NCBI GenBank assembly: GCA_023663345.1
Contig: JAMPHR010000001.1
Location: 199,997-263,996, forward strand
Length of the DNA stretch: 64,000 nucleotides
Source of the DNA: Paenibacillus sp.
GTDB taxonomy: Bacteria; Bacteroidota; Bacteroidia; Bacteroidales; Muribaculaceae
Direction of reading: 5' to 3'
The notes under the pieces were generated by a model. The model ran no database searches, was not told the DNA's origin, and saw only the letters and a list, made by a program, of their open reading frames with translations. Of this stretch, positions 1 to 64,000 are shown piece after piece (within the stretch, counting starts at the first letter, position 1; the number at the start of each line of letters is the position of its first letter). The position numbers and the translations under genes are program-made.

Positions 1-196
1 TTTCTTCATAGTGAATTGTTAAAAATGAATGGTATGAAATTTAAGTTTGTGGTATTCGGATTAGGTGTGAGTAGGTTTTACCGTACTATTTTAGCTTAAA
101 TTTTTGCAAATGTAGTAAAATAATGTTACGAAAGCAAATTTTTTGTCCGAAAGCGTACAAAATGACCGCTAGAGGGGATGAAAACGGACTTTTTTT

Positions 197-1003
197 ATGG
201 TGGGCGATATTATCGCACCATTTTGGCGGGGGAGGATGATAATTTTGTGGGAAAAAACGAGTGTCGTTATGAATGATGTTATAGATAGAAATAATGCACG
301 GGAACCGGTGGTGCCCGAGGTGCGCTATAAGTCGGATCTGCGTGTGTCGCGCAGGGCGTTCAATAAGTTTGTGGCGCGTATCAATGAGGTGTATGCTGAC
401 AATATTGATAGGGCCCGCCTGATGGTGCTTGTACTTGAGGCTTATCTGCTGGGCGACATGGTGATGGCTATGGCTCTGCTCGACAGGCATGGCGACAAGA
501 ATGTGTTCATGTTTCTGAAGCAGGAGGTTGATGCCGCCGTTGTGCGCTCGCGTCGTGCCAAGGCGCTTGCGAGGATACGGATGTATTCTTCCATCCCTGA
601 GTATGTTCCGAGCAGAGAGCCAAAGGTTATGGAGATTAAGACCGGAGTGCCGAAGGGTATGGAGATAAAGACCAGAGAGCCAAAGGGCAAGAAGGTTGAG
701 GCCGGAGAGCCAAAGAAATTAACCAAGGAGCCGGTGGTTTTGGCCGGTGAGCCCAAGGGGCCTCATTCCGTAGAGATGTGGCGCAGGCATTTACAGGATA
801 CCAAGTGCGCGGGCATACGTATTCGCCGGGAGGTATCTGCTGTAAGATCTGCCGTAGGCAGAGGTTATAAGGTTAAGAACGAAGGTTATAAGGTTAAGAA
901 CGAAGGTTATAAGGTTATGAGAAAGGAGGATTATCCATGCGAGATGAATAATCCTCCGATCGACAAGTCATTTATTAACCTTTTTTACCTTATAACCTCA
1001 TAA
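197..1003 (+). CDS. Hypothetical protein; helical N-terminal half, low-complexity repeat C-terminal half (true start may be later, e.g. MNDVIDR)
   Basis: 268-aa ORF; 10-aa repeats (REPKVMEIKT-like) and GYKVKNE repeats; 3' end runs into a palindromic terminator region. Confidence 0.55.
   Translation: MVGDIIAPFWRGRMIILWEKTSVVMNDVIDRNNAREPVVPEVRYKSDLRVSRRAFNKFVARINEVYADNIDRARLMVLVLEAYLLGDMVMAMALLDRHGDKNVFMFLKQEVDAAVVRSRRAKALARIRMYSSIPEYVPSREPKVMEIKTGVPKGMEIKTREPKGKKVEAGEPKKLTKEPVVLAGEPKGPHSVEMWRRHLQDTKCAGIRIRREVSAVRSAVGRGYKVKNEGYKVKNEGYKVMRKEDYPCEMNNPPIDKSFINLFYLITS
611..730 (+). repeat. Degenerate 30-nt tandem repeat x4
   Basis: Units start at 611, 641, 671, 701 (a/gcc/g-(a/g)gagagccaaag...). 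Confidence 0.75.
862..918 (+). repeat. 21-nt tandem repeat x2.7 built on AGGTTAT/AAGGTTA heptamers
   Basis: AGGTTATAAGGTTAAGAACGA at 862, 883, partial at 904; inverse heptamers (ATAACCT) near 990-1007. Confidence 0.8.
925..957. terminator. Hairpin, probable terminator of the minus-strand AKR operon
   Basis: GGAGGATTAT 925-934 / ATAATCCTCC 948-957, just downstream of the AKR stop. Confidence 0.6.
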
Positions 1004-1027
1004 CCTTCATCGGAGGTGAATGGAGAA

Positions 1028-2467
1028 TCACCCACGGTGAGTTTTCAAAGACTCGACAAAAGAGTCGATGCGGTGAAGCTCGGCGGGAATGTCGATGGAT
1101 TGCGGACAGTGGGGAGCGCACTGGTTACAGCCGATACAGTGGTTGGCCTGGCGCAGACGCGGCACACTACGGTCGTAGCCCACAAGGAAAGCCCGCCTGG
1201 CACGGTCATAATTCTCGGAACGGGCGTTCTCGGGCACATTTCCCTCGTTGATACATTTATTATAATGTAGAAGTATGGCGGGGATGTCGATGCCGTAGGG
1301 GCATGGCATACAGTACTTGCAGTCGTTGCACGGGATGGTGGGATAGTTCATCATCAGGTCGGCAGTGTCGTAGAGAAACTGCAGTTCCTTGTCGGTGAGC
1401 GGTTGCAGGGGACAGAACGAGCGCAGATTGTCCTCGAGATGCTCCATGTAGGTCATGCCGCTCAGCACGGTGAGCACGTCCGGATGGGTGCCGGCATAGC
1501 GGAAAGCCCACGAGGCCACGCTCCGCTCGGGCTCCTGTTGCTTGAGGCGCGTGACGATATGGTCGGGCACCTTGGCGAGACGGCCTCCGAGAAGCGGTTC
1601 CATGATCACGGCCGGTATGCCGAGGTCGGCAAGCCGGGTGTAGAGGTATTCGGCATCGGTGTTGCGTGGATTGACCTCTTTGGCGTGGTGCCAGTCCACA
1701 TAATTGAGCTGAATCTGCACGAAATCCCACTTGTAGCGGTCGTGATTGTCGAGCAGATGGTCGAACACCTTGATGTCGCCGTGGTAGGAGAAGCCGAGGT
1801 TGCGTATGCGTCCGGCCTCGCGCTCGGCGAGGAGGAAATCGAGCATCCCGTTGTCGATGTAGCGGGCCTTGAACGCTTCCATGCCGTCGTCGCCCATACC
1901 TATGCCGTGGAGCAGCATGTAGTCGATATGGTCGGTCTGCAACTCCTTGAACGAGTTGCGGTACATGGCCATCGAAGCCTCGCGGCTCCAGGTGGAGGGG
2001 GAGAAGTTGGAGAGCTTTGTGGCGATGAAGTAGCTGTCGCGCGGATGCCGGCTCAGCGCTATGCCCGTGGCGCGTTCCGACCGTCCCTTGCAGTAGGCAG
2101 GCGATGTGTCGAAATAGTTCACTCCGTGGGCTATGGCTGTGTCGACGAGACGGTTGACCATCTCCTGGTCGATCTCATCGTCCCCCTCTTTGGCGCCTTT
2201 GTCCTCCACCGGCTTTGTTGGCCAGCGCATACATCCGTATCCCAGGAGCGACACTTTGTCGCCGGTGGTGGGGTTGACGCGGGTGGTCATACGGTCGGTG
2301 GGGATCTCGCCGTCGGGGCTGTAGGCCTCGGTGGCCTGCCGGGCAGGACGGTCACATCCGGCCATCGCGAGACCCGTGGCTGTGGCTCCGAGGCCGAGGC
2401 GCTTCAGGAAGCCCCGGCGGGTGAGGGGAGAGGTGTTGATATTATTCAGGTAATGGGGAGTTTTCAT
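1028..2467 (-). CDS. Tat-exported aldo/keto reductase with C-terminal 4Fe-4S dicluster domain
   Basis: TRRGFLK Tat motif; LGYGCMR, YFDTSPAY, IATK, DYMLLH AKR motifs; CxxCxxCxxCP and CxxCxxCxxxCP. Confidence 0.92.
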   Translation of the reverse strand: MKTPHYLNNINTSPLTRRGFLKRLGLGATATGLAMAGCDRPARQATEAYSPDGEIPTDRMTTRVNPTTGDKVSLLGYGCMRWPTKPVEDKGAKEGDDEIDQEMVNRLVDTAIAHGVNYFDTSPAYCKGRSERATGIALSRHPRDSYFIATKLSNFSPSTWSREASMAMYRNSFKELQTDHIDYMLLHGIGMGDDGMEAFKARYIDNGMLDFLLAEREAGRIRNLGFSYHGDIKVFDHLLDNHDRYKWDFVQIQLNYVDWHHAKEVNPRNTDAEYLYTRLADLGIPAVIMEPLLGGRLAKVPDHIVTRLKQQEPERSVASWAFRYAGTHPDVLTVLSGMTYMEHLEDNLRSFCPLQPLTDKELQFLYDTADLMMNYPTIPCNDCKYCMPCPYGIDIPAILLHYNKCINEGNVPENARSENYDRARRAFLVGYDRSVPRLRQANHCIGCNQCAPHCPQSIDIPAELHRIDSFVESLKTHRG

Positions 2468-2480
2468 TGCAGGGGGGAGA

Positions 2481-3995
2481 TCAGATTATACGGTGTACTT
2501 CATGCCCTTCGACATATATGGCGCTGTAGGGGCGCGAGGGGCACAGATTCTCGCACGCTCCGCATCCTATGCACCGCTCGTCGTTGACCACGGGGATCTT
2601 TACCGATGTCTCGTCGTCGGGGTCGGAGGGCACCATTGTGATGGCTCCGGCCGGGCAATGGCGGGCGCAGTTGCCACACTCCACGCCATCGGTGAGCGGG
2701 ACGCAATTCTGCTTCACCCACACGGCATGACCGATCTTTACCGACGACTTGTCGGCCTCGGTGATGGGGCGTATGGCACCCGTGGGGCAGGCCTCGGAAC
2801 AGCGGGTACACTCCGGACGGCAATATCCGCGCTCGTAAGAGGAGTAGGGCTGCATGAAGGTGGCGAGGTCGGTCGACGGGCGCAACACTCCGTTGGGACA
2901 GGCCGACACGCACAGCTGACATGCCGTGCAATGGGAGGTGAGGTTGGCTATGCTCAACGCTCCGGGCGGTACTATGCGGGTGCGTCTCTCGGGGGCTTTC
3001 TTGTCCACGATGGCAGCCAGGCCACCGTCAACCACTTTTTCCTGGGCGCTCACGGCGGCAGCCACTGTGGCAGTGGCTGTGATGGAGAGGAAGCTGCGGC
3101 GCGAGGTATCGGTGGCGTTCCCCGGGCCTTTGGCTCCGTTGCCCGAGGATTTCTCTACGGTCGTCGGGGCTGATGAGGGACGTGTGCGGGTGTAGGAGAT
3201 GGCTCCCTGGTGGCATTTGCCTATACAGTCCATGCAAGCCACGCAACGGGAGTAGTCAATGGTGTGGGTCTTGCTGTCGATACAGGCCGACTTGCAGTTG
3301 CGGGCACACAGTCCACAGCCGTTGCACCGCGAGGTGTCGATCACAGGCTTGAAGATGGAGTAGCGCGAGAGGAATCCGAGCATGGTGCCCACGGGGCAGA
3401 TGGTGTTGCAGTAGGTGCGACCGTTGCGCCATGACAGGACGGCGAGTACCACAAGAGTGGTCACGGCCACGGCGAGGGTGACGCCCCCTTTGAGCCAGAT
3501 GTCGACCGAATAGAAGGCGTAGCTGTCGGCCCGCTCGGCCCACGAGGCGAATTGATTGTTGCACCAGGCCCATGCGGGGGCAAGGATGCTTTGGGCTATG
3601 CGCCCGTAGGCACTATAGGGGGCGAGCAGAGCCACCACCGCGCCTATGCCGGCTATGATGGCTCCGGCAAGCAGGGCGAGCATGGAGTAGCGCAGGGCCG
3701 AGAGGGCGGGGGAATAGGAGTAGCGGTTGCGACGGGCTTTCTTTCCTAGCCAGGCAAATCCGTCCTGCATGATGCCGAGGGGGCATATCACGGAGCAGTA
3801 CACGCGCCCGAGCAGGAGAGTGAGCAGGACGAGCGAGATTATGACCGCGACGTTGAGCGACAGCAGGGCGGGCAGTAACTGGATCCTGGCCATCCATCCG
3901 AGCCATGCGTGGGCGGTGCCGGTGAAGTCGAGAAACAGAAGCGTGATCATGATGATGCTCAGTAACGCAACTGCCTGACGGAGTTTCTTCAACAT
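2481..3995 (-). CDS. Membrane polyferredoxin (NapH-like TM region fused to NapG/MauM-like 4Fe-4S region)
   Basis: TM helices, GRxYCxxxCPxG motifs, multiple CxxCxxCxxxC(P) clusters, internal SRRSFL motif. Confidence 0.9.
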   Translation of the reverse strand: MLKKLRQAVALLSIIMITLLFLDFTGTAHAWLGWMARIQLLPALLSLNVAVIISLVLLTLLLGRVYCSVICPLGIMQDGFAWLGKKARRNRYSYSPALSALRYSMLALLAGAIIAGIGAVVALLAPYSAYGRIAQSILAPAWAWCNNQFASWAERADSYAFYSVDIWLKGGVTLAVAVTTLVVLAVLSWRNGRTYCNTICPVGTMLGFLSRYSIFKPVIDTSRCNGCGLCARNCKSACIDSKTHTIDYSRCVACMDCIGKCHQGAISYTRTRPSSAPTTVEKSSGNGAKGPGNATDTSRRSFLSITATATVAAAVSAQEKVVDGGLAAIVDKKAPERRTRIVPPGALSIANLTSHCTACQLCVSACPNGVLRPSTDLATFMQPYSSYERGYCRPECTRCSEACPTGAIRPITEADKSSVKIGHAVWVKQNCVPLTDGVECGNCARHCPAGAITMVPSDPDDETSVKIPVVNDERCIGCGACENLCPSRPYSAIYVEGHEVHRII

Positions 3996-4093
3996 AGTAT
4001 CTTACAATTTTCCACATTGCAAAAATACTCAAAATTGTCAATATCCAAGTAAAACTTTTTACGGAAATCTTTACCATAATTACTGACGGCGGA

Positions 4094-4141
4094 TGTCTCA
4101 CGACATTAGAAAATGTCTCATGGAGATGTGATTTTGTCTCA
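4094..4141 (-). promoter_or_regulatory. Three TGAGACA direct repeats (putative HTCS operator)
   Basis: TGTCTCA on + at 4094, 4114, 4135 (20-21 nt period); same box as at 8664 and 18504. Confidence 0.6.
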
Positions 4142-4243
4142 TCCCGAGGGGCGGGACAGCCTGTGTCATACGATATTGTTGCAGATGCATCATGTGATGT
4201 AATACGCTATTGCATAGTAAAGAAGTATGAAATATCTTTGTGG

Positions 4244-4446
4244 TGTGATTGGCAGGAGGCCGGTCACAAGAGTATTGAAAAGATAACTGGTAACATAAGA
4301 TAATATAAGGATTTCTAAGATTGTTTTTGGTAAAAATTTAGGTGTAATAGGCTATGGACATGACTTAGGTGAGTTGGCCATACGTCACAAGTCAGAAACT
4401 CCCCCGCCATCCAATGATGATTATGGATGGCGGGGGAGTTCTTTAT
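4244..4446 (+). ncRNA. Candidate ~200-nt sRNA
   Basis: Bacteroidetes -7 element TATCTTTG 4233-4240; 10-bp 5' hairpin 4244-4268 with AGGAG loop; second stem 4361-4394; 17-bp terminator hairpin; no ORF. Confidence 0.45.
4397..4446. terminator. Strong, probably bidirectional intrinsic terminator
   Basis: Perfect 17-bp inverted repeat AACTCCCCCGCCATCCA 4397-4413 / 4424-4440. Confidence 0.85.
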
Positions 4447-4506
4447 GTGGGTGCGGTAAGAGCGAATCTGTGGGCTTGCCCTGAGGGCTGAGAGAGGGCC
4501 GGAGGA

Positions 4507-7500
4507 CTATGCCTCGGGCCCGGAAGCCTCGTCGGGCTTGCCCATGTTGCGCAGGCGGTACTCGGAGGGGGATACACCGGTGAAGCGCTTGAAGGCCGAT
4601 GAGAAGTGGGGCTGGGAGGTGAATCCGAGCTTCACGGCCACCTGGGAGATGTCGACGTCGGGTTTCTTGAGCATCTCGCAAGCTCTGCGGAGACGTATGT
4701 TGCGGATGAAGTCGGCGGGGGTTATTCCTATCAGCTCCTTCATCTTGCGGTGCAGGTGGGCGCGGGAAATGCCTACCTCGGCTCCCAGTTCCTCCACGTT
4801 GAGCAGAGGGTCGTCGATGCGGCTGTCGATCGCTTTCATGATCTTTTCCATAAGCATCTCGTCGTTGCCCTTTATGGCGGGGGTGGCTATCTTCTCGTCG
4901 GTGTCCTGGGCTCCGGTGAATTTACCACGGATCCTCAGGCGGTTGTCTATGAGATTGTCGGCCATGGCATCAAGCTCGGCGATGTCGAAAGGCTTGCCAA
5001 TGTATCCGTCGGCACCGTGATCCCAGCCTGACATGCGGTCGGCAATATCGTTGCGCGAGCTGAGGAGGATTACGGGGATGTGGATGGTGTCGACATTGGA
5101 TTTGAGGGCACGCAGAAGCCTCAGACCGTCGTAGCGGGGCATCACGACGTCGGAGATTATGAGGTCGATTTTGTTGTCGCGGACCAGTTCGAGGGCCTCG
5201 ATACCGTCGGAGGCCTGGAGTACCTTGTCGGTGTGGGAGAAATGGTTGCTCAGGTATTCCCTCAGCTCGGTATCATCATCGACTATGAGTATCTGACGGG
5301 TGTTCTTGCGCTTTTTGGGTGCCGGAACGGGGGTGTCGCTATCACGGATCGTGGCCACGGGGGAGCCGGAGGGGATGCGCGGGGTGTCGGATGAGATGAG
5401 GGAGATCTCGGTGGTGTCGTCGGCGATCTCCTCGGGTGACAGGTGCTCGTTGCCGAGCGGGAGCAGGACGGTGAACACGCTACCCTTCTCGCCGTCGGTG
5501 CGGTTGGCCGCCGTGAGATTTCCGTGGTGGAGCTTCACGAGCTGGAGCGAGAGATTGAGGCCTACGCCGAAGCCCGAGGATGCTCCCTGTCCCTGATAGA
5601 AGCGCTCGAATATGCGGTTGATATTCTTGGGGTCGATGCCTATACCGTTGTCAGTCACGGTGATGCGGGCGCACTGGCCGAGGGCGGGATCGGTGACAGT
5701 GCCGATCTCGATGACTATGTCGCCGTCCTGAGGAGTGAATTTTATGGCGTTGGTGATGAGATTGACCAAAACTTTGTCAAAATTGGTGCGGTCAATCCAC
5801 ACAAGAGGCATGTCGTCAGGGACAGATGCGAGGCTGATGCTTATGCCCTTGCTCTCGGCCATTGGGCGGAACAGCTCGATGAGCTCCATAGCGAAGCCGT
5901 TGAGGTCGGTGGGACGCATCTTGAGGCGTTTCTTGCCCTTGTCGATCTTGCGGATCTCGAGGAGCTGATTGGTGAGGCTGAGGATGCGTCCGGCATTGCG
6001 GTGCATACCCCTGAGGGTGGTTTTGGTGTCGCTGTCGAGGTCCTTGCGCAAGAGAGATTCAAGCGGGCTGATGATGCAGGTGACCGGGGAGCGTATCTCG
6101 TGGGATATGTCCATAAAGAATTTCACCTTGGCCTCGTTGATGTCCTCGGCGTTCTTTTTCTTTATGAGCATGTAGATCAGGGCCAGGATCCCCATGAAAA
6201 TGAGGAAGTAGATGATCTTGGCGACGGTGGAGAGGTACCACGGCGGGGTGACGAAGATGGTCAGCTCGGTGACACCTGATGTGACACCGCTGTCGGAGGC
6301 GCGGATGAGTAGGGTGTGGGAGCCGGGCGAAAGCTTGGGGATCACGATGGAGCTCTGGCCGGGGCGCGAGGTGACCCAAGAGTGGTCGATGCCTTTGAGC
6401 ATCCACTCGTAGGCCACATTGGAGGCGTCGCGGAAATCCATGGTGGAGAGCTTGATCATGAGGTTGTTGTCATCGTAGGAGATGTTCACTTTCTCATACT
6501 TCTTTTTGTTCTCGTCGGCTTCAAGGACGGGTCGGCCACCGACCATCGAGGCGAGGGTGAGGCGATGTCCGTTGAGGTATATTCCACTTATGTTTATGGG
6601 ATCGTTGAAGGTGACGGGCTGTATGGTGGTGGGGTCGAAGTCGGTGTATCCGAGGTTGCCCGAGAAGTACATGCGGTAAGGCTCACGGGAGAAGGAGGAG
6701 TTGAGGAATGAGGTCTCCGACAGGCCGTAGCCACCCTGGAATGTGGTGATGGCTCCGGTGGAGGGATCCACGCGGTTGAGTCCGCGCATGGTGCCGGCCC
6801 ATGCTATGCCTTGGTTGTCGATCTGGAGCGACAGGATGTCGGTCTCGGTGAGTCCGTCGGATGCGGTGAATGTCTTTTCAACGGTGTCATTCTCAGGATT
6901 GTAGATGTGGAGGCCGTGGCTTGTGCCAAGTAGCAGACGGCCATCCTTCATCTCGACGATGGCGTTGCATGATCCTTTCATGAACGGAGCCTGGTTGATG
7001 ATGCGGAACGAGTCGGCCATGATGTCGTAGCAGGCGAGTCCGCTGAAAAGGCCTATCCACAGGCGGGAACGGGAGTCGGTGAACATGGATGCGATCCAGT
7101 TGTTGTGGAGTCTTTCCTCGCCCTGGTTCTGAGTGGTCATGAATTTGGATTCGCCCGACTCAGGTTCATATCTGACGATTCCGTCGCCACGTATGCCGAG
7201 GAAGATGCTGGAGGAGCGTCCTCCGCCCGAGATGTAATATCTTATGGATGAGCGGTCAATGTCGAGCAACCGGGTGGCTTTGCCCGAAGCTGTATCGATG
7301 CGCCACAGGGCATCGTTGCCGGTGACGGCATAGAGATTTCCGTCCTTGTGGTAATAGAGAGCCCAGATGTCGCGCCCCGCCGACAGAGGGATGCGCTTTA
7401 TGATCTCGCCCGAGTGGGACATGTGGGTTATGCCCCTGTGTTCGGTTGCGATCCAGAGACCCTGAGGGCTTGTGGCTATGGCTGTTATGCCTCCTTCATA

Positions 7501-8541
7501 GCCCTGATTAACAGGCGATAGGGGATGATAGGTGAACGGCACGGGGGTGCGCGGTACCATGAAGGCACCATACATGTTGCTGAACCACAGGTTTCCATCG
7601 GGGGATATATATACGGAGTGGATCTTGCTGTTGTCGGCATCGAAAAGGGGGGAGAACAGGTCGCTGATGGGGGTGGGCTTGTTCTCACCGGCCTCAAGGG
7701 TCCAGATGCCGCGTCCGTTGGTGGCGATGTAGAGCTTGCCGTCATCGCTGAGACTCAGACTGTTGACGTTGGCTCCATCGAAGTCGGAGATGTCGATGGG
7801 GGTAATCTCCATGGTGGGCGGATGGACGCGGAACACTTCCTTGGTGGTGTAGGCAATGACGTTTCCGTCACGTTCGAGCACCATGTTTACAAAATAGGTG
7901 TTGGAGGCCTTGTGGAGCGATACGTTTCCGTTGGCCTTGATGCGCGCGAGATTTCCGCTGTGGGTTCCGGCAATCATTCCGCCATCGAATGTGGGGATGA
8001 ATGAGTTTATTTCAGAAAACACAGGATCGATGCCTGACCTCACGGCATCGTAGCCGGTAGCGGTCTTTTCGATATAAAATAACCCGACACCCGAGGTGAC
8101 AAAGGCAAGGGTGCCGTCGTGGGTGAGTTTCATGTCGATGATATATCCGTTGAGATCGACCGCCGGGAGGGGGATGAGCGAGAAAGTCTCGGTCAGAGGA
8201 TCGAAGCGGTTGAGACCGTCGGAAGTGGCCACCCATATATTTCCGTGGGGATCGGAGAGAACCTTGTTGATGCGGTTGGAGCTTATGGACCCGGGATTGT
8301 TGTCATCGTGGGTATATGTAACGAAATTGACGCCATCGAATTTCAGCAGACCAGCCTCGGAGGCGATCCACAGGTATCCGTTGGTATCGAGATGAAAATC
8401 ATTGCATTTTACCGTACCGATCTCGGGAGCATCGAAATGCCTCAGGCTCCTGAGGGCATATTGCGTGGCCGGGGCAGATGTCGCGAAGCAATAGGAAAGT
8501 ATGAGAATTACGGCTGTCAAATAATGACGGATGCGCTTCAT
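4507..8541 (-). CDS. Hybrid two-component system (HTCS) sensor kinase/response regulator
   Basis: Reg_prop beta-propeller repeats, Y_Y_Y, TM (PPWYLS), HisKA (SHEIRSP), HATPase (DNGIGI, GFGVGL), receiver (ISDVVMP), AraC HTH. Confidence 0.96.
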   Translation of the reverse strand: MKRIRHYLTAVILILSYCFATSAPATQYALRSLRHFDAPEIGTVKCNDFHLDTNGYLWIASEAGLLKFDGVNFVTYTHDDNNPGSISSNRINKVLSDPHGNIWVATSDGLNRFDPLTETFSLIPLPAVDLNGYIIDMKLTHDGTLAFVTSGVGLFYIEKTATGYDAVRSGIDPVFSEINSFIPTFDGGMIAGTHSGNLARIKANGNVSLHKASNTYFVNMVLERDGNVIAYTTKEVFRVHPPTMEITPIDISDFDGANVNSLSLSDDGKLYIATNGRGIWTLEAGENKPTPISDLFSPLFDADNSKIHSVYISPDGNLWFSNMYGAFMVPRTPVPFTYHPLSPVNQGYEGGITAIATSPQGLWIATEHRGITHMSHSGEIIKRIPLSAGRDIWALYYHKDGNLYAVTGNDALWRIDTASGKATRLLDIDRSSIRYYISGGGRSSSIFLGIRGDGIVRYEPESGESKFMTTQNQGEERLHNNWIASMFTDSRSRLWIGLFSGLACYDIMADSFRIINQAPFMKGSCNAIVEMKDGRLLLGTSHGLHIYNPENDTVEKTFTASDGLTETDILSLQIDNQGIAWAGTMRGLNRVDPSTGAITTFQGGYGLSETSFLNSSFSREPYRMYFSGNLGYTDFDPTTIQPVTFNDPINISGIYLNGHRLTLASMVGGRPVLEADENKKKYEKVNISYDDNNLMIKLSTMDFRDASNVAYEWMLKGIDHSWVTSRPGQSSIVIPKLSPGSHTLLIRASDSGVTSGVTELTIFVTPPWYLSTVAKIIYFLIFMGILALIYMLIKKKNAEDINEAKVKFFMDISHEIRSPVTCIISPLESLLRKDLDSDTKTTLRGMHRNAGRILSLTNQLLEIRKIDKGKKRLKMRPTDLNGFAMELIELFRPMAESKGISISLASVPDDMPLVWIDRTNFDKVLVNLITNAIKFTPQDGDIVIEIGTVTDPALGQCARITVTDNGIGIDPKNINRIFERFYQGQGASSGFGVGLNLSLQLVKLHHGNLTAANRTDGEKGSVFTVLLPLGNEHLSPEEIADDTTEISLISSDTPRIPSGSPVATIRDSDTPVPAPKKRKNTRQILIVDDDTELREYLSNHFSHTDKVLQASDGIEALELVRDNKIDLIISDVVMPRYDGLRLLRALKSNVDTIHIPVILLSSRNDIADRMSGWDHGADGYIGKPFDIAELDAMADNLIDNRLRIRGKFTGAQDTDEKIATPAIKGNDEMLMEKIMKAIDSRIDDPLLNVEELGAEVGISRAHLHRKMKELIGITPADFIRNIRLRRACEMLKKPDVDISQVAVKLGFTSQPHFSSAFKRFTGVSPSEYRLRNMGKPDEASGPEA

Positions 8542-8663
8542 GGGAATATAATAGTGTTTTCTGAGTTTTATACAGGCAGTGTTGCAGAGACGTTAAAAAC
8601 TTTTCTTCAAAGTTACGGATTTTTGCAATAAAATTCACCCTAAATGGCGTGAAAAAGGGGTGG

Positions 8664-8772
8664 TGAGACGAAATCATATATATCTGAGACATTTTTGAAA
8701 GGGTCGAGCCATATATCGCAACTTATTGCAACTTGCTGATAATGAAAAAAGCGAATGAATTGTATAACTTTG
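8664..8772 (+). promoter_or_regulatory. HTCS-type direct repeats plus -7 promoter element for the GH115 operon
   Basis: TGAGACG 8664, TGAGACA 8685 (21-nt period); TAACTTTG 8765-8772. Confidence 0.7.
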
Positions 8773-8804
8773 CAATGAATCACGAAACCATAAACCAATC
8801 TATA

Positions 8805-11372
8805 ATGAAGAAAGAATTTGCCATGAGAAAAAGCCTTCTTGGCCTGATGGCCGCGACGGCCATTTCGACAGGATATGCCCTGGATCATCCGGGCATAACA
8901 AGCGATAAAATCTCACCAGAGAGGTTCACTCTCATACAGGGTGCGATGCCGGTGTCGGTGTGTGTGGACGCGGCCGATGACAGCGCCGTGAGCATCGCCG
9001 CAAGAAATCTTTGTGCCGACTTCGGCAGGGTGACAGGGCGGGATGCCGCACTGATCACATCGCCTTCGGGCAACGGAGTGGTGATAGCCGGAACGATAGG
9101 CACTCCCATGATCGACCGCCTGGTGAAAGAGGGGAAGATCGATGCCTCCCAGCTGAAAGGGAAGAGGGAGAAGTATCTGATGACATTTGTGAAGAATCCG
9201 GCCGAGGGGGTGGACGAGGCGCTGGTGATAGCCGGCAGTGACCGCCGTGGCACGGTGTATGGTATATATGAATTGTCGGAGCAGATAGGCGTGTCGCCCT
9301 GGTATGACTGGGCCGATGTGCCCGTGGAGCGCCGTGACAATCTCTCGATAACACGCGGGGAATATACAGCCGGAGAGCCGGCGGTGAGATACCGTGGAAT
9401 ATTTCTCAACGATGAGGCTCCGTGTCTGACCGGATGGGTGAAGAATACATACGGGACAGGATATGGCGACCACCGGTTCTATGAAAGAGTATTTGAACTG
9501 ATACTGCGTCTGCGCGGAAACTTCATGTGGCCCGCGATGTGGAGCTGGGCTTTCTATGCCGATGATCCCGAGAACGGTGCTACTGCCGACAAGATGGGAG
9601 TGGTGATGGGTACCTCGCACCACGAACCGATGGGACGCAACCACCAGGAGTGGGCCCGCAAGCGCAAGGAGTACGGTGCATGGAACTATGCCACCAACAA
9701 GAAAGTGCTTGACAAATTCTTTGCCGAGGGTATAGCCCGCGCCAAAGGCACCGAGGATGTGATCACGATAGGTATGCGCGGTGACGGTGACGAGGCGATG
9801 AGCGAGGATGCCGACGTGAAGCTGCTTGAGAAGATCATAGACAACCAGCGCAAGATCATAAAGAAGGAGACTGGCCGTCCGGCCAAGGAGACACCTCAGG
9901 TGTGGGCCTTATATAAAGAGGTGCTGGATTACTATGACGCGGGGTTGAGAGTGCCCGACGATGTGACCCTGCTGTTGTGTGACGACAACTGGGGCAATGT
10001 GCGCCGTCTGCCCAACGAGAAGGAGCGCAAGCATCCCGGAGGCTGGGGCATGTATTACCACGTGGACTATGTGGGCGCACCCCGTAACAGCAAGCTCCTG
10101 AACTGTACGCCGATACAGAACATGCAGGAACAGCTGAACCTGACATACGATTACGGCGTGGATCGCCTGTGGATAGTGAATGTGGGTGACCTCAAGCCGA
10201 TGGAATATCCCATCACACTTTTCCTCGATATGGCATGGAACCCAAAGAAATATGATATCTCGAATATCCTTGACCATACACGCGCTTTCTGCGCCCAGCA
10301 GTTTGGCGAGGATCAGGCCGATGAGGCTGCAAGAATCCTCAACCTGCTGTGCAAGTACAATGGCCGTGTCACTCCCGAGATGCTCGACCGCAACACATAT
10401 AATCTCAAGACTGGGGAGTGGGACAAGGTTACAGCCGAATATGCCCGTCTGGAGGCCGAGGCCCTGCGCCAGTATATGACGCTGAAGCCCGAGCAACGTG
10501 ACGCATATCAGCAGATAATACTGTTCCCCCTGCAGTTGATGGGTAATCTCTATGACATGTATCATGCACAGGCCATGAACCATGCTCTTCATAAGGCAGG
10601 CGATCCCGAGGCCAACCAGTGGGCCGACAAGGTGGAGGCTTGCTTCAAGCGTGACGCCGAGCTGATGAATTTCTACAACAAAGAGATGGCCGGCGGAAAA
10701 TGGGACGGCATGATGACCCAGAAGCATATAGGGTACACCTCGTGGAACGATAATTTCCCCGCCGATACTCTACCCAAGGTGTTCAGAGTGGATGCTCCCG
10801 CATCGGATCTCGCGAAGGGGTATGTGTTCACCCCGTCGGACGGCTATGTGTCCATCGAGGCCGAGCACTTCAACAAGGCTGAGAATCCTGCCGGTGAGGG
10901 GAAATGGACTGTGCTCCCGCATGTGGGCCGCACATTGAGCGGAGTTGCCGTGATGCCCTATACCGAGCCGGTGGATGGAGCCAGTCTCACATACAAGGTG
11001 GCACTTCCCGCTGATGTCAAGGAGGTGACTGCCACGGTAGTAGTGAAGTCAACACTGGCATTTGCCAATATGGACGGACACCGTTATACGATAGGTTTTG
11101 AGGGAGAAAAACCTCAGACCGTGAATTTCAACGACAATCTCAACGAGGCCAAGGAGAATATCTACAATATATTCTACCCGACCGTGGCCCGCAGAGTCGT
11201 TGAAAAGAAGGTGAAATTGGCTGTGCCCGCCCATGATGGATCGACACCGGTGTCACTCACGGTATCGCCTCTCGATCCGGGTGTGGTATTTGAGAAGATC
11301 GTTCTTGATTTCGGAGGATACCGCAAGGGGTATCTTCACGGGGAGGAATCACCAAAGACAGTAAAATTATAA
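8805..11372 (+). CDS. GH115 alpha-(4-O-methyl)-glucuronidase
   Basis: YRGIFLNDE, GTSHHEPM, TIGMRGDGD, DDNWG, YYHVDYVG motifs; start moved downstream of the -7 element (8805 or 8823). Confidence 0.93.
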   Translation: MKKEFAMRKSLLGLMAATAISTGYALDHPGITSDKISPERFTLIQGAMPVSVCVDAADDSAVSIAARNLCADFGRVTGRDAALITSPSGNGVVIAGTIGTPMIDRLVKEGKIDASQLKGKREKYLMTFVKNPAEGVDEALVIAGSDRRGTVYGIYELSEQIGVSPWYDWADVPVERRDNLSITRGEYTAGEPAVRYRGIFLNDEAPCLTGWVKNTYGTGYGDHRFYERVFELILRLRGNFMWPAMWSWAFYADDPENGATADKMGVVMGTSHHEPMGRNHQEWARKRKEYGAWNYATNKKVLDKFFAEGIARAKGTEDVITIGMRGDGDEAMSEDADVKLLEKIIDNQRKIIKKETGRPAKETPQVWALYKEVLDYYDAGLRVPDDVTLLLCDDNWGNVRRLPNEKERKHPGGWGMYYHVDYVGAPRNSKLLNCTPIQNMQEQLNLTYDYGVDRLWIVNVGDLKPMEYPITLFLDMAWNPKKYDISNILDHTRAFCAQQFGEDQADEAARILNLLCKYNGRVTPEMLDRNTYNLKTGEWDKVTAEYARLEAEALRQYMTLKPEQRDAYQQIILFPLQLMGNLYDMYHAQAMNHALHKAGDPEANQWADKVEACFKRDAELMNFYNKEMAGGKWDGMMTQKHIGYTSWNDNFPADTLPKVFRVDAPASDLAKGYVFTPSDGYVSIEAEHFNKAENPAGEGKWTVLPHVGRTLSGVAVMPYTEPVDGASLTYKVALPADVKEVTATVVVKSTLAFANMDGHRYTIGFEGEKPQTVNFNDNLNEAKENIYNIFYPTVARRVVEKKVKLAVPAHDGSTPVSLTVSPLDPGVVFEKIVLDFGGYRKGYLHGEESPKTVKL

Positions 11373-11385
11373 TATACATATCTAA

Positions 11386-12549
<1,164 letters not shown>

Positions 12550-12561
12550 ACCCAAATAGCG

Positions 12562-13941
12562 ATGAAGAACCATAGAAAAACGATATTATCGGTGATTGCG
12601 GCGACAATGTGCGCGACAGCGGCAAACGCCATCAATCCGATAGTGCAGACATGCTACACGACCGACCCGGCACCGATGGTGCATGATGGCACGCTGTATG
12701 TGTACACCGGACATGACGAGGACGGGGCAGACTTCTTCTGGATGCAGGAGTGGAGGGTGTACTCGACTACCGACATGGTGAACTGGACCGACCACGGGTC
12801 GCCTCTCGCAATCGAGGATTTCTCGTGGGGCGATGATCGCGCGTGGGCTCCACAGTGCGTGGAGCGGAACGGGAAATTCTATTTCTATGTGCCGTTGCAC
12901 TCAAAACTATCGGGGACAATGGCGATAGGCGTGGCAGTGGGTGATTCGCCCACCGGCCCGTTCAAGGATGCGATAGGGAAACCGCTTGTGGACGGAAGCT
13001 GGGATTACATAGACCCGACCGTGTTCATAGATGATGACGGGCAAGCATATCTGTATTGGGGTAATCCGGAGATATATTATGTTAAATTGAACTCCGATAT
13101 GGTGAGCTTTGATGGAGAGGTGTGCAAAATAGAGCAATCTGAGGAGGGTTTCGGAGCCCCCGGTCCCAAGGTAAGAGACAAGGAGAAGAAGTATCGCGAC
13201 AACTATACGGAAGGGCCGTGGTTCTACAAGCGTGGCGGGAAATATTATCTCGTTTACGCAGCCGGAGGGGTCCCCGAGCATATAGCCTACTCGATGAGCG
13301 ACTCGCCCACAGGCCCCTGGAAATATATGGGGGAGATAATGCCACTGTGTGACACCGGATCGTTCACCAACCACAGCGGTATAGTGGACTACAAGGGGAA
13401 ATCGTACTTTTTCTATCATAACGGAAAACTGCCCGGTGGAGGAGGATTTGCCAGAAGCATGGCTGTGGAGCCATTTGAGTATAATGCCGACGGAACTATC
13501 CCGACGATAATGCCCACGAAAGAGGGCGCACCCGCTGTGGGGACTCTCAATCCCATGAAGAGGGTTGAAGCCGAGACCATGGCGTGGTCGAAAGGGGTGA
13601 AAACCGAGAGCAATGCCAAGACGGGCGTGTATGTGAGCGATATACATAACGGTGACTATATAATGGTAGCCAAGGCCAATTTCGGAAGCGGAAAGCCCAA
13701 GAAATTCGGAGCATCGGTGGCAAGCGCCCTGCGCGGTGGTACTATCGAGGTGAGAATGGACAGCGTGGACGGTGAGCTTATCGCGAGCCTCGAGGTGCCC
13801 GGAACCGGAGGATGGGAGAAATGGAGATATATCGAGACTCCCGCGTTGGCCGAAGTGCCCGGCGTGCATGACATATATTTCGTGTTCAAGGGGCGCAAGG
13901 GTCCGAAGCTCTTCAATATTGACTACTGGAAGTTTGAGTAA
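12562..13941 (+). CDS. GH43 xylosidase/arabinofuranosidase with C-terminal CBM6
   Basis: TDPAP, WAP, IDP, TEGP motifs; RVEAE...TGGW CBM6. Confidence 0.9.
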   Translation: MKNHRKTILSVIAATMCATAANAINPIVQTCYTTDPAPMVHDGTLYVYTGHDEDGADFFWMQEWRVYSTTDMVNWTDHGSPLAIEDFSWGDDRAWAPQCVERNGKFYFYVPLHSKLSGTMAIGVAVGDSPTGPFKDAIGKPLVDGSWDYIDPTVFIDDDGQAYLYWGNPEIYYVKLNSDMVSFDGEVCKIEQSEEGFGAPGPKVRDKEKKYRDNYTEGPWFYKRGGKYYLVYAAGGVPEHIAYSMSDSPTGPWKYMGEIMPLCDTGSFTNHSGIVDYKGKSYFFYHNGKLPGGGGFARSMAVEPFEYNADGTIPTIMPTKEGAPAVGTLNPMKRVEAETMAWSKGVKTESNAKTGVYVSDIHNGDYIMVAKANFGSGKPKKFGASVASALRGGTIEVRMDSVDGELIASLEVPGTGGWEKWRYIETPALAEVPGVHDIYFVFKGRKGPKLFNIDYWKFE

Positions 13942-13971
13942 AAAATATAAATCTGTAAATCTATATCATAT

Positions 13972-16689
13972 ATGAACAGGAAAATAATATCGGTCCTGGC
14001 TATGGCGTATGGCTGTGTCTCATGGGCATACGGAGCTGACAATGTCAGGCTCAGTAGTCCTGACGGACGCACACAGGTGACAATAGAGGTGACTGACGGT
14101 GTGCCTACATACTCGGTGGCTTACGACGGAAACGTAATGGTGGCGCCTTCGCCATTAGGACTCAACACCAATATAGGGGACTATACCGGAGGAATGGCCC
14201 TTATGGGCGCCGGTGAGGAGACTCAGGTAAAGGACAGCTATTCGCTGCGCAATATCAAGAAACACCGCGTGGAGTATGATGCCAACCGCCGTGTAGTGAC
14301 ATTCGGCAAGGGGGACAAGAAGGTGTATGACGTGGAGTTTCAGGTGAGCGACAATAATGTGGCTTTCAGGTATATGCTTCATCCCCAAGGGGAAACGCTG
14401 TGCTGTGTGGTGGACGGCGAGACCACGGGATTTGATATGCCTAAGGGAACCACTACGGTGCTGTGTCCGCAGATGGGAACCATGAGCGGATTTGCCCGTA
14501 CCGGTCCAAGCTATGAGACCCATTACACTGTTGATGAGCCGACCGGCAAGAACGGCTGGGGCGGTGGATATACGTTCCCCTGTCTGTTCAAAGTGAATGA
14601 TGACGGCTGGGTGCTTGTGTCGGAGACCGGTATCGCAGGCGATTATTGCGGATCGCGCCTGATAGGCAATCCCGACGGTAGCTATACCATAGGGTATCCC
14701 CAGGCAGGAGAGCAGAATGGGTTTGGTTCGACATCGGCATCCATTGCTCTGCCCGGCTATACACCGTGGCGCACAATCACAGTGGGCAAGAACTTGGCTC
14801 CGATCGCCGAGACCACTATAGCGTGGGATGTGGTGAAGCCACTGTATGAGGCATCCCAGGATTATAAGTATGGCAAGGGAACATGGAGCTGGATTATCGC
14901 CATGGATGCCCTGTGCAATTATGAGGGTCAGAAGAAGTATATCGATTTCGCGGCTGACATGGGGTACACGTCGGTGCTCGTGGACGCGCTGTGGGATACC
15001 AACATAGGATATGAGGGCATAGAGAAACTTGCCGAGTATGGTCACTCGAAAGGGGTGGATCTGGTGCTGTGGTACAATTCCAACGGCTCGTGGAATGATG
15101 CTCCCCAGGGTCCGCGCGGAGTCATGAACGATATAGTGAAGCGCCGCGAGGATATGGCCTGGATGAAGAAAAACGGTATCAGAGGCATAAAGGTGGATTT
15201 CTTCGGCGGTGACAAGCAGGAGACCATGAGGCTGTATCACGACATCTTAGCCGATGCCAACGATTATGGATTGCTCGTGATATTCCACGGCTGTACATTG
15301 CCACGCGGATGGGAGCGCATGTATCCCAACTATGCCGCGAGCGAGGCAGTGAGAGCGAGCGAGAATCTGCATTTCTCTCAGGGAGAGTGTGACAAGGAGG
15401 CTTTCAGCGCCACGATACACCCGTTTGTGCGTAACACTGTGGGCAGTATGGACTTCGGAGGTAGTGCCCTCAACAAATACTATAGCAGTGACAATGCCCC
15501 GAGGGGATCGAAGCGCATGACATCGGATGTGTTCGCTCTGGCTACCGCCGTGCTTTTCCAGAGCCCTCTACAGCATTTCGCCTTGGCTCCCAACAATCTG
15601 ACCGATGCTCCGGAGTGGGCCATCGACTTCATGAAGAATGTGCCCGTGACCTGGGACGAGACCCGATATATCGACGGATACCCCGGACAGTATGCCGTGC
15701 TGGCTCGCCGTCACAACAATGTGTGGTACATTGCCGGAATCAATGCTACCGACAAACCTGTGACACTGAATCTTACTCCCGACATGATGAAACCCGGCGA
15801 GACATTCACCCTCTATTCGGACGACAAGGAGCTGAACGGCTCAAAGACCGAGGGGAAGGTAGACAAGAAAGGTCGCGTGAAAATGACCATTCCCACCAAT
15901 GGCGGATGCGTGATGGTGACCCGTCCGGTTGAGAAGTTCATGGTGTATCTGTGCCTGGGACAGTCCAATATGGAGGGTGCGGCCCGATATGAGGAGTGTG
16001 ACACGGTGGATGTGCCGGAGAGATTCGTGATGATGTCGGCTGTGGATATGCCCGGCAAGGGGAGACGTATGGGTGAGTGGTACACCGCCTGCCCGCCTCT
16101 GGCACGACAGAGCACCGGCCTGACTCCCGCCGATTATTTCGGACGCGAGATGGTGAAGGCTATGCCCGAGGATGTGAAAGTAGGCGTGATAAATGTGGCT
16201 GTGGGCGGATGCAAGATCGAGCTGTTTGATCCGGAGCAGTGCTACGATTACATGAAGGATCAGCCTGACTGGATGAAGAACTTCGCCTCAAGCTACAAGA
16301 ATAATCCCTATCAGCGCCTGGTGGATATGGCCCGCAAGGCTCAGGCCGACGGCGGAGTCATAAAGGGTGTATTGCTCCATCAGGGGGAATCGAACACAGG
16401 CGACAAGGAGTGGCCGGTGAAAGTGAAGGGGCTGTATGAGAGACTTCTCGCAGATCTGGAACTGAAAGCTGAGGATGTGCCCTTGGTGGCCGGCGAGATG
16501 CTCTCGGCCGAGGAGGGGGGACAGTGTGCCTCGATGATTGACATTGTGCGCACTCTTCCCGAGGTTATCCCGACCGCCAAAGTGGTGTCGTCGGCAGGGT
16601 GCAAGGGCGCTCCCGACGGACTGCATTTCACCGCCGAAGGGTATCGCGAGATAGGCCGCAGATATGCCCAGGCCATGCTGAACAACTGA
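13972..16689 (+). CDS. GH97 glycosidase fused to C-terminal CE6 (SASA) acetyl xylan esterase
   Basis: GH97: GIKVDF, IFHG, YPN..EAV, WDETRY; CE6: GQSNM, HQGES, DGLH. Confidence 0.9.
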   Translation: MNRKIISVLAMAYGCVSWAYGADNVRLSSPDGRTQVTIEVTDGVPTYSVAYDGNVMVAPSPLGLNTNIGDYTGGMALMGAGEETQVKDSYSLRNIKKHRVEYDANRRVVTFGKGDKKVYDVEFQVSDNNVAFRYMLHPQGETLCCVVDGETTGFDMPKGTTTVLCPQMGTMSGFARTGPSYETHYTVDEPTGKNGWGGGYTFPCLFKVNDDGWVLVSETGIAGDYCGSRLIGNPDGSYTIGYPQAGEQNGFGSTSASIALPGYTPWRTITVGKNLAPIAETTIAWDVVKPLYEASQDYKYGKGTWSWIIAMDALCNYEGQKKYIDFAADMGYTSVLVDALWDTNIGYEGIEKLAEYGHSKGVDLVLWYNSNGSWNDAPQGPRGVMNDIVKRREDMAWMKKNGIRGIKVDFFGGDKQETMRLYHDILADANDYGLLVIFHGCTLPRGWERMYPNYAASEAVRASENLHFSQGECDKEAFSATIHPFVRNTVGSMDFGGSALNKYYSSDNAPRGSKRMTSDVFALATAVLFQSPLQHFALAPNNLTDAPEWAIDFMKNVPVTWDETRYIDGYPGQYAVLARRHNNVWYIAGINATDKPVTLNLTPDMMKPGETFTLYSDDKELNGSKTEGKVDKKGRVKMTIPTNGGCVMVTRPVEKFMVYLCLGQSNMEGAARYEECDTVDVPERFVMMSAVDMPGKGRRMGEWYTACPPLARQSTGLTPADYFGREMVKAMPEDVKVGVINVAVGGCKIELFDPEQCYDYMKDQPDWMKNFASSYKNNPYQRLVDMARKAQADGGVIKGVLLHQGESNTGDKEWPVKVKGLYERLLADLELKAEDVPLVAGEMLSAEEGGQCASMIDIVRTLPEVIPTAKVVSSAGCKGAPDGLHFTAEGYREIGRRYAQAMLNN

Positions 16690-16715
16690 TTGCAAAAAAA
16701 CTATAAACCACTAAT

Positions 16716-18344
16716 ATGAATTTTAAACCAACCATTATATCGCTGGCCCTGGTATCGATGCCCTTTATCAACGGCATGGCAGGGAATGACAGCAAGATAA
16801 ATACGTGTACCTCACATGGACAGTCGGTCATGACTAATCCGCTGATGTGGGCCGATGTGCCTGACCCTGACGTGATACGTGTGGGAGAGGATTATTATAT
16901 GGTGTCGACCACCATGCACCTGATGCCCGGATGTCCAGTGATGAAGTCAAAGGATCTCGTGAACTGGGAGGTGATAGGGTATGTGTTCGATACCATCGAC
17001 GATAATTCACGGTATAAACTGGAAGGGGGAACGGTGTATGGCCACGGACAGTGGGCTACGTCGCTGAGGTATCATGACGGACGGTTCTATGTGCTGTTCT
17101 CGCCCAATGATGATCCGCATAGGTCGTTCATCTACACGGCTGAGAATCCTGCCGGACCGTGGAAGTTAGTGTCAAGGACGAGGCATTTTCATGACTCCTC
17201 ATTGCTGTTTGACGACGATGGGAGGGTGTATGTGTTCTCGGGCTCGGGAAAGATACGCCTCACCGAGCTGAAGAGCGACCTCACAGATGTGAAAGAGGGG
17301 GGCGTGGATATGGATGTGATATTTCCCGATGAGGAGACTGCCGGCCTGCATGAAGGGTCGAGAGTGGTGAAGCACAACGGAAAGTATTATGCCATGGTGA
17401 TCAACTGGCCGTCGGGACGCCCGAGAAGGCAGCTGTGTTACCGCGCCGACAAGATCACCGGTCCTTATGAGCGCATGACGGTGCTTCAGGACAATTTCGC
17501 AGGGTTCCCGTATCTGGCCCAGGGTACTATCGTGGATGCTCCGGACGGATCGTGGTGGGGAGTGATATTCCAGGACCGCGGAGCCGTGGGGCGTGTGCTG
17601 ACGCTCAATCCGGTGAGATGGGTGGACGGCTGGCCAATGATGGGCGATGAGAACGGGCATGTGCCTGAGCGTATAGAATACGTGGCCAAGAGCGGTAAGC
17701 CTACCAGGCTGGTGGAGTCGGATGATTTCTCGGGTAAGAAATTGGGCTTTCATTGGCAGTGGAATCATTGTCCCGACAACGATGCGTGGTCGCTTGAGAA
17801 GCGTCGCGGACATCTGAGACTCGCGACCTCGAGAGTGGTGCCGTCGATCTATCATGCTCCAAACACCATATCGCAGAGAATGGAAGGCCCGCGATGCGAG
17901 GGATGGGTGAAGATGGATGTGTCGAAAATGAAGGATGGCGATGTGGCCGGATTCGGTGCGCTGAACGGACACTCGACGCTCCTGTCGGTGACATGCCGTG
18001 ACGGAAAGAAGTATCTCAAGAAGCACAATACTGTGGTGAACTTCGCTAATGGATCAAAAACCATAGAAAATGTGGAGGATGAGACCGAAGAAGAAATAGA
18101 ACTTGGCTCGAATAAGATATACCTGAAAGTGTCGGGTGATTTCCGTCTCGGGAAAGATGTGGCGCAGTGCCAGTACAGCCTCGACGGGAAGACTTGGCAT
18201 GATATAGGCAAGGAGTACAAGATGAGATATGACTACAGGAAGCTGTTCATGGGACAGCGGTTTGCCATCTACAATTATGCCACAAAGAGTATCGGCGGAT
18301 ATGTGGATGTGGACCATTTCGAGTACAAGCGTTATGATGATTGA
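16716..18344 (+). CDS. GH43 arabinofuranosidase/xylosidase with C-terminal beta-sandwich
   Basis: DVPDPDVIRVG, SKDLVNW, HEGS, WQWNH. Confidence 0.9.
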   Translation: MNFKPTIISLALVSMPFINGMAGNDSKINTCTSHGQSVMTNPLMWADVPDPDVIRVGEDYYMVSTTMHLMPGCPVMKSKDLVNWEVIGYVFDTIDDNSRYKLEGGTVYGHGQWATSLRYHDGRFYVLFSPNDDPHRSFIYTAENPAGPWKLVSRTRHFHDSSLLFDDDGRVYVFSGSGKIRLTELKSDLTDVKEGGVDMDVIFPDEETAGLHEGSRVVKHNGKYYAMVINWPSGRPRRQLCYRADKITGPYERMTVLQDNFAGFPYLAQGTIVDAPDGSWWGVIFQDRGAVGRVLTLNPVRWVDGWPMMGDENGHVPERIEYVAKSGKPTRLVESDDFSGKKLGFHWQWNHCPDNDAWSLEKRRGHLRLATSRVVPSIYHAPNTISQRMEGPRCEGWVKMDVSKMKDGDVAGFGALNGHSTLLSVTCRDGKKYLKKHNTVVNFANGSKTIENVEDETEEEIELGSNKIYLKVSGDFRLGKDVAQCQYSLDGKTWHDIGKEYKMRYDYRKLFMGQRFAIYNYATKSIGGYVDVDHFEYKRYDD

Positions 18345-18377
18345 TCCATAGGACACGAGACAAAGATAAAGAGTCTA

Positions 18378-18423
18378 TCAGGTTTTAACTCGCCTTAAGA
18401 TTGATTGGTGGGTTAAAACCTGA
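18378..18423 (+). terminator. Long hairpin ending the first PUL operon
   Basis: TCAGGTTTTAACTCGCC / GGTGGGTTAAAACCTGA. Confidence 0.65.
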
Positions 18424-18503
18424 AAGTCTCTTAAAATAACGTTTTTAACCAAAAGAATGTCTAATATTTAACATATTGTTAACTGGCTGGTATTCAGATG
18501 CGG

Positions 18504-18612
18504 TGAGACAAATATGTAAATAAATGAGACAAATGAGAAAGTGGATGAGATAATCGAATATGTACGTGAAACACTTAAACGATGTTAATCTCGCGACGTT
18601 GTCCTATCTTTG
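18504..18612 (+). promoter_or_regulatory. HTCS-type direct repeats plus -7 element for the GH43-susCD operon
   Basis: TGAGACA 18504, 18525, TGAGATA 18546 (21-nt period); TATCTTTG 18605-18612. Confidence 0.72.
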
Positions 18613-18667
18613 CCAAGTAAAAACAGTAATGCCAGAGAAAAAACAGTAACCATATAACCATACGACA

Positions 18668-20389
18668 ATGAACCACCTCCAGTTTAATGCCATGACGATA
18701 TGCGTGATGCTTGCGATGACAAGTTGCGGAGCCTCACGTCAGGCTGACGTCGACCCCCAGCCGGGAGCGGCGATATTCGAGTCGTTCAGCTATAAGGGCT
18801 ACGATGATTTTTATGCCGAGAATCCTCTGCCCGACAGCAGTTCGTTCTACAATCCGATTCTGCCCGGATGGTATTCCGATCCCACGATATGCACCAATGG
18901 CGAGGGGGACTATTTCATAGCCACCTCGACGTTCACTTACGTGCCCGGAGTGCCGGTGTTTCACAGCCGCGATCTGGTGAACTGGAAGCAGGTGGGACAT
19001 GTGCTCACACGCGAGTCGCAGCTGAAGAATTTCCGCCATCAGCATGTGAGCGGCGGAATATTCGCTCCCGACCTGAAATATAATCCGGCCAACAAGACCT
19101 ATTATATGATCACAACTAATGTGGGCGCCGGAAACTTCTTTGTGAAGACTCAGGATCCGATAGGGGGCGAGTGGAGCGATCCCGTGTATCTGCCCGAGGT
19201 GCAGGGGATAGATCCGTCGTTCTTCTTCGATGAGGACGGACGTGCCTATATCGTGAACAATGATGACGCTCCTAACGGAGAGGCCGAGTATCCCGGTCAC
19301 CGCACGGTGAGGATAGTGGAGTTTGACACCGCTACCGACAAGTGTGTGGGCGAGCGCAAGATCATAGTGAATAAAGGATGGCGCCCGGCCGACAAACCGA
19401 TATGGTGTGAAGGTCCGCATATATATAAGGTGGGAGGTATGTATTACCTCATGACCGCCGAGGGGGGTACTGCCATTGACCACAGCGAGGTGATATACCG
19501 CGGAAAGTCGGCCATGGGCCCGTATGAACCTTGGCAGGGCAATCCGATACTCACCCAGCGTGACCTCGACAGCAACCGCAAGGATGCCGTGACCTGTGCC
19601 GGCCATGCCGACCTGGTGCAGACTCCCGAGGGGGAATGGTGGGCGGTGTTCCTGGCCTGCCGTCCGATCGACGGGGATTATGAGAACTTAGGCCGCGAGA
19701 CATTCATGCTCCCAGTGAACTGGACCGAGGACGGATGGCCCGTGATAACCCGCAAGGGGGAGGCTGTGCCCATGATAGTGTCGCGTCCCGGTGCGGTGCG
19801 TGGCGACTCGGTGACATTCGGAAACTTTGAGTGGAAGGATGATTTCACCTCGGATTCGCTCGGACACCACTGGCTCGCCCTGCGCGGTGATGCCTCGGAG
19901 CATTATTCGCTCTCGGCTCCGGCGGGACATCTCACGCTCAAATGCTCGGAGATACCGACTACAGAGAAGGATATATCGGCGTTCCTCGGACGCAGGGTGC
20001 AGCATCACAAGTATGAGTGCGCGACCCATATAGTGTTCTCGCCCACTGATACATGTCAGCACGCCGGACTGGTGGTGATGAAGGATGAGACCCATCAGTA
20101 TCAGTTGGCCAGGACGCTTGCCAAGGAGGGACACGCCGTGACACTGAGGAAGATTGACGATAACGGCTCGACCGACCTGGCCACAGCACTCGTGAAGGAC
20201 GGCGATGCCGGAATAGACCTCAAGGTGAAGTCGGACGGGCGCACGTATGAGTTCCTGTACTCGGAGGACCGTGGAGATACATGGACCTCGCTGAAAGCAG
20301 GAGTTGATGCGCGTCACACCTCGACAGCGGTGGCCGGAGGATTTACCGGCACCACTGTGGGACCGTATGCCTCGGCAAAAAGAATATAA
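18668..20389 (+). CDS. GH43 (XynB-like) xylosidase/arabinofuranosidase, lipoprotein
   Basis: Lipobox-like MTSC; NPILPGWYSDP, GIDP, EGPH, GHAD, GRET. Confidence 0.9.
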   Translation: MNHLQFNAMTICVMLAMTSCGASRQADVDPQPGAAIFESFSYKGYDDFYAENPLPDSSSFYNPILPGWYSDPTICTNGEGDYFIATSTFTYVPGVPVFHSRDLVNWKQVGHVLTRESQLKNFRHQHVSGGIFAPDLKYNPANKTYYMITTNVGAGNFFVKTQDPIGGEWSDPVYLPEVQGIDPSFFFDEDGRAYIVNNDDAPNGEAEYPGHRTVRIVEFDTATDKCVGERKIIVNKGWRPADKPIWCEGPHIYKVGGMYYLMTAEGGTAIDHSEVIYRGKSAMGPYEPWQGNPILTQRDLDSNRKDAVTCAGHADLVQTPEGEWWAVFLACRPIDGDYENLGRETFMLPVNWTEDGWPVITRKGEAVPMIVSRPGAVRGDSVTFGNFEWKDDFTSDSLGHHWLALRGDASEHYSLSAPAGHLTLKCSEIPTTEKDISAFLGRRVQHHKYECATHIVFSPTDTCQHAGLVVMKDETHQYQLARTLAKEGHAVTLRKIDDNGSTDLATALVKDGDAGIDLKVKSDGRTYEFLYSEDRGDTWTSLKAGVDARHTSTAVAGGFTGTTVGPYASAKRI

Positions 20390-20591
20390 GTGAGTCTATG
20401 ATAAAACCAGACGACACACGATCTCCATGAAAAAAAGAATTTGCATGAAAACAAAATATTAACTAATTTAAACCCACAATTAATTAAACCTGTAAAACAT
20501 ACCTGTAACATTAACCTTGAATCATCGAAGCCACCGGGTGGCGCGATGCAAACCAATCTCACAAAGTATTTCAACATTTAGAAAAGTAACA

Positions 20592-23500
20592 ATGAAAAAT
20601 GTTATTAACTTATTGAGGGGTAGGAAATTAAATTACCCCCCCCCTTATCACCTTGCTGTTGGCGGTGCTCCTGGGCACGGCCACGGCGATGGCTGATACA
20701 GTGAGCGGCAACGTATCGGACGATACGGGCGAGCCACTGATCGGGGCCACCGTGCAGCTCAAGGGAGCGCATGGCGTGGCCGCCGCGACAGATATCGACG
20801 GCAACTACACACTCAAAGTGCCCGATGCCAAGAAGGGCGTGCTTGTATTCTCCTATATCGGTATGGATCCGAAGGAGGTAGCCATCAACGGTCAGGCTAC
20901 AATCAATGTGGTGCTAACCACCAATACTACCCAGCTCGATGAGGTAGTGGTGGTAGGTTACGGCCAGCAGAAGAAAGTGTCGGTGGTGGGAGCTATCACC
21001 CAGGCCTCGGGCGAGGTGCTGGAGCGTGCCGGCGGTGTGTCGAGCGTGGGTGCCGCGCTTACCGGTAATCTGCCCGGCGTGATCACCACAGCATCATCGG
21101 GTATGCCCGGTGAGGAGGATCCCGAGATCATCATCCGCTCGCAGAGCTCGTGGAACAACTCGGCGCCCCTCGTCCTTGTGGACGGTATCGAGCGCGAGAT
21201 GAGTTCAGTAGACATCTCGTCGGTGGCCAATATTTCGGTACTCAAGGACGCATCGGCGACAGCCGTGTATGGTGTGAAGGGTGCCAACGGTGTAATCCTC
21301 ATCACCACCAAGCGTGGCGAGGAGGGAAATGCAAAGGTTCATGCCAAAGCCAACATGACCGCCAAGGTGGCCTCGAAGCTCCCCGAGAAGTATGACGCCT
21401 ACGATTCCTATTTCCTGCGTAACCGTGCCATCCAGCGCGAGCTTCTTGTGCCGGGCAATGACGCATGGGCCGATATGCTCCCCATGAGCGTGATCGACAA
21501 GTACCGTAATCCTCTCAATGCCGAGGAGTGGGACCGTTACCCCAACGTGGACTGGGAGGACTTCCTGTTCAAGGACGCAGCTTTCTCCTACAATGCCAGT
21601 GTGGATGTGTCGGGCGGTACCAAACTCGTGAAGTACTATGCAGCAGTGGACTTCCTTCATGAAGGTGACCTTTTCAAGACTTTCGAGAACAACCGTGGAT
21701 ACAAGCCGGGATTCGGCTTCAACCGTGTGAACGTGCGCTCCAATCTTGACTTCTCGCTCACTCCTACAACCAAACTTACCGTGAACCTGTTTGGCTCTAA
21801 CGGTGCCAAGAAAACCCCATACGAGCGTAACTCATGGGATTCCACCGACTCGGGCTACTGGAACGCCGCCTATAAGACTGCTCCCGGTGCCATGCGTCCT
21901 ATCTACAGCAACGGCATGTGGGGATTCTATGCACCGCGCGAGGCTGACGTGCCAAACTCGGCAAGAAATATCGCTACCAACGGAGTGGAGAAGCGCACTA
22001 CAACCAAGATCAACTCGGACATCATCCTCGGTCAGGATCTCGATTTCCTTACCAAGGGACTTCACTTCCAGGGCCGTCTGTCGCTCGACTACACATTCGT
22101 AGAGGGCCGTCGCGGTATCAATGACCTTGACAATCCTATCCTGCGCATGTGGGTTGACCCCAACACCGGAGCCATCACCACTCTGCCTGCAACCGATACC
22201 GGCACACAGCTCGATCCCTCGGACGGTATATATTGGCGCAACAGCCAGGGCGAGGTGTTCCTCGACAGAACTTTCCGTAAAGTCTACTACGCTTTCCAGC
22301 TCGACTATTCCCGTCAGTTCGGCAAGCATGAGGTGACCGCCATGGCGGCTTTCAACCGCGAGGACTATGCAAAAGGAAACGAGTTCCACCACTACAGAGA
22401 GGACTGGGTGTTCCGTACCACCTATAACTTTGACTACCGCTACTTCCTGGAGTTCAACGGTGCATACAACGGATCGGAGAAGTTCGGATCCAACAACCGT
22501 TTCGACTTCTTCCCCTCATTCTCGGCCGGATGGCGCCTGAATCAGGAACCTTTCATGCGTAATCTCACCTGGATCGATCAGATCAAGTTCCGTGGCTCAT
22601 GGGGCCGCGTGGGTGACGACAGCGCCGGTGACCGCTGGCTCTACCGTGACCAGTATGTCTACTCAGGCAATGTGTGGATGGGTACCATCAATCCCGCCAA
22701 CTCGCCCTATACATTCTACCGTATCTCGGTGCTCGGTAATCCCGATATCACCTGGGAGAAGGTGGAGAAGCGCAACTTTGGTCTCGACTACGGATTCCTG
22801 AACGGACTTGTAGCCGGATCGGTGGACTTCTTCTCGGACAAGCGTACCGACATCTTCATCAACGGCAGCCAGCGTGCCATCCCCTCCTATTTCGGAGCAT
22901 CGGCCCCTGCAGCCAATCTGGGTAAAGTGAACAGCAAGGGTTATGAGCTTGAGCTCCGTCTCAACTATCCTATCAACAAGGATACCCGTGTATGGCTCAA
23001 CGCCTCTATGACTCATGCAACAAATGAGGTTAAGTTCCGCGATGACGCTCCCCTGCTTCCCGCTTATCTCAAGCAGGCCGGCCACGCTATAGGCCAGCGC
23101 ACCGAGTATCTCGATGCCGGTACCATCCGCACCTGGGATGACCTTTACGGCTCGCCCATGTGGTCGTCCAACGCCAACAACCGTCTGCCCGGTGACTACA
23201 AGATCATCGACTTCAACTCGGACGGTATCATCGACCAGTATGACAAGGCTCCTTACGGCTACAGCGGTACCCCGCAGAACACCTACAATGCCACTCTCGG
23301 ATTTGAGTGGAAGGGATTCAGCGCATTTGTGCAGTTCTATGGTGTGACCAATGTATCGCGCGAGGTAACATTCCCGACATTCAGCAACAGCAATGTGGTG
23401 GCTTACGTGGAGGGCGACTACTGGACCCCGACCGTGGACGGTCTGCCCATGCCCCGCTGGACAAGCAATGCCGACGCCGCCGCCAACGGAACCCGCTACA

Positions 23501-23736
23501 TATATGACGGCTCATATGTCCGCCTGAAGAATGCCGAGGTGTCCTATCGTATCCCCAACAAGCTTACCCGCAAGATCGGTGTCAACAGTTGTCGCGTGTA
23601 TGTGAACGGTGACAACCTGTGGCTCTGGACCAAGATGCCCGACGACCGCGAGGGTAACCTCGGAGGCTACGGATCCACCAACGGTGCTTATCCTACCGTG
23701 CGTCGTTTCAACCTCGGTATTGACATAACCCTCTAA
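20592..23736 (+). CDS. susC: SusC/RagA TonB-dependent transporter; ATG 20592 is out of frame with the body because of a C9 tract at 20636-20644
   Basis: CarboxypepD-like domain, DEVVVVGYG, LKDASATAVYG..GANGVILITTKRG, terminal beta-strand; removing one C gives a complete signal peptide. Confidence 0.9.
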
Positions 23737-23746
23737 TAGATCAATC

Positions 23747-25642
23747 ATGAAAAAATATATATCAGGACTTTCCAAGCTTCTGCTTCTTGCCGGCGCACTG
23801 GTAGCCACCTCCTGTACCGATTATCTCGACAAGGCACCGGGCAGTGATATCGACGAGAGCGAGCCTTACAAGAACTTCCGCAATTTCCAGGGTTTCGTGG
23901 AGGAACTCTACGGAGGTCTCCCCTGTATCTCGGCCAATGATTACCACAACAGCTGGAATCTCGGTGAGGATGAGTATTGGGAACCTTCCGATCTGCGCCC
24001 TCTTGCCAATCATATCGACCAGGGTGACTATCGTGTGATAGTGACCAGCGGTCAGTACTTCTATGGTTTCCCCCGCAACGGCAACGGCAATCCCGAGTCG
24101 AGCAGTAAGGGTGACAAGGGTAATATCTGGCAGCTCGCATGGAAAAGTATCCGCAAGGCCAATATAGGACTCGCCAATCTCGGCGGACTCCAGAACGCCA
24201 CAGCCGAGGAGCGCGACCTGCTCGAGGGTCAGATGCTTTTCTTCCGCGGATGGTATCACTTCATGCTGATGCAGTACTGGGGCGGACTTCCCTACATCGA
24301 TCATGTGCTCCCCGCCGGTGAGACCCCCAATCTGCCTCGTCTCAGCTATCGCGAGACAGCCGAAAAGGCCGCCGCTGACATGGAGGCTGCCGCCAAGCTC
24401 CTCCCCATCGACTGGGATCAGACTACAGCAGGCCGTCCTACCCTCGGCAACAACAATATGCGTGCCAACAAGATCATGGCTCTCGCATTTGCCGGAAAGT
24501 GCCTCCTGTGGGCAGGCAGTCCTCTCATGAATTATGAGTCGACCGGCTCGGCTACCTATAATGCAGAATTGTGCAAGCGCGGTGCCGACCTCATGGGCGA
24601 GGCTCTCGCACTCACAGAGTCGACCGGACGCTACGAACTGGCTGACTTCTCACAGTGGAGCGACCTGTTCTACTTCGCCGACAAGGGCAACCGTGTCCCC
24701 GGCCTCAAGGAAGCCATCATGCAGGAGAGCCTTGTGGAATTCTTCAACTACAATTCCCGATTTGACTACAACCAGCGCAATGACTATTTCTCTCAGCTGG
24801 TAATCTCGGGTGGTGTGAAGGTGCAGCCCACAGCCAACTATGCCCTCTATTACGGTATGGCCAACGGCGAACCCATCCCCTCGTGGAGCGAGGCTGATGC
24901 CACCTCGGGTTATGATCCCGCCTATCCCTGGAAGGGTAGAGATCCCCGTTTCTACAAGGACTTTGCCTACGACGGCATTCAGGTTGTGACCGATCCTCAG
25001 GGTATCGTTGCCGAGACCACCAAGTATGCCAGCCTTTATACCGGTGGCCCCTGGAGAAGCAACAACGGTAACAAATCGAACCTCACCGGTCTTGTGGAGA
25101 TCAAGTTCATTCCCCAGATGGCTCCGAGCCTCAGCTCACTCTTTGACGTCCATGTAGCAATGTGCCTGTCGCTGATGCGTCTGTCGGATCTCTATCTTCT
25201 TTATGCCGAGGCAGTGACCTGCGGATACGGCTCTCCCACCTCCAAGGCCTCGACTTTCGGCATGACAGCCGTAGATGCAGTCAACAAGGTGCGTACCCGC
25301 GCAGGTGTAGGAAATGTGGCAGCCCGTTTCACCGGCTCGACCGATGCTTTCCTACCCGAACTTTACCGCGAGCGTGCCGTGGAGCTTGCTTTCGAGGGAC
25401 ATCGTTTCATCGACCTGCGCCGCTGGATGCTCCTGACCAAGCGTCCTTACACACTTAAGACCAAGCTTGAGTTTGACCGCACCAAGGAGTTCAGCTACCG
25501 CAATCCCTCCGAGGCCCGCGTTGCCAATATCCGCGAGGAGATTCTGTTTGAGCGCAAGCTTGACGATCGCCACTACTGGCTCCCGCTGCCCAACGCCGAC
25601 GTGAATATTTATCCCGAGTTTGGACAGAACCCCGGATGGTAA
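23747..25642 (+). CDS. susD: SusD/RagB lipoprotein
   Basis: Lipobox TSC, RDPRF, ERAVELAFEGHRFIDLRRW, QNPGW. Confidence 0.95.
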   Translation: MKKYISGLSKLLLLAGALVATSCTDYLDKAPGSDIDESEPYKNFRNFQGFVEELYGGLPCISANDYHNSWNLGEDEYWEPSDLRPLANHIDQGDYRVIVTSGQYFYGFPRNGNGNPESSSKGDKGNIWQLAWKSIRKANIGLANLGGLQNATAEERDLLEGQMLFFRGWYHFMLMQYWGGLPYIDHVLPAGETPNLPRLSYRETAEKAAADMEAAAKLLPIDWDQTTAGRPTLGNNNMRANKIMALAFAGKCLLWAGSPLMNYESTGSATYNAELCKRGADLMGEALALTESTGRYELADFSQWSDLFYFADKGNRVPGLKEAIMQESLVEFFNYNSRFDYNQRNDYFSQLVISGGVKVQPTANYALYYGMANGEPIPSWSEADATSGYDPAYPWKGRDPRFYKDFAYDGIQVVTDPQGIVAETTKYASLYTGGPWRSNNGNKSNLTGLVEIKFIPQMAPSLSSLFDVHVAMCLSLMRLSDLYLLYAEAVTCGYGSPTSKASTFGMTAVDAVNKVRTRAGVGNVAARFTGSTDAFLPELYRERAVELAFEGHRFIDLRRWMLLTKRPYTLKTKLEFDRTKEFSYRNPSEARVANIREEILFERKLDDRHYWLPLPNADVNIYPEFGQNPGW

Positions 25643-25664
25643 TACCTTAAATTAACCTTTCACA

Positions 25665-28484
25665 ATGAATACAGTACCCAAATATATAGGTTACGCGGCA
25701 TTTGCCCTCGCGCTTGCAACGGGAGTGACCGCGAATGCCCAGAGTGACAGTTTAGTCAATGTCGCTTTCGGCACCAAGCCTGCGGAGGATGTCATTACGG
25801 CAACCCAGCAGGTGAATATGGCCGAGCTGATGAAGAAAAACTACTCGACCTCGGCTCTCGATCTTTCGCTGGAATCGCTTATAGGCGGTTACCGCGGAGG
25901 CAGCAGCATCTGGGGTCAGAATGCCCTGGTGCTCGTTGACGGTATGCCCCGCGAGATCGGCGATATTCTCGCCAGCGAGGTGGAGAGCATCAGTTTCCTC
26001 AAGGATGCCGCCGCAGCCGCCCTCTACGGAAGCCGTGGTGCCAAGGGTGTGATCCTCGTGACCACAAAGCGTGGCACCAACTCACCCATGCAGATCGATT
26101 TCCGTGCCGATGTGGGTTTCGTAGTGCCCAAGAGCTATCCCAACTATCTCGATGCCGCTTCCTACATGACCCTCTACAACGAGGCATGCCGCAATGACGG
26201 ATTGAGCGAGCGGTACTCGGCAAATGAGATCTACAACTCATCGATAAGCTCAAATCCCTATCAGTATCCCAACCAGAAGTACTACAACGGTAATTACCTG
26301 CGCAAGTTCTCCAACAACTACATGGCCAACGGCGAGATATACGGTGGTAACGAGCGTACCCACTATTACCTCAACATGGGACTGGGCTACTCGGACGGAC
26401 TCGTGAAGATCGGAGACCATGACAAGGACAACACCCTCCGCTTCAATGTGCGCGGTAACGTAGATATGACCATCACCAAATGGCTCACCGGTTTCACCAA
26501 CGCCTCATTCCTGGTGAATGACAATTACGAGGGACGCGGTGATTTCTGGGGAATGGCTTCAGGCACATGGCCCAACCGTTATGGTGTGCTTCTGCCCGTA
26601 GACATGATCGACCCCAACAATGCCGAACTTCAGGCAATGGTGGCAGCCGCCACTCTCATCGATGGCCGTTACCTGCTGGGCGGTACTTCCAACAACTCGA
26701 CCAACGCTATCGCCGATGCCTACGAGGCAGGATATGTGAAGACCAAAACAAGGTCGTTCATGTTTGACCTCGGATTGAAATTTGATCTCGGAGCCATCCT
26801 GCGCGGACTCACGTTCAAGACTGTGTTTGGAGTGGACTACCGCGCTGTGTACTCCGAGGGTTTCAAGGAGGATTATGCAGTCTATGAGCCTACCTGGGCC
26901 AACGTTAACGGTAAGCCCATGATCGTGGACCTGAAGAAGCATGGTAATGACACCAACTCGACCAACGAGTATGTGGGCCAGTCGACCTATCTGCAGAACA
27001 TGATGTTCCGTGGCCAGTTTGACTACAACCGCGTATTCGGCGGTCTCCACCAGGTGGACGCTACATTGATGGGATGGGGATACCAGACCCAGTACTCTAA
27101 CGATGCCAACCATAACTCCAGCCCCCTTCACGCCACAACCAACGTGAATGCCGGCGCACAGGTGGCCTACAATTACGATCACCGTTACTATGCCACTCTC
27201 ACCGGAGTGCTTGTACACTCATCCAAGCTGGCTGAGGGACACCGCAATGCTTTCTCTCCCTCAGTGTCGCTCGGATGGCGCATAGGTCAGGAGAACTTCA
27301 TCAAGGAGAACGCTCCCTGGATCAATGAGCTGAAGCTCACCGCATCGGCATCGAAGCTCCATCAGGATCTCGACATCGAGGACTACTATCTCTACAAGGG
27401 ATATTACGGATTCAAGGACGGTGGCGGATGGTGGCAGTGGCACGACGGCACAGCCGGTGGCAACACCACAATGCCTAAGCGAGCTGACAATCTCGGCCTC
27501 ACTTTCATCACACGCGAAGAATTCCGTGTGGGTCTGGACGCAGCGCTGTTTGACAACCTGCTCACCCTTAACGCCAATTATTTCATCCAGGACACCAAGG
27601 GCGGACTCACCCAGGGATCCAACTCGATTTTCCCCAACTTCATGAGCAAGTGGGATGCATCGTTCCTCCCCTGGCTCAATTACAACAACGACCGCCGTCA
27701 GGGTGTGGATTTCTCGCTGAATCTCCGCAAGACTGTAGGTGAAGTAGATCTCGGCCTCGGATTTGCCGGCATGTACTATACCGACAAGGCCACCCGCCGA
27801 GACGAAATGCCTGCCGAGACATATCTCGCCGCCACAGGCCAGCCCCTCAACCGTGCTCTCGGTTACATTTGCGAAGGTTTCTATCAGTCGCAGGAGGAGA
27901 TTGACAACCGTGGCGTGCGCCAGACATTCGGCGGAACTCTCCGCCCCGGCGACCTCCGCTACAAGGATGTGAACGGCGACGGCGTGGTGGACAGCAACGA
28001 CCGCGTGGTGCTCGGACGCTATACTCCCACATTCTCCTACGGTCTCAATCTCTCCGCATCATGGAGAGGATTCACCCTCTATGCCTACGGAACCGGTCAG
28101 GCCGGCGGTACAGCTTTCAATAACAACAGCTATTACTGCAACGGCGGAGATGCCAAGTATTCCGAGATGGCATGGGGCCGCTGGACTCCCGAGACTGCCG
28201 CTACAGCAACAGCTCCGCGTCTCACCACCGGAACGACAGCCAATAACAACCAGACTTCGACCTTCTGGCAGTACAGCACCAACCGCTTCGATATACGCCG
28301 CGTGCAGCTGACCTACGATCTGCCCGCCTCGCTGTTCAACGGCAACAAGGTGCTCTCAGGTGTAAGCGTATATCTCCAAGGCGAAAATCTTGCCACAATC
28401 TCGCCCAACCGCAAGATCATGGAGCTGAGCACTTCCTCACCCCAGGCCCGCAACTACAATGTAGGCTGCAAGCTCTCATTCTGA
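25665..28484 (+). CDS. susC: Second SusC-like TonB-dependent transporter (short; lacks the N-terminal CarboxypepD-like domain)
   Basis: LKDAAAAALYGSRGAKGVILVTTKRG, PGDLRYKDVNGDG, terminal F. Confidence 0.93.
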   Translation: MNTVPKYIGYAAFALALATGVTANAQSDSLVNVAFGTKPAEDVITATQQVNMAELMKKNYSTSALDLSLESLIGGYRGGSSIWGQNALVLVDGMPREIGDILASEVESISFLKDAAAAALYGSRGAKGVILVTTKRGTNSPMQIDFRADVGFVVPKSYPNYLDAASYMTLYNEACRNDGLSERYSANEIYNSSISSNPYQYPNQKYYNGNYLRKFSNNYMANGEIYGGNERTHYYLNMGLGYSDGLVKIGDHDKDNTLRFNVRGNVDMTITKWLTGFTNASFLVNDNYEGRGDFWGMASGTWPNRYGVLLPVDMIDPNNAELQAMVAAATLIDGRYLLGGTSNNSTNAIADAYEAGYVKTKTRSFMFDLGLKFDLGAILRGLTFKTVFGVDYRAVYSEGFKEDYAVYEPTWANVNGKPMIVDLKKHGNDTNSTNEYVGQSTYLQNMMFRGQFDYNRVFGGLHQVDATLMGWGYQTQYSNDANHNSSPLHATTNVNAGAQVAYNYDHRYYATLTGVLVHSSKLAEGHRNAFSPSVSLGWRIGQENFIKENAPWINELKLTASASKLHQDLDIEDYYLYKGYYGFKDGGGWWQWHDGTAGGNTTMPKRADNLGLTFITREEFRVGLDAALFDNLLTLNANYFIQDTKGGLTQGSNSIFPNFMSKWDASFLPWLNYNNDRRQGVDFSLNLRKTVGEVDLGLGFAGMYYTDKATRRDEMPAETYLAATGQPLNRALGYICEGFYQSQEEIDNRGVRQTFGGTLRPGDLRYKDVNGDGVVDSNDRVVLGRYTPTFSYGLNLSASWRGFTLYAYGTGQAGGTAFNNNSYYCNGGDAKYSEMAWGRWTPETAATATAPRLTTGTTANNNQTSTFWQYSTNRFDIRRVQLTYDLPASLFNGNKVLSGVSVYLQGENLATISPNRKIMELSTSSPQARNYNVGCKLSF

Positions 28485-28496
28485 TAATACCTAAAA

Positions 28497-30278
28497 ATGA
28501 TACTAACGATGAAAAATATATCTCTGTCATTGATCCTCTCGGTGGGCGCGGCAATAGGCCTTTCGGCTTGTGCTGATGTCTTTGAACCATCGGAGGAGAA
28601 TCTGAAGGATGTGGACCAGATGTATGAGGATGCCACTTTCGCGCAAGGTTTCCTCGTAAACGTCTACCGTAACATCCCGGCCTACTATGACAACAGCGAG
28701 TATGCTACCGATGATGCCGTGACCAACGAGACCGACAATGCTTTCCGCAAGATGGCAACAGGCTCGTGGACCTCGAGCAACGATCCCACCTCGCAGTGGA
28801 TCAATTGCCTCAACTCCATCCAGAACCTCAATCTCTTCCTTGAGAATGCCGAGCAGGTGAACTGGGCCACAGATCCCGAGGCTGCTCAGCTTTTCAAGAT
28901 GCGTACTATCGCCGAGGGTCGCGGATTGCGCGCGCTGTACATGTATTTCCTCCTCCGCGCCCATGCCGGCGTGGCTACCGACGGACAGCTCTCCGGTGTG
29001 CCCATTCTTGACCACTATCTCACCGTGAACGATGATTTCAATATGCCGAGAGGATCGTTTGACGAATGTGTGAAATTCGCACTCGCCGATCTTGACTACG
29101 CCGAGGCCAATCTGCCCATGGAATATGAGAATCTTGGTGAGGATGATGTGGTGCCCGCACCGTTCAACCAGTACACCTCCAAAGTGGGTACCTACAACCG
29201 CGTGATGGGTCAGTATGCGCGTCAGCTCATCAATGGCCTTGCATGTAAGGCTATCCGCTCGCGTCTCACCTTGCTCGCCGCCAGCCCTGCCTATGAGGCA
29301 TCGGCCACAACCTGGGCCGATGCAGCCGATGCAGCCGCAGCAGTGCTCGATCACATCGGCGGTCCCGCCGGTATCGATCCCACCGGTGTCACCTACTACT
29401 GCAACACCACTGTGATCGATGGTCTCAGTGACGGTATCAACCCCGCTGAAATCGTGTGGCGCGAGGCTATTTCCAATAACAACACCACTCAGGAGGAGGC
29501 TCATTTCCCGCCATCGCTCTATGGCAACGGCCGCATGAACCCCACCCAGAACCTTGTGGATGCTTTCCCCATGGCCAACGGTTATCCCATCTCGGATTCG
29601 CGCAGCAACTACAATGCCGCTAATCCTTATTCGGGTCGTGACCCCCGCCTGTCACACTACATTGTGTACAACGGCTCAACCGAGGGTGTGAACAACGCTA
29701 CCATCCAGACCGGATCGGACGCCACAACAGCCGACGGCCTGAACAAACGCGAGACCTCGACCCGCACAGGCTACTATATGAAGAAGCGTCTGCGCATGGA
29801 TGTCAACATGGATCCCTCCATGAAGCAGGGTAAAACCCATTACACCCCGCGCATCCGCTACACCGAGATGTTCCTGAACTATGCCGAGGCTGCCAACGAG
29901 GCCTGGGGTCCCAGAAACTCGGGTTCGCACGGATATTCGGCATACGATGTGATCAAGGCCATACGTCACCGCGCTCTCGGTATCGACGACGATCCATATC
30001 TGGATGAGTGTGCCACGGATCCCGCAAAGATGCGCGAGCTGATACGCAACGAGCGTCGACTCGAGCTATGCTTCGAGAGCTTCCGCTTCTGGGATCTCCG
30101 CCGCTGGAAAGCAGATCTCAACGAGAATGCCCGTGGCGTGAACATCACCAACAATAATGTGTACACAGCACTTCCCAGTGTGGAGGAGCGCACATATTCA
30201 TCCTACATGTACTACGGACCGATCCCCAACACTGAGATCCTCAAGTTCAGCAATCTCAAGCAGAACCAGGGTTGGTAA
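28497..30278 (+). CDS. susD: Second SusD lipoprotein
   Basis: LSAC lipobox, RDPRL, ERRLELCFESFRFWDLRRW, QNQGW. Confidence 0.95.
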   Translation: MILTMKNISLSLILSVGAAIGLSACADVFEPSEENLKDVDQMYEDATFAQGFLVNVYRNIPAYYDNSEYATDDAVTNETDNAFRKMATGSWTSSNDPTSQWINCLNSIQNLNLFLENAEQVNWATDPEAAQLFKMRTIAEGRGLRALYMYFLLRAHAGVATDGQLSGVPILDHYLTVNDDFNMPRGSFDECVKFALADLDYAEANLPMEYENLGEDDVVPAPFNQYTSKVGTYNRVMGQYARQLINGLACKAIRSRLTLLAASPAYEASATTWADAADAAAAVLDHIGGPAGIDPTGVTYYCNTTVIDGLSDGINPAEIVWREAISNNNTTQEEAHFPPSLYGNGRMNPTQNLVDAFPMANGYPISDSRSNYNAANPYSGRDPRLSHYIVYNGSTEGVNNATIQTGSDATTADGLNKRETSTRTGYYMKKRLRMDVNMDPSMKQGKTHYTPRIRYTEMFLNYAEAANEAWGPRNSGSHGYSAYDVIKAIRHRALGIDDDPYLDECATDPAKMRELIRNERRLELCFESFRFWDLRRWKADLNENARGVNITNNNVYTALPSVEERTYSSYMYYGPIPNTEILKFSNLKQNQGW

Positions 30279-30305
30279 TATTAACAATTTCAATTCAGAA
30301 TCACA

Positions 30306-31340
30306 ATGAAAATATCCAATATACTCGCACTCGCAATGGTAGCGTCATTAGCATCGACCTCATGCCACAACAGCGACAACGAGTTTCCTGATTTCGACTA
30401 CCAGGGTGTATATTTCGCCAACCAAAGTGTAGGGCGCACTGTGGAGCTGGGCCGTGACAGCGAGATTGACCTCACGCTTGACAACCAGCACATGGTGAGG
30501 ATCCAGGCAGTGATGGGTGGTGCCTACAAGAATACCCAGAACCGCGTGATCAACATCTCGGTGGATCCCTCGCTCTGCGATGGATTGTATCTCTCGTCGG
30601 ATTTCGGCGGACGCAAGGTGCAGCCCATGCCCTCCAACTATTATGAGATCGAGGCCGGTGCCATTACCATCCCCTCGGGCTCGATGGACGGCGGAGTGCA
30701 TGTGAAGCTGACCGATGCTTTCTTCAACGATCCCCTCGCGCTGGATTTCAACTATGTGATCCCTGTGGTGATGGAGAGTGCCATAGGAGTTGACTCCATA
30801 CTCCAGGGCAAGCCCGCTGTGGAGAACCCCAACCGCGTGAAAGCGTCTGATTGGTCGGTACAGCCCAAGGATTATGTGCTCTATTTCATGCGCTATGTGA
30901 ATCCCTGGCACGGAACTTATCTGCGCAGCGGTAAGGATCTCCTCACAGTGAACGGTGCCACCACTGAAATCGTGCGCCGTGCATCGGATGTGCTCAAGGA
31001 TGAGCAGGTGGATGTGGTGACCTCGGGCTACAAGGCTTGCACCATAGTACTGTCGACCCGCACTGATGCCGACCATGTGTACAACTACACACTTAAGCTC
31101 GACTTTGCCGATGACGGCACCTGTACAGTAAGCTCGACTGATCCCTCGCTCACAATCTCGGGCACCGGCCGCTTTGTGGTGGACGGCGAGAAGAAGGTGA
31201 TCAACAATGAGGACCGTGACGCGCTCTATCTCCAGTACACTGTGACATCCGCCGCAGGATGGTCGCTTTCGACTGACGATACTCTCGTGCTCCGCAACCG
31301 TGGCGTGACAGTGGTGTATCCCACAGTAGAAGTCAAATAA
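30306..31340 (+). CDS. DUF1735/DUF5627-type surface lipoprotein (SGBP)
   Basis: TSC lipobox, FPDFDYQ, YVIP, YVNPWHGTYLR; located after susD. Confidence 0.8.
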   Translation: MKISNILALAMVASLASTSCHNSDNEFPDFDYQGVYFANQSVGRTVELGRDSEIDLTLDNQHMVRIQAVMGGAYKNTQNRVINISVDPSLCDGLYLSSDFGGRKVQPMPSNYYEIEAGAITIPSGSMDGGVHVKLTDAFFNDPLALDFNYVIPVVMESAIGVDSILQGKPAVENPNRVKASDWSVQPKDYVLYFMRYVNPWHGTYLRSGKDLLTVNGATTEIVRRASDVLKDEQVDVVTSGYKACTIVLSTRTDADHVYNYTLKLDFADDGTCTVSSTDPSLTISGTGRFVVDGEKKVINNEDRDALYLQYTVTSAAGWSLSTDDTLVLRNRGVTVVYPTVEVK

Positions 31341-31360
31341 TAACCCACTACTGAATTTCC

Positions 31361-33547
31361 ATGAAACATATAAAGATAACAATGGCGGCAGCCGTGGCCC
31401 TCGCGGGGCTTACGGCCTGTGACAAGGATTATGATGTCACCATTCCCACCCCGGAGATCCCCTTCGATGCCGAGATGGAAGCCGCTCTCAGCAAATATGA
31501 TGTGCTCACTGAATACTCCTCACGTGCAGGAGTGCCATTCGGAGTATCGGTGACACCTGAAGATCTCGCGGCCAAGAAGCTCGCGTTCAGCATTGTCACC
31601 ACCAACTACAGTCAGGTAGAGGCCCCCGGGGCCTTTACCCCCTCGCTCCTGATGAATGATGAGGGTACGTATGACTACTCGGCGCTCTCCACATTGATCA
31701 CTGCAGCCGGTGAGGCGGGCGTGAGCGTGTTTGGACCGGCGTTGTGCTCGCTCAGCAATCTTCCTGTGGATTATCTCAACGCTCAGATTGCCCCGATCAT
31801 CATACCCTACGAGCCGGTGGAGCCGGAGACGGGAGATTTCATATTCAATGATTTCGAAGGCGATGAGTTGGGCAAGACATATCCCATGAGCGGTAACAGT
31901 GTAGCCCGCGTAGTGGAGGATCCCGACGGTCAGAGCGGACATGTGCTCCATATAGGAGAGGATGGCAATACCGCTAACCAGAGTTTCCCTGAGTTTGAGG
32001 TGACTATGCCCGAGGGCAAGACTCTCGCAAATCTGACGAAAGTATGTTTCGATATCAAGGCTCCCGGTTCGGGCGGTCTTTATGGCTCGGGACTACGTCT
32101 GTTTGTCGAAGGTGTGCAGTTCTCGTTCGGAAACTGTACCACATTTGGTTGTAGCGACAACAAGTGGGGCCGCGACCTGGTGAAACTTACTTTTGAGCCT
32201 GCCCAGATGAGCGCTGCTGATCTAGAAAAGACCACATTCAAGATGCGTATAGGTTCGGCTACCGGATCGGGTAACTACTATATCGACAATATCAAGATAT
32301 TGTGGGAAGTTGCCGGTGATGATGACGGCAAAGATAATGTGCTTGACTTTGAGAACGATGCTCTTGGCAAGAGCTATCCTATGACCGGCAACAGCTTTGC
32401 AGTTGTAGCAAACGATCCTGAAGGAAAGAGCGGAAAGGTGCTACAGGTGGGTTCCCAGGCTGATCCTTCCAACCATTCCTACGTTAAGGTTACAGTGAAA
32501 CTCCCCGAGGGTCGCAAACTTGGAGACTATGAGGCATTCCAATGTGACATGAAGACAGTCTCCGGTCAGTATGGCTGGGGTGGTAAGGTGCTTATCGGCG
32601 ATCGTCAGATCGGTGTGGGTAGTCCAGCCGATTTCAGTGCTAACGATGGAGGTCCGTGGGTGCGCGGAGGCATCTATATTTCGTTTGTTGATTCAAGCAA
32701 TGCGAAAAGGTATATCGAGCTTACCGATGAGGAAAAGGCGATGACTGAATTCATATTCAGCTACAATGCTGATTCCGGAGCAGGTATTTTCTATCTCGAC
32801 AACTTCACTTTCAAGCGTGTGATCTCGACCGAGGACACCGTGATAGAGAAGACTCCTGAGGAGAAGACAGAAATCATGCAGGGCGAGCTTGACAAGTGGA
32901 TCGACGGTCTCGTTGCCACCACCGGTGAAAGCGTTACCGACATGATAATCTACGACGAGCCTTTCGACGATGAGGTTGCCTCGTTCAACTGGGCCGATTA
33001 TCTCGGCGATGATTACGTAGCCAAGGCTCAGGCCAAGGTTGATGCAGCCGCTACAGCTCCTGTCCGCTACTTCGTGAGCCAGACTCTGGTGATGAACGAC
33101 AATACCGCCGGTGATATCGCCGATCTTGCCACTGAAATCAGTAAGCTTGAGCAGAAGGGGGTGAAGGTTGATGCAGTAAATCTCGTGCTCTCCGCAACAT
33201 ATTCGGAGGATTATGTTACCCAGCAGAAGAATGATGAGACCGCTGTGGCTGCCATGGAGGCTCTCGCATCACTCGGCAAGCCGGTGCGCATCTCCAACTT
33301 TGCAGTGCGCGTGGTGAACCGTGGCAATATGCTTGTCAATCCTTCGACCATAGGTATCTCGGAGCGCAGGGCTATCGGTGAGTACTATGCCACCGTGATC
33401 AAGGCCTATAAGCAGGCTCTTGGCGATCAGGCACTCGGATTCAACCTCTCGCGTGTGGTTGAGGATGGCACATTTGTGGCTCCATGGGCAGCAGGTGGTA
33501 ACCGCAACTATATCTATGAGGGTCTCGTGAACGGACTTTCCAAGTAA
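31361..33547 (+). CDS. GH10-like lipoprotein interrupted by two tandem CBM-like modules; probably catalytically inactive SGBP
   Basis: LTAC lipobox; split GH10 layout (EKTPEEK linker); nucleophile motif reads RISNFA instead of ISELD; duplicated DFE.D.LGK.YPM.GNS modules. Confidence 0.75.
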   Translation: MKHIKITMAAAVALAGLTACDKDYDVTIPTPEIPFDAEMEAALSKYDVLTEYSSRAGVPFGVSVTPEDLAAKKLAFSIVTTNYSQVEAPGAFTPSLLMNDEGTYDYSALSTLITAAGEAGVSVFGPALCSLSNLPVDYLNAQIAPIIIPYEPVEPETGDFIFNDFEGDELGKTYPMSGNSVARVVEDPDGQSGHVLHIGEDGNTANQSFPEFEVTMPEGKTLANLTKVCFDIKAPGSGGLYGSGLRLFVEGVQFSFGNCTTFGCSDNKWGRDLVKLTFEPAQMSAADLEKTTFKMRIGSATGSGNYYIDNIKILWEVAGDDDGKDNVLDFENDALGKSYPMTGNSFAVVANDPEGKSGKVLQVGSQADPSNHSYVKVTVKLPEGRKLGDYEAFQCDMKTVSGQYGWGGKVLIGDRQIGVGSPADFSANDGGPWVRGGIYISFVDSSNAKRYIELTDEEKAMTEFIFSYNADSGAGIFYLDNFTFKRVISTEDTVIEKTPEEKTEIMQGELDKWIDGLVATTGESVTDMIIYDEPFDDEVASFNWADYLGDDYVAKAQAKVDAAATAPVRYFVSQTLVMNDNTAGDIADLATEISKLEQKGVKVDAVNLVLSATYSEDYVTQQKNDETAVAAMEALASLGKPVRISNFAVRVVNRGNMLVNPSTIGISERRAIGEYYATVIKAYKQALGDQALGFNLSRVVEDGTFVAPWAAGGNRNYIYEGLVNGLSK

Positions 33548-33577
33548 TCACTTTAGACACACTCTTAAATCGAGTTT

Positions 33578-36412
33578 ATGAAAATCAATCGCATATTCTC
33601 GACCGCAGTTCTCCTGTCGGCACTCTCGGTGATGTTCACCGGGTGTGACGACAAGGAGTTCACGGCCCCGGTGCTTGCACCGCAGGCTGTGGAGACTCCG
33701 GTCGACAACATCAATGCCAACATCGCGGCTGTGAGGAGCTTTGTGCAGGCCAAGGAGATAGGTTCCAAGGTGCGCATGACCAGCTCGTTGCCCGACGATG
33801 CCGGCTATATGATAGAATTTACCGACGGTAATACTGTGGCGCTGAAGACCAAGGTGGGATCGCTCACGGATTATCCTACGTCGGAAGGCGCAAGATATAC
33901 TCCTACAGTGGCCGCAATGCCGGCTGAGGATGGGGTGTATTACTGGACCGTTGACGGCGAGTGGCTTACAGCCCAAGGTACTGACAACCGTATCAACGTT
34001 ACCGGTGCGCGTGCCGTGACTCCGCGCGTGAGCATCAACAGCGATGGCCGATGGGTGATAGACGCTCTCGATTACGGAAAGACCGTGTTGCAGAGTGCAT
34101 CGCGTGGCGAGCAGATAAGCGCCATAAAGACTATCGACGTGTCGGATGCCGACAATATCACTGTATATTTCAACGATGATACCGAGCCTCTGCAGCTCGC
34201 TGCCGGTGGTGGCACCTCCAAGCCTAATGAGCCTGTGAAGGGGCATCTGCGCCGTCCTATTGATGTGAACAATCCCGCATGGCTTGTGCATATCGACTCG
34301 TGGAACTATCCTGACCCCAATAAGATCATTGATCTTATCCCTGAGGATATCCTGCCTTATTGTATATTTAATATTTCGTTGTCGGTATTCCATAATAATG
34401 ATACCGGTCAATTCAAGGTCAGCGAGTATGGATATGAAATATGCAAATCGTGGCTCAGAACCTGTGCCGAGCGCAATCTCTGGGCTATGGTGCAACCGGC
34501 ATCGGGAGGCATCAGCCATTTCCCGGATGTGGATTCTTATTCCCAGTTTGATGAGGAGAAATATGGGGTGTACAAGGAGTTCTTTGAAGATTATCCCAAT
34601 TTCCTTGGCTTCAATTACTGTGAGCAGTTCTGGGGCTTTGATTCTTCGGATGGCATATATTCTCCGACATGGCTCCAGCGAGTGGCCCACTGGAATGAAT
34701 TACTTAAGTTGACACATGAGTATGGCGGTTACCTCGTGGTAAGTTTCTGCGCCAATTATTGGTCAGCTCCCATCAATCCGGTGGCTACTATCAAGCGTAA
34801 TCCTGATTTTGCCCAGACTACGGCAATGTATGCCGAGAACTTTGTGTATTGCGAGAAGTACACTCAGTCAGGTTGCTTCTTCGACGTGGAGGCCTCAAGT
34901 ATGGGTATGTGGCTTTCGGGACATGCCGATAACTATGGTCTGCGCTTTGACCAGTGTGCATGGAATGAGTGGGCTGCGAAATATTACAACTGGAGCAATA
35001 AGGAGGAGGATTTCCCCGTGGCTCTCGGAGCGGCTCTTAAACTTGAGCATACTACTCTTACAGGTCAGACTGTATTTGACGGTCCTGAGCTGATATGGCA
35101 ACAGGATTTTAAAGAGACCAATGCCATTGATGTCTCTGACGGATACAAGACCCGTAATTGGGACACATTTTCCCAGTTCCGCAATATCGACATGGATCTT
35201 TACCGCAAGATTCTCGATGGAACAATCCGCATCCTCACTCGTGATGAGGTGATAGAGCGTTGCAAGTATGCCATTGTGCAGGACGTAGCAGGTGGTGCCG
35301 AAATCGAGCAGTACTGTCTGCCCAAGTGGTTCCATAAGGGTATCGGCGCACTTGATCATGACGAGGGACGTGAGGACAACCACTTCTATCTGCGTAAGAC
35401 CGGCCGCTATCCCGCCATTCCTGTAGTGGCTGAATTTGCCGGTGATTTCGCCAAGAAGTTCAAGCATGTGCGCAATCAGAGCGAGATTCTCAGCACATGG
35501 GAGAATGAAGGCGCCAAGGTGCGTGAGCTCAACAGGGAGTTCCCGTCGGAATATACCGGTGATCTCTTTGCCGGCCGTCACGAGAACACTTGGGTGACTT
35601 ACAATCCTTGGAATACCACCAAGTCGGCTACCGTGCCTTTCAAGTACAATACTTGCGAGAGCGTGGAGTTCACACTCGAGACATTTGCCACTACGGTATG
35701 GAAAGAGTATGCCGACAAGGTTACATTCTATCTCACCAAGTATCAGGTGGACGGCAAGTCGACCAAATCGGTAATCAAGATTAACGGCGCAACATCCCAG
35801 CCCACAGTGTCGTGGACTCCGAGAGCCGAGGCTACTGTAAAGGTCAGCGAGTCGTGGGCTAATGGAGTACTGACTCTGACGATTGATCATAATGGTCCGC
35901 TTGACATTACCGTGTCATGTGCAGGAAACGGCACAGGCCGTCTCACGGATTACACACCGGCATCGCTTCAGGTGCCCGGCAAACCTAATCTGTATTACGG
36001 TGCCCGTCAGTACGAGGCTGAGGTATTTGATTTCAAGAATGTAGGTACACGTGTCACTTCGGGTTATGACCGAGATGTGCGTAACTATACCGGTCAGGGT
36101 TACATCGTGTTTGGCTCATCGGCAAGCGCTGCTGTGCGCGATGAAGTGAGCGTGATTGATGAAGGCCGTTATGCCATCAAGTTCCGCTACAGGGCCGAGA
36201 CTGCCGATGTCACTACTGTGGATCTCTATGTCAACGGACAGAAAGTGGGCACTCCGTCGTTCATCCAGTCGGGAGCCGATAAGACCATTTGGTATGTATG
36301 CTCGACAGGTGCATTCCTGCCTGCCGGCAAGAGCACTATCGAGCTTAAGGCCAATGCTCCCGCAGCATGTGACCTGTATCTCGACAATCTTGTGATCGAG
36401 CCTGTTGAGTAA
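33578..36412 (+). CDS. GH98-type endo-xylanase with N-terminal lipoprotein/DUF4988-like domain and C-terminal CBM35
   Basis: TGC lipobox, YYWTVDGEWL, LRRPI..WLVHIDSWN, YCEQFWG, QYEAE CBM35; position matches GH98 of xylan PULs. Confidence 0.8.
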   Translation: MKINRIFSTAVLLSALSVMFTGCDDKEFTAPVLAPQAVETPVDNINANIAAVRSFVQAKEIGSKVRMTSSLPDDAGYMIEFTDGNTVALKTKVGSLTDYPTSEGARYTPTVAAMPAEDGVYYWTVDGEWLTAQGTDNRINVTGARAVTPRVSINSDGRWVIDALDYGKTVLQSASRGEQISAIKTIDVSDADNITVYFNDDTEPLQLAAGGGTSKPNEPVKGHLRRPIDVNNPAWLVHIDSWNYPDPNKIIDLIPEDILPYCIFNISLSVFHNNDTGQFKVSEYGYEICKSWLRTCAERNLWAMVQPASGGISHFPDVDSYSQFDEEKYGVYKEFFEDYPNFLGFNYCEQFWGFDSSDGIYSPTWLQRVAHWNELLKLTHEYGGYLVVSFCANYWSAPINPVATIKRNPDFAQTTAMYAENFVYCEKYTQSGCFFDVEASSMGMWLSGHADNYGLRFDQCAWNEWAAKYYNWSNKEEDFPVALGAALKLEHTTLTGQTVFDGPELIWQQDFKETNAIDVSDGYKTRNWDTFSQFRNIDMDLYRKILDGTIRILTRDEVIERCKYAIVQDVAGGAEIEQYCLPKWFHKGIGALDHDEGREDNHFYLRKTGRYPAIPVVAEFAGDFAKKFKHVRNQSEILSTWENEGAKVRELNREFPSEYTGDLFAGRHENTWVTYNPWNTTKSATVPFKYNTCESVEFTLETFATTVWKEYADKVTFYLTKYQVDGKSTKSVIKINGATSQPTVSWTPRAEATVKVSESWANGVLTLTIDHNGPLDITVSCAGNGTGRLTDYTPASLQVPGKPNLYYGARQYEAEVFDFKNVGTRVTSGYDRDVRNYTGQGYIVFGSSASAAVRDEVSVIDEGRYAIKFRYRAETADVTTVDLYVNGQKVGTPSFIQSGADKTIWYVCSTGAFLPAGKSTIELKANAPAACDLYLDNLVIEPVE

Positions 36413-36441
36413 AACTTGATAGTAGTTAATACACTATGACG

Positions 36442-36488
36442 ATTTCCGCGGGCCTTTCTGTGTCGAGTAGGCCTGCGGAAATTTTTTA
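36442..36488 (+). terminator. Intrinsic terminator
   Basis: TTTCCGCGGGCCT / AGGCCTGCGGAAA followed by T-run. Confidence 0.75.
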
Positions 36489-36511
36489 ATATACACGTTG
36501 AAAATTATATT

Positions 36512-38881
36512 ATGCGTAAACTATATGGATTACTTGTGGCTGCTATGTTTGCCCCGATGGGAGTAGTAGCTCAGGATAAATTGTATGACAATGCGTTTCC
36601 GCTCGGGGATGTCAAACTGCTTGACGGTCCTTTCAGGCACGCAATGGATCTGAATGTGGATGTGTTGTTGCAATATGACGTGGACCGTCTGCTGGCACCA
36701 TATCTTAAGGAGGCCGGGCTGAAACCCAAGGCCGAGAGCTTTCCCTGTTGGGACGGACTTGACGGACATGTGGGCGGTCATTATCTTACGGCATTGGCCA
36801 TACACTATGCCTCGACAGGCGACAAGAGGCTAAAGGACAGGATGGACTACATGATCTCGGAGGTGAAGCGTTGTCAGGATGCCAACGGTGACGGTTATGC
36901 CGGAGGTGTACCCAACGGTGCTCCGCTGTGGAAGGAGATCAAGGAGGGTAGGACTGACATGGTGTGGAAATACTGGGTGCCCTGGTACAATGTACACAAG
37001 ATGTATGCCGGATTGCGCGACGCGTGGGTATATTGCGGTAACGCCGAGGCCCGTGACATGTTTATAAGTTTCTGCGACTGGTGCGTGGATGAGATATCGG
37101 CTGTAAGCGATGATGAGATGGAGAAGATGCTCGGAAACGAGTTTGGAGGCATGGACGAGGTACTTGCCGACGCATATTCCATAACCGGAGACAAGAAATA
37201 TCTTGACGCAGCCAAGCGTTTCTCGCATCATTGGCTTCTGGACAGCATGGTGGCCGGAGTGGATAACCTCGACAACAAGCACGCCAATACCCAGGTGCCC
37301 AAGGTGGTAGGCTATCAGCGCATAGCCGAGCTTGGTGGTGGAGAGGAATATGATACAGCCGCACGGTTCTTCTGGCATACTGTGGCCGATACCCGTTCAC
37401 TATCCATAGGCGGTAACAGCCGACGGGAGCATTTCGCATCCAAGGATGACTGCAAGAGTTATGTCACCGACCGCGAGGGGCCGGAGACATGTAACACCAA
37501 TAATATGCTCAAGCTCACCGAGGGATTGTTCCGCATGAAGCCCGACGGGCATCTGGCCGATTTCTATGAGCGTGCGCTGTTCAATCACATACTGTCGTCA
37601 CAGCATCCTGACCACGGCGGATATGTGTACTTCACATCGGCCCGTCCCGGTCATTACAGGGTTTATTCCCAGCCTAATGCCGGCATGTGGTGCTGTGTAG
37701 GTACCGGCATGGAGAATCATGGTAAATACGGACAGTTCATATATACCCATGAAGGGGATTCACTGTATGTCAATCTGTTTATACATTCGAGTCTCGACTG
37801 GAAGCAGAAAGGGGTGAAGCTGACTCAGGAAACGGCTTTCCCCGATACTGAAAATACCAGGCTGGTGATGAATATGAAGGGATCGAAGAAATTCCCGCTG
37901 ATGGTGCGTCACCCGGAATGGTGTGAGGGGATGGTGGTAAAGATCAACGGCAAGAAGTGGGAGGTGAAATCCGCCCCCGGTTCATACGCCTGTATCGACC
38001 GGAAGTGGAAAAACGGAGATGTCGTAGAGGTGGATCTGCCTATGGAGATGCACATTGAGGAGATGCACAATCTTCCCGAGTATGTATCCATAATGCGTGG
38101 CCCGATTGTGCTCGGAGCCTCCTACAGCACTGATGATCTTAACGGTCTTGTGGCCGACGACAGCCGTTGGGCCCATGTGGCCGGTGGTCCGCTGGTATCG
38201 GTGTTTGATACGCCTATACTTGTTGGGGAAAGAGATGATATCCTTGGCAAACTCAAGTCGGCTACACGAGTGAAAGGTGAGGGGTTGGCATATACTGTAA
38301 AGGGTATAACTTCCGATCCTGAACAGGAGATCGTGTTGCGTCCGTTTGCCCGTCTGCATGACTGCCGTTACATGATGTATTGGCTCTCGATGACACCTGA
38401 GGCATATACTTCCTATCAGCAACGGGAGCGCGAGGCCGAGCAGGCGATGCTCGCTCTCGACCGTCGCACGGTCGATGCGGTAAATACGGGTGAGCAGCAG
38501 CCCGAGGCCGATCATTTTATGGAGAGCGAACGGTCAGGATCAGGCGTAAACTTCGGTGTGCCCTGGCGTGATGCTTCCAATGGTGGATATTTCTCTTACC
38601 GTATGAAGACTGCCGGCGGATCTCCGCTCGCATTGCATGTGAGGTATTGGGGTAACGAGGGAGGAAAACGTTCGTTTGCAATCCTTGTGGATGATGCCGT
38701 CCTGGCCCGGGAAAATGTAGGTTCACGATGGAACAAAGAGGAATTTGTGGACGTGGAATATCCAATTCCGGCTGAGATGCTTGCAGGCAAGGATCATGTC
38801 ACGGTGAAATTTGCCAGCGAGCCCGGCAATATTGCCGGCGGTGTGTATCACTTGAGAATAGTTGAGCAGAGCGCTGACTGA
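36512..38881 (+). CDS. GH127/GH146 beta-L-arabinofuranosidase
   Basis: GHVGGHYL, EFGGM, HANTQ, PETC, WCCVG Zn/Cys motif. Confidence 0.9.
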   Translation: MRKLYGLLVAAMFAPMGVVAQDKLYDNAFPLGDVKLLDGPFRHAMDLNVDVLLQYDVDRLLAPYLKEAGLKPKAESFPCWDGLDGHVGGHYLTALAIHYASTGDKRLKDRMDYMISEVKRCQDANGDGYAGGVPNGAPLWKEIKEGRTDMVWKYWVPWYNVHKMYAGLRDAWVYCGNAEARDMFISFCDWCVDEISAVSDDEMEKMLGNEFGGMDEVLADAYSITGDKKYLDAAKRFSHHWLLDSMVAGVDNLDNKHANTQVPKVVGYQRIAELGGGEEYDTAARFFWHTVADTRSLSIGGNSRREHFASKDDCKSYVTDREGPETCNTNNMLKLTEGLFRMKPDGHLADFYERALFNHILSSQHPDHGGYVYFTSARPGHYRVYSQPNAGMWCCVGTGMENHGKYGQFIYTHEGDSLYVNLFIHSSLDWKQKGVKLTQETAFPDTENTRLVMNMKGSKKFPLMVRHPEWCEGMVVKINGKKWEVKSAPGSYACIDRKWKNGDVVEVDLPMEMHIEEMHNLPEYVSIMRGPIVLGASYSTDDLNGLVADDSRWAHVAGGPLVSVFDTPILVGERDDILGKLKSATRVKGEGLAYTVKGITSDPEQEIVLRPFARLHDCRYMMYWLSMTPEAYTSYQQREREAEQAMLALDRRTVDAVNTGEQQPEADHFMESERSGSGVNFGVPWRDASNGGYFSYRMKTAGGSPLALHVRYWGNEGGKRSFAILVDDAVLARENVGSRWNKEEFVDVEYPIPAEMLAGKDHVTVKFASEPGNIAGGVYHLRIVEQSAD

Positions 38882-38904
38882 TAGCGCGAGCTGATAAATA
38901 GAAC

Positions 38905-38946
38905 GAGGCCGTGCCTACTCCGGTATATCCGGGATGGCACGGCCTC
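38905..38946. terminator. Bidirectional terminator
   Basis: GAGGCCGTGCC / GGCACGGCCTC between convergent genes. Confidence 0.75.
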
Positions 38947-38970
38947 TTATTATTGTATAAAAAGGGTTGG

Positions 38971-40194
38971 TTACGCCTGACCACCCTTGCGGGCGAGGAT
39001 TTTATCGGTGATGGTACACACGCATGAGTCGGACCACACATTCTCGGCCGTCTCAACCATGTCGATCACAGTGTAGATAGGAAGTATTATGCCCATGATG
39101 CTAACATCGGCTCCCATGCCCGACATGAGCGAGAGCGTGAGGAAATAGCATCCCATCGGGACACCGGCGTTGCCGAAAGCTGAAAGAACCGAGATGAATA
39201 CCCACATCAACATAGTGACCCACGAGATGGGCATACCGTTGTTCTGCATGATGAACAGTGAGGTCACGAGGATGAATGCCGCGCATCCGTTCATATTGAT
39301 GGTGGTGCATATCGGTAGCACAAAGCGTGAGACTTTAGGATTGACCCCCACTTTCTGCTCGGCGTTCTGCATGGTCACAGGCAATGTGGCGGCCGAGCTT
39401 TTGGTGAAAAATGCCATGAGTATGGCCTGGCTCATGCCACGGAATGTGGTGAGCGGATTTATGCCCTTGAAAAGCAGGAAGAGCGGAAGTATGATGAACA
39501 CCTGTATGCAATTGCCACCGATGATCACAAGTACGTATTTACCGAGCGAATCGAGCATTATGTCGCCTCCCATCTCAGTGGTGAGCTGGGCTGCAAATGC
39601 CACGATGCCGATGGGGAGAATGTCAATGAGCCATCGTATGAGCATGAACAAGAGATCCTGAAGTCCGGCCAAGCCTTTGATCAGAGCGTTTCGTGAGGGG
39701 GAGTCGGGCATTTTGGATAGCGCGATGCCCACTGCAAAGCATATCAGCAAGAGGGCCAACACATTGCCATCAAGCAATGGCTTTATGATATTGTCGGGGA
39801 TGACGGTGAGCAGATGGTCAGCGTAGGAAAATTCGGCTGTACTGCCTGAAGCGACGTCGGCTGCCACTTCGGCATTAATAGCCTCGGCCGGAAGATTGCC
39901 GGGTGCTACAATGAGATAAAGTGCGAGACCGATTGCCGCGGCCGCCGTCGTGGTGAGTAGGGTGTAGGTGAGGGCGGTACGGAACATACGGCTCATCTCT
40001 TTGCCCACTCCGAGCGATGCCAGAGTATTGATAACCGCGAGGATGATTGTAGGTACTGCAAGTAACCGGAATAGACGGGTGAATACCGTGGCGATGAAAT
40101 TCATCACGGTGTCGATGGCTTCGATGCGGAGAAGTCCGATGCCAACGCCTACAGCAAGAGCTGCAAGCCAAATGATGATCTGATATTTTTTCAT
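38971..40194 (-). CDS. Dicarboxylate/amino acid:cation symporter (SstT/GltP family)
   Basis: AFFTKSSAATLP, TINMNG, GVPMG, DMVETAENV. Confidence 0.92.
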   Translation of the reverse strand: MKKYQIIIWLAALAVGVGIGLLRIEAIDTVMNFIATVFTRLFRLLAVPTIILAVINTLASLGVGKEMSRMFRTALTYTLLTTTAAAAIGLALYLIVAPGNLPAEAINAEVAADVASGSTAEFSYADHLLTVIPDNIIKPLLDGNVLALLLICFAVGIALSKMPDSPSRNALIKGLAGLQDLLFMLIRWLIDILPIGIVAFAAQLTTEMGGDIMLDSLGKYVLVIIGGNCIQVFIILPLFLLFKGINPLTTFRGMSQAILMAFFTKSSAATLPVTMQNAEQKVGVNPKVSRFVLPICTTINMNGCAAFILVTSLFIMQNNGMPISWVTMLMWVFISVLSAFGNAGVPMGCYFLTLSLMSGMGADVSIMGIILPIYTVIDMVETAENVWSDSCVCTITDKILARKGGQA

Positions 40195-40286
40195 GGTGAT
40201 AGATAGTAGCGGGTTTATTCGCGTGTGGCAAAATTACTAAAAAACTCGATATTGGTTAATATTTTCTGATTGCTATTCAATCCATG

Positions 40287-41297
40287 TCAGGAATAAAGGG
40301 CGGATGCTTTACGGTAGATTTCAGCCAATTGTTTGGCTACGGAGTCGGGAGACAGGATTTTGATGCCGGCTCCGAAACCGAGGAGTTGGGATATGAGCTC
40401 GTAGTTGACCACTACTGTCAGTTGGAATGTCATTGAGCCGTCGGCCTTGTTTTTTTCGATCAGGCGTTGGGATGAGTGGATCGGTTTGGTGAGGATATAG
40501 CTGGCTTGAGAGTTGTCGGCTCTCAGAATGATTGTCTCTTTCTTCAAGCGGGAGTGTTTGGTCACGCCGACCACATCGTCGAAGAAGTCTGGGCCAAAAT
40601 CCGGGTTGGGTTGATAGGGGATATCGGGGCATGAGTGGAAGTCCACGATGCGGTCAAGGGCGAGATTGAATAGTTTCATATCGTCGGCCCGAGATCCGAA
40701 CAGAAACCACCGATTGCGGTACTCCTTCAGAAGATAGGGAAATATTATATATGGTACGGGACTGCGGGAGTTGAAGGAGCGATAGTTGATACATATAGTC
40801 TGTCGGGAGGCAACCATGTCGTAGAGAGGATTAAGATGCTCAAGGCCTTTCAGATTGGGGTTGCGCTCGAAATCAACTATTGGTTGGCGACTGCTCACGG
40901 ATGCCACCTTGTCCTGAAGTCGGCTGACCACGTCGGCCATATCATGGAAACGGTCAAATTCATCGAACTGGCGCAGGAGATCGATCGTGCGGTTGAGCAC
41001 GTCGATGTCGTGTTGTGACAAGGGGCGGTTGCTGATAGAATAATCCGGGTCGGCATACCGGTAGTATTTCTTGTCATAGACCTCAATAGGCGCTTCGTAG
41101 CCAAGACGGTCGGAGCGCATCATCTGTATGTCGAGCTGGACGGTGCGGGTGCTGACCAGATCCTGTTTCCCTTCAAACTCATAAAGGGCGTCGCTGCAAG
41201 CATCCACAAGATCCTGCAGTGTCCACCGCCGGGTTGTGTTGCGCAGACAGCGATCGATGGTACGGTATCTCAGGAGTGCGTTTTTATTCTGAGCCAT
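40287..41297 (-). CDS. HTH-WYL-WCX transcriptional regulator (PafB/YafY/DriD-like)
   Basis: N-terminal wHTH (NKNALLRY, RTVQLDI), WYL core PYLLKEYRNRWFLFG and LALDRI, C-terminal WCX. Confidence 0.92.
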   Translation of the reverse strand: MAQNKNALLRYRTIDRCLRNTTRRWTLQDLVDACSDALYEFEGKQDLVSTRTVQLDIQMMRSDRLGYEAPIEVYDKKYYRYADPDYSISNRPLSQHDIDVLNRTIDLLRQFDEFDRFHDMADVVSRLQDKVASVSSRQPIVDFERNPNLKGLEHLNPLYDMVASRQTICINYRSFNSRSPVPYIIFPYLLKEYRNRWFLFGSRADDMKLFNLALDRIVDFHSCPDIPYQPNPDFGPDFFDDVVGVTKHSRLKKETIILRADNSQASYILTKPIHSSQRLIEKNKADGSMTFQLTVVVNYELISQLLGFGAGIKILSPDSVAKQLAEIYRKASALYS

Positions 41298-41333
41298 AAA
41301 GATTTTTTGCGAATGTACGTAAAAATTTTTATC

Positions 41334-41369
41334 TACGCAAAAACATTGCGCACGAGGTTTCTAATTTTG
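41334..41369 (+). promoter_or_regulatory. Palindromic operator TACGCAA-N5-TTGCGCA 9 nt upstream of a -7 element (putative WYL activator site)
   Basis: TACGCAA 41334-41340, TTGCGCA 41346-41352, TAATTTTG 41362-41369; same geometry at rtcB. Confidence 0.75.
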
Positions 41370-41398
41370 CATCGTAAAACTTATAAAAACGTGACGAC

Positions 41399-42289
41399 AT
41401 GAAGAAGGATATGATTTTCTTTTCGAAAGATGGTAATGGTCTGACATCAACCTCTGCTAACCATATCGCTAATCTGGCCAAGGAGTGGGTGCGCGAGATC
41501 GAGACTTCGCTTGCCAATCTTACGCTCTATTCAACGTCGGTTGCGTTGATAGGAAGCGATAATGTCAATGTATTGAGCGAGGGGGACAATGCTGATGCTC
41601 TGCGCGAGGTACGGTCGGACCTACATACTATTGCAAAAGCCAATTCGCTGATAGCGTGGCTCCGTGAGGCTATCAAGGCTAAGGAACGGCTACTGAAGGA
41701 GACGGAGGATATGTCGGTACAGGAGTATCGGAAGATGCAGGGTATTGAAGCGCCTGAGGCTCCTAAGATGGGGAAAGTTCTCACGGAGGATGAATATTAT
41801 GCGTCGCTGTCGCTTGACGAGCGTAACCGTTACTACTCGCTGGAGGCGTTGGCTTCGGTGCTCGGGAAGGCTGTGCATCCCGACGGATCGCTTGCAGAAG
41901 CCCGCGAGCAGTTGAGCGAAAGGATGAAGAAGCCTAAAAGCGTGGAGGGAACAGGCCGGGATGCTCTTATCTATACCTATGCTCCTACGGTGGAGATGAA
42001 GGTGGCCGATGAGGTGTATTTCGCTCTACAGAAGGAGTTCCGCGAAGTGCAGGCGTTGCTCAATGCCATAAAGTTCGAGTGTCATAAGGCGGTGAAAGAG
42101 TCGGAGGTAGAGGTGAGTACGGCCTATGCTGACGCTTACGCTAAGTATGATTCCGAAAGGATCAGAATCCAAAATGAGATGTCGGCATACATAAAAAAGC
42201 GTACACGAGAAATCGCTAATTACAGAATAGTGATACCTGAGTCTCTGAAGGAGATATACGAAAAAGTATCCCATCTCGGGAAAAAATAG
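41399..42289 (+). CDS. Uncharacterised predominantly alpha-helical/coiled-coil protein (GLTSTSANHIANLAKE, SLIAWLREAIKAKE motifs)
   Basis: 296-aa ORF with promoter, normal codon usage, charged amphipathic helices; no signal peptide or catalytic motif recognised. Confidence 0.85.
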   Translation: MKKDMIFFSKDGNGLTSTSANHIANLAKEWVREIETSLANLTLYSTSVALIGSDNVNVLSEGDNADALREVRSDLHTIAKANSLIAWLREAIKAKERLLKETEDMSVQEYRKMQGIEAPEAPKMGKVLTEDEYYASLSLDERNRYYSLEALASVLGKAVHPDGSLAEAREQLSERMKKPKSVEGTGRDALIYTYAPTVEMKVADEVYFALQKEFREVQALLNAIKFECHKAVKESEVEVSTAYADAYAKYDSERIRIQNEMSAYIKKRTREIANYRIVIPESLKEIYEKVSHLGKK

Positions 42290-42620
42290 GGCGGGCTGTA
42301 GGAACCTGAGAATCCGTTTGTGATGTAGGGTTCCGCATGTCGGAGGATTACGCCATTCATTGGTTAGAACCGGCACGCCTACGCTGGTGTGCCACATGTG
42401 CTAATAAGAACCAAATCTTCATAAGGGGTAAAATCCCCATGAGTTGGCCGGGCTGCAATCAATTTAGTCCGGAGGCTTCCTTTTACGGGGAGCGGTCCGG
42501 GCAATGTCGCAGATGACTTGATTGTCGGAGACTGTTCTTGTTCTTGATGCAGCTACGGGTTTTTGCTTTAGCTTTTATTCTTGATATTGTTGGCGTAAAT
42601 CCCGAGACACCAGTCCACTC
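42289..42620 (+). ncRNA. Candidate structured non-coding RNA (~330 nt) co-transcribed with the 296-aa gene
   Basis: 5'/3' closing helix 42289-42298/42611-42620; long-range helix 42345-42355/42591-42602; internal stems 42301-42334, 42372-42393, 42419-42442, 42455-42525, 42467-42502; terminator follows. Confidence 0.7.
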
Positions 42621-42621
42621 G

Positions 42622-42660
42622 GTGGCGGGGAGGTCAATCCTTCCCGTCACTTTTTTATTT
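42622..42660 (+). terminator. Intrinsic terminator
   Basis: GTGGCGGGGAGG / CCTTCCCGTCAC (12 bp, 2 G-U) + TTTTTT. Confidence 0.85.
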
Positions 42661-43530
42661 ACGGTGATATTCTCGTGATATATTGTCGAGAATTTGTTCT
42701 AACCTTTTGATCCGTTCTTGGTCTTCCCATACTATGGGATTGGAAGTCATGTTGAATGAATTTACCCGGATGTTTTTATTGATGCTATAGCATGAGAAGT
42801 CGGATGTAAGAAATTCATTCAATGTATCCGCGGTCACTATATAGGATCTTCGTGTGCGGGTGTTGCCAAAACGTCCGGATGTAGGTAGCATTACCGGGAA
42901 TATACTCCGTGCGACATAATTAGGTGGACAAGGTATCCTACAGGTTGTAAAAGGAGGTATGGTGTCGGTAATATTGTAATGATTGTTGATCTCTTTGCCC
43001 AAAAACGCATAGCTGACCACCACGCGATAAAGCGTATCTCCGGAATCATTGACAACGTATGAATCCGTGGGGCTGAAATTATCGGTAAACGGCCATGCAC
43101 GGGTAGTTGCGACTTCATATTTGCCATGCTCTCCGCTTACAGTGGTGACATCAGGAAATATCCATCGGCAAAAGAATACCACTCCCATATTCATAACGGA
43201 ACATAGAGTAAAAGCCACCATGAGGCTGTTGAGTAGACTTAATTTGGGTATCTCTTTGTATTTGGTTGATTTACGAAACGATATTGCGAATAAATACAAT
43301 GAAATCAGTCCGGAAGTTACGGTATATTCTATAGAGCAAATATGGTGAAATGCAAGGAAAAAATATAATAAAGCCCCCAATATAAATAATATAGCGATAG
43401 ATATAACCGAACTCGTCTTGCCTGGAACTTTTGCAGAATTACTCTTAGCCATTTGACTTAGCCAATATCCGGATAGTTGCCAAAACAATATGGATATAAT
43501 GATAAAGAGGGTCAGAGCAAGTGCTTCCAT
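42655..43530 (-). CDS. Hypothetical membrane protein (about 4 N-terminal TM helices plus a soluble domain)
   Basis: 291-aa ORF, low GC, -7 element TAACTTTG at 43559-43566 on the minus strand. Confidence 0.7.
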   Translation of the reverse strand: MEALALTLFIIISILFWQLSGYWLSQMAKSNSAKVPGKTSSVISIAILFILGALLYFFLAFHHICSIEYTVTSGLISLYLFAISFRKSTKYKEIPKLSLLNSLMVAFTLCSVMNMGVVFFCRWIFPDVTTVSGEHGKYEVATTRAWPFTDNFSPTDSYVVNDSGDTLYRVVVSYAFLGKEINNHYNITDTIPPFTTCRIPCPPNYVARSIFPVMLPTSGRFGNTRTRRSYIVTADTLNEFLTSDFSCYSINKNIRVNSFNMTSNPIVWEDQERIKRLEQILDNISREYHRK

Positions 43531-43609
43531 GGGGTTAATCTGTTCTTCTATTATGCGCCAAAGTTACAAAAAAGTATGGGACCGAAGCAACCTATATACA
43601 CGTGAAATT

Positions 43610-43802
43610 ATATAAGTAAGTCTTAAAAATTAACCGCTATATGTAAGTCCTAAAGAGCTTGCCCAATAAATCTTGTTCTTTTTGGCTATTTTGGCATTGT
43701 CACTCAGTCGCATAGCTCGCTATGCTCCTTCATTCCGCAACCAAAATATCTCAAAAATAACTGCGATTTATATGTGCATTAATTTTTACGACTTACTTAT
43801 AT
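43610..43802. mobile_element. MITE-like ~190-bp palindromic element
   Basis: 24-bp terminal inverted repeats (1 mismatch) 43610-43633 / 43779-43802; nested internal inverted arms; central GCATAGC-TC-GCTATGC. Confidence 0.65.
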
Positions 43803-43833
43803 CTGAATATTAAAATGCGGTCATGCCTATTAT

Positions 43834-43968
43834 AGGACGTCTTCGACGCCCGTTTTGATGGTTAATTCGTTTCCCCGTGCCTCGCGTCTGGATGCAAATT
43901 TTGCCCTGACGGGCAATTTGCATCCGCCGCTCGTGACAGGGCTACGATTACATCGCCCCGTTGGGGCT
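43834..43968. repeat. REP-like cluster of GC-rich hairpins
   Basis: GGATGCAAATT(TT)GCCC-TGAC-GGGCAATTTGCATCC 43890-43925; GCCCC-GTT-GGGGC 43955-43967. Confidence 0.55.
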
Positions 43969-44180
43969 TATGTTTTGCTGTCGTAGGAAGATTGGTATTT
44001 ATATAGTAGCCGATATGGTAGTTCCATAAAGTATGGACTTCACGCCTCATATAAGCAGTGGTAAAGGAGTCTCATGGCCTATTAAAGAATGGTCCAAATA
44101 TAATGAGGTTAAGGCTATAATAATGGGTCAGCGGATTTTTCCAGTTGGCAACGATCTATGTCAATCGATAAAAACGTAAA

Positions 44181-44218
44181 TAAAATGGAGCGCAACTCAG
44201 CGAGTTGCACTCCGTTTA
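44181..44218 (-). terminator. dnaK terminator
   Basis: AAATGGAGCGCAACTC / GAGTTGCACTCCGTTT with A-run on +. Confidence 0.75.
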
Positions 44219-44248
44219 TATGGATTTAGATATTTCTAAATTGATGGA

Positions 44249-46171
44249 TTACTTGACTTCCTCGAACTCTACGTCGTCCACGTGGCCGTCGCCGGAGTTG
44301 GGGTTGGAGCCGGGCTGGGGGCCGTAATTGGCACCTGCACCGGGGGCACCTGCACCACCTGTTGTTGCCTGCTGGGCGTTGAGGATCTCCTGCTGGATAG
44401 CACCGAAGGTATTCTGAATCGAAGCGATGGCGCTGTCGATACCTGCAAGATCCTGAGCCTTGTGAGCCTCTTTCAGCTTGTTGAGGTCGTTCTCGATAGC
44501 AGCCTTCTTGTCGGCAGGGATCTTATCGCCGAGCTCCTGAATCTGCTTCTCGGTCTGGAAGATGATGGTGTCAGCCTGATTGAGCTTGTCAATCTTCTCC
44601 TTTTCCTTGGCATCGGCTGCGGCGTTAGCCTCGGCCTCTTTCTTCATTCGCTCGATCTCAGCATCGGTAAGACCGCTTGAAGCCTCAATACGGATGCTCT
44701 GCTCCTTGCCTGTAGCCTTATCCTTGGCAGATACGTTAAGAATACCGTTGGCATCTACCTCGAAGGTAACCTCGATCTGAGGTATGCCACGGGGAGCGGG
44801 TGCGATACCATCAAGATGGAACTTGCCGAGAGTCTTGTCGTCCTTAGCCATAGGACGCTCGCCCTGGAGAACGTGGATCTCAACTGAAGGCTGGTTGTCG
44901 GCTGCAGTAGAGAATGTCTCGCTCTTACGGGTAGGAATTGTAGTGTTGGCCTCGATCATCTTGGTCATCACGCCACCGAGGGTCTCGATACCGATTGACA
45001 GAGGCACAACGTCAAGAAGAAGCACGTCCTTGACATCGCCTGAGAGGACACCGCCCTGGATGGCTGCACCTACGGCAACTACCTCATCGGGGTTAACGCC
45101 CTTGGAAGGAGCCTTGCCGAAGAATTTCTCAACAACCTGCTGGATAGCGGGGATACGGGTAGAACCACCTACGAGGATCACTTCGTCAATGTCCTTAGGA
45201 GTCATGCCTGCATCCTTAAGGGCCTGCTCACAGGGCTTGATGGTAGCCTGGATGAGCTTGTCGGCAAGCTGCTCGAACTGAGCACGGGTCAAAGTCTTGA
45301 CAAGGTGCTTAGGACCGGTAGCGGTGGCAGTGATGTAGGGGAGGTTGATCTCGGTGGAAGTGGTCGAAGAAAGCTCGATCTTAGCCTTCTCGGCAGCCTC
45401 CTTAAGTCTCTGGAGAGCCATAGCATCCTGACGGAGATCGATGCCTTCCTCCTTCTTGAATTCGTCGGCAAGCCAGTCGATGATCACGTGGTCGAAGTCA
45501 TCACCACCGAGGTGGGTATCACCGTTGGTAGACTTAACCTCAAACACGCCGTCGCCAAGCTCAAGGATTGAGATATCAAATGTACCACCACCGAGGTCGA
45601 ATACAGCAATCTTCTGATCCTTGTCGCTCTTATCGAGACCATAGGCAAGGGCTGCTGCTGTAGGCTCGTTAACAATACGCTTTACAGTAAGACCAGCAAT
45701 CTCGCCGGCCTCCTTGGTGGCCTGACGCTGAGCGTCGTTGAAGTAGGCGGGCACTGTGATCACAGCCTCGCTTACTGACTGACCCAGATAATCCTCAGCG
45801 GTCTTCTTCATCTTCTGAAGGATCATGGCTGAAATTTCCTGGGGTGTATAGTCGCGTCCGTCAATGTCGACGCGGGGAGTGTTGTTGTCGCTACGTACAA
45901 CTTTATAAGGCACTCGATCAATCTCCTTGGCTACCTGGTCGTAGGTCTCGCCCATGAAACGCTTGATAGAATTGATGGTGCGTTTAGGGTTGGTGATAGC
46001 CTGACGCTTGGCAGGATCGCCTACCTTACGCTCGCCACCATCTACGAATGCTACGATTGAAGGGGTGGTGTTGCGACCTTCGCTGTTAGGAATAACGACG
46101 GGGTCGTTACCCTCAAGAACAGATACGCACGAGTTGGTTGTGCCAAGGTCAATACCGATAATTTTTCCCAT
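44249..46171 (-). CDS. dnaK: Molecular chaperone DnaK (Hsp70)
   Basis: [33 protein letters not shown]. Confidence 0.99.
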
Positions 46172-46263
46172 AGTTGATTGTGTTTTATATTATTTGTTTT
46201 TATTTTTTAATTAATGCGGATAACGGTAAGCTTGATAGCTTTCGTCCCGGCACTCATTAATGA

Positions 46264-46280
46264 AACAAATATCGTGCCAA
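46264..46280 (-). promoter_or_regulatory. Sigma54-like -24/-12 promoter upstream of dnaK
   Basis: Minus strand TTGGCACGATATTTGTT vs consensus YTGGCACGNNNNTTGCW. Confidence 0.55.
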
Positions 46281-46355
46281 AAATGTTGCAATAAAAATTC
46301 GGCCATATCGTGACAATATGACCGAATTATGCTGACAAAAGAGGTAAAAACGGTG

Positions 46356-47390
46356 TCAGAGCAGTTCTATGCCGGCCTCGGCACATTGTTTTATCTGCTC
46401 CTCGGGCCAGATTGAGGCCTGTACCTCTCCGATATGGGCCTTGTGAAGCAGGAACATGCACAAGCGGCTCTGTCCGATGCCTCCGCCGATGGAGTAGGGT
46501 AGTTCACCGTTGAGAAGCATACGGTGGAATGTGAGGTTAGCTTTCTCGGGACATCCTCTCAGCTCGAGCTGGCGGGTCAGGGATTCGGGACTCACGCGTA
46601 TGCCCATCGATGACAGTTCAAACGGAATGTCGAGCACATGGTTCCACACAAGGATATCTCCATTAAGACCTGCGTATCCAGCCTCGTTGACGGTGCTCCA
46701 GTCGTCATAGTCGGGGGCGCGTCCGTCATGAGGCTTGCCGTCGCACAGGTCGGCGCCTATACCTATAATAAATACGGCTCCGTATTTTTTTGTCACGAGG
46801 GCTTCCCGTTCCTTAGGGGTAAGATCGGGATATTCGCGGGCCAGATCCTCGGCATAGATAAACGTGATGTCCTCAGGGAGTGTGGGGGTGATGTGGGGGA
46901 AACGTTCGTACACGAGCGCTTCGACCTTGCGGATGGCTCCATATATCTTATTGACTGTCTCCTTGAGGTATTCTATGTTGCGGTCTTCTTCACGAATAGT
47001 CTTTTCCCAGTCCCATTGGTCGACATAAAGTGAGTGAAGATTGTCGAGATCCTCGAATGTGCGGATAGCATTCATATCGGTGTACAGGCCGAATCCAGCG
47101 GGTATGCCGTAAGCCCCGAGTTTATAGCGTTTCCATTTTGCGAGCGAGTGAACGACCTCGGCCCTGCGCGAATCCATAGCGTCGATGGAGAACGACACGG
47201 CATGTTCCACGCCGTTGAGATCGTCGTTCAGACCAGTACCTGTGAGAAGAAAGAGCGGGGCGGTGACGCGCCTGAGATTCAGAGCCTGGGCAAGAGATGC
47301 CTGAAATGAGTCCTTGATCATTTTGATGGCAATTTCGGTGGTCTCGGGCAATAGTTTGCGACGATAGGGTTTTGGAATTATGAGTGACAT
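46356..47390 (-). CDS. asnA: Aspartate--ammonia ligase
   Basis: EVVHSLAKWKR, YVDQWDWE, GRAPDYDDW, IGGGIGQSR. Confidence 0.97.
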   Translation of the reverse strand: MSLIIPKPYRRKLLPETTEIAIKMIKDSFQASLAQALNLRRVTAPLFLLTGTGLNDDLNGVEHAVSFSIDAMDSRRAEVVHSLAKWKRYKLGAYGIPAGFGLYTDMNAIRTFEDLDNLHSLYVDQWDWEKTIREEDRNIEYLKETVNKIYGAIRKVEALVYERFPHITPTLPEDITFIYAEDLAREYPDLTPKEREALVTKKYGAVFIIGIGADLCDGKPHDGRAPDYDDWSTVNEAGYAGLNGDILVWNHVLDIPFELSSMGIRVSPESLTRQLELRGCPEKANLTFHRMLLNGELPYSIGGGIGQSRLCMFLLHKAHIGEVQASIWPEEQIKQCAEAGIELL

Positions 47391-47645
47391 AATGTGTTTT
47401 TTTACTATCCGGCTTGCGATATAGCCTTTTAAATTGATAATTGTTTTGCAAAGGTATATTCAAATTTTTATAAATGCAAGCGAAATGATAAATAAATTTG
47501 CATGACGCTATCAAAATGTATAAAAATAATGATATATGCCTGTCAAAATGTCATTGCGATGTGCGCTTTAAGTCAGAGATGACGTAAAATTTATATATGT
47601 AACTGTTGCCTTGATGTCAATGAAAAATACTATATTTGCAGTGTA

Positions 47646-48230
47646 ATGAACCAAGATCCTGAATACATCCGAGATATAGAAACAGCCGTTGCCGTAATGA
47701 AGAATGGCGGTGTCATAGCCTATCCCACCGATACAGTGTGGGGGATCGGGTGTGATGCCACAAATGATGCGGCGGTGAAGCGTATTTATGAGATAAAGCA
47801 CCGATCGGATAGCAAGGCGCTTATCACGCTTGTGAGTGATGAGGATATGCTGTTGCGACATGTCGACGGAGATGTCATGGCAGTGTGTCATGATATATTG
47901 CAGGCATCCGACAGGCCGACTACTGTGGTATATCCCCATGGACGTGATCTCGCACCCTCGCTTCTCGCATCGGATGGAAGTGTGGGTATAAGGATTACCA
48001 AGGGTGGTTTTCCAGGAGATCTGTGCCGGACCATGGGGTGTCCTGTGGTGTCGACTTCGGCAAATATCAGCGGAGAACCGGCGGCGAGTGTTTTCGGAGA
48101 GATATCCCAGGATATCATCAGTGCGGTTGATTATGTGGCATTGACCGGTAGAGAGGCCGAAGCGCCTTCACGTCCATCGAGAGTGGTCAAGATCACCGAT
48201 GACGGAGGGATAATAATTCTTCGTGACTAA
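47646..48230 (+). CDS. tsaC: L-threonylcarbamoyladenylate synthase (YrdC/Sua5 family)
   Basis: YPTDTVWGIGC, K.R, STSANISG. Confidence 0.92.
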   Translation: MNQDPEYIRDIETAVAVMKNGGVIAYPTDTVWGIGCDATNDAAVKRIYEIKHRSDSKALITLVSDEDMLLRHVDGDVMAVCHDILQASDRPTTVVYPHGRDLAPSLLASDGSVGIRITKGGFPGDLCRTMGCPVVSTSANISGEPAASVFGEISQDIISAVDYVALTGREAEAPSRPSRVVKITDDGGIIILRD

Positions 48231-48241
48231 TTGTTTGAGAG

Positions 48242-48880
48242 ATGCAGGAGGGCATTGTGAGTCAGAGTCATGTTCTCACCGATTGTCATGTCGGTGGGTC
48301 GATTGTTGCGGGTAAGCGTGCAGTCGACATATCGCTTGCGTTGCTCGGGCTCATAGCAGCTGTGCCTATAATTCTGGTCCTGGGGATACTTATAAAAGTG
48401 CAGAGCCCGGGTCCGGTGGTGTATTCTCAGAAACGCGTGGGTTTGCACCGCAAACCGTTCAGAATGTATAAGCTGAGATCTATGGTGACGGATGCGGAGG
48501 CTGATGGCCCGCAACTGTCATATCCGGGAGATGTGCGTGTCATACCGGTGGGAAGATTCATGAGGAAGTATCATCTTGACGAGATACCGAATCTATGGAA
48601 TGTCCTGGCAGGTGACATGTCGATCGTGGGCCCGCGACCTGAAAGGGAATATTTTATTGATAAGATAGAGACCCGTGCACCTGAGTATGAGAAGTTGCTC
48701 AGAATCAAGCCCGGCTTGACATCATGGGGGATGGTCAAATATGGCTATGCGTATGATGTGGATGGAATGATAAGCCGGATGAAGTATGATATGATCTATC
48801 TTGATGAGATGTCAATGTGGTTTGACATAAAGATAATGTGTCATACCGTTTTGACAGTGATGCGCGGAGAGGGTAAATAA
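48242..48880 (+). CDS. Bacterial sugar transferase (polyprenyl-phosphate phosphoglycosyltransferase, Bac_transf)
   Basis: KRAVDI, YKLRSM, LDEIP, GDMSIVGPRPE, KPGLT. Confidence 0.92.
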   Translation: MQEGIVSQSHVLTDCHVGGSIVAGKRAVDISLALLGLIAAVPIILVLGILIKVQSPGPVVYSQKRVGLHRKPFRMYKLRSMVTDAEADGPQLSYPGDVRVIPVGRFMRKYHLDEIPNLWNVLAGDMSIVGPRPEREYFIDKIETRAPEYEKLLRIKPGLTSWGMVKYGYAYDVDGMISRMKYDMIYLDEMSMWFDIKIMCHTVLTVMRGEGK

Positions 48881-48892
48881 TAAAGAGACAAA

Positions 48893-50707
48893 ATGGCAGG
48901 TGTTATTCATACAATAGATAATATAGGCTCAAAATTTGAGTCGGCGTTCATGCGGCTGCTCGTGTGGCGTGAACGTCACATCAAGGAAAAGACTTTCGTG
49001 ATAATACTCGCACTTGTGGTGGGTGTACTCGGTGGCTTTGCGGCACTTGTGCTGAAATGGCTTATCCATGCCATATCAGGATTCCTCACGGCCCACATGT
49101 CAATATCGTCGGGCAACTACATGTATCTGTTGTATCCGTTGGCCGGTATATTGATCACGAGTCTGTATGTGAAGTTTGTTGTGAGGGACAATATCTCACA
49201 TGGTGTGACAAGGGTGCTCTACGCCCTGTCGCAGAACAAGTCGAGATTGAAGAAGCACAACATGTACACCTCGGTCTTCGCATCGTCGATAACCATAGGA
49301 TTCGGCGGATCGGTGGGAGCCGAGGGCCCAATAGTGTACACGGGAGCAGCCATAGGCAGTAATCTCGGGCGTGTGTTCCGCATGTCGCCCCGTATTCTCA
49401 TGATACTCGTGGGGTGTGGAGCGGCAGCCGGTATAGCCGGTATCTTCAAGGCGCCGATTGCCGGAATGCTTTTCACGCTTGAGGTACTGATGATAGATCT
49501 CACCACCGTATCGGTGATGCCATTGCTCATAGCCTCGATCACGGCCGCTACTGTGGCATACGTTTTCACGGGTTACGATGTGGAATTTTTCTTTGTGCAG
49601 AGTGAGCCGTTTCAGACGTGGAAGATACCTTATGTGATAATAATGGGTGTGTTTCTCGGATTTGTGTCACTGTATTTCACCCGCACGATGAACATGATGG
49701 AGAAGCTGTTCAAAAAGCTTCATACACCATGGAAGAAGGTGATGGTGGGCGGTGGTATTCTGGCTTTGCTTGTGTTCCTTTTCCCTCCGCTGTATGGAGA
49801 AGGCTATACCTCGATAACCCATCTGCTCAACGATAATGCCTCGACGATCGTGAATAATTCGATATTCTATGACGATCGAGCCAATGTGTGGTGGATACTT
49901 GGTTTCATAGGTGCACTTGTGTTGCTCAAGGCATTTGCCACCTCGGCGACCAACGGTGGCGGAGGAGTAGGTGGAACGTTTGCACCGTCACTATTCGTGG
50001 GGTGCATGTCGGGCTATTTCTTCGCCTACGGACTCAATATCCTATTCGGTCTCGATCTCCCTTGCCGTAATTTTGCCCTTATGGGGATGGCAGGTGTGAT
50101 GTCGGGCGTGATGCATGCCCCGCTTATGGGTATCTTCCTCACGGCCGAGCTCACAGGCGGATATGATCTGTTTTTGCCGTTGCTCATGGCATCGACCATC
50201 TCGTATGGCACAATAAAGATGTTTGAGCCATATAGCATATACACTATGCGACTTGCACGTGAGGGCAAGCTCCTGACCCATCACAAGGACCGTGCGGTGC
50301 TCACTCTGCTTAAGATGGGTAATGTCATAGAAACTGACTTTGTGACAGTGCGTCCTGACATGAACCTAAAGGAGATGGTTGGAGCGATATCGAGGTCGAC
50401 CCGAAATCTGTTTCCGGTAGTCGACGGCAAGGGTGTGATGCTCGGCGTGGTACTTCTGGATGAGATACGCAATATAATGTTCCGCCCTGATCTGTATAAA
50501 CGTATGCATGTACACCAGTTCATGTCTATTCCTCCGGCATACGTGAAGGAGGGGCAGAGCATGGAAGAGGTCATGAAGGCGTTTGATGACACTTCGGCTT
50601 GGAATCTGCCTGTGGTGGATGAGGATGGCCGATATGTGGGCTTCGTATCCAAATCCAAGATATTCAATTCCTACAGGCGCGTGTTGAGACACTACTCCGA
50701 GGATTGA
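48893..50707 (+). CDS. ClC chloride channel/antiporter with CBS domains
   Basis: GGSVGAEGP, GGTFAP, C-terminal CBS pair. Confidence 0.93.
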   Translation: MAGVIHTIDNIGSKFESAFMRLLVWRERHIKEKTFVIILALVVGVLGGFAALVLKWLIHAISGFLTAHMSISSGNYMYLLYPLAGILITSLYVKFVVRDNISHGVTRVLYALSQNKSRLKKHNMYTSVFASSITIGFGGSVGAEGPIVYTGAAIGSNLGRVFRMSPRILMILVGCGAAAGIAGIFKAPIAGMLFTLEVLMIDLTTVSVMPLLIASITAATVAYVFTGYDVEFFFVQSEPFQTWKIPYVIIMGVFLGFVSLYFTRTMNMMEKLFKKLHTPWKKVMVGGGILALLVFLFPPLYGEGYTSITHLLNDNASTIVNNSIFYDDRANVWWILGFIGALVLLKAFATSATNGGGGVGGTFAPSLFVGCMSGYFFAYGLNILFGLDLPCRNFALMGMAGVMSGVMHAPLMGIFLTAELTGGYDLFLPLLMASTISYGTIKMFEPYSIYTMRLAREGKLLTHHKDRAVLTLLKMGNVIETDFVTVRPDMNLKEMVGAISRSTRNLFPVVDGKGVMLGVVLLDEIRNIMFRPDLYKRMHVHQFMSIPPAYVKEGQSMEEVMKAFDDTSAWNLPVVDEDGRYVGFVSKSKIFNSYRRVLRHYSED

Positions 50708-50739
50708 TGCCGGGGTAATCACTAAAGTAAGAATACAAA

Positions 50740-50768
50740 AATGGCACGCTCAATATCGGCGTGCCATT
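50740..50768. terminator. Bidirectional terminator
   Basis: AATGGCACGC / GCGTGCCATT with flanking A/T runs between convergent genes. Confidence 0.75.
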
Positions 50769-50771
50769 ATT

Positions 50772-51665
50772 TTATAGGATCTGTTTCAATGCCTGAGGCA
50801 ATAGCGGCTTAGAGGGATCGAGAAGGATGACCGATGGGTCTTTGGATAGCCATAACAGCTGCTTTTTAGCATACACACGGGTGTTTTTCGCAATTCTCGG
50901 GATGGTAACCTCGCGTGGCATTGAGCCGTCCATCATGGCAAACAGCTCTTTATATCCTACCGTGTTGAGCGAGTTGAGATGACGGAGAGGATATACTCTA
51001 CGTGCTTCCTCTTCCATTCCGGCCTCAATCATGGCCTCGACGCGCATATTGATGCGGTTGAACAGGATATCGCGAGGGTGATTTATGGCGAGTTTGATGA
51101 TGCGGAACGGACGTTGCTTTACGGCGCCACTTCTCAGAGAGGAATAGGGGACGCCGGCTTGCAAGGTGATTTCGATGGCATGGACCAGACGGCGGTGGTT
51201 ATTGAGATCGCATGTGCTGAGATATTCCGGATCAAGATTACGCAGAGTGTCGATCAGAGCCGGTATTCCACCGTCGGTATATATTTTTAGTGCTTTATCA
51301 CGGATTTCGGGAGAAATTGTGGGCAGATTGTCGATCCCTTTCGTTACGGCATCAATGTACATCATAGATCCACCGCACATTACGGCATAGTCATTGTCTC
51401 TCCAGATGGAGTCGAGGATCTTTAACGCATCCTCCTCGAAACATGCGGCGCTATAATATTGGTCCAGGTCAAGACACTCGATGAGATGGTGGCGTACACG
51501 GGCAAGTTGATCGGCCGACGGAACTGCTGTCCCGATAGGTATGCCACGATAAATTTGCCGAGAGTCGGCCGACACGATTTCCGTGTGGAGGCTCTCGGCA
51601 ATTTCTATGGCTAAGTCAGTCTTACCGCTCCCTGTGGGACCGGTCACGATGACAAGTGTCTTCAT
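50772..51665 (-). CDS. miaA: tRNA dimethylallyltransferase
   Basis: [27 protein letters not shown]. Confidence 0.95.
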
Positions 51666-52882
51666 TCTGCGGCTACGAGTCGGGCTATTTCCACTACTAC
51701 CTGAGTGGCTTTTTCCATCGAGGGAATGGGCACGAATTCATAGCGGCCGTGGAAGTTGAGTCCGCCAGCGAAAATGTTGGGGCAGGGTAGTCCCTTGAAC
51801 GAAAGCTGTGCGCCGTCGGTGCCTCCGCGTATAGGCTGGACCTTGGGGGTGACTCCAGCATCCTTCATGGCCTGGATGGCGGTGTCGATGATGTGCATCA
51901 CAGGCTCGATTTTCTCGCGCATGTTGTAGTACTGATCCTTGATCTCGATGGATGCGCATCCGGGGAACTCGTTGTTGATCTTGCGGGTGAGGTGTTCAAG
52001 CTCCTTTTTGCGGCGCTCGAAACGGTCGCGGTCATGGTCGCGTATAATATAGGTGAGCACTGTCTGTTCTACCGAGCCTTCGATTGATACGAGATGATAG
52101 AAGCCTTCGTATCCCTCGGTATGCTCGGGAGTTTCCCAGCGGGGAAGCATGATGACAAACTGATTGGCCACACGGATCGAGTTGAGCATCTTGTGCTTGG
52201 CATATCCTGGATGAACGTTGCAACCCTTGAATGTGACTTTAGCCACGGCGGCATTGAAGTTTTCAAATTCGAGTTCACCGATGGCACCGCCGTCCATGGT
52301 GTAAGCCCAGTCGGCGCCAAACAATGATACGTCAAACTTATGGGCTCCCTGTCCGATCTCCTCGTCGGGATTGAACGCTATGCGGATGTCGCCATGCTTT
52401 ATCTCGGGGTGTTGCTGCAGATAATCAACGGCAGTGATGATCTCGGCGATGCCGGCCTTGTCGTCAGCTCCGAGCAGAGTGGTGCCATCGGTAACAATGA
52501 GGTCCTGGCCCTTATAGTCGAGCAGTTCAGGGAACTGGGTCGGGGACAGCACGATGTTCTCAGAGGGGTTTAGCGTGATGTCGTCACCATCGTAACTCTG
52601 TACAATGCGGGGACACACATGGCGTCCGCTCATGTCGGGCGATGTGTCGAGGTGGGCAATGAAGCCGACGGTGGGCACCTTGCGGTCGGTATTGGAGGGA
52701 AGGGTGGCCATGAGATAGCCGTTATCGTCCAGGGTTATGTCCTTCAGACCCATAGCCTGAAGTTCTTTTTCCAGATGGCGGGCGAAAATCATTTGTCCCG
52801 GAGTCGACGGAGTCATATTGGTGAGCTCGTCGCTCTGGGTGTCAAACTTGACATATTGCAGAAATCGGTCTACGACAGTCAT
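51662..52882 (-). CDS. pepT: Peptidase T (tripeptidase)
   Basis: [26 protein letters not shown]. Confidence 0.97.
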
Positions 52883-52959
52883 GATAAGAGATTAAGTTGA
52901 GTGTGTAATTATTTGTGCAAAAGTAGCAAATTTACCGTCAAAATGCAACAATGCGCCTC

Positions 52960-54702
52960 TTATTTGTCATCATCACGGGATGGCCGGGAAGTTGTGACAG
53001 GGACGGGTGATTGATTGAAGTATTCCTTGAGGACCTCGGCCGAAATTTCAGGAGGAGTGTGCACGGCAAGTAACGCCGGATGATCGGATTCGGCAAAGAA
53101 GTCGGGTAGGGCGGATGAGAGTGCTTTCTCGTCATGTGCCTCAAAATATTTTATTCCGTAACCGGCACACAATTCCGGAAGCGGGAGCCGTGTCCCGACA
53201 GCGAAAAATTCCTCCCTTTCGGGCAACGTGGATGTGGCTCCGATGAAGCGGAATATCCCGCCTCCACCGTTGCACATTACGATCATCTTGAACCGTGGTG
53301 ATAACAGGGTAGACGAGAGTGCCGATATGTCATATTGGAAACTCATGTCACCGGATATCAGGAGAGTGATACCTTTATATATAACAGAGGCTCCCAGGGC
53401 GGTGGATGTGCATCCGTCGATACCGCTTACGCCACGGTTACATTCTGACCGGTGGATAGTGCGGCAGTCCATCAGTTGGGCATATCTTACAGGTGTGCCG
53501 TTGGAAAGATGCAGATTATATCGCCGTGGAATGTGCTGGAATATATAGCTCATGGCTCTAAGGTCGCTCCAAGGGGATGAAGCTACATATTTGTTGTGTA
53601 TTTCACCGGCACGTGTCACAGCCTTGTGCCAAAGCTCCGAATAGGAGGACGGGGAGCGGTGGGGCTGCAGGGCCGATGCCATCTGACCAAGGAATGTAGT
53701 GGCGTCGATATCCACACGTACTGTGAGATGTTTAAGGCAATCCACTGTGGTATGGCTTATGCCTATGTGCCAATGCTCAAGACCCGACATTCCGCGCAAC
53801 CATTCTTTTATGTGGCGCGAAACAATCGCCCCTCCGAGAGTTATCACCACATCGGGACGTATGAGCTTGCGGTCTTCGGATGAAAGGCGGCACAGGGTGG
53901 AGTCGATGCGGTTTATGAAAAGCGGGGAGTGGAGATTGGATATGCTCTCGGTCATAACCGCGATGTTGGGAAGTGAAGCAAGCTTTATGAGCGCACGGTT
54001 GAGCTTTTCATCGGGGGAATGGAATCCGGCGATGATCAGCACCTTTCTTGGCGATGCGAGGGGGAGAGCTATGCGTCTGGCTTCCGCGACCGGCAATTGG
54101 GATGATGATGAGAGCATGGAGATGGTACGCGCCGATCCACATTCGTAATCGTTCATGGTGTGGAGCGGAGCATCCAGCCTGATATTCATATGCACGGGGC
54201 CGGGACGTCCGTTCACAGCTTCGAGCAACGCATCGTTGATCATGCGGTCGGTCCACCATGGGCCATTCGGAAAATCTGCCCGGGCGGAAATGTCCCAGTG
54301 GCGTTTTACGTATGGTGAGAGCGCATTCTGTTGCCATATTGTCTGCGAGTCGTCCTGGTCGATCCATTCTTCAGGCCGGTCGGCTGATATGACAACCAAT
54401 GGCACATGCCTGTAAAACGCCTCCGCCACAGCCGGAGCATAATTGAGTAGTGCGGTTCCGCTTGTGCAAATAATGGCTACCGGCCGGCCTGACTGGATAC
54501 TCATGCCGAGAGCGATGAACGCGGCTGACCGCTCGTCGACAACGACATGACAATTTATCTCACTGCGCCTGCTTACGGCAATGATGAGTGGCGCATTGCG
54601 GCTTCCAGGTGAGATCACCGCGTCGGTGACTCCGTGGGCTATAAGCAGATCGGCGAGTATATTACAGGTGTTATGCGAGGTGGACAGCATGAATGGATAC
54701 AT
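52960..54702 (-). CDS. menD: SEPHCHC synthase MenD
   Basis: SPGSRNAP, DERSAAF, CTSGTA, NRGVSGIDG, GD..F. Confidence 0.96.
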   Translation of the reverse strand: MYPFMLSTSHNTCNILADLLIAHGVTDAVISPGSRNAPLIIAVSRRSEINCHVVVDERSAAFIALGMSIQSGRPVAIICTSGTALLNYAPAVAEAFYRHVPLVVISADRPEEWIDQDDSQTIWQQNALSPYVKRHWDISARADFPNGPWWTDRMINDALLEAVNGRPGPVHMNIRLDAPLHTMNDYECGSARTISMLSSSSQLPVAEARRIALPLASPRKVLIIAGFHSPDEKLNRALIKLASLPNIAVMTESISNLHSPLFINRIDSTLCRLSSEDRKLIRPDVVITLGGAIVSRHIKEWLRGMSGLEHWHIGISHTTVDCLKHLTVRVDIDATTFLGQMASALQPHRSPSSYSELWHKAVTRAGEIHNKYVASSPWSDLRAMSYIFQHIPRRYNLHLSNGTPVRYAQLMDCRTIHRSECNRGVSGIDGCTSTALGASVIYKGITLLISGDMSFQYDISALSSTLLSPRFKMIVMCNGGGGIFRFIGATSTLPEREEFFAVGTRLPLPELCAGYGIKYFEAHDEKALSSALPDFFAESDHPALLAVHTPPEISAEVLKEYFNQSPVPVTTSRPSRDDDK

Positions 54703-54772
54703 TTTATTGATACAAAATTAACCAAATTCGGCTATATTTGTTAATTTTGTATCATCAAAAATTCTTACCGCT

Positions 54773-55327
54773 ATGATTATCGCTTCACAAAAGCATAAAG
54801 AAAATATCGCCGAGTACCTTATCTATATGTGGCAGATCGAAGATATTATCAGGGCCAATGGCCTTGACATTGACCGCATAAAGGAGAATGTGATTGATCG
54901 GTTCAATCTCTCGCCGGCTCAAAGCAAGGAGATGGTGGAGTGGTACGAGTCATTGATTGACATGATGCGTAGAGAGGGTGTGGAGAAAAGCGGGCATCTG
55001 CAGCTCAACAAGAATGTGATAATCCAGCTTACCGATCTGCATCTCGCGTTGCTCAAGGATCCGAGATTCCCGGAATATACGGCCGAATTCTACAAGACTC
55101 TGCCATATATAGTGGAACTGCGTTCAAAGGCTGGCGAAAACCCGGCAGGTGAGCTTGAAACGTGTTTCAATGCTCTTTACGGAATGTTGATGCTCAGGCT
55201 TCAGGGCAAGGAGATTACTCCCGAGACAAAAGCGGCCTTGACGCAGATTTCTAAATTTATAGCCTTGCTTGCCCGCGATTACAACCTTGACAGGGAGGAT
55301 AAACTGTTTCCCAAGGATGATGAATGA
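54773..55327 (+). CDS. Conserved Bacteroidetes protein (DUF4924-like)
   Basis: ENIAEYLIYMWQIEDIIRA signature. Confidence 0.85.
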   Translation: MIIASQKHKENIAEYLIYMWQIEDIIRANGLDIDRIKENVIDRFNLSPAQSKEMVEWYESLIDMMRREGVEKSGHLQLNKNVIIQLTDLHLALLKDPRFPEYTAEFYKTLPYIVELRSKAGENPAGELETCFNALYGMLMLRLQGKEITPETKAALTQISKFIALLARDYNLDREDKLFPKDDE

Positions 55328-55375
55328 CACTCTGAGCGTGTCACGGGAAAATCAGAATTTATCTGGACAATAACG

Positions 55376-55430
55376 AACCTCGTATTCGGTTCAAGCTCAC
55401 TGGTGTGAGCCCGAGATAGAATGCGAGGTT
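55376..55430 (+). promoter_or_regulatory. Structured leader upstream of the SMR gene
   Basis: AACCTCGTATTC/GAATGCGAGGTT 12-bp stem enclosing GCTCAC-TGGT-GTGAGC. Confidence 0.4.
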
Positions 55431-55466
55431 TTCCTACGAACCTTGAGGCCCGAAATAGATAAAGAA

Positions 55467-55787
55467 ATGAATTGGATATTGTTATTTTTAGCAGGATTGA
55501 TGGAAGTGGGGTTCACATTCTGTCTCGGAAAGACCAAGACTGTCAGCGGTTCGGAACAATATTGGTGGTGGACCGGATTTGTGGTTGCGATGCTGGCGAG
55601 CCTATATTTCATGGCACGTGCATCACGCACTATACCTATCGGCACGGTTTATCCCGTATGGACCGGTATAGGGGCGGTAGGAGCTGTCCTTATCGGTATT
55701 TTGTGTTTTCATGAGCCTGCGTCATTCTGGCGTATATTTTTTATCACTACCTTGATTATTTCTATTGTAGGATTAAAAATGCTTTGA
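55467..55787 (+). CDS. sugE: SMR/DMT family efflux protein (SugE/Gdx-like)
   Basis: MNWILLFLAGLMEV, PIGTVYPVWTGIG, 4 TM. Confidence 0.85.
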   Translation: MNWILLFLAGLMEVGFTFCLGKTKTVSGSEQYWWWTGFVVAMLASLYFMARASRTIPIGTVYPVWTGIGAVGAVLIGILCFHEPASFWRIFFITTLIISIVGLKML

Positions 55788-55788
55788 T

Positions 55789-56280
55789 ATGATACACAGG
55801 ATGAGACGTATCAAGCAACAATTATCAGCCGAAGATGCTGTTTCGATTCTTGATTCGGGTACTAACGGCGTGTTGTCTCTGGTGGATGCCGATGGGATGC
55901 CCTACGGGGTCCCGATCAGTTATGTGTATGACGGATGTCATATATATTTTCATAGCGCCGTCTCGGGGCATAAGATCGATTGCATCAAGGCCAATCCGGC
56001 ATGTTCTTTCTGTGTAGTGGCTCAGGACCATATAGTATCGGAGGAATTTACTACGTATTTCCGTAGTGTGATAGTCGAGGGCCGGCTGAAGATACTTACC
56101 GATATGGATGAGATCCGTGAGGGACTATTGCTGTTGAGCGGGAAGTATTCACCGGGGGTGGATCCTACGGATGAGATAGCCAAGGGGCTTAACCATGTAA
56201 TTGTGTTCCGGCTTGATGTTGTAAATATTACCGGGAAGGAGTCCATTGAGCTGGTAAGAGCATCGAAAAAAGTGATCTGA
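55789..56280 (+). CDS. Nim-family (5-nitroimidazole reductase-like, pyridoxamine 5'-phosphate oxidase fold) protein
   Basis: MRR..Q.L, PYGVPISYVY, IYFHSA..GHK, EFTTYFRSVI, ITGKE.IEL. Confidence 0.85.
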   Translation: MIHRMRRIKQQLSAEDAVSILDSGTNGVLSLVDADGMPYGVPISYVYDGCHIYFHSAVSGHKIDCIKANPACSFCVVAQDHIVSEEFTTYFRSVIVEGRLKILTDMDEIREGLLLLSGKYSPGVDPTDEIAKGLNHVIVFRLDVVNITGKESIELVRASKKVI

Positions 56281-56307
56281 CAGAAGCGGATATGGTTGCT
56301 AATGATG

Positions 56308-57297
56308 CTACTCCTTTCCGAGCCATGATTGTAAAATGAGTTTGAAATCCGAGATCATCAGTGAAAAGTCATAACTGATTTTACGGTTCAGTCGCAAGGC
56401 AATCTGCTCAACGGCATGAATGAGATATTCGCTCAGCAATAGCTTTTGCTCGGAATGAGAAAGCTGGCTGAATTCTTTCTCCAGGACAATGTTGACTCGC
56501 GTTGTGCCTGAGTCTTTGTGGAACGGACAGTAGGTGTAACGGTTTCGGAGATAATAACCATTGTCATTAATCTCTTGCTCAGAATACATCTCGAGAAGTT
56601 TTGGATAGAAATCTTTTTGCCTCAGTTTGAGTGATTCATCAGCAATGATATAGTTGGTTTTGCAGTGATAATTGTCATAAAAGCTGAATGACAGGTTGAT
56701 CACTATCGAGTCTATCGCGGGTCCATACAGTTCAGGGCGCATGCCACGGTTGAGATCAGGAATAAGTTCCCCCTCAATGCTTTCTATCAGCGGTCTTGAG
56801 TTCTCATAGCAATTGGCGAGTCCCCTGATGATGCGAATAGGGTTCTTAGCAATCCAGTTACGCTGTTTGGTGATCGGGATGTTCTGGACTTTTCCAATCT
56901 GACCTCCAATCATAACCGATTCAGCCAATGTGTTTTCGGATGTTTCGTGGAATGTTGACAGGCTATAATCTATGGCAAAACCATCTTTGCGTTTCGACCA
57001 CACGGCATCGAAGAAACGTGGCTTGGCGTAACGGTTGATGAAATATGTTTCCGGATTTCCGTTAAACCACATTCCTCGTATAGCCTCCACTGGTTCATGC
57101 GTTCCCCAACCGATTATGGCGAGAGCCTCGCAAATCCTTACCGCGGTGTTCCATTCCTCCACATTGCGATATCGGGAGTATTTCAGGAACTCGGCATATA
57201 AATGTTCACGTATAGCATACCTGTCGGGCAAATCCGACAGGTATGCGCGTAATTCTTCAAGGTCTGATATCTCAAAGATTCTGATCATCGGCCACAT
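56308..57297 (-). CDS. Hypothetical protein
   Basis: 329-aa ORF in line with neighbouring minus-strand genes; no motif confidently recognised. Confidence 0.7.
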   Translation of the reverse strand: MWPMIRIFEISDLEELRAYLSDLPDRYAIREHLYAEFLKYSRYRNVEEWNTAVRICEALAIIGWGTHEPVEAIRGMWFNGNPETYFINRYAKPRFFDAVWSKRKDGFAIDYSLSTFHETSENTLAESVMIGGQIGKVQNIPITKQRNWIAKNPIRIIRGLANCYENSRPLIESIEGELIPDLNRGMRPELYGPAIDSIVINLSFSFYDNYHCKTNYIIADESLKLRQKDFYPKLLEMYSEQEINDNGYYLRNRYTYCPFHKDSGTTRVNIVLEKEFSQLSHSEQKLLLSEYLIHAVEQIALRLNRKISYDFSLMISDFKLILQSWLGKE

Positions 57298-57372
57298 TGG
57301 TGTTTATGATTCTGTCAAACTCTTTTTGATATAAGAAAGATTGTCGAGATGTGGGAATCGCCACGGATACAG

Positions 57373-57822
57373 TCATAATGTGATCTGATAAATCCTGGTC
57401 TTTTCACCCCAAGGATGATAACAATAGCCTATAAAATTGAAGCCAAACCTCTCGTAATAACCTATATCGGTACACAGGTTGAGGGTCTTGAATCCAAATG
57501 ATATAGCATCCTCTATAGCCCGGGTTATCAGTAATCTTCCAAAATCATTACCTCGGGAATCCTCTTCGATATATAGCGCCGCGAGCCAGGGGTACAGATC
57601 CATGCGTGAATTGAAATCGTTGGTGATCAATCCGGCGCATCCTATTATATTATTGTCGTCAACCAATAGATACCATTGAGGTAATGGATTGTCTGTGGCG
57701 ATACAATTGCGCAAGCAATCATCGTAGACAGCCATGGATTCTTCCGAGGCCCACTTGTCCTGAAAATAGGAAATGGCCTGCTCCAGATACTCGGGATTCT
57801 TGCGTAGTGAGATTATTTTCAT
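57373..57822 (-). CDS. GNAT N-acetyltransferase
   Basis: Start at MKIISL just after the DJ-1 stop; [11 protein letters not shown] motif A, YYERFGF. Confidence 0.88.
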
Positions 57823-57823
57823 G

Positions 57824-58435
57824 TCAGTTGTCGGAGAAAAGAGCACAGAATCCCTTTCGGTTAAACTGATAGTACATTTCGATACGTTCGGGGGTATCGT
57901 TTTCAAGAAGTAAAAGCAATTCCTTGGCAAATTCAAGTGTCGCTGATCCGTTGGCTGTTACTATCCGCTGATCCGAGACTGCTTGCTGATTCTGATACAT
58001 GGACTCATTGGTATAGTTGTGTCCGCCCCACTGCTTCAGTTGATCAATGCCGTTGCCTGTATGGGCCACGTGGTTTACAAATCCATGACGGGCCATATAT
58101 GAAGCGGCATTGCAGATAGCTCCGACAATCTTACCATTGGAGATCGCCTTGGAAACGATAGGGACAACACGGTCGGCAATAGGTGTCAGCCAGCCGAATC
58201 CGCCGATCAGCACCAGTGCCGCGTAATCTTCGGGCATTGTGTCGAAAGAATAATCCGGCAACATCCTGAATCCGCCACATGAAGATATAGGGTCGAGTGT
58301 AGGTGCTACAACCTTGTTTACGTATTTCGGATTCTCTTTCTTGGCAAAATCATCACATGTGATTGCTTGTGCAAGATACACCATTTCATGTTCCGCGAAA
58401 TCAGGGAGCAGGAGATATAGGATTTCGTTTTTCAT
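57824..58435 (-). CDS. DJ-1/PfpI (class I glutamine amidotransferase-like) protein
   Basis: LVLIGG, GAICNA nucleophile elbow, IVTANG; -7 element at 58477-58484. Confidence 0.9.
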
Positions 58436-58525
58436 TGTCGTTATTTTCGATATCTTGATATCGGCATTATTCCAAGCAAAGTTACAACAAAACATCGACA
58501 AAAAGAATTCCTGTTGCCCGGTATT

Positions 58526-60845
58526 TTAGAGCCTGCTCTTTTCGGAGTTGGCTGCGCCCTGTCCTCGAAATCGTGATCGTGCCGGATTGAAGTTGTAGCG
58601 TATTGTCAGGGATATGTCGTGGGTGTCATGGATCAGGTCTATTCTTGTAGCGCTTATGGCATCATACGATACGGTCAGCTGTCGGTCGGTATGGAACATG
58701 TCATTGAACTGGAGTTTCATGCTCCATGTGTCATTTCCGAACGACTTGTATATGCCGAGGTCGCAATTCCAGCGTCTCTTCACGTACAGGTTGTCACTTG
58801 ACCCTGACGTCCGGGCCGAAAAATCCAGATTAAGCCATATATCCATAGGCAGATGTATGGCATTGTTTAATCGGAATATACCCAACGGCTTGTTTAACTT
58901 CAGATCTAACCCGTTATGTACAATCCTGAAATCCTGAGCGACCACTCCGGCCATGAATACGGGTCGCCATATTCCGAAAAAACATGGAGAGTAATTTGCG
59001 AAGGCTTCAAATGAATTATAACGTGGCATATTTTCTATCTTCAGGAGTGTTGCATCGGGACATTCAGCGTAAGGAGTTGTCTGCCACATAAAATAGTTCT
59101 TTGTGGAGCAATAATTGACCTCCAAGATTACATCCCGCCATGAGCATGAAAGGGAAACATAATCCCGGTAAATAGGTTTAAGATTGGGGTTGCCTGATTC
59201 GTAATTGTACCTGTCGAGATATCTTATGGAGCTGCTCAGTTGTTCAAATGCCGGACGCGTGGTTTTGCGGACATACGAAAGTCTTGCCGATATATTGCCT
59301 ACAGGGAAGGATACTGATGCGCTCGGAGCAAGGTTGTGGTATTTGCGGCTTTGATCAGGCATCTTCTCGTTATAAATATAATATCGTGAATCGGTATATT
59401 CCCATCTAAGTCCGGCTGAGACCGAAATTTTACCGAAAGTCTGAGTAGTTTCCCAAAACAGTGCCGAGGTTGTTTCGCGGATTTCGGTATCATTGTCCGA
59501 AATATAGTCAGCATCTGTCATATACCTGTCTTTCCGGTTGATATCGCTAATCTCAACACCCATACACGTGGTGCCTCTCCATGTCGGGCGAGATGCTGAA
59601 ATATTCCCGGCAAGCATGCGGTTGCCGACATCATTAAATGTAGAGAAATTTCTGTCCGTATTCTTGGTTGATGACTCGCGCTCGGCAGTTCTTCGGTCAT
59701 TTATGTGCCATATAGCATCCAGGTTCACATCCAATAGCCATTTGCCGGACGTTCCGGTGTAGTATGCACTCAGCAGATGTTGCCTGTTATGCCGAGTGCT
59801 GAGGCCGGAATATTCCAGTTCATCCTCAAGAATTTTGTTTGATAGCCGATTAGTGAATGATCGGTTTGAGACGCTTGCCGGACGGAATGAGAAATCATAA
59901 TAAAAGCCTGCATATTTATTGCCAGAGTTGTAGTTAAGCCCTATTTTACCTTGATTCACCGGGTAACGTGCAAAATCCTTGCCCAGGCTATGTTGGATGA
60001 CCGTTTCCGGCTTGAGATATTTGATAGTGTTGCTGTCATATCTTGGCCGTTCCCGGTAATTCTCATAGTTCACCATCCCAAACAGGTCAATCCCATTTTT
60101 ACGCCAGTTCAGATTTACCTGCTCAAATAGATATACGTAATGCTTGTAGCCGATCGTGGTTCTGTCATTGAACGATAATCCCTCGCCGTCAGGTGTGATT
60201 GTGGTTATGCGGATGACTGAGTTGGCGGAAGAGGCATACCGGGCTCCAGGGGATGTCACGATATCCACACTTTTTATATCCGTCGAGGCCAATTGATTTA
60301 GCTCCGAAGTGTCGCGCACTTGCCGCCCGTTTATATAGACAAGTGGTGATCCCTTTCCGATGACTTCAAGATTTGATCCTGTCTTGGAGACAAATGGCAT
60401 TTTGCCGAGTAACTCAAAGGCGGTGCCGGTATTTGCGAGATAGGAGCCTGAGACCGCCACCTGTATTCCGTCGTTTTTAAGCCTGGTGACAGGACGGGAG
60501 GCTTTTACCGTAATTTCATCAAGTTGAAGTGTGGCAGGAACGAGAGCTATCGTACCGATATCTCCAATAGGGGCGCAGATGCTCTTGTCCTCAAAACCAA
60601 TAGCGGAGATGAGCAGGAATATACCTGACTTATGATCGTTGACAATTGAGAATTTTGCCGTCGGCATCAGTAACGGTTCCTGTGACAAAAGTGGAATCAT
60701 TGTCCGTCAGTAATGTGATGTTGGCAAATTCCAAGGGTGCTCCGGAGTCATCAGTTACGGCACCTGAGATGAAATTTTGCGCTGATAAAAGCATGTGGGA
60801 GTAGAGACAGAGCGCAAGCCCTGTCAGAAGAATTCGTAATGACAT
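58526..60845 (-). pseudogene. TonB-dependent-like outer-membrane beta-barrel protein with a +1 frameshift (pseudogene or sequence error)
   Basis: Signal peptide + CarboxypepD-like start (60630-60845) joins the barrel ORF (58526-60700) if one base of the run at 60653-60656 is removed (TDADGKFSIV); GNPNLKP, IRYNF barrel motifs. Confidence 0.8.
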
Positions 60846-60863
60846 GAGAATGTATTTTACTTA

Positions 60864-62021
60864 TTATAGTCCGCCAATCACTATCCAAAAGCCATACTGA
60901 TTCTTTTGCATGGCAAGATTATGACGTTTCTCTGTGCCGTCGGCCAATCGGAGTATGTAGGGCACAAATGTGGTATTTTCATTTCCTGAGACAAAGGATT
61001 TCCCCACTGATACAAGAATGGCTCCTCTGAGATCGTCTTCATACATGGAATCCAATAGATTAGGCAGGATTGCGGTATCGAGAACTGTCTTATCCCATGT
61101 TTCAAATGCTTTGAGAATTAATGAGGCGGCTTCAGTGGGATCTTGGATCACGAGTCCTGATAATGGGGTTGAGGTTACATCAATGAACTCTATGTCAGCC
61201 GGGAGTTCCATTATACTGGTTCCCGAAGGATTGTAAGAGATGGATGATATTCTCAGCACTTCAGTCTCTCGATTGTCATGCAAAACGCTTATTGACGCAG
61301 ATTTTAGATGTTTGGTGTCAGAATCAAATACATATCGGCGTATGTTCTCAGACTCTGAAATCGAAGCGTTCAGCATATATGGATTGCTGAAATCGCCTGA
61401 TGGCGAGGCATGTATTGTGAGGATTATTTCATCATTACGACATGTTATATTGTATTCGGCTTGTGGAGCGTCGGCGCATTGATGTAACTCTGATTCAAGG
61501 ATAGATGCGGGGGAAAGCAATGTCCTCAGATATCCGAGGATCTCGGTATTATTGTCATTGCCTGAGGACCATCCAATCTTTAATTCATCAATCCAATTAT
61601 ATGTCATGGAGCTATTTCCGACGGCCGTGCGTCCGCCTTTGTCGATACGCCATTGCAGGGTGGTATCGGTCCGCATTATGCCGATATGATGGCATACAAA
61701 ATCATCAGCGGGATTTATGTATTTGAAATTCTCCATAGGACGTGTTCTGATCTCGACAATCATGCTTATTCTGTCGGCATTGCGTAACGAAGCCATGGCC
61801 TCGCTTAATATTTCTTTGGCTGATAATCCTATTGGAATAAAAATCAATACAAATATTGCGGCCACGGCCATTGATATCCCGATACCCCAGCCCCATGCCA
61901 GAAATGAATTCTTTTTTGCATGAGAGATGAGGGTGGAGTCGATCCTGGCACGTAATTCTTCCGAAGCCATGAATTTACGGCGAGGCTTCAGGAGTTCTGT
62001 TAAGTCCTTATATTCTTCCAT
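60864..62021 (-). CDS. Single-pass membrane protein, putative anti-sigma factor
   Basis: Short cytoplasmic N-terminus, one TM, large periplasmic domain; 2 nt downstream of the ECF sigma gene. Confidence 0.65.
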   Translation of the reverse strand: MEEYKDLTELLKPRRKFMASEELRARIDSTLISHAKKNSFLAWGWGIGISMAVAAIFVLIFIPIGLSAKEILSEAMASLRNADRISMIVEIRTRPMENFKYINPADDFVCHHIGIMRTDTTLQWRIDKGGRTAVGNSSMTYNWIDELKIGWSSGNDNNTEILGYLRTLLSPASILESELHQCADAPQAEYNITCRNDEIILTIHASPSGDFSNPYMLNASISESENIRRYVFDSDTKHLKSASISVLHDNRETEVLRISSISYNPSGTSIMELPADIEFIDVTSTPLSGLVIQDPTEAASLILKAFETWDKTVLDTAILPNLLDSMYEDDLRGAILVSVGKSFVSGNENTTFVPYILRLADGTEKRHNLAMQKNQYGFWIVIGGL

Positions 62022-62023
62022 GG

Positions 62024-62551
62024 CTATTGATTTTTGAAGTATTGAGATTTGAGTTTATTCATCCCTGACTTGAATCGAGATTTTACGGTTGATGCCGGGA
62101 CTGAAAGTAGCTGACTGATCTCTACAAACGAAAGTTCATCCATGATATTCATCCGTATTATCTCTGCCTCCCTGTCGGGTAAATTCTCAAGCAGTTTCCT
62201 AAGACGCTCTGCCTCTTCATGGTCGGCTTCGGCTTCCATGAGATCGGGGATATTATTGTCGTCATCCTGTAACCCCCTGATGTTATTGCCAGATATGAGG
62301 AAGTCTTTACATAGATTATAGACAATTCGGAACAGATACATCCTGAGACTGTTCCTTTTTACCCTTGAAAGATCTGTTTCCAAAAGTCTGGTAGCAGCTT
62401 CATGGACTATATCCTCAGCGTCATACCGGTTGCCAACCCTGAGAATGGCAAAACGTACAAGGTAATCGAGATTGGCCTCAATTACTTTTTCTGCGGATTG
62501 CCGTGTCGTAGTTATGTCGAACATCCATTTCATTTGCCCAGAATCGGTCAT
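62024..62551 (-). CDS. ECF RNA polymerase sigma-70 factor
   Basis: Region 2 DAEDIVHE...YLFRIVYN; region 4 SFVEISQLLSVPASTVKSR. Confidence 0.92.
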   Translation of the reverse strand: MTDSGQMKWMFDITTTRQSAEKVIEANLDYLVRFAILRVGNRYDAEDIVHEAATRLLETDLSRVKRNSLRMYLFRIVYNLCKDFLISGNNIRGLQDDDNNIPDLMEAEADHEEAERLRKLLENLPDREAEIIRMNIMDELSFVEISQLLSVPASTVKSRFKSGMNKLKSQYFKNQ

Positions 62552-62586
62552 TTACTATAAAGACTGAAAAATAATAAAAAACGACG

Positions 62587-62621
62587 AAAAGCCCCTGTTA
62601 AAATGTGTGAATAACAGGGGC
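62587..62621 (-). terminator. rtcB terminator
   Basis: GCCCCTGTTA / TAACAGGGGC with AAAA on +. Confidence 0.7.
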
Positions 62622-62694
62622 GGAGTGCAATGTATTATCTTCGGTACGATGGCCGATCAAGCAATATTTATACGGAATGATTCTATTGTAGCTT

Positions 62695-63957
62695 TTATTT
62701 TGATGCCTTGAAGTTGAATATTGGCCGAATGATTGTGTCAATCTTTACCGTGTCTCCTATATTGGCAATAATTTCATCGGCAGGTTTATATGCCATGGGC
62801 GATTCGTCACGGGTGAAGTCGTTGACGCTTTCGGAATATATCCCCGACATAGATGCCTCGAAATCTTCCATTTTGATTTGGGCGTATGCTTGGGTGCGGC
62901 TCAATACGCGTCCCGCACCGTGAGGAGCTGAACAGTTCCAATCAGGATTGCCCTTGCCGGTGCAAAGCAAAGACCCATCGCGCATATTGAGCGGAATGAT
63001 GCACCGCTCGCCTGCGGCGGCCGAGATGGATCCTTTGCGGATGATGTTGTCATCGCTGATATAGTTGTGTATCGATTCAAACTCTTCGACCACTGACGTA
63101 TCGGGGAAGAATTTCAATAAGAGCAACGATATCAGTTCCCTGTTTAATGAGGCCCAGCGTTGGCAAAGACGCATATCATGGAGATAGTCTTCACGAGCCT
63201 CGCCCTCGACATAACATAGGTCGCGCGGGAACATTGGCTCGGCCAATTGCTGATTCTTACGCATATTCTTGATTACGCCTTGAAGTTCAGAACGGCGACC
63301 TGCGGCCTTGTACTCCTCGATTGTTCGCCTTATTGCTTCCTCAAACTCATCAGCGCCTTCGGTGAGATGCTTTATGGCCCGGGCCTGGTAGATTTCTGCT
63401 ACCTGCTTGCCAAGATTGCGGGATCCGGTGTGGATAACAAGATACACGTTCCCTTCATCATCCTTATCCAGCTCAATGAAATGGTTGCCACCTCCGAGAG
63501 AGCCTATGGCCTTGTTGATGCGGTCGGAGTATTTCAATTCACGATAGCAACGGAGAGCAAGTACAAGCTTCTTGGCTTCGCGGTATATATCCATTTCTTC
63601 TCCGGCGAGTTGCTTGAATCCTCGTTTCTCTTCGCGGATCAGCATACCCGATGGCACATTTGCCTTGATATGCTCATGGAAAGCATGGTAATCAATATCA
63701 TCAGCCTTGCCAAGATTAAGGATCCTCATGCCGCATCCTATATCCACTCCCACGATATTGGGGATGACTTTATCCCCGAGGTCGCCGGTGAATCCGATCA
63801 CGCATCCTGCTCCTGCGTGAACGTCGGGCATTATGCGTATCTTCTTGTCGGAGAATACATCAATGGAGATAAGCTCTTTGATCTGCTCCAACGCGTTCTC
63901 TTCAATGTTGTCAGTGAATATCTTCACGTCATAACCTTCGATTGTTTTCATAATCAA
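62695..63957 (-). CDS. rtcB: RtcB RNA ligase (RNA repair)
   Basis: MPDVHAG, VGVDIGCG, GSLGGGNHFIE, IHTGSRNLG, APHGAGR. Confidence 0.95.
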   Translation of the reverse strand: MIMKTIEGYDVKIFTDNIEENALEQIKELISIDVFSDKKIRIMPDVHAGAGCVIGFTGDLGDKVIPNIVGVDIGCGMRILNLGKADDIDYHAFHEHIKANVPSGMLIREEKRGFKQLAGEEMDIYREAKKLVLALRCYRELKYSDRINKAIGSLGGGNHFIELDKDDEGNVYLVIHTGSRNLGKQVAEIYQARAIKHLTEGADEFEEAIRRTIEEYKAAGRRSELQGVIKNMRKNQQLAEPMFPRDLCYVEGEAREDYLHDMRLCQRWASLNRELISLLLLKFFPDTSVVEEFESIHNYISDDNIIRKGSISAAAGERCIIPLNMRDGSLLCTGKGNPDWNCSAPHGAGRVLSRTQAYAQIKMEDFEASMSGIYSESVNDFTRDESPMAYKPADEIIANIGDTVKIDTIIRPIFNFKASK

Positions 63958-63974
63958 CTTTATCTAACCTGGTG

Positions 63975-64000
63975 CAAAGTTAAATCGCTCCTGCGCAATT
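63975..64000 (-). promoter_or_regulatory. rtcB promoter: TTGCGCA half-site, 9 nt, TAACTTTG (upstream half-site would lie beyond the window)
   Basis: Minus strand aaTTGCGCA-ggagcgatt-TAACTTTG; geometry identical to 41346-41369. Confidence 0.72.

Follow-up and report, generated by a model that had tools for sequence, protein, structure and literature searches.

Gene X and the structured RNA directly behind it: a candidate ribonucleoprotein of Muribaculaceae, Prevotella and large phages

The locus

In the stretch of DNA analysed here (64,000 nucleotides, termed the window), the gene for a helical protein, X, is followed by a large non-coding RNA. The two elements abut: position 42289 is both the last base of the X stop codon and the first base of the RNA and of its closing helix, P1. 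The feature list (Table 1) further includes a divergent regulator gene, a predicted operator, a promoter box, a terminator, and the RNA ligase gene rtcB at some distance.

Table 1. Features of the X-RNA locus and of rtcB, in window coordinates
Feature	Coordinates	Strand	Evidence
Transcription regulator with WYL+WCX domains, divergent from X; predicted to control the unit	40287..41297	-	Pfam WYL E 7.9e-10, WCX E 3.4e-11
Palindromic operator RCGCA-N7-TGCGYA, predicted WYL site	41335..41352	.	
-7 promoter box TAnnTTTG	41362..41369	+	sequence
Gene X, coding for a 296-aa helical protein outside the catalogued families; candidate RNA binder	41399..42289	+	
Whole non-coding RNA, ~330 nt, closed by P1	42289..42620	+	
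P2, 5' hairpin	42301..42334	+	98% paired, 9 homologs
P3 5' strand, pairs with 42591-42609	42338..42355	+	alignment-free and close-homolog pairing
Variable domain with hairpins 42372-93 and 42419-42	42360..42445	+	fold prediction
P4 5' strand, pairs with 42548-58	42448..42457	+	57/97 own-partner; 88% paired
Optional hairpin in P4 loop, missing in most homologs	42467..42502	+	fold and homolog alignment
Kink-turn hairpin: 3-bp C stem, 3-nt bulge, tandem GA/GA, 3-bp NC stem	42506..42532	+	
Tract T1, 2 hexamers G-N-U-N-U-N plus G, single-stranded	42534..42546	+	
P4 3' strand, between T1 and T2	42548..42558	+	
Tract T2, ~5 hexamers G-N-U-N-U-N, single-stranded	42559..42590	+	
P3 3' strand	42591..42609	+	
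Intrinsic terminator, 13-bp stem and T run, directly 3' of P1	42621..42661	+	
rtcB RNA ligase, 20 kb from X	62695..63951	-	same operator and -7 box just upstream

Two other parts of the window were noted. Positions 20653-38881 hold a long run of large ORFs on one strand, the last two resembling glycan-degrading proteins; this is probably an ordinary polysaccharide utilisation locus. An intergenic element of about 190 bp (43610-43800) recurs, 97% identical, at two places in another X locus (L057), one copy standing 5' of X in the place that the WYL gene takes in the window. It looks like a mobile repeat.

Protein X and its distribution

Homologs of X number 1832 after clustering at 90% and 858 at 50%. 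Comparison of X with Pfam, NCBIfam, and PHROGs revealed no family, the sole match, below cutoff, being KxDL (E 0.057), and the PDB likewise yielded none by sequence. PADLOC, run on 15 members, gave weak partial matches in three. The structure model (pLDDT 93) is helical with two beta-hairpins. Fold searches with this model returned no PDB match at E 0.001; the best VIA Z was 7.2, for generic bundles, and residues 234-296 were barely covered. The ESM Atlas offers one unnamed cluster at 0.81, and BFVD one uncharacterised phage protein that matches the fold at TM 0.75. A homodimer prediction scored 0.35 (mark 0.42), which counts neither for nor against a dimer, and a search for longer, fused forms of X found none (weak evidence).

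X holds invariant polar residues. In the model, residues Q211, R215, Q218, and N222 are spaced i, i+4, i+7, and i+11 along the helix formed by residues 200-246.

According to database records, X homolog loci come mostly from Muribaculaceae and Prevotella, and many homologs lie on viral contigs of about 90-190 kb. Distribution is patchy: counting the source genome, X was found in 2 of 301 genomes of the order (the second being a weak partial match), 36 of 401 of the family, and 1 of 401 of the phylum. Carriers of the X-RNA pair are Muribaculaceae, Prevotella, and large phages. In the phages the pair often has tRNAs as neighbours, with a tRNA no more than 200 nt away at 19 of 46 viral loci versus 4 of 71 genome loci.

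Structure of the RNA

The initial annotation drew a nested set of helices downstream of X and proposed that they form in RNA. All of them can indeed be drawn in the window, and the + strand of 42289-42620 folds with an energy of -121.5 kcal/mol (z -3.70), which none of 100 shuffles equalled. The outer helices covary. A folded RNA at this place is real and conserved. The G-U pairs on the + strand had been taken to favour an RNA-level structure over DNA palindromes. Within the window the - strand gives z -2.23. Across 25 homologs the mean z is -3.4 for the + strand versus -2.9 for the - strand, with + better in 16. This asymmetry is weak, so the G-U argument alone is modest.

Individual helices were scored for pairing in nine close homologs. 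The outer ones hold, each with two-sided changes: P1 (42289-98/42611-20; 9 of 10 pairs in the window, 79% paired in the homologs); P2, GGAACC/GGTTCC (6 of 6, 98%); TGTC/GACA (42338-41/42606-09; 4 of 4, 100%); and P3 (11 of 11 with one bulge, 90%). Two inner helices of the same set do not. TTGGTT/AACCAA (42360-65/42409-14) forms 6 of 6 pairs in the window yet is only 41.5% paired across the close homologs; GCAATCAA/TTGATTGT forms 8 of 8 and is 65% paired, with no two-sided change. Neither is supported: GCA at 42455-57 belongs to another helix, P4 (42448-57/42548-58), which is 88% paired in the nine homologs, and TTGATT is the loop of the kink-turn hairpin. Among the hairpins, 42372-93 forms 8 of 8 pairs, 42419-42 has four plus four pairs flanking a 2-nt bulge, and the stem at 42467-502 is present in the predicted minimum-energy fold; the three peripheral hairpins sit in a variable, poorly aligning part of the RNA.

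A revised structure of 46 pairs is 90% paired in the nine close homologs and contains 13 two-sided pairs, versus 6.0 in shuffles; when slid, it is 26-51% paired. The revised helix set is 12 kcal/mol better than the original (-91.7 versus -79.7 kcal/mol). An alignment-free pairing test was also applied to 97 of the 115 non-redundant homologs, taken for having clear tracts at a spacing of 24-29 nt, scoring how often the own partner is the best of 11; chance is 8.8. In 57 of the 97, the best partner for the segment between the tracts is its own upstream RNA, which defines P4; for the segment after T2 this holds in 45, which confirms P3. For T1 and T2 themselves the corresponding counts are 5 and 2. 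Having no pairing partner of their own, both tracts are single-stranded. Together, these comparisons support a nested, covarying structure at the RNA level on the + strand. The most conserved features, namely the hexamer tracts, P4, and the kink-turn, are those that the initial annotation overlooked.

Two tests for pseudoknots between the 5' part and the P4 loop gave no own-versus-cross signal. Rfam 15 (including ROOL, GOLLD, OLE, and raiA) has no match at gathering over the window and none at E up to 5 over 42200-42750, and over the window ARAGORN calls neither a tRNA nor a tmRNA.

Two further patterns were seen in P2. A loop-E-like GUA/GAA pattern at its base matches in only 34 of 136 homologs, a count made without a control, and no claim is based on it; six phage RNAs (L177, L179, L181, L185, L188, L196) share, by eye, a recurrent internal loop, CUGA...(G/A)AAA.

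Hexamer tracts and kink-turn

The homolog set began with 209 loci with an X match, of which 205 have at least 300 nt downstream and 115 are non-redundant. Two G-N-U-N-U-N tracts (score at least 19, a threshold picked after the scores had been seen) are present in 109 of these 115 downstream regions, versus 2 of 115 local shuffles and 0 of 115 reverse complements. Over the T1 and first T2 hexamers of 99 regions, G1 is 93-100% conserved (83% in one hexamer), U5 94-100%, and U3 82-91%. The tracts are 25 or 26 nt apart in 74 of the 115, and RNA length ranges from about 220 to 430 nt.

A larger set (264 loci, 136 non-redundant) includes 130 with tracts. Among the six without them, L216, L231, and L194 keep the RNA farther away, L206 has tracts that are degenerate by eye, and for L168 and L245 no RNA was found behind X. 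In L216 and L231, insertions separate the X stop codon from the RNA core or interrupt the RNA, and the core is intact. In L194 (3700-4530), the RNA is about 680 nt from X, and a small ORF resembling a membrane protein and a tRNA-like sequence stand between the two, the sole such arrangement seen.

A kink-turn consists of a C stem, a 3-nt bulge, tandem G-A/A-G pairs, and an NC stem. This consensus stands directly 5' of T1 in 79 of 113 homologs, whereas 50 shuffles gave a mean of 1.0 and a maximum of 4; the search rule itself required pairing of two C-stem pairs. All defining features are present, and the second and third pairs of the C stem vary on both sides; the window has GUC/GAC where most homologs have GCC/GGC. 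The motif is missing in 34 of the 113, including C-type phages. No L7Ae gene was found in the source genome (87% complete).

The tracts might instead be read by the ribosome. As a tmRNA-like template, they would give GNY-NUN codons and hence a tag that alternates small (V/A/D/G) and hydrophobic (F/L/I/M) residues; the frame is stop-free within the consensus, the hydrophobic pattern is uniform, and the predicted regulon (below) includes a ribosome-rescue factor. However, the usual spacing puts T1 and T2 mostly out of frame; there is no conserved start or stop, the next stop coming 3 to 96 codons on; the GNY wobble base is restricted to U or C, and the second codon is seldom GUN; and the ARAGORN result is negative. 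Out-of-frame tracts, lack of conserved start or stop, and a fixed wobble base argue that selection acts on the bases, and the template reading is hardly credible.

A candidate specificity residue

Residue 218 of X goes with position 3 of the hexamer. Where it is Gln (115 loci), position 3 is C in 7% of hexamers; where it is Glu (11 loci), position 3 is C in 79%. (Ser occurs in two loci, and Thr and Asn in one each.) Residue 218 is the best separating column of the alignment, with 3 errors in 130; columns 84 and 85 separate U from C nearly as well (4 errors), and columns 66 and 81 tie within a 19-row clade. In the sister pairs L016/L018 and L013/L193, residue 218 and position 3 switch together. 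On a FastTree phylogeny of the 130 rows the Gln/Glu label needs three changes, and the two independent contrasts point in the same direction, a number that puts significance out of reach (sign test p 0.5). One locus, L134, is an exception, with Gln218 and yet C in four of its seven hexamers. Chemically, the Gln amide would suit O4 of U, and the Glu carboxylate would suit the N4 amine of C. The link suggests that residue 218 may read position 3 directly, a lead and not a proof. The Gln/Glu and U/C pairing provides a two-mutation test of a protein-RNA recognition code.

L134 falls, with L129 and L133, in a Prevotella/Bacteroides clade in which X has Asp21-Phe22 and lacks Gln211, and in which the RNA has deviating tracts and no kink-turn. 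This clade should be useful for mapping more residue-base contacts.

Fixed positions that alternate with free ones, together with a protein that co-varies with a fixed one, also fit a guide of the VIPR kind, in which the fixed bases would bind X and the variable bases 2, 4, and 6 would spell out a non-contiguous nucleic-acid target. The available text of bioRxiv 10.64898/2026.04.26.720920 provides a precedent, and the information content of the 19 free positions is 27.7 bits over 107 loci. Nevertheless, these positions change more slowly than the four-fold sites of X in four of five distance bins (0.045/0.100, 0.048/0.182, 0.30/0.41, and 0.41/0.59), and faster only in the closest (0.032 versus 0.017; the pairs are non-independent). 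They are 53% U and 4% G. Each locus has one RNA, with no array seen; complementarity of T2 to the coding sequence of its own locus is near chance (12 of 60, chance 10); the X model shows no RRM strand order; and five skip rules, applied with one guide, revealed no own-genome target above chance. (One own-genome site that matches 13 of 13 under skip-1 was discarded: it is low-complexity intergenic DNA, and 5 of 100 permutations did equally well.) The guide reading is not supported, and we consider it very doubtful.

A bolder variant is likewise a long shot. It holds that this is a second, RAMP-independent non-contiguous RNA code, in which X would polymerise at one subunit per hexamer on G1/U3/U5 with a one-residue specificity switch, and the free bases would be displayed to pick out damaged tRNA, rRNA, or foreign nucleic acid in RtcB-linked repair or in phage counter-defence.

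Predicted regulation and tie to rtcB

WYL domains are predicted sensors of nucleic-acid fragments (PMC4012209, in the part available). The palindrome between the WYL gene and X has 19 matches in the source genome, and only two of these have a -7 box: the one before X, and a second copy 5' of rtcB (G000:C11:263988-264005) that runs across the window end (window 63992-64000). The box before X matches what we take to be the Bacteroidota -7 consensus, TAnnTTTG. In relatives (G639, G568), operator and box precede rtcB, rtcB with an RF-1-family (PrfH-like) gene, and an AAA ATPase gene, and stand beside WYL genes. In L086 the order is WYL, box, rtcB, X, RNA.

Among homologs, the operator with a TTTG -7-like box lies upstream of X at 30 of 85 loci from non-viral collections, the other 55 having no box, and at 0 of 46 viral loci; of 75 bacterial loci, only 5 have a WYL gene next to X; and a search of five X-bearing genomes did not find rtcB in three. 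The suggestion of an RtcB link, made at the outset, thus survives as predicted co-regulation only: rtcB lies 20 kb off behind the same operator, and control would be exerted by a WYL protein, not RtcR. There appears to be an undescribed WYL regulon in Muribaculaceae, which in relatives would include rtcB-prfH and the AAA ATPase gene.

One phage cluster (L006) has X, a metallophosphoesterase-like ORF, an RtcB-like ORF, and a DUF6847 (DIP1984-like) coiled-coil gene (L006:1836-2288) followed by 680 nt that are gene-free and hold short A/U-rich repeats. The DUF6847 gene and this stretch are possibly another protein-RNA pair of the same response; the DUF6847/DIP1984 protein has no similarity to X.

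Does the RNA exist apart from the mRNA?

The initial annotation proposed checks for processing at the P1 ends and for circularisation by RtcB. Eight sequencing runs, chosen for containing the stretch, were compared with it as contigs only; the RNA runs carry a related strain, mostly 90-99% alike. In run X8 a contig covers 42279-42614, with adapter at 42279, and in run X16 a 305-nt contig lies wholly within the RNA (42301-42606). In run X5 the summed contig depth is 20,000-95,000 on the RNA versus 36-194 on the ORF, more than 100 times, although depth of this kind cannot rank parts of a gene and contigs cannot show ends, strand, or level. Single contigs span ORF and RNA in runs X6 and X12, and in X1 and X19 contigs run through, as DNA would; X19 may be the source of the window. 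No circular or joint junction was seen in the eight runs, contigs being unable to show absence. Contigs from RNA libraries that stop close to the ends of P1 fit such an RNA and are a weak hint of a discrete, abundant species.

Another proposal is that the RNA is a cis-acting 3' UTR to which X binds, setting the stability or level of its own mRNA, with the RNA itself having no other function. P1 does start at the stop codon, and the terminator comes right after. Moreover, no protein-free copy of the RNA was found. In viral contigs, three DNA-pattern scans yielded 156 loci, two with X, and the others inspected were low-complexity repeats (no new C-type loci were among the 156); a model of the RNA core matched in 11 of 151 family genomes, always just behind X, most of these matches being in or near the training set. 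However, feedback alone would hardly call for so elaborate an RNA (about 220-430 nt, with a kink-turn), RNA-only contigs exist, and L194, L216, and L231 hold the RNA away from the stop codon. We judge this proposal quite improbable.

Proposed mechanism

Sequence comparison establishes the helices, kink-turn, unpaired tracts of period six, near-fixed place behind X, and operator common to rtcB and rtcB-prfH, from which function can be proposed. X very probably forms a ribonucleoprotein with this RNA, and a link of the pair to an RNA-damage response is rather likely. The overall reading that we find best, for which we see about as much chance of being right as wrong, is a particle of several X proteins on the repeats that acts in the RNA-damage response, in a role like that of Ro60-Y RNA.

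In this scheme, the WYL protein would sense nucleic-acid fragments and switch on X and its RNA along with RtcB. The RNA would be freed at P1 from the 3' end of the X mRNA and build up as a stable species. One X would bind per hexamer, at about seven sites, and would recognise G1, U3, and U5, the base at position 3 through residue 218; P4 would space the two tracts, and the RNA would form a closed rod. More tentatively, and with the chances somewhat against it, the particle may lure RNA-cutting toxins as a decoy, or bring damaged RNA to repair or decay enzymes as a tether. The response is predicted to be one to damaged tRNA and ribosomes, in which the particle would take the role that Ro60-Y RNA has elsewhere. 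Phages might carry X and its RNA, like their tRNAs, to maintain translation against host nucleases.

Similar parts could instead make a toxin-antitoxin system or damage sensor of the type III kind: abundant RNA would keep about seven X proteins inactive, and cleavage of the RNA would free X to cause arrest. Repeated binding sites are predicted on one RNA, there is a hint of RNA excess over mRNA, the two-part cassette is self-contained at many chromosomal sites and in phages, and the invariant polar residues of X could be catalytic. X matches no toxin family, however, the PADLOC matches being as described; X occurs without detectable RNA in L168 and L245; the operator is common to repair genes; and pseudoknot signal is absent. 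This alternative is unlikely, though we take it more seriously than the others.

Comparison with known systems

Type III toxin-antitoxin systems (ToxIN, CptIN, TenpIN) are two-part cassettes in which an abundant RNA carries repeated sites for the protein. Here, the RNA lies 3' of the gene with the terminator after it, there is no pseudoknot array, and X matches no toxin or endoribonuclease family. TRAP on the trp leader and PUF-type readout likewise involve repeated protein units that read fixed bases at regular intervals, with free spacers in between, and a Gln/Glu-type specificity switch; those proteins are unrelated to X, whose sites lie in a dedicated structured RNA. Compared with tmRNA, this RNA lacks a tRNA-like domain and a tag frame with a stop.

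VIPR (Vipr with vrRNA) is, like X and its RNA, a phage-borne protein-RNA pair with short repeats that alternate fixed and free bases (bioRxiv 10.64898/2026.04.26.720920). According to the available part of that source, it has a RAMP/RRM protein of about 20 kDa with a G-loop and thumb, 9-16 tandem GGY/NN pentamers with hypervariable NN, often in arrays, and DNA targets. In contrast, X is modelled as helical, without the beta-alpha-beta-beta-alpha-beta order, and its RNA has hexamers in tracts of two and about five set within a rod. Its free bases are not hypervariable, and the own-genome search gave no target.

Ro60 (Rsr) and Y RNA are a further parallel. The rsr-yrlBA-rtcBA operon likewise joins a protein gene to its own non-coding RNA, with an RtcB tie and a ligand-sensing regulator (PMC7790460, PMC4987338, as far as available), and tether or decoy roles have been proposed for Rsr-Y RNA (PMC7790460); for X, the RtcB tie is a predicted one. 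However, X has 296 residues, no TROVE match, and no clear match in fold searches; this RNA, at about 330 nt, has no Rfam Y-RNA match (E up to 5) and no tRNA call; and the regulator is a WYL protein where the operon has RtcR. Tethering to PNPase is a further trait of the Ro60/Rsr-Y system. Y RNAs, which often have a tRNA-like domain, are not known to carry tracts of period six. The RtcB2-PrfH ribosome rescue and repair module, predicted in relatives to belong to the same WYL regulon, is protein-only, with no RNA partner mentioned in the available part of its description (PMC9304027).

X and its RNA thus lack defining features of Ro60-Y RNA, VIPR, type III toxin-antitoxin systems, and tmRNA. No description of the pair was found in the literature searched, and the searched supplement files of two RNA-candidate screens (PMC10690425, PMC8040213) were free of five motif terms; larger supplement files of both, outside the search, may list a fragment of the RNA among their unnamed candidates. 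According to the available text of PMC7790460, it is an open question which substrates and partners bacterial RtcB has. The predicted operator would put X and its RNA in the RtcB/PrfH RNA-repair response of Bacteroidales, making the pair a candidate RtcB partner in gut Bacteroidales and their phages. If the preferred reading is true, the pair would be a bacterial and phage ribonucleoprotein of a new class, joining a new large RNA to a protein that has no clear solved relative.
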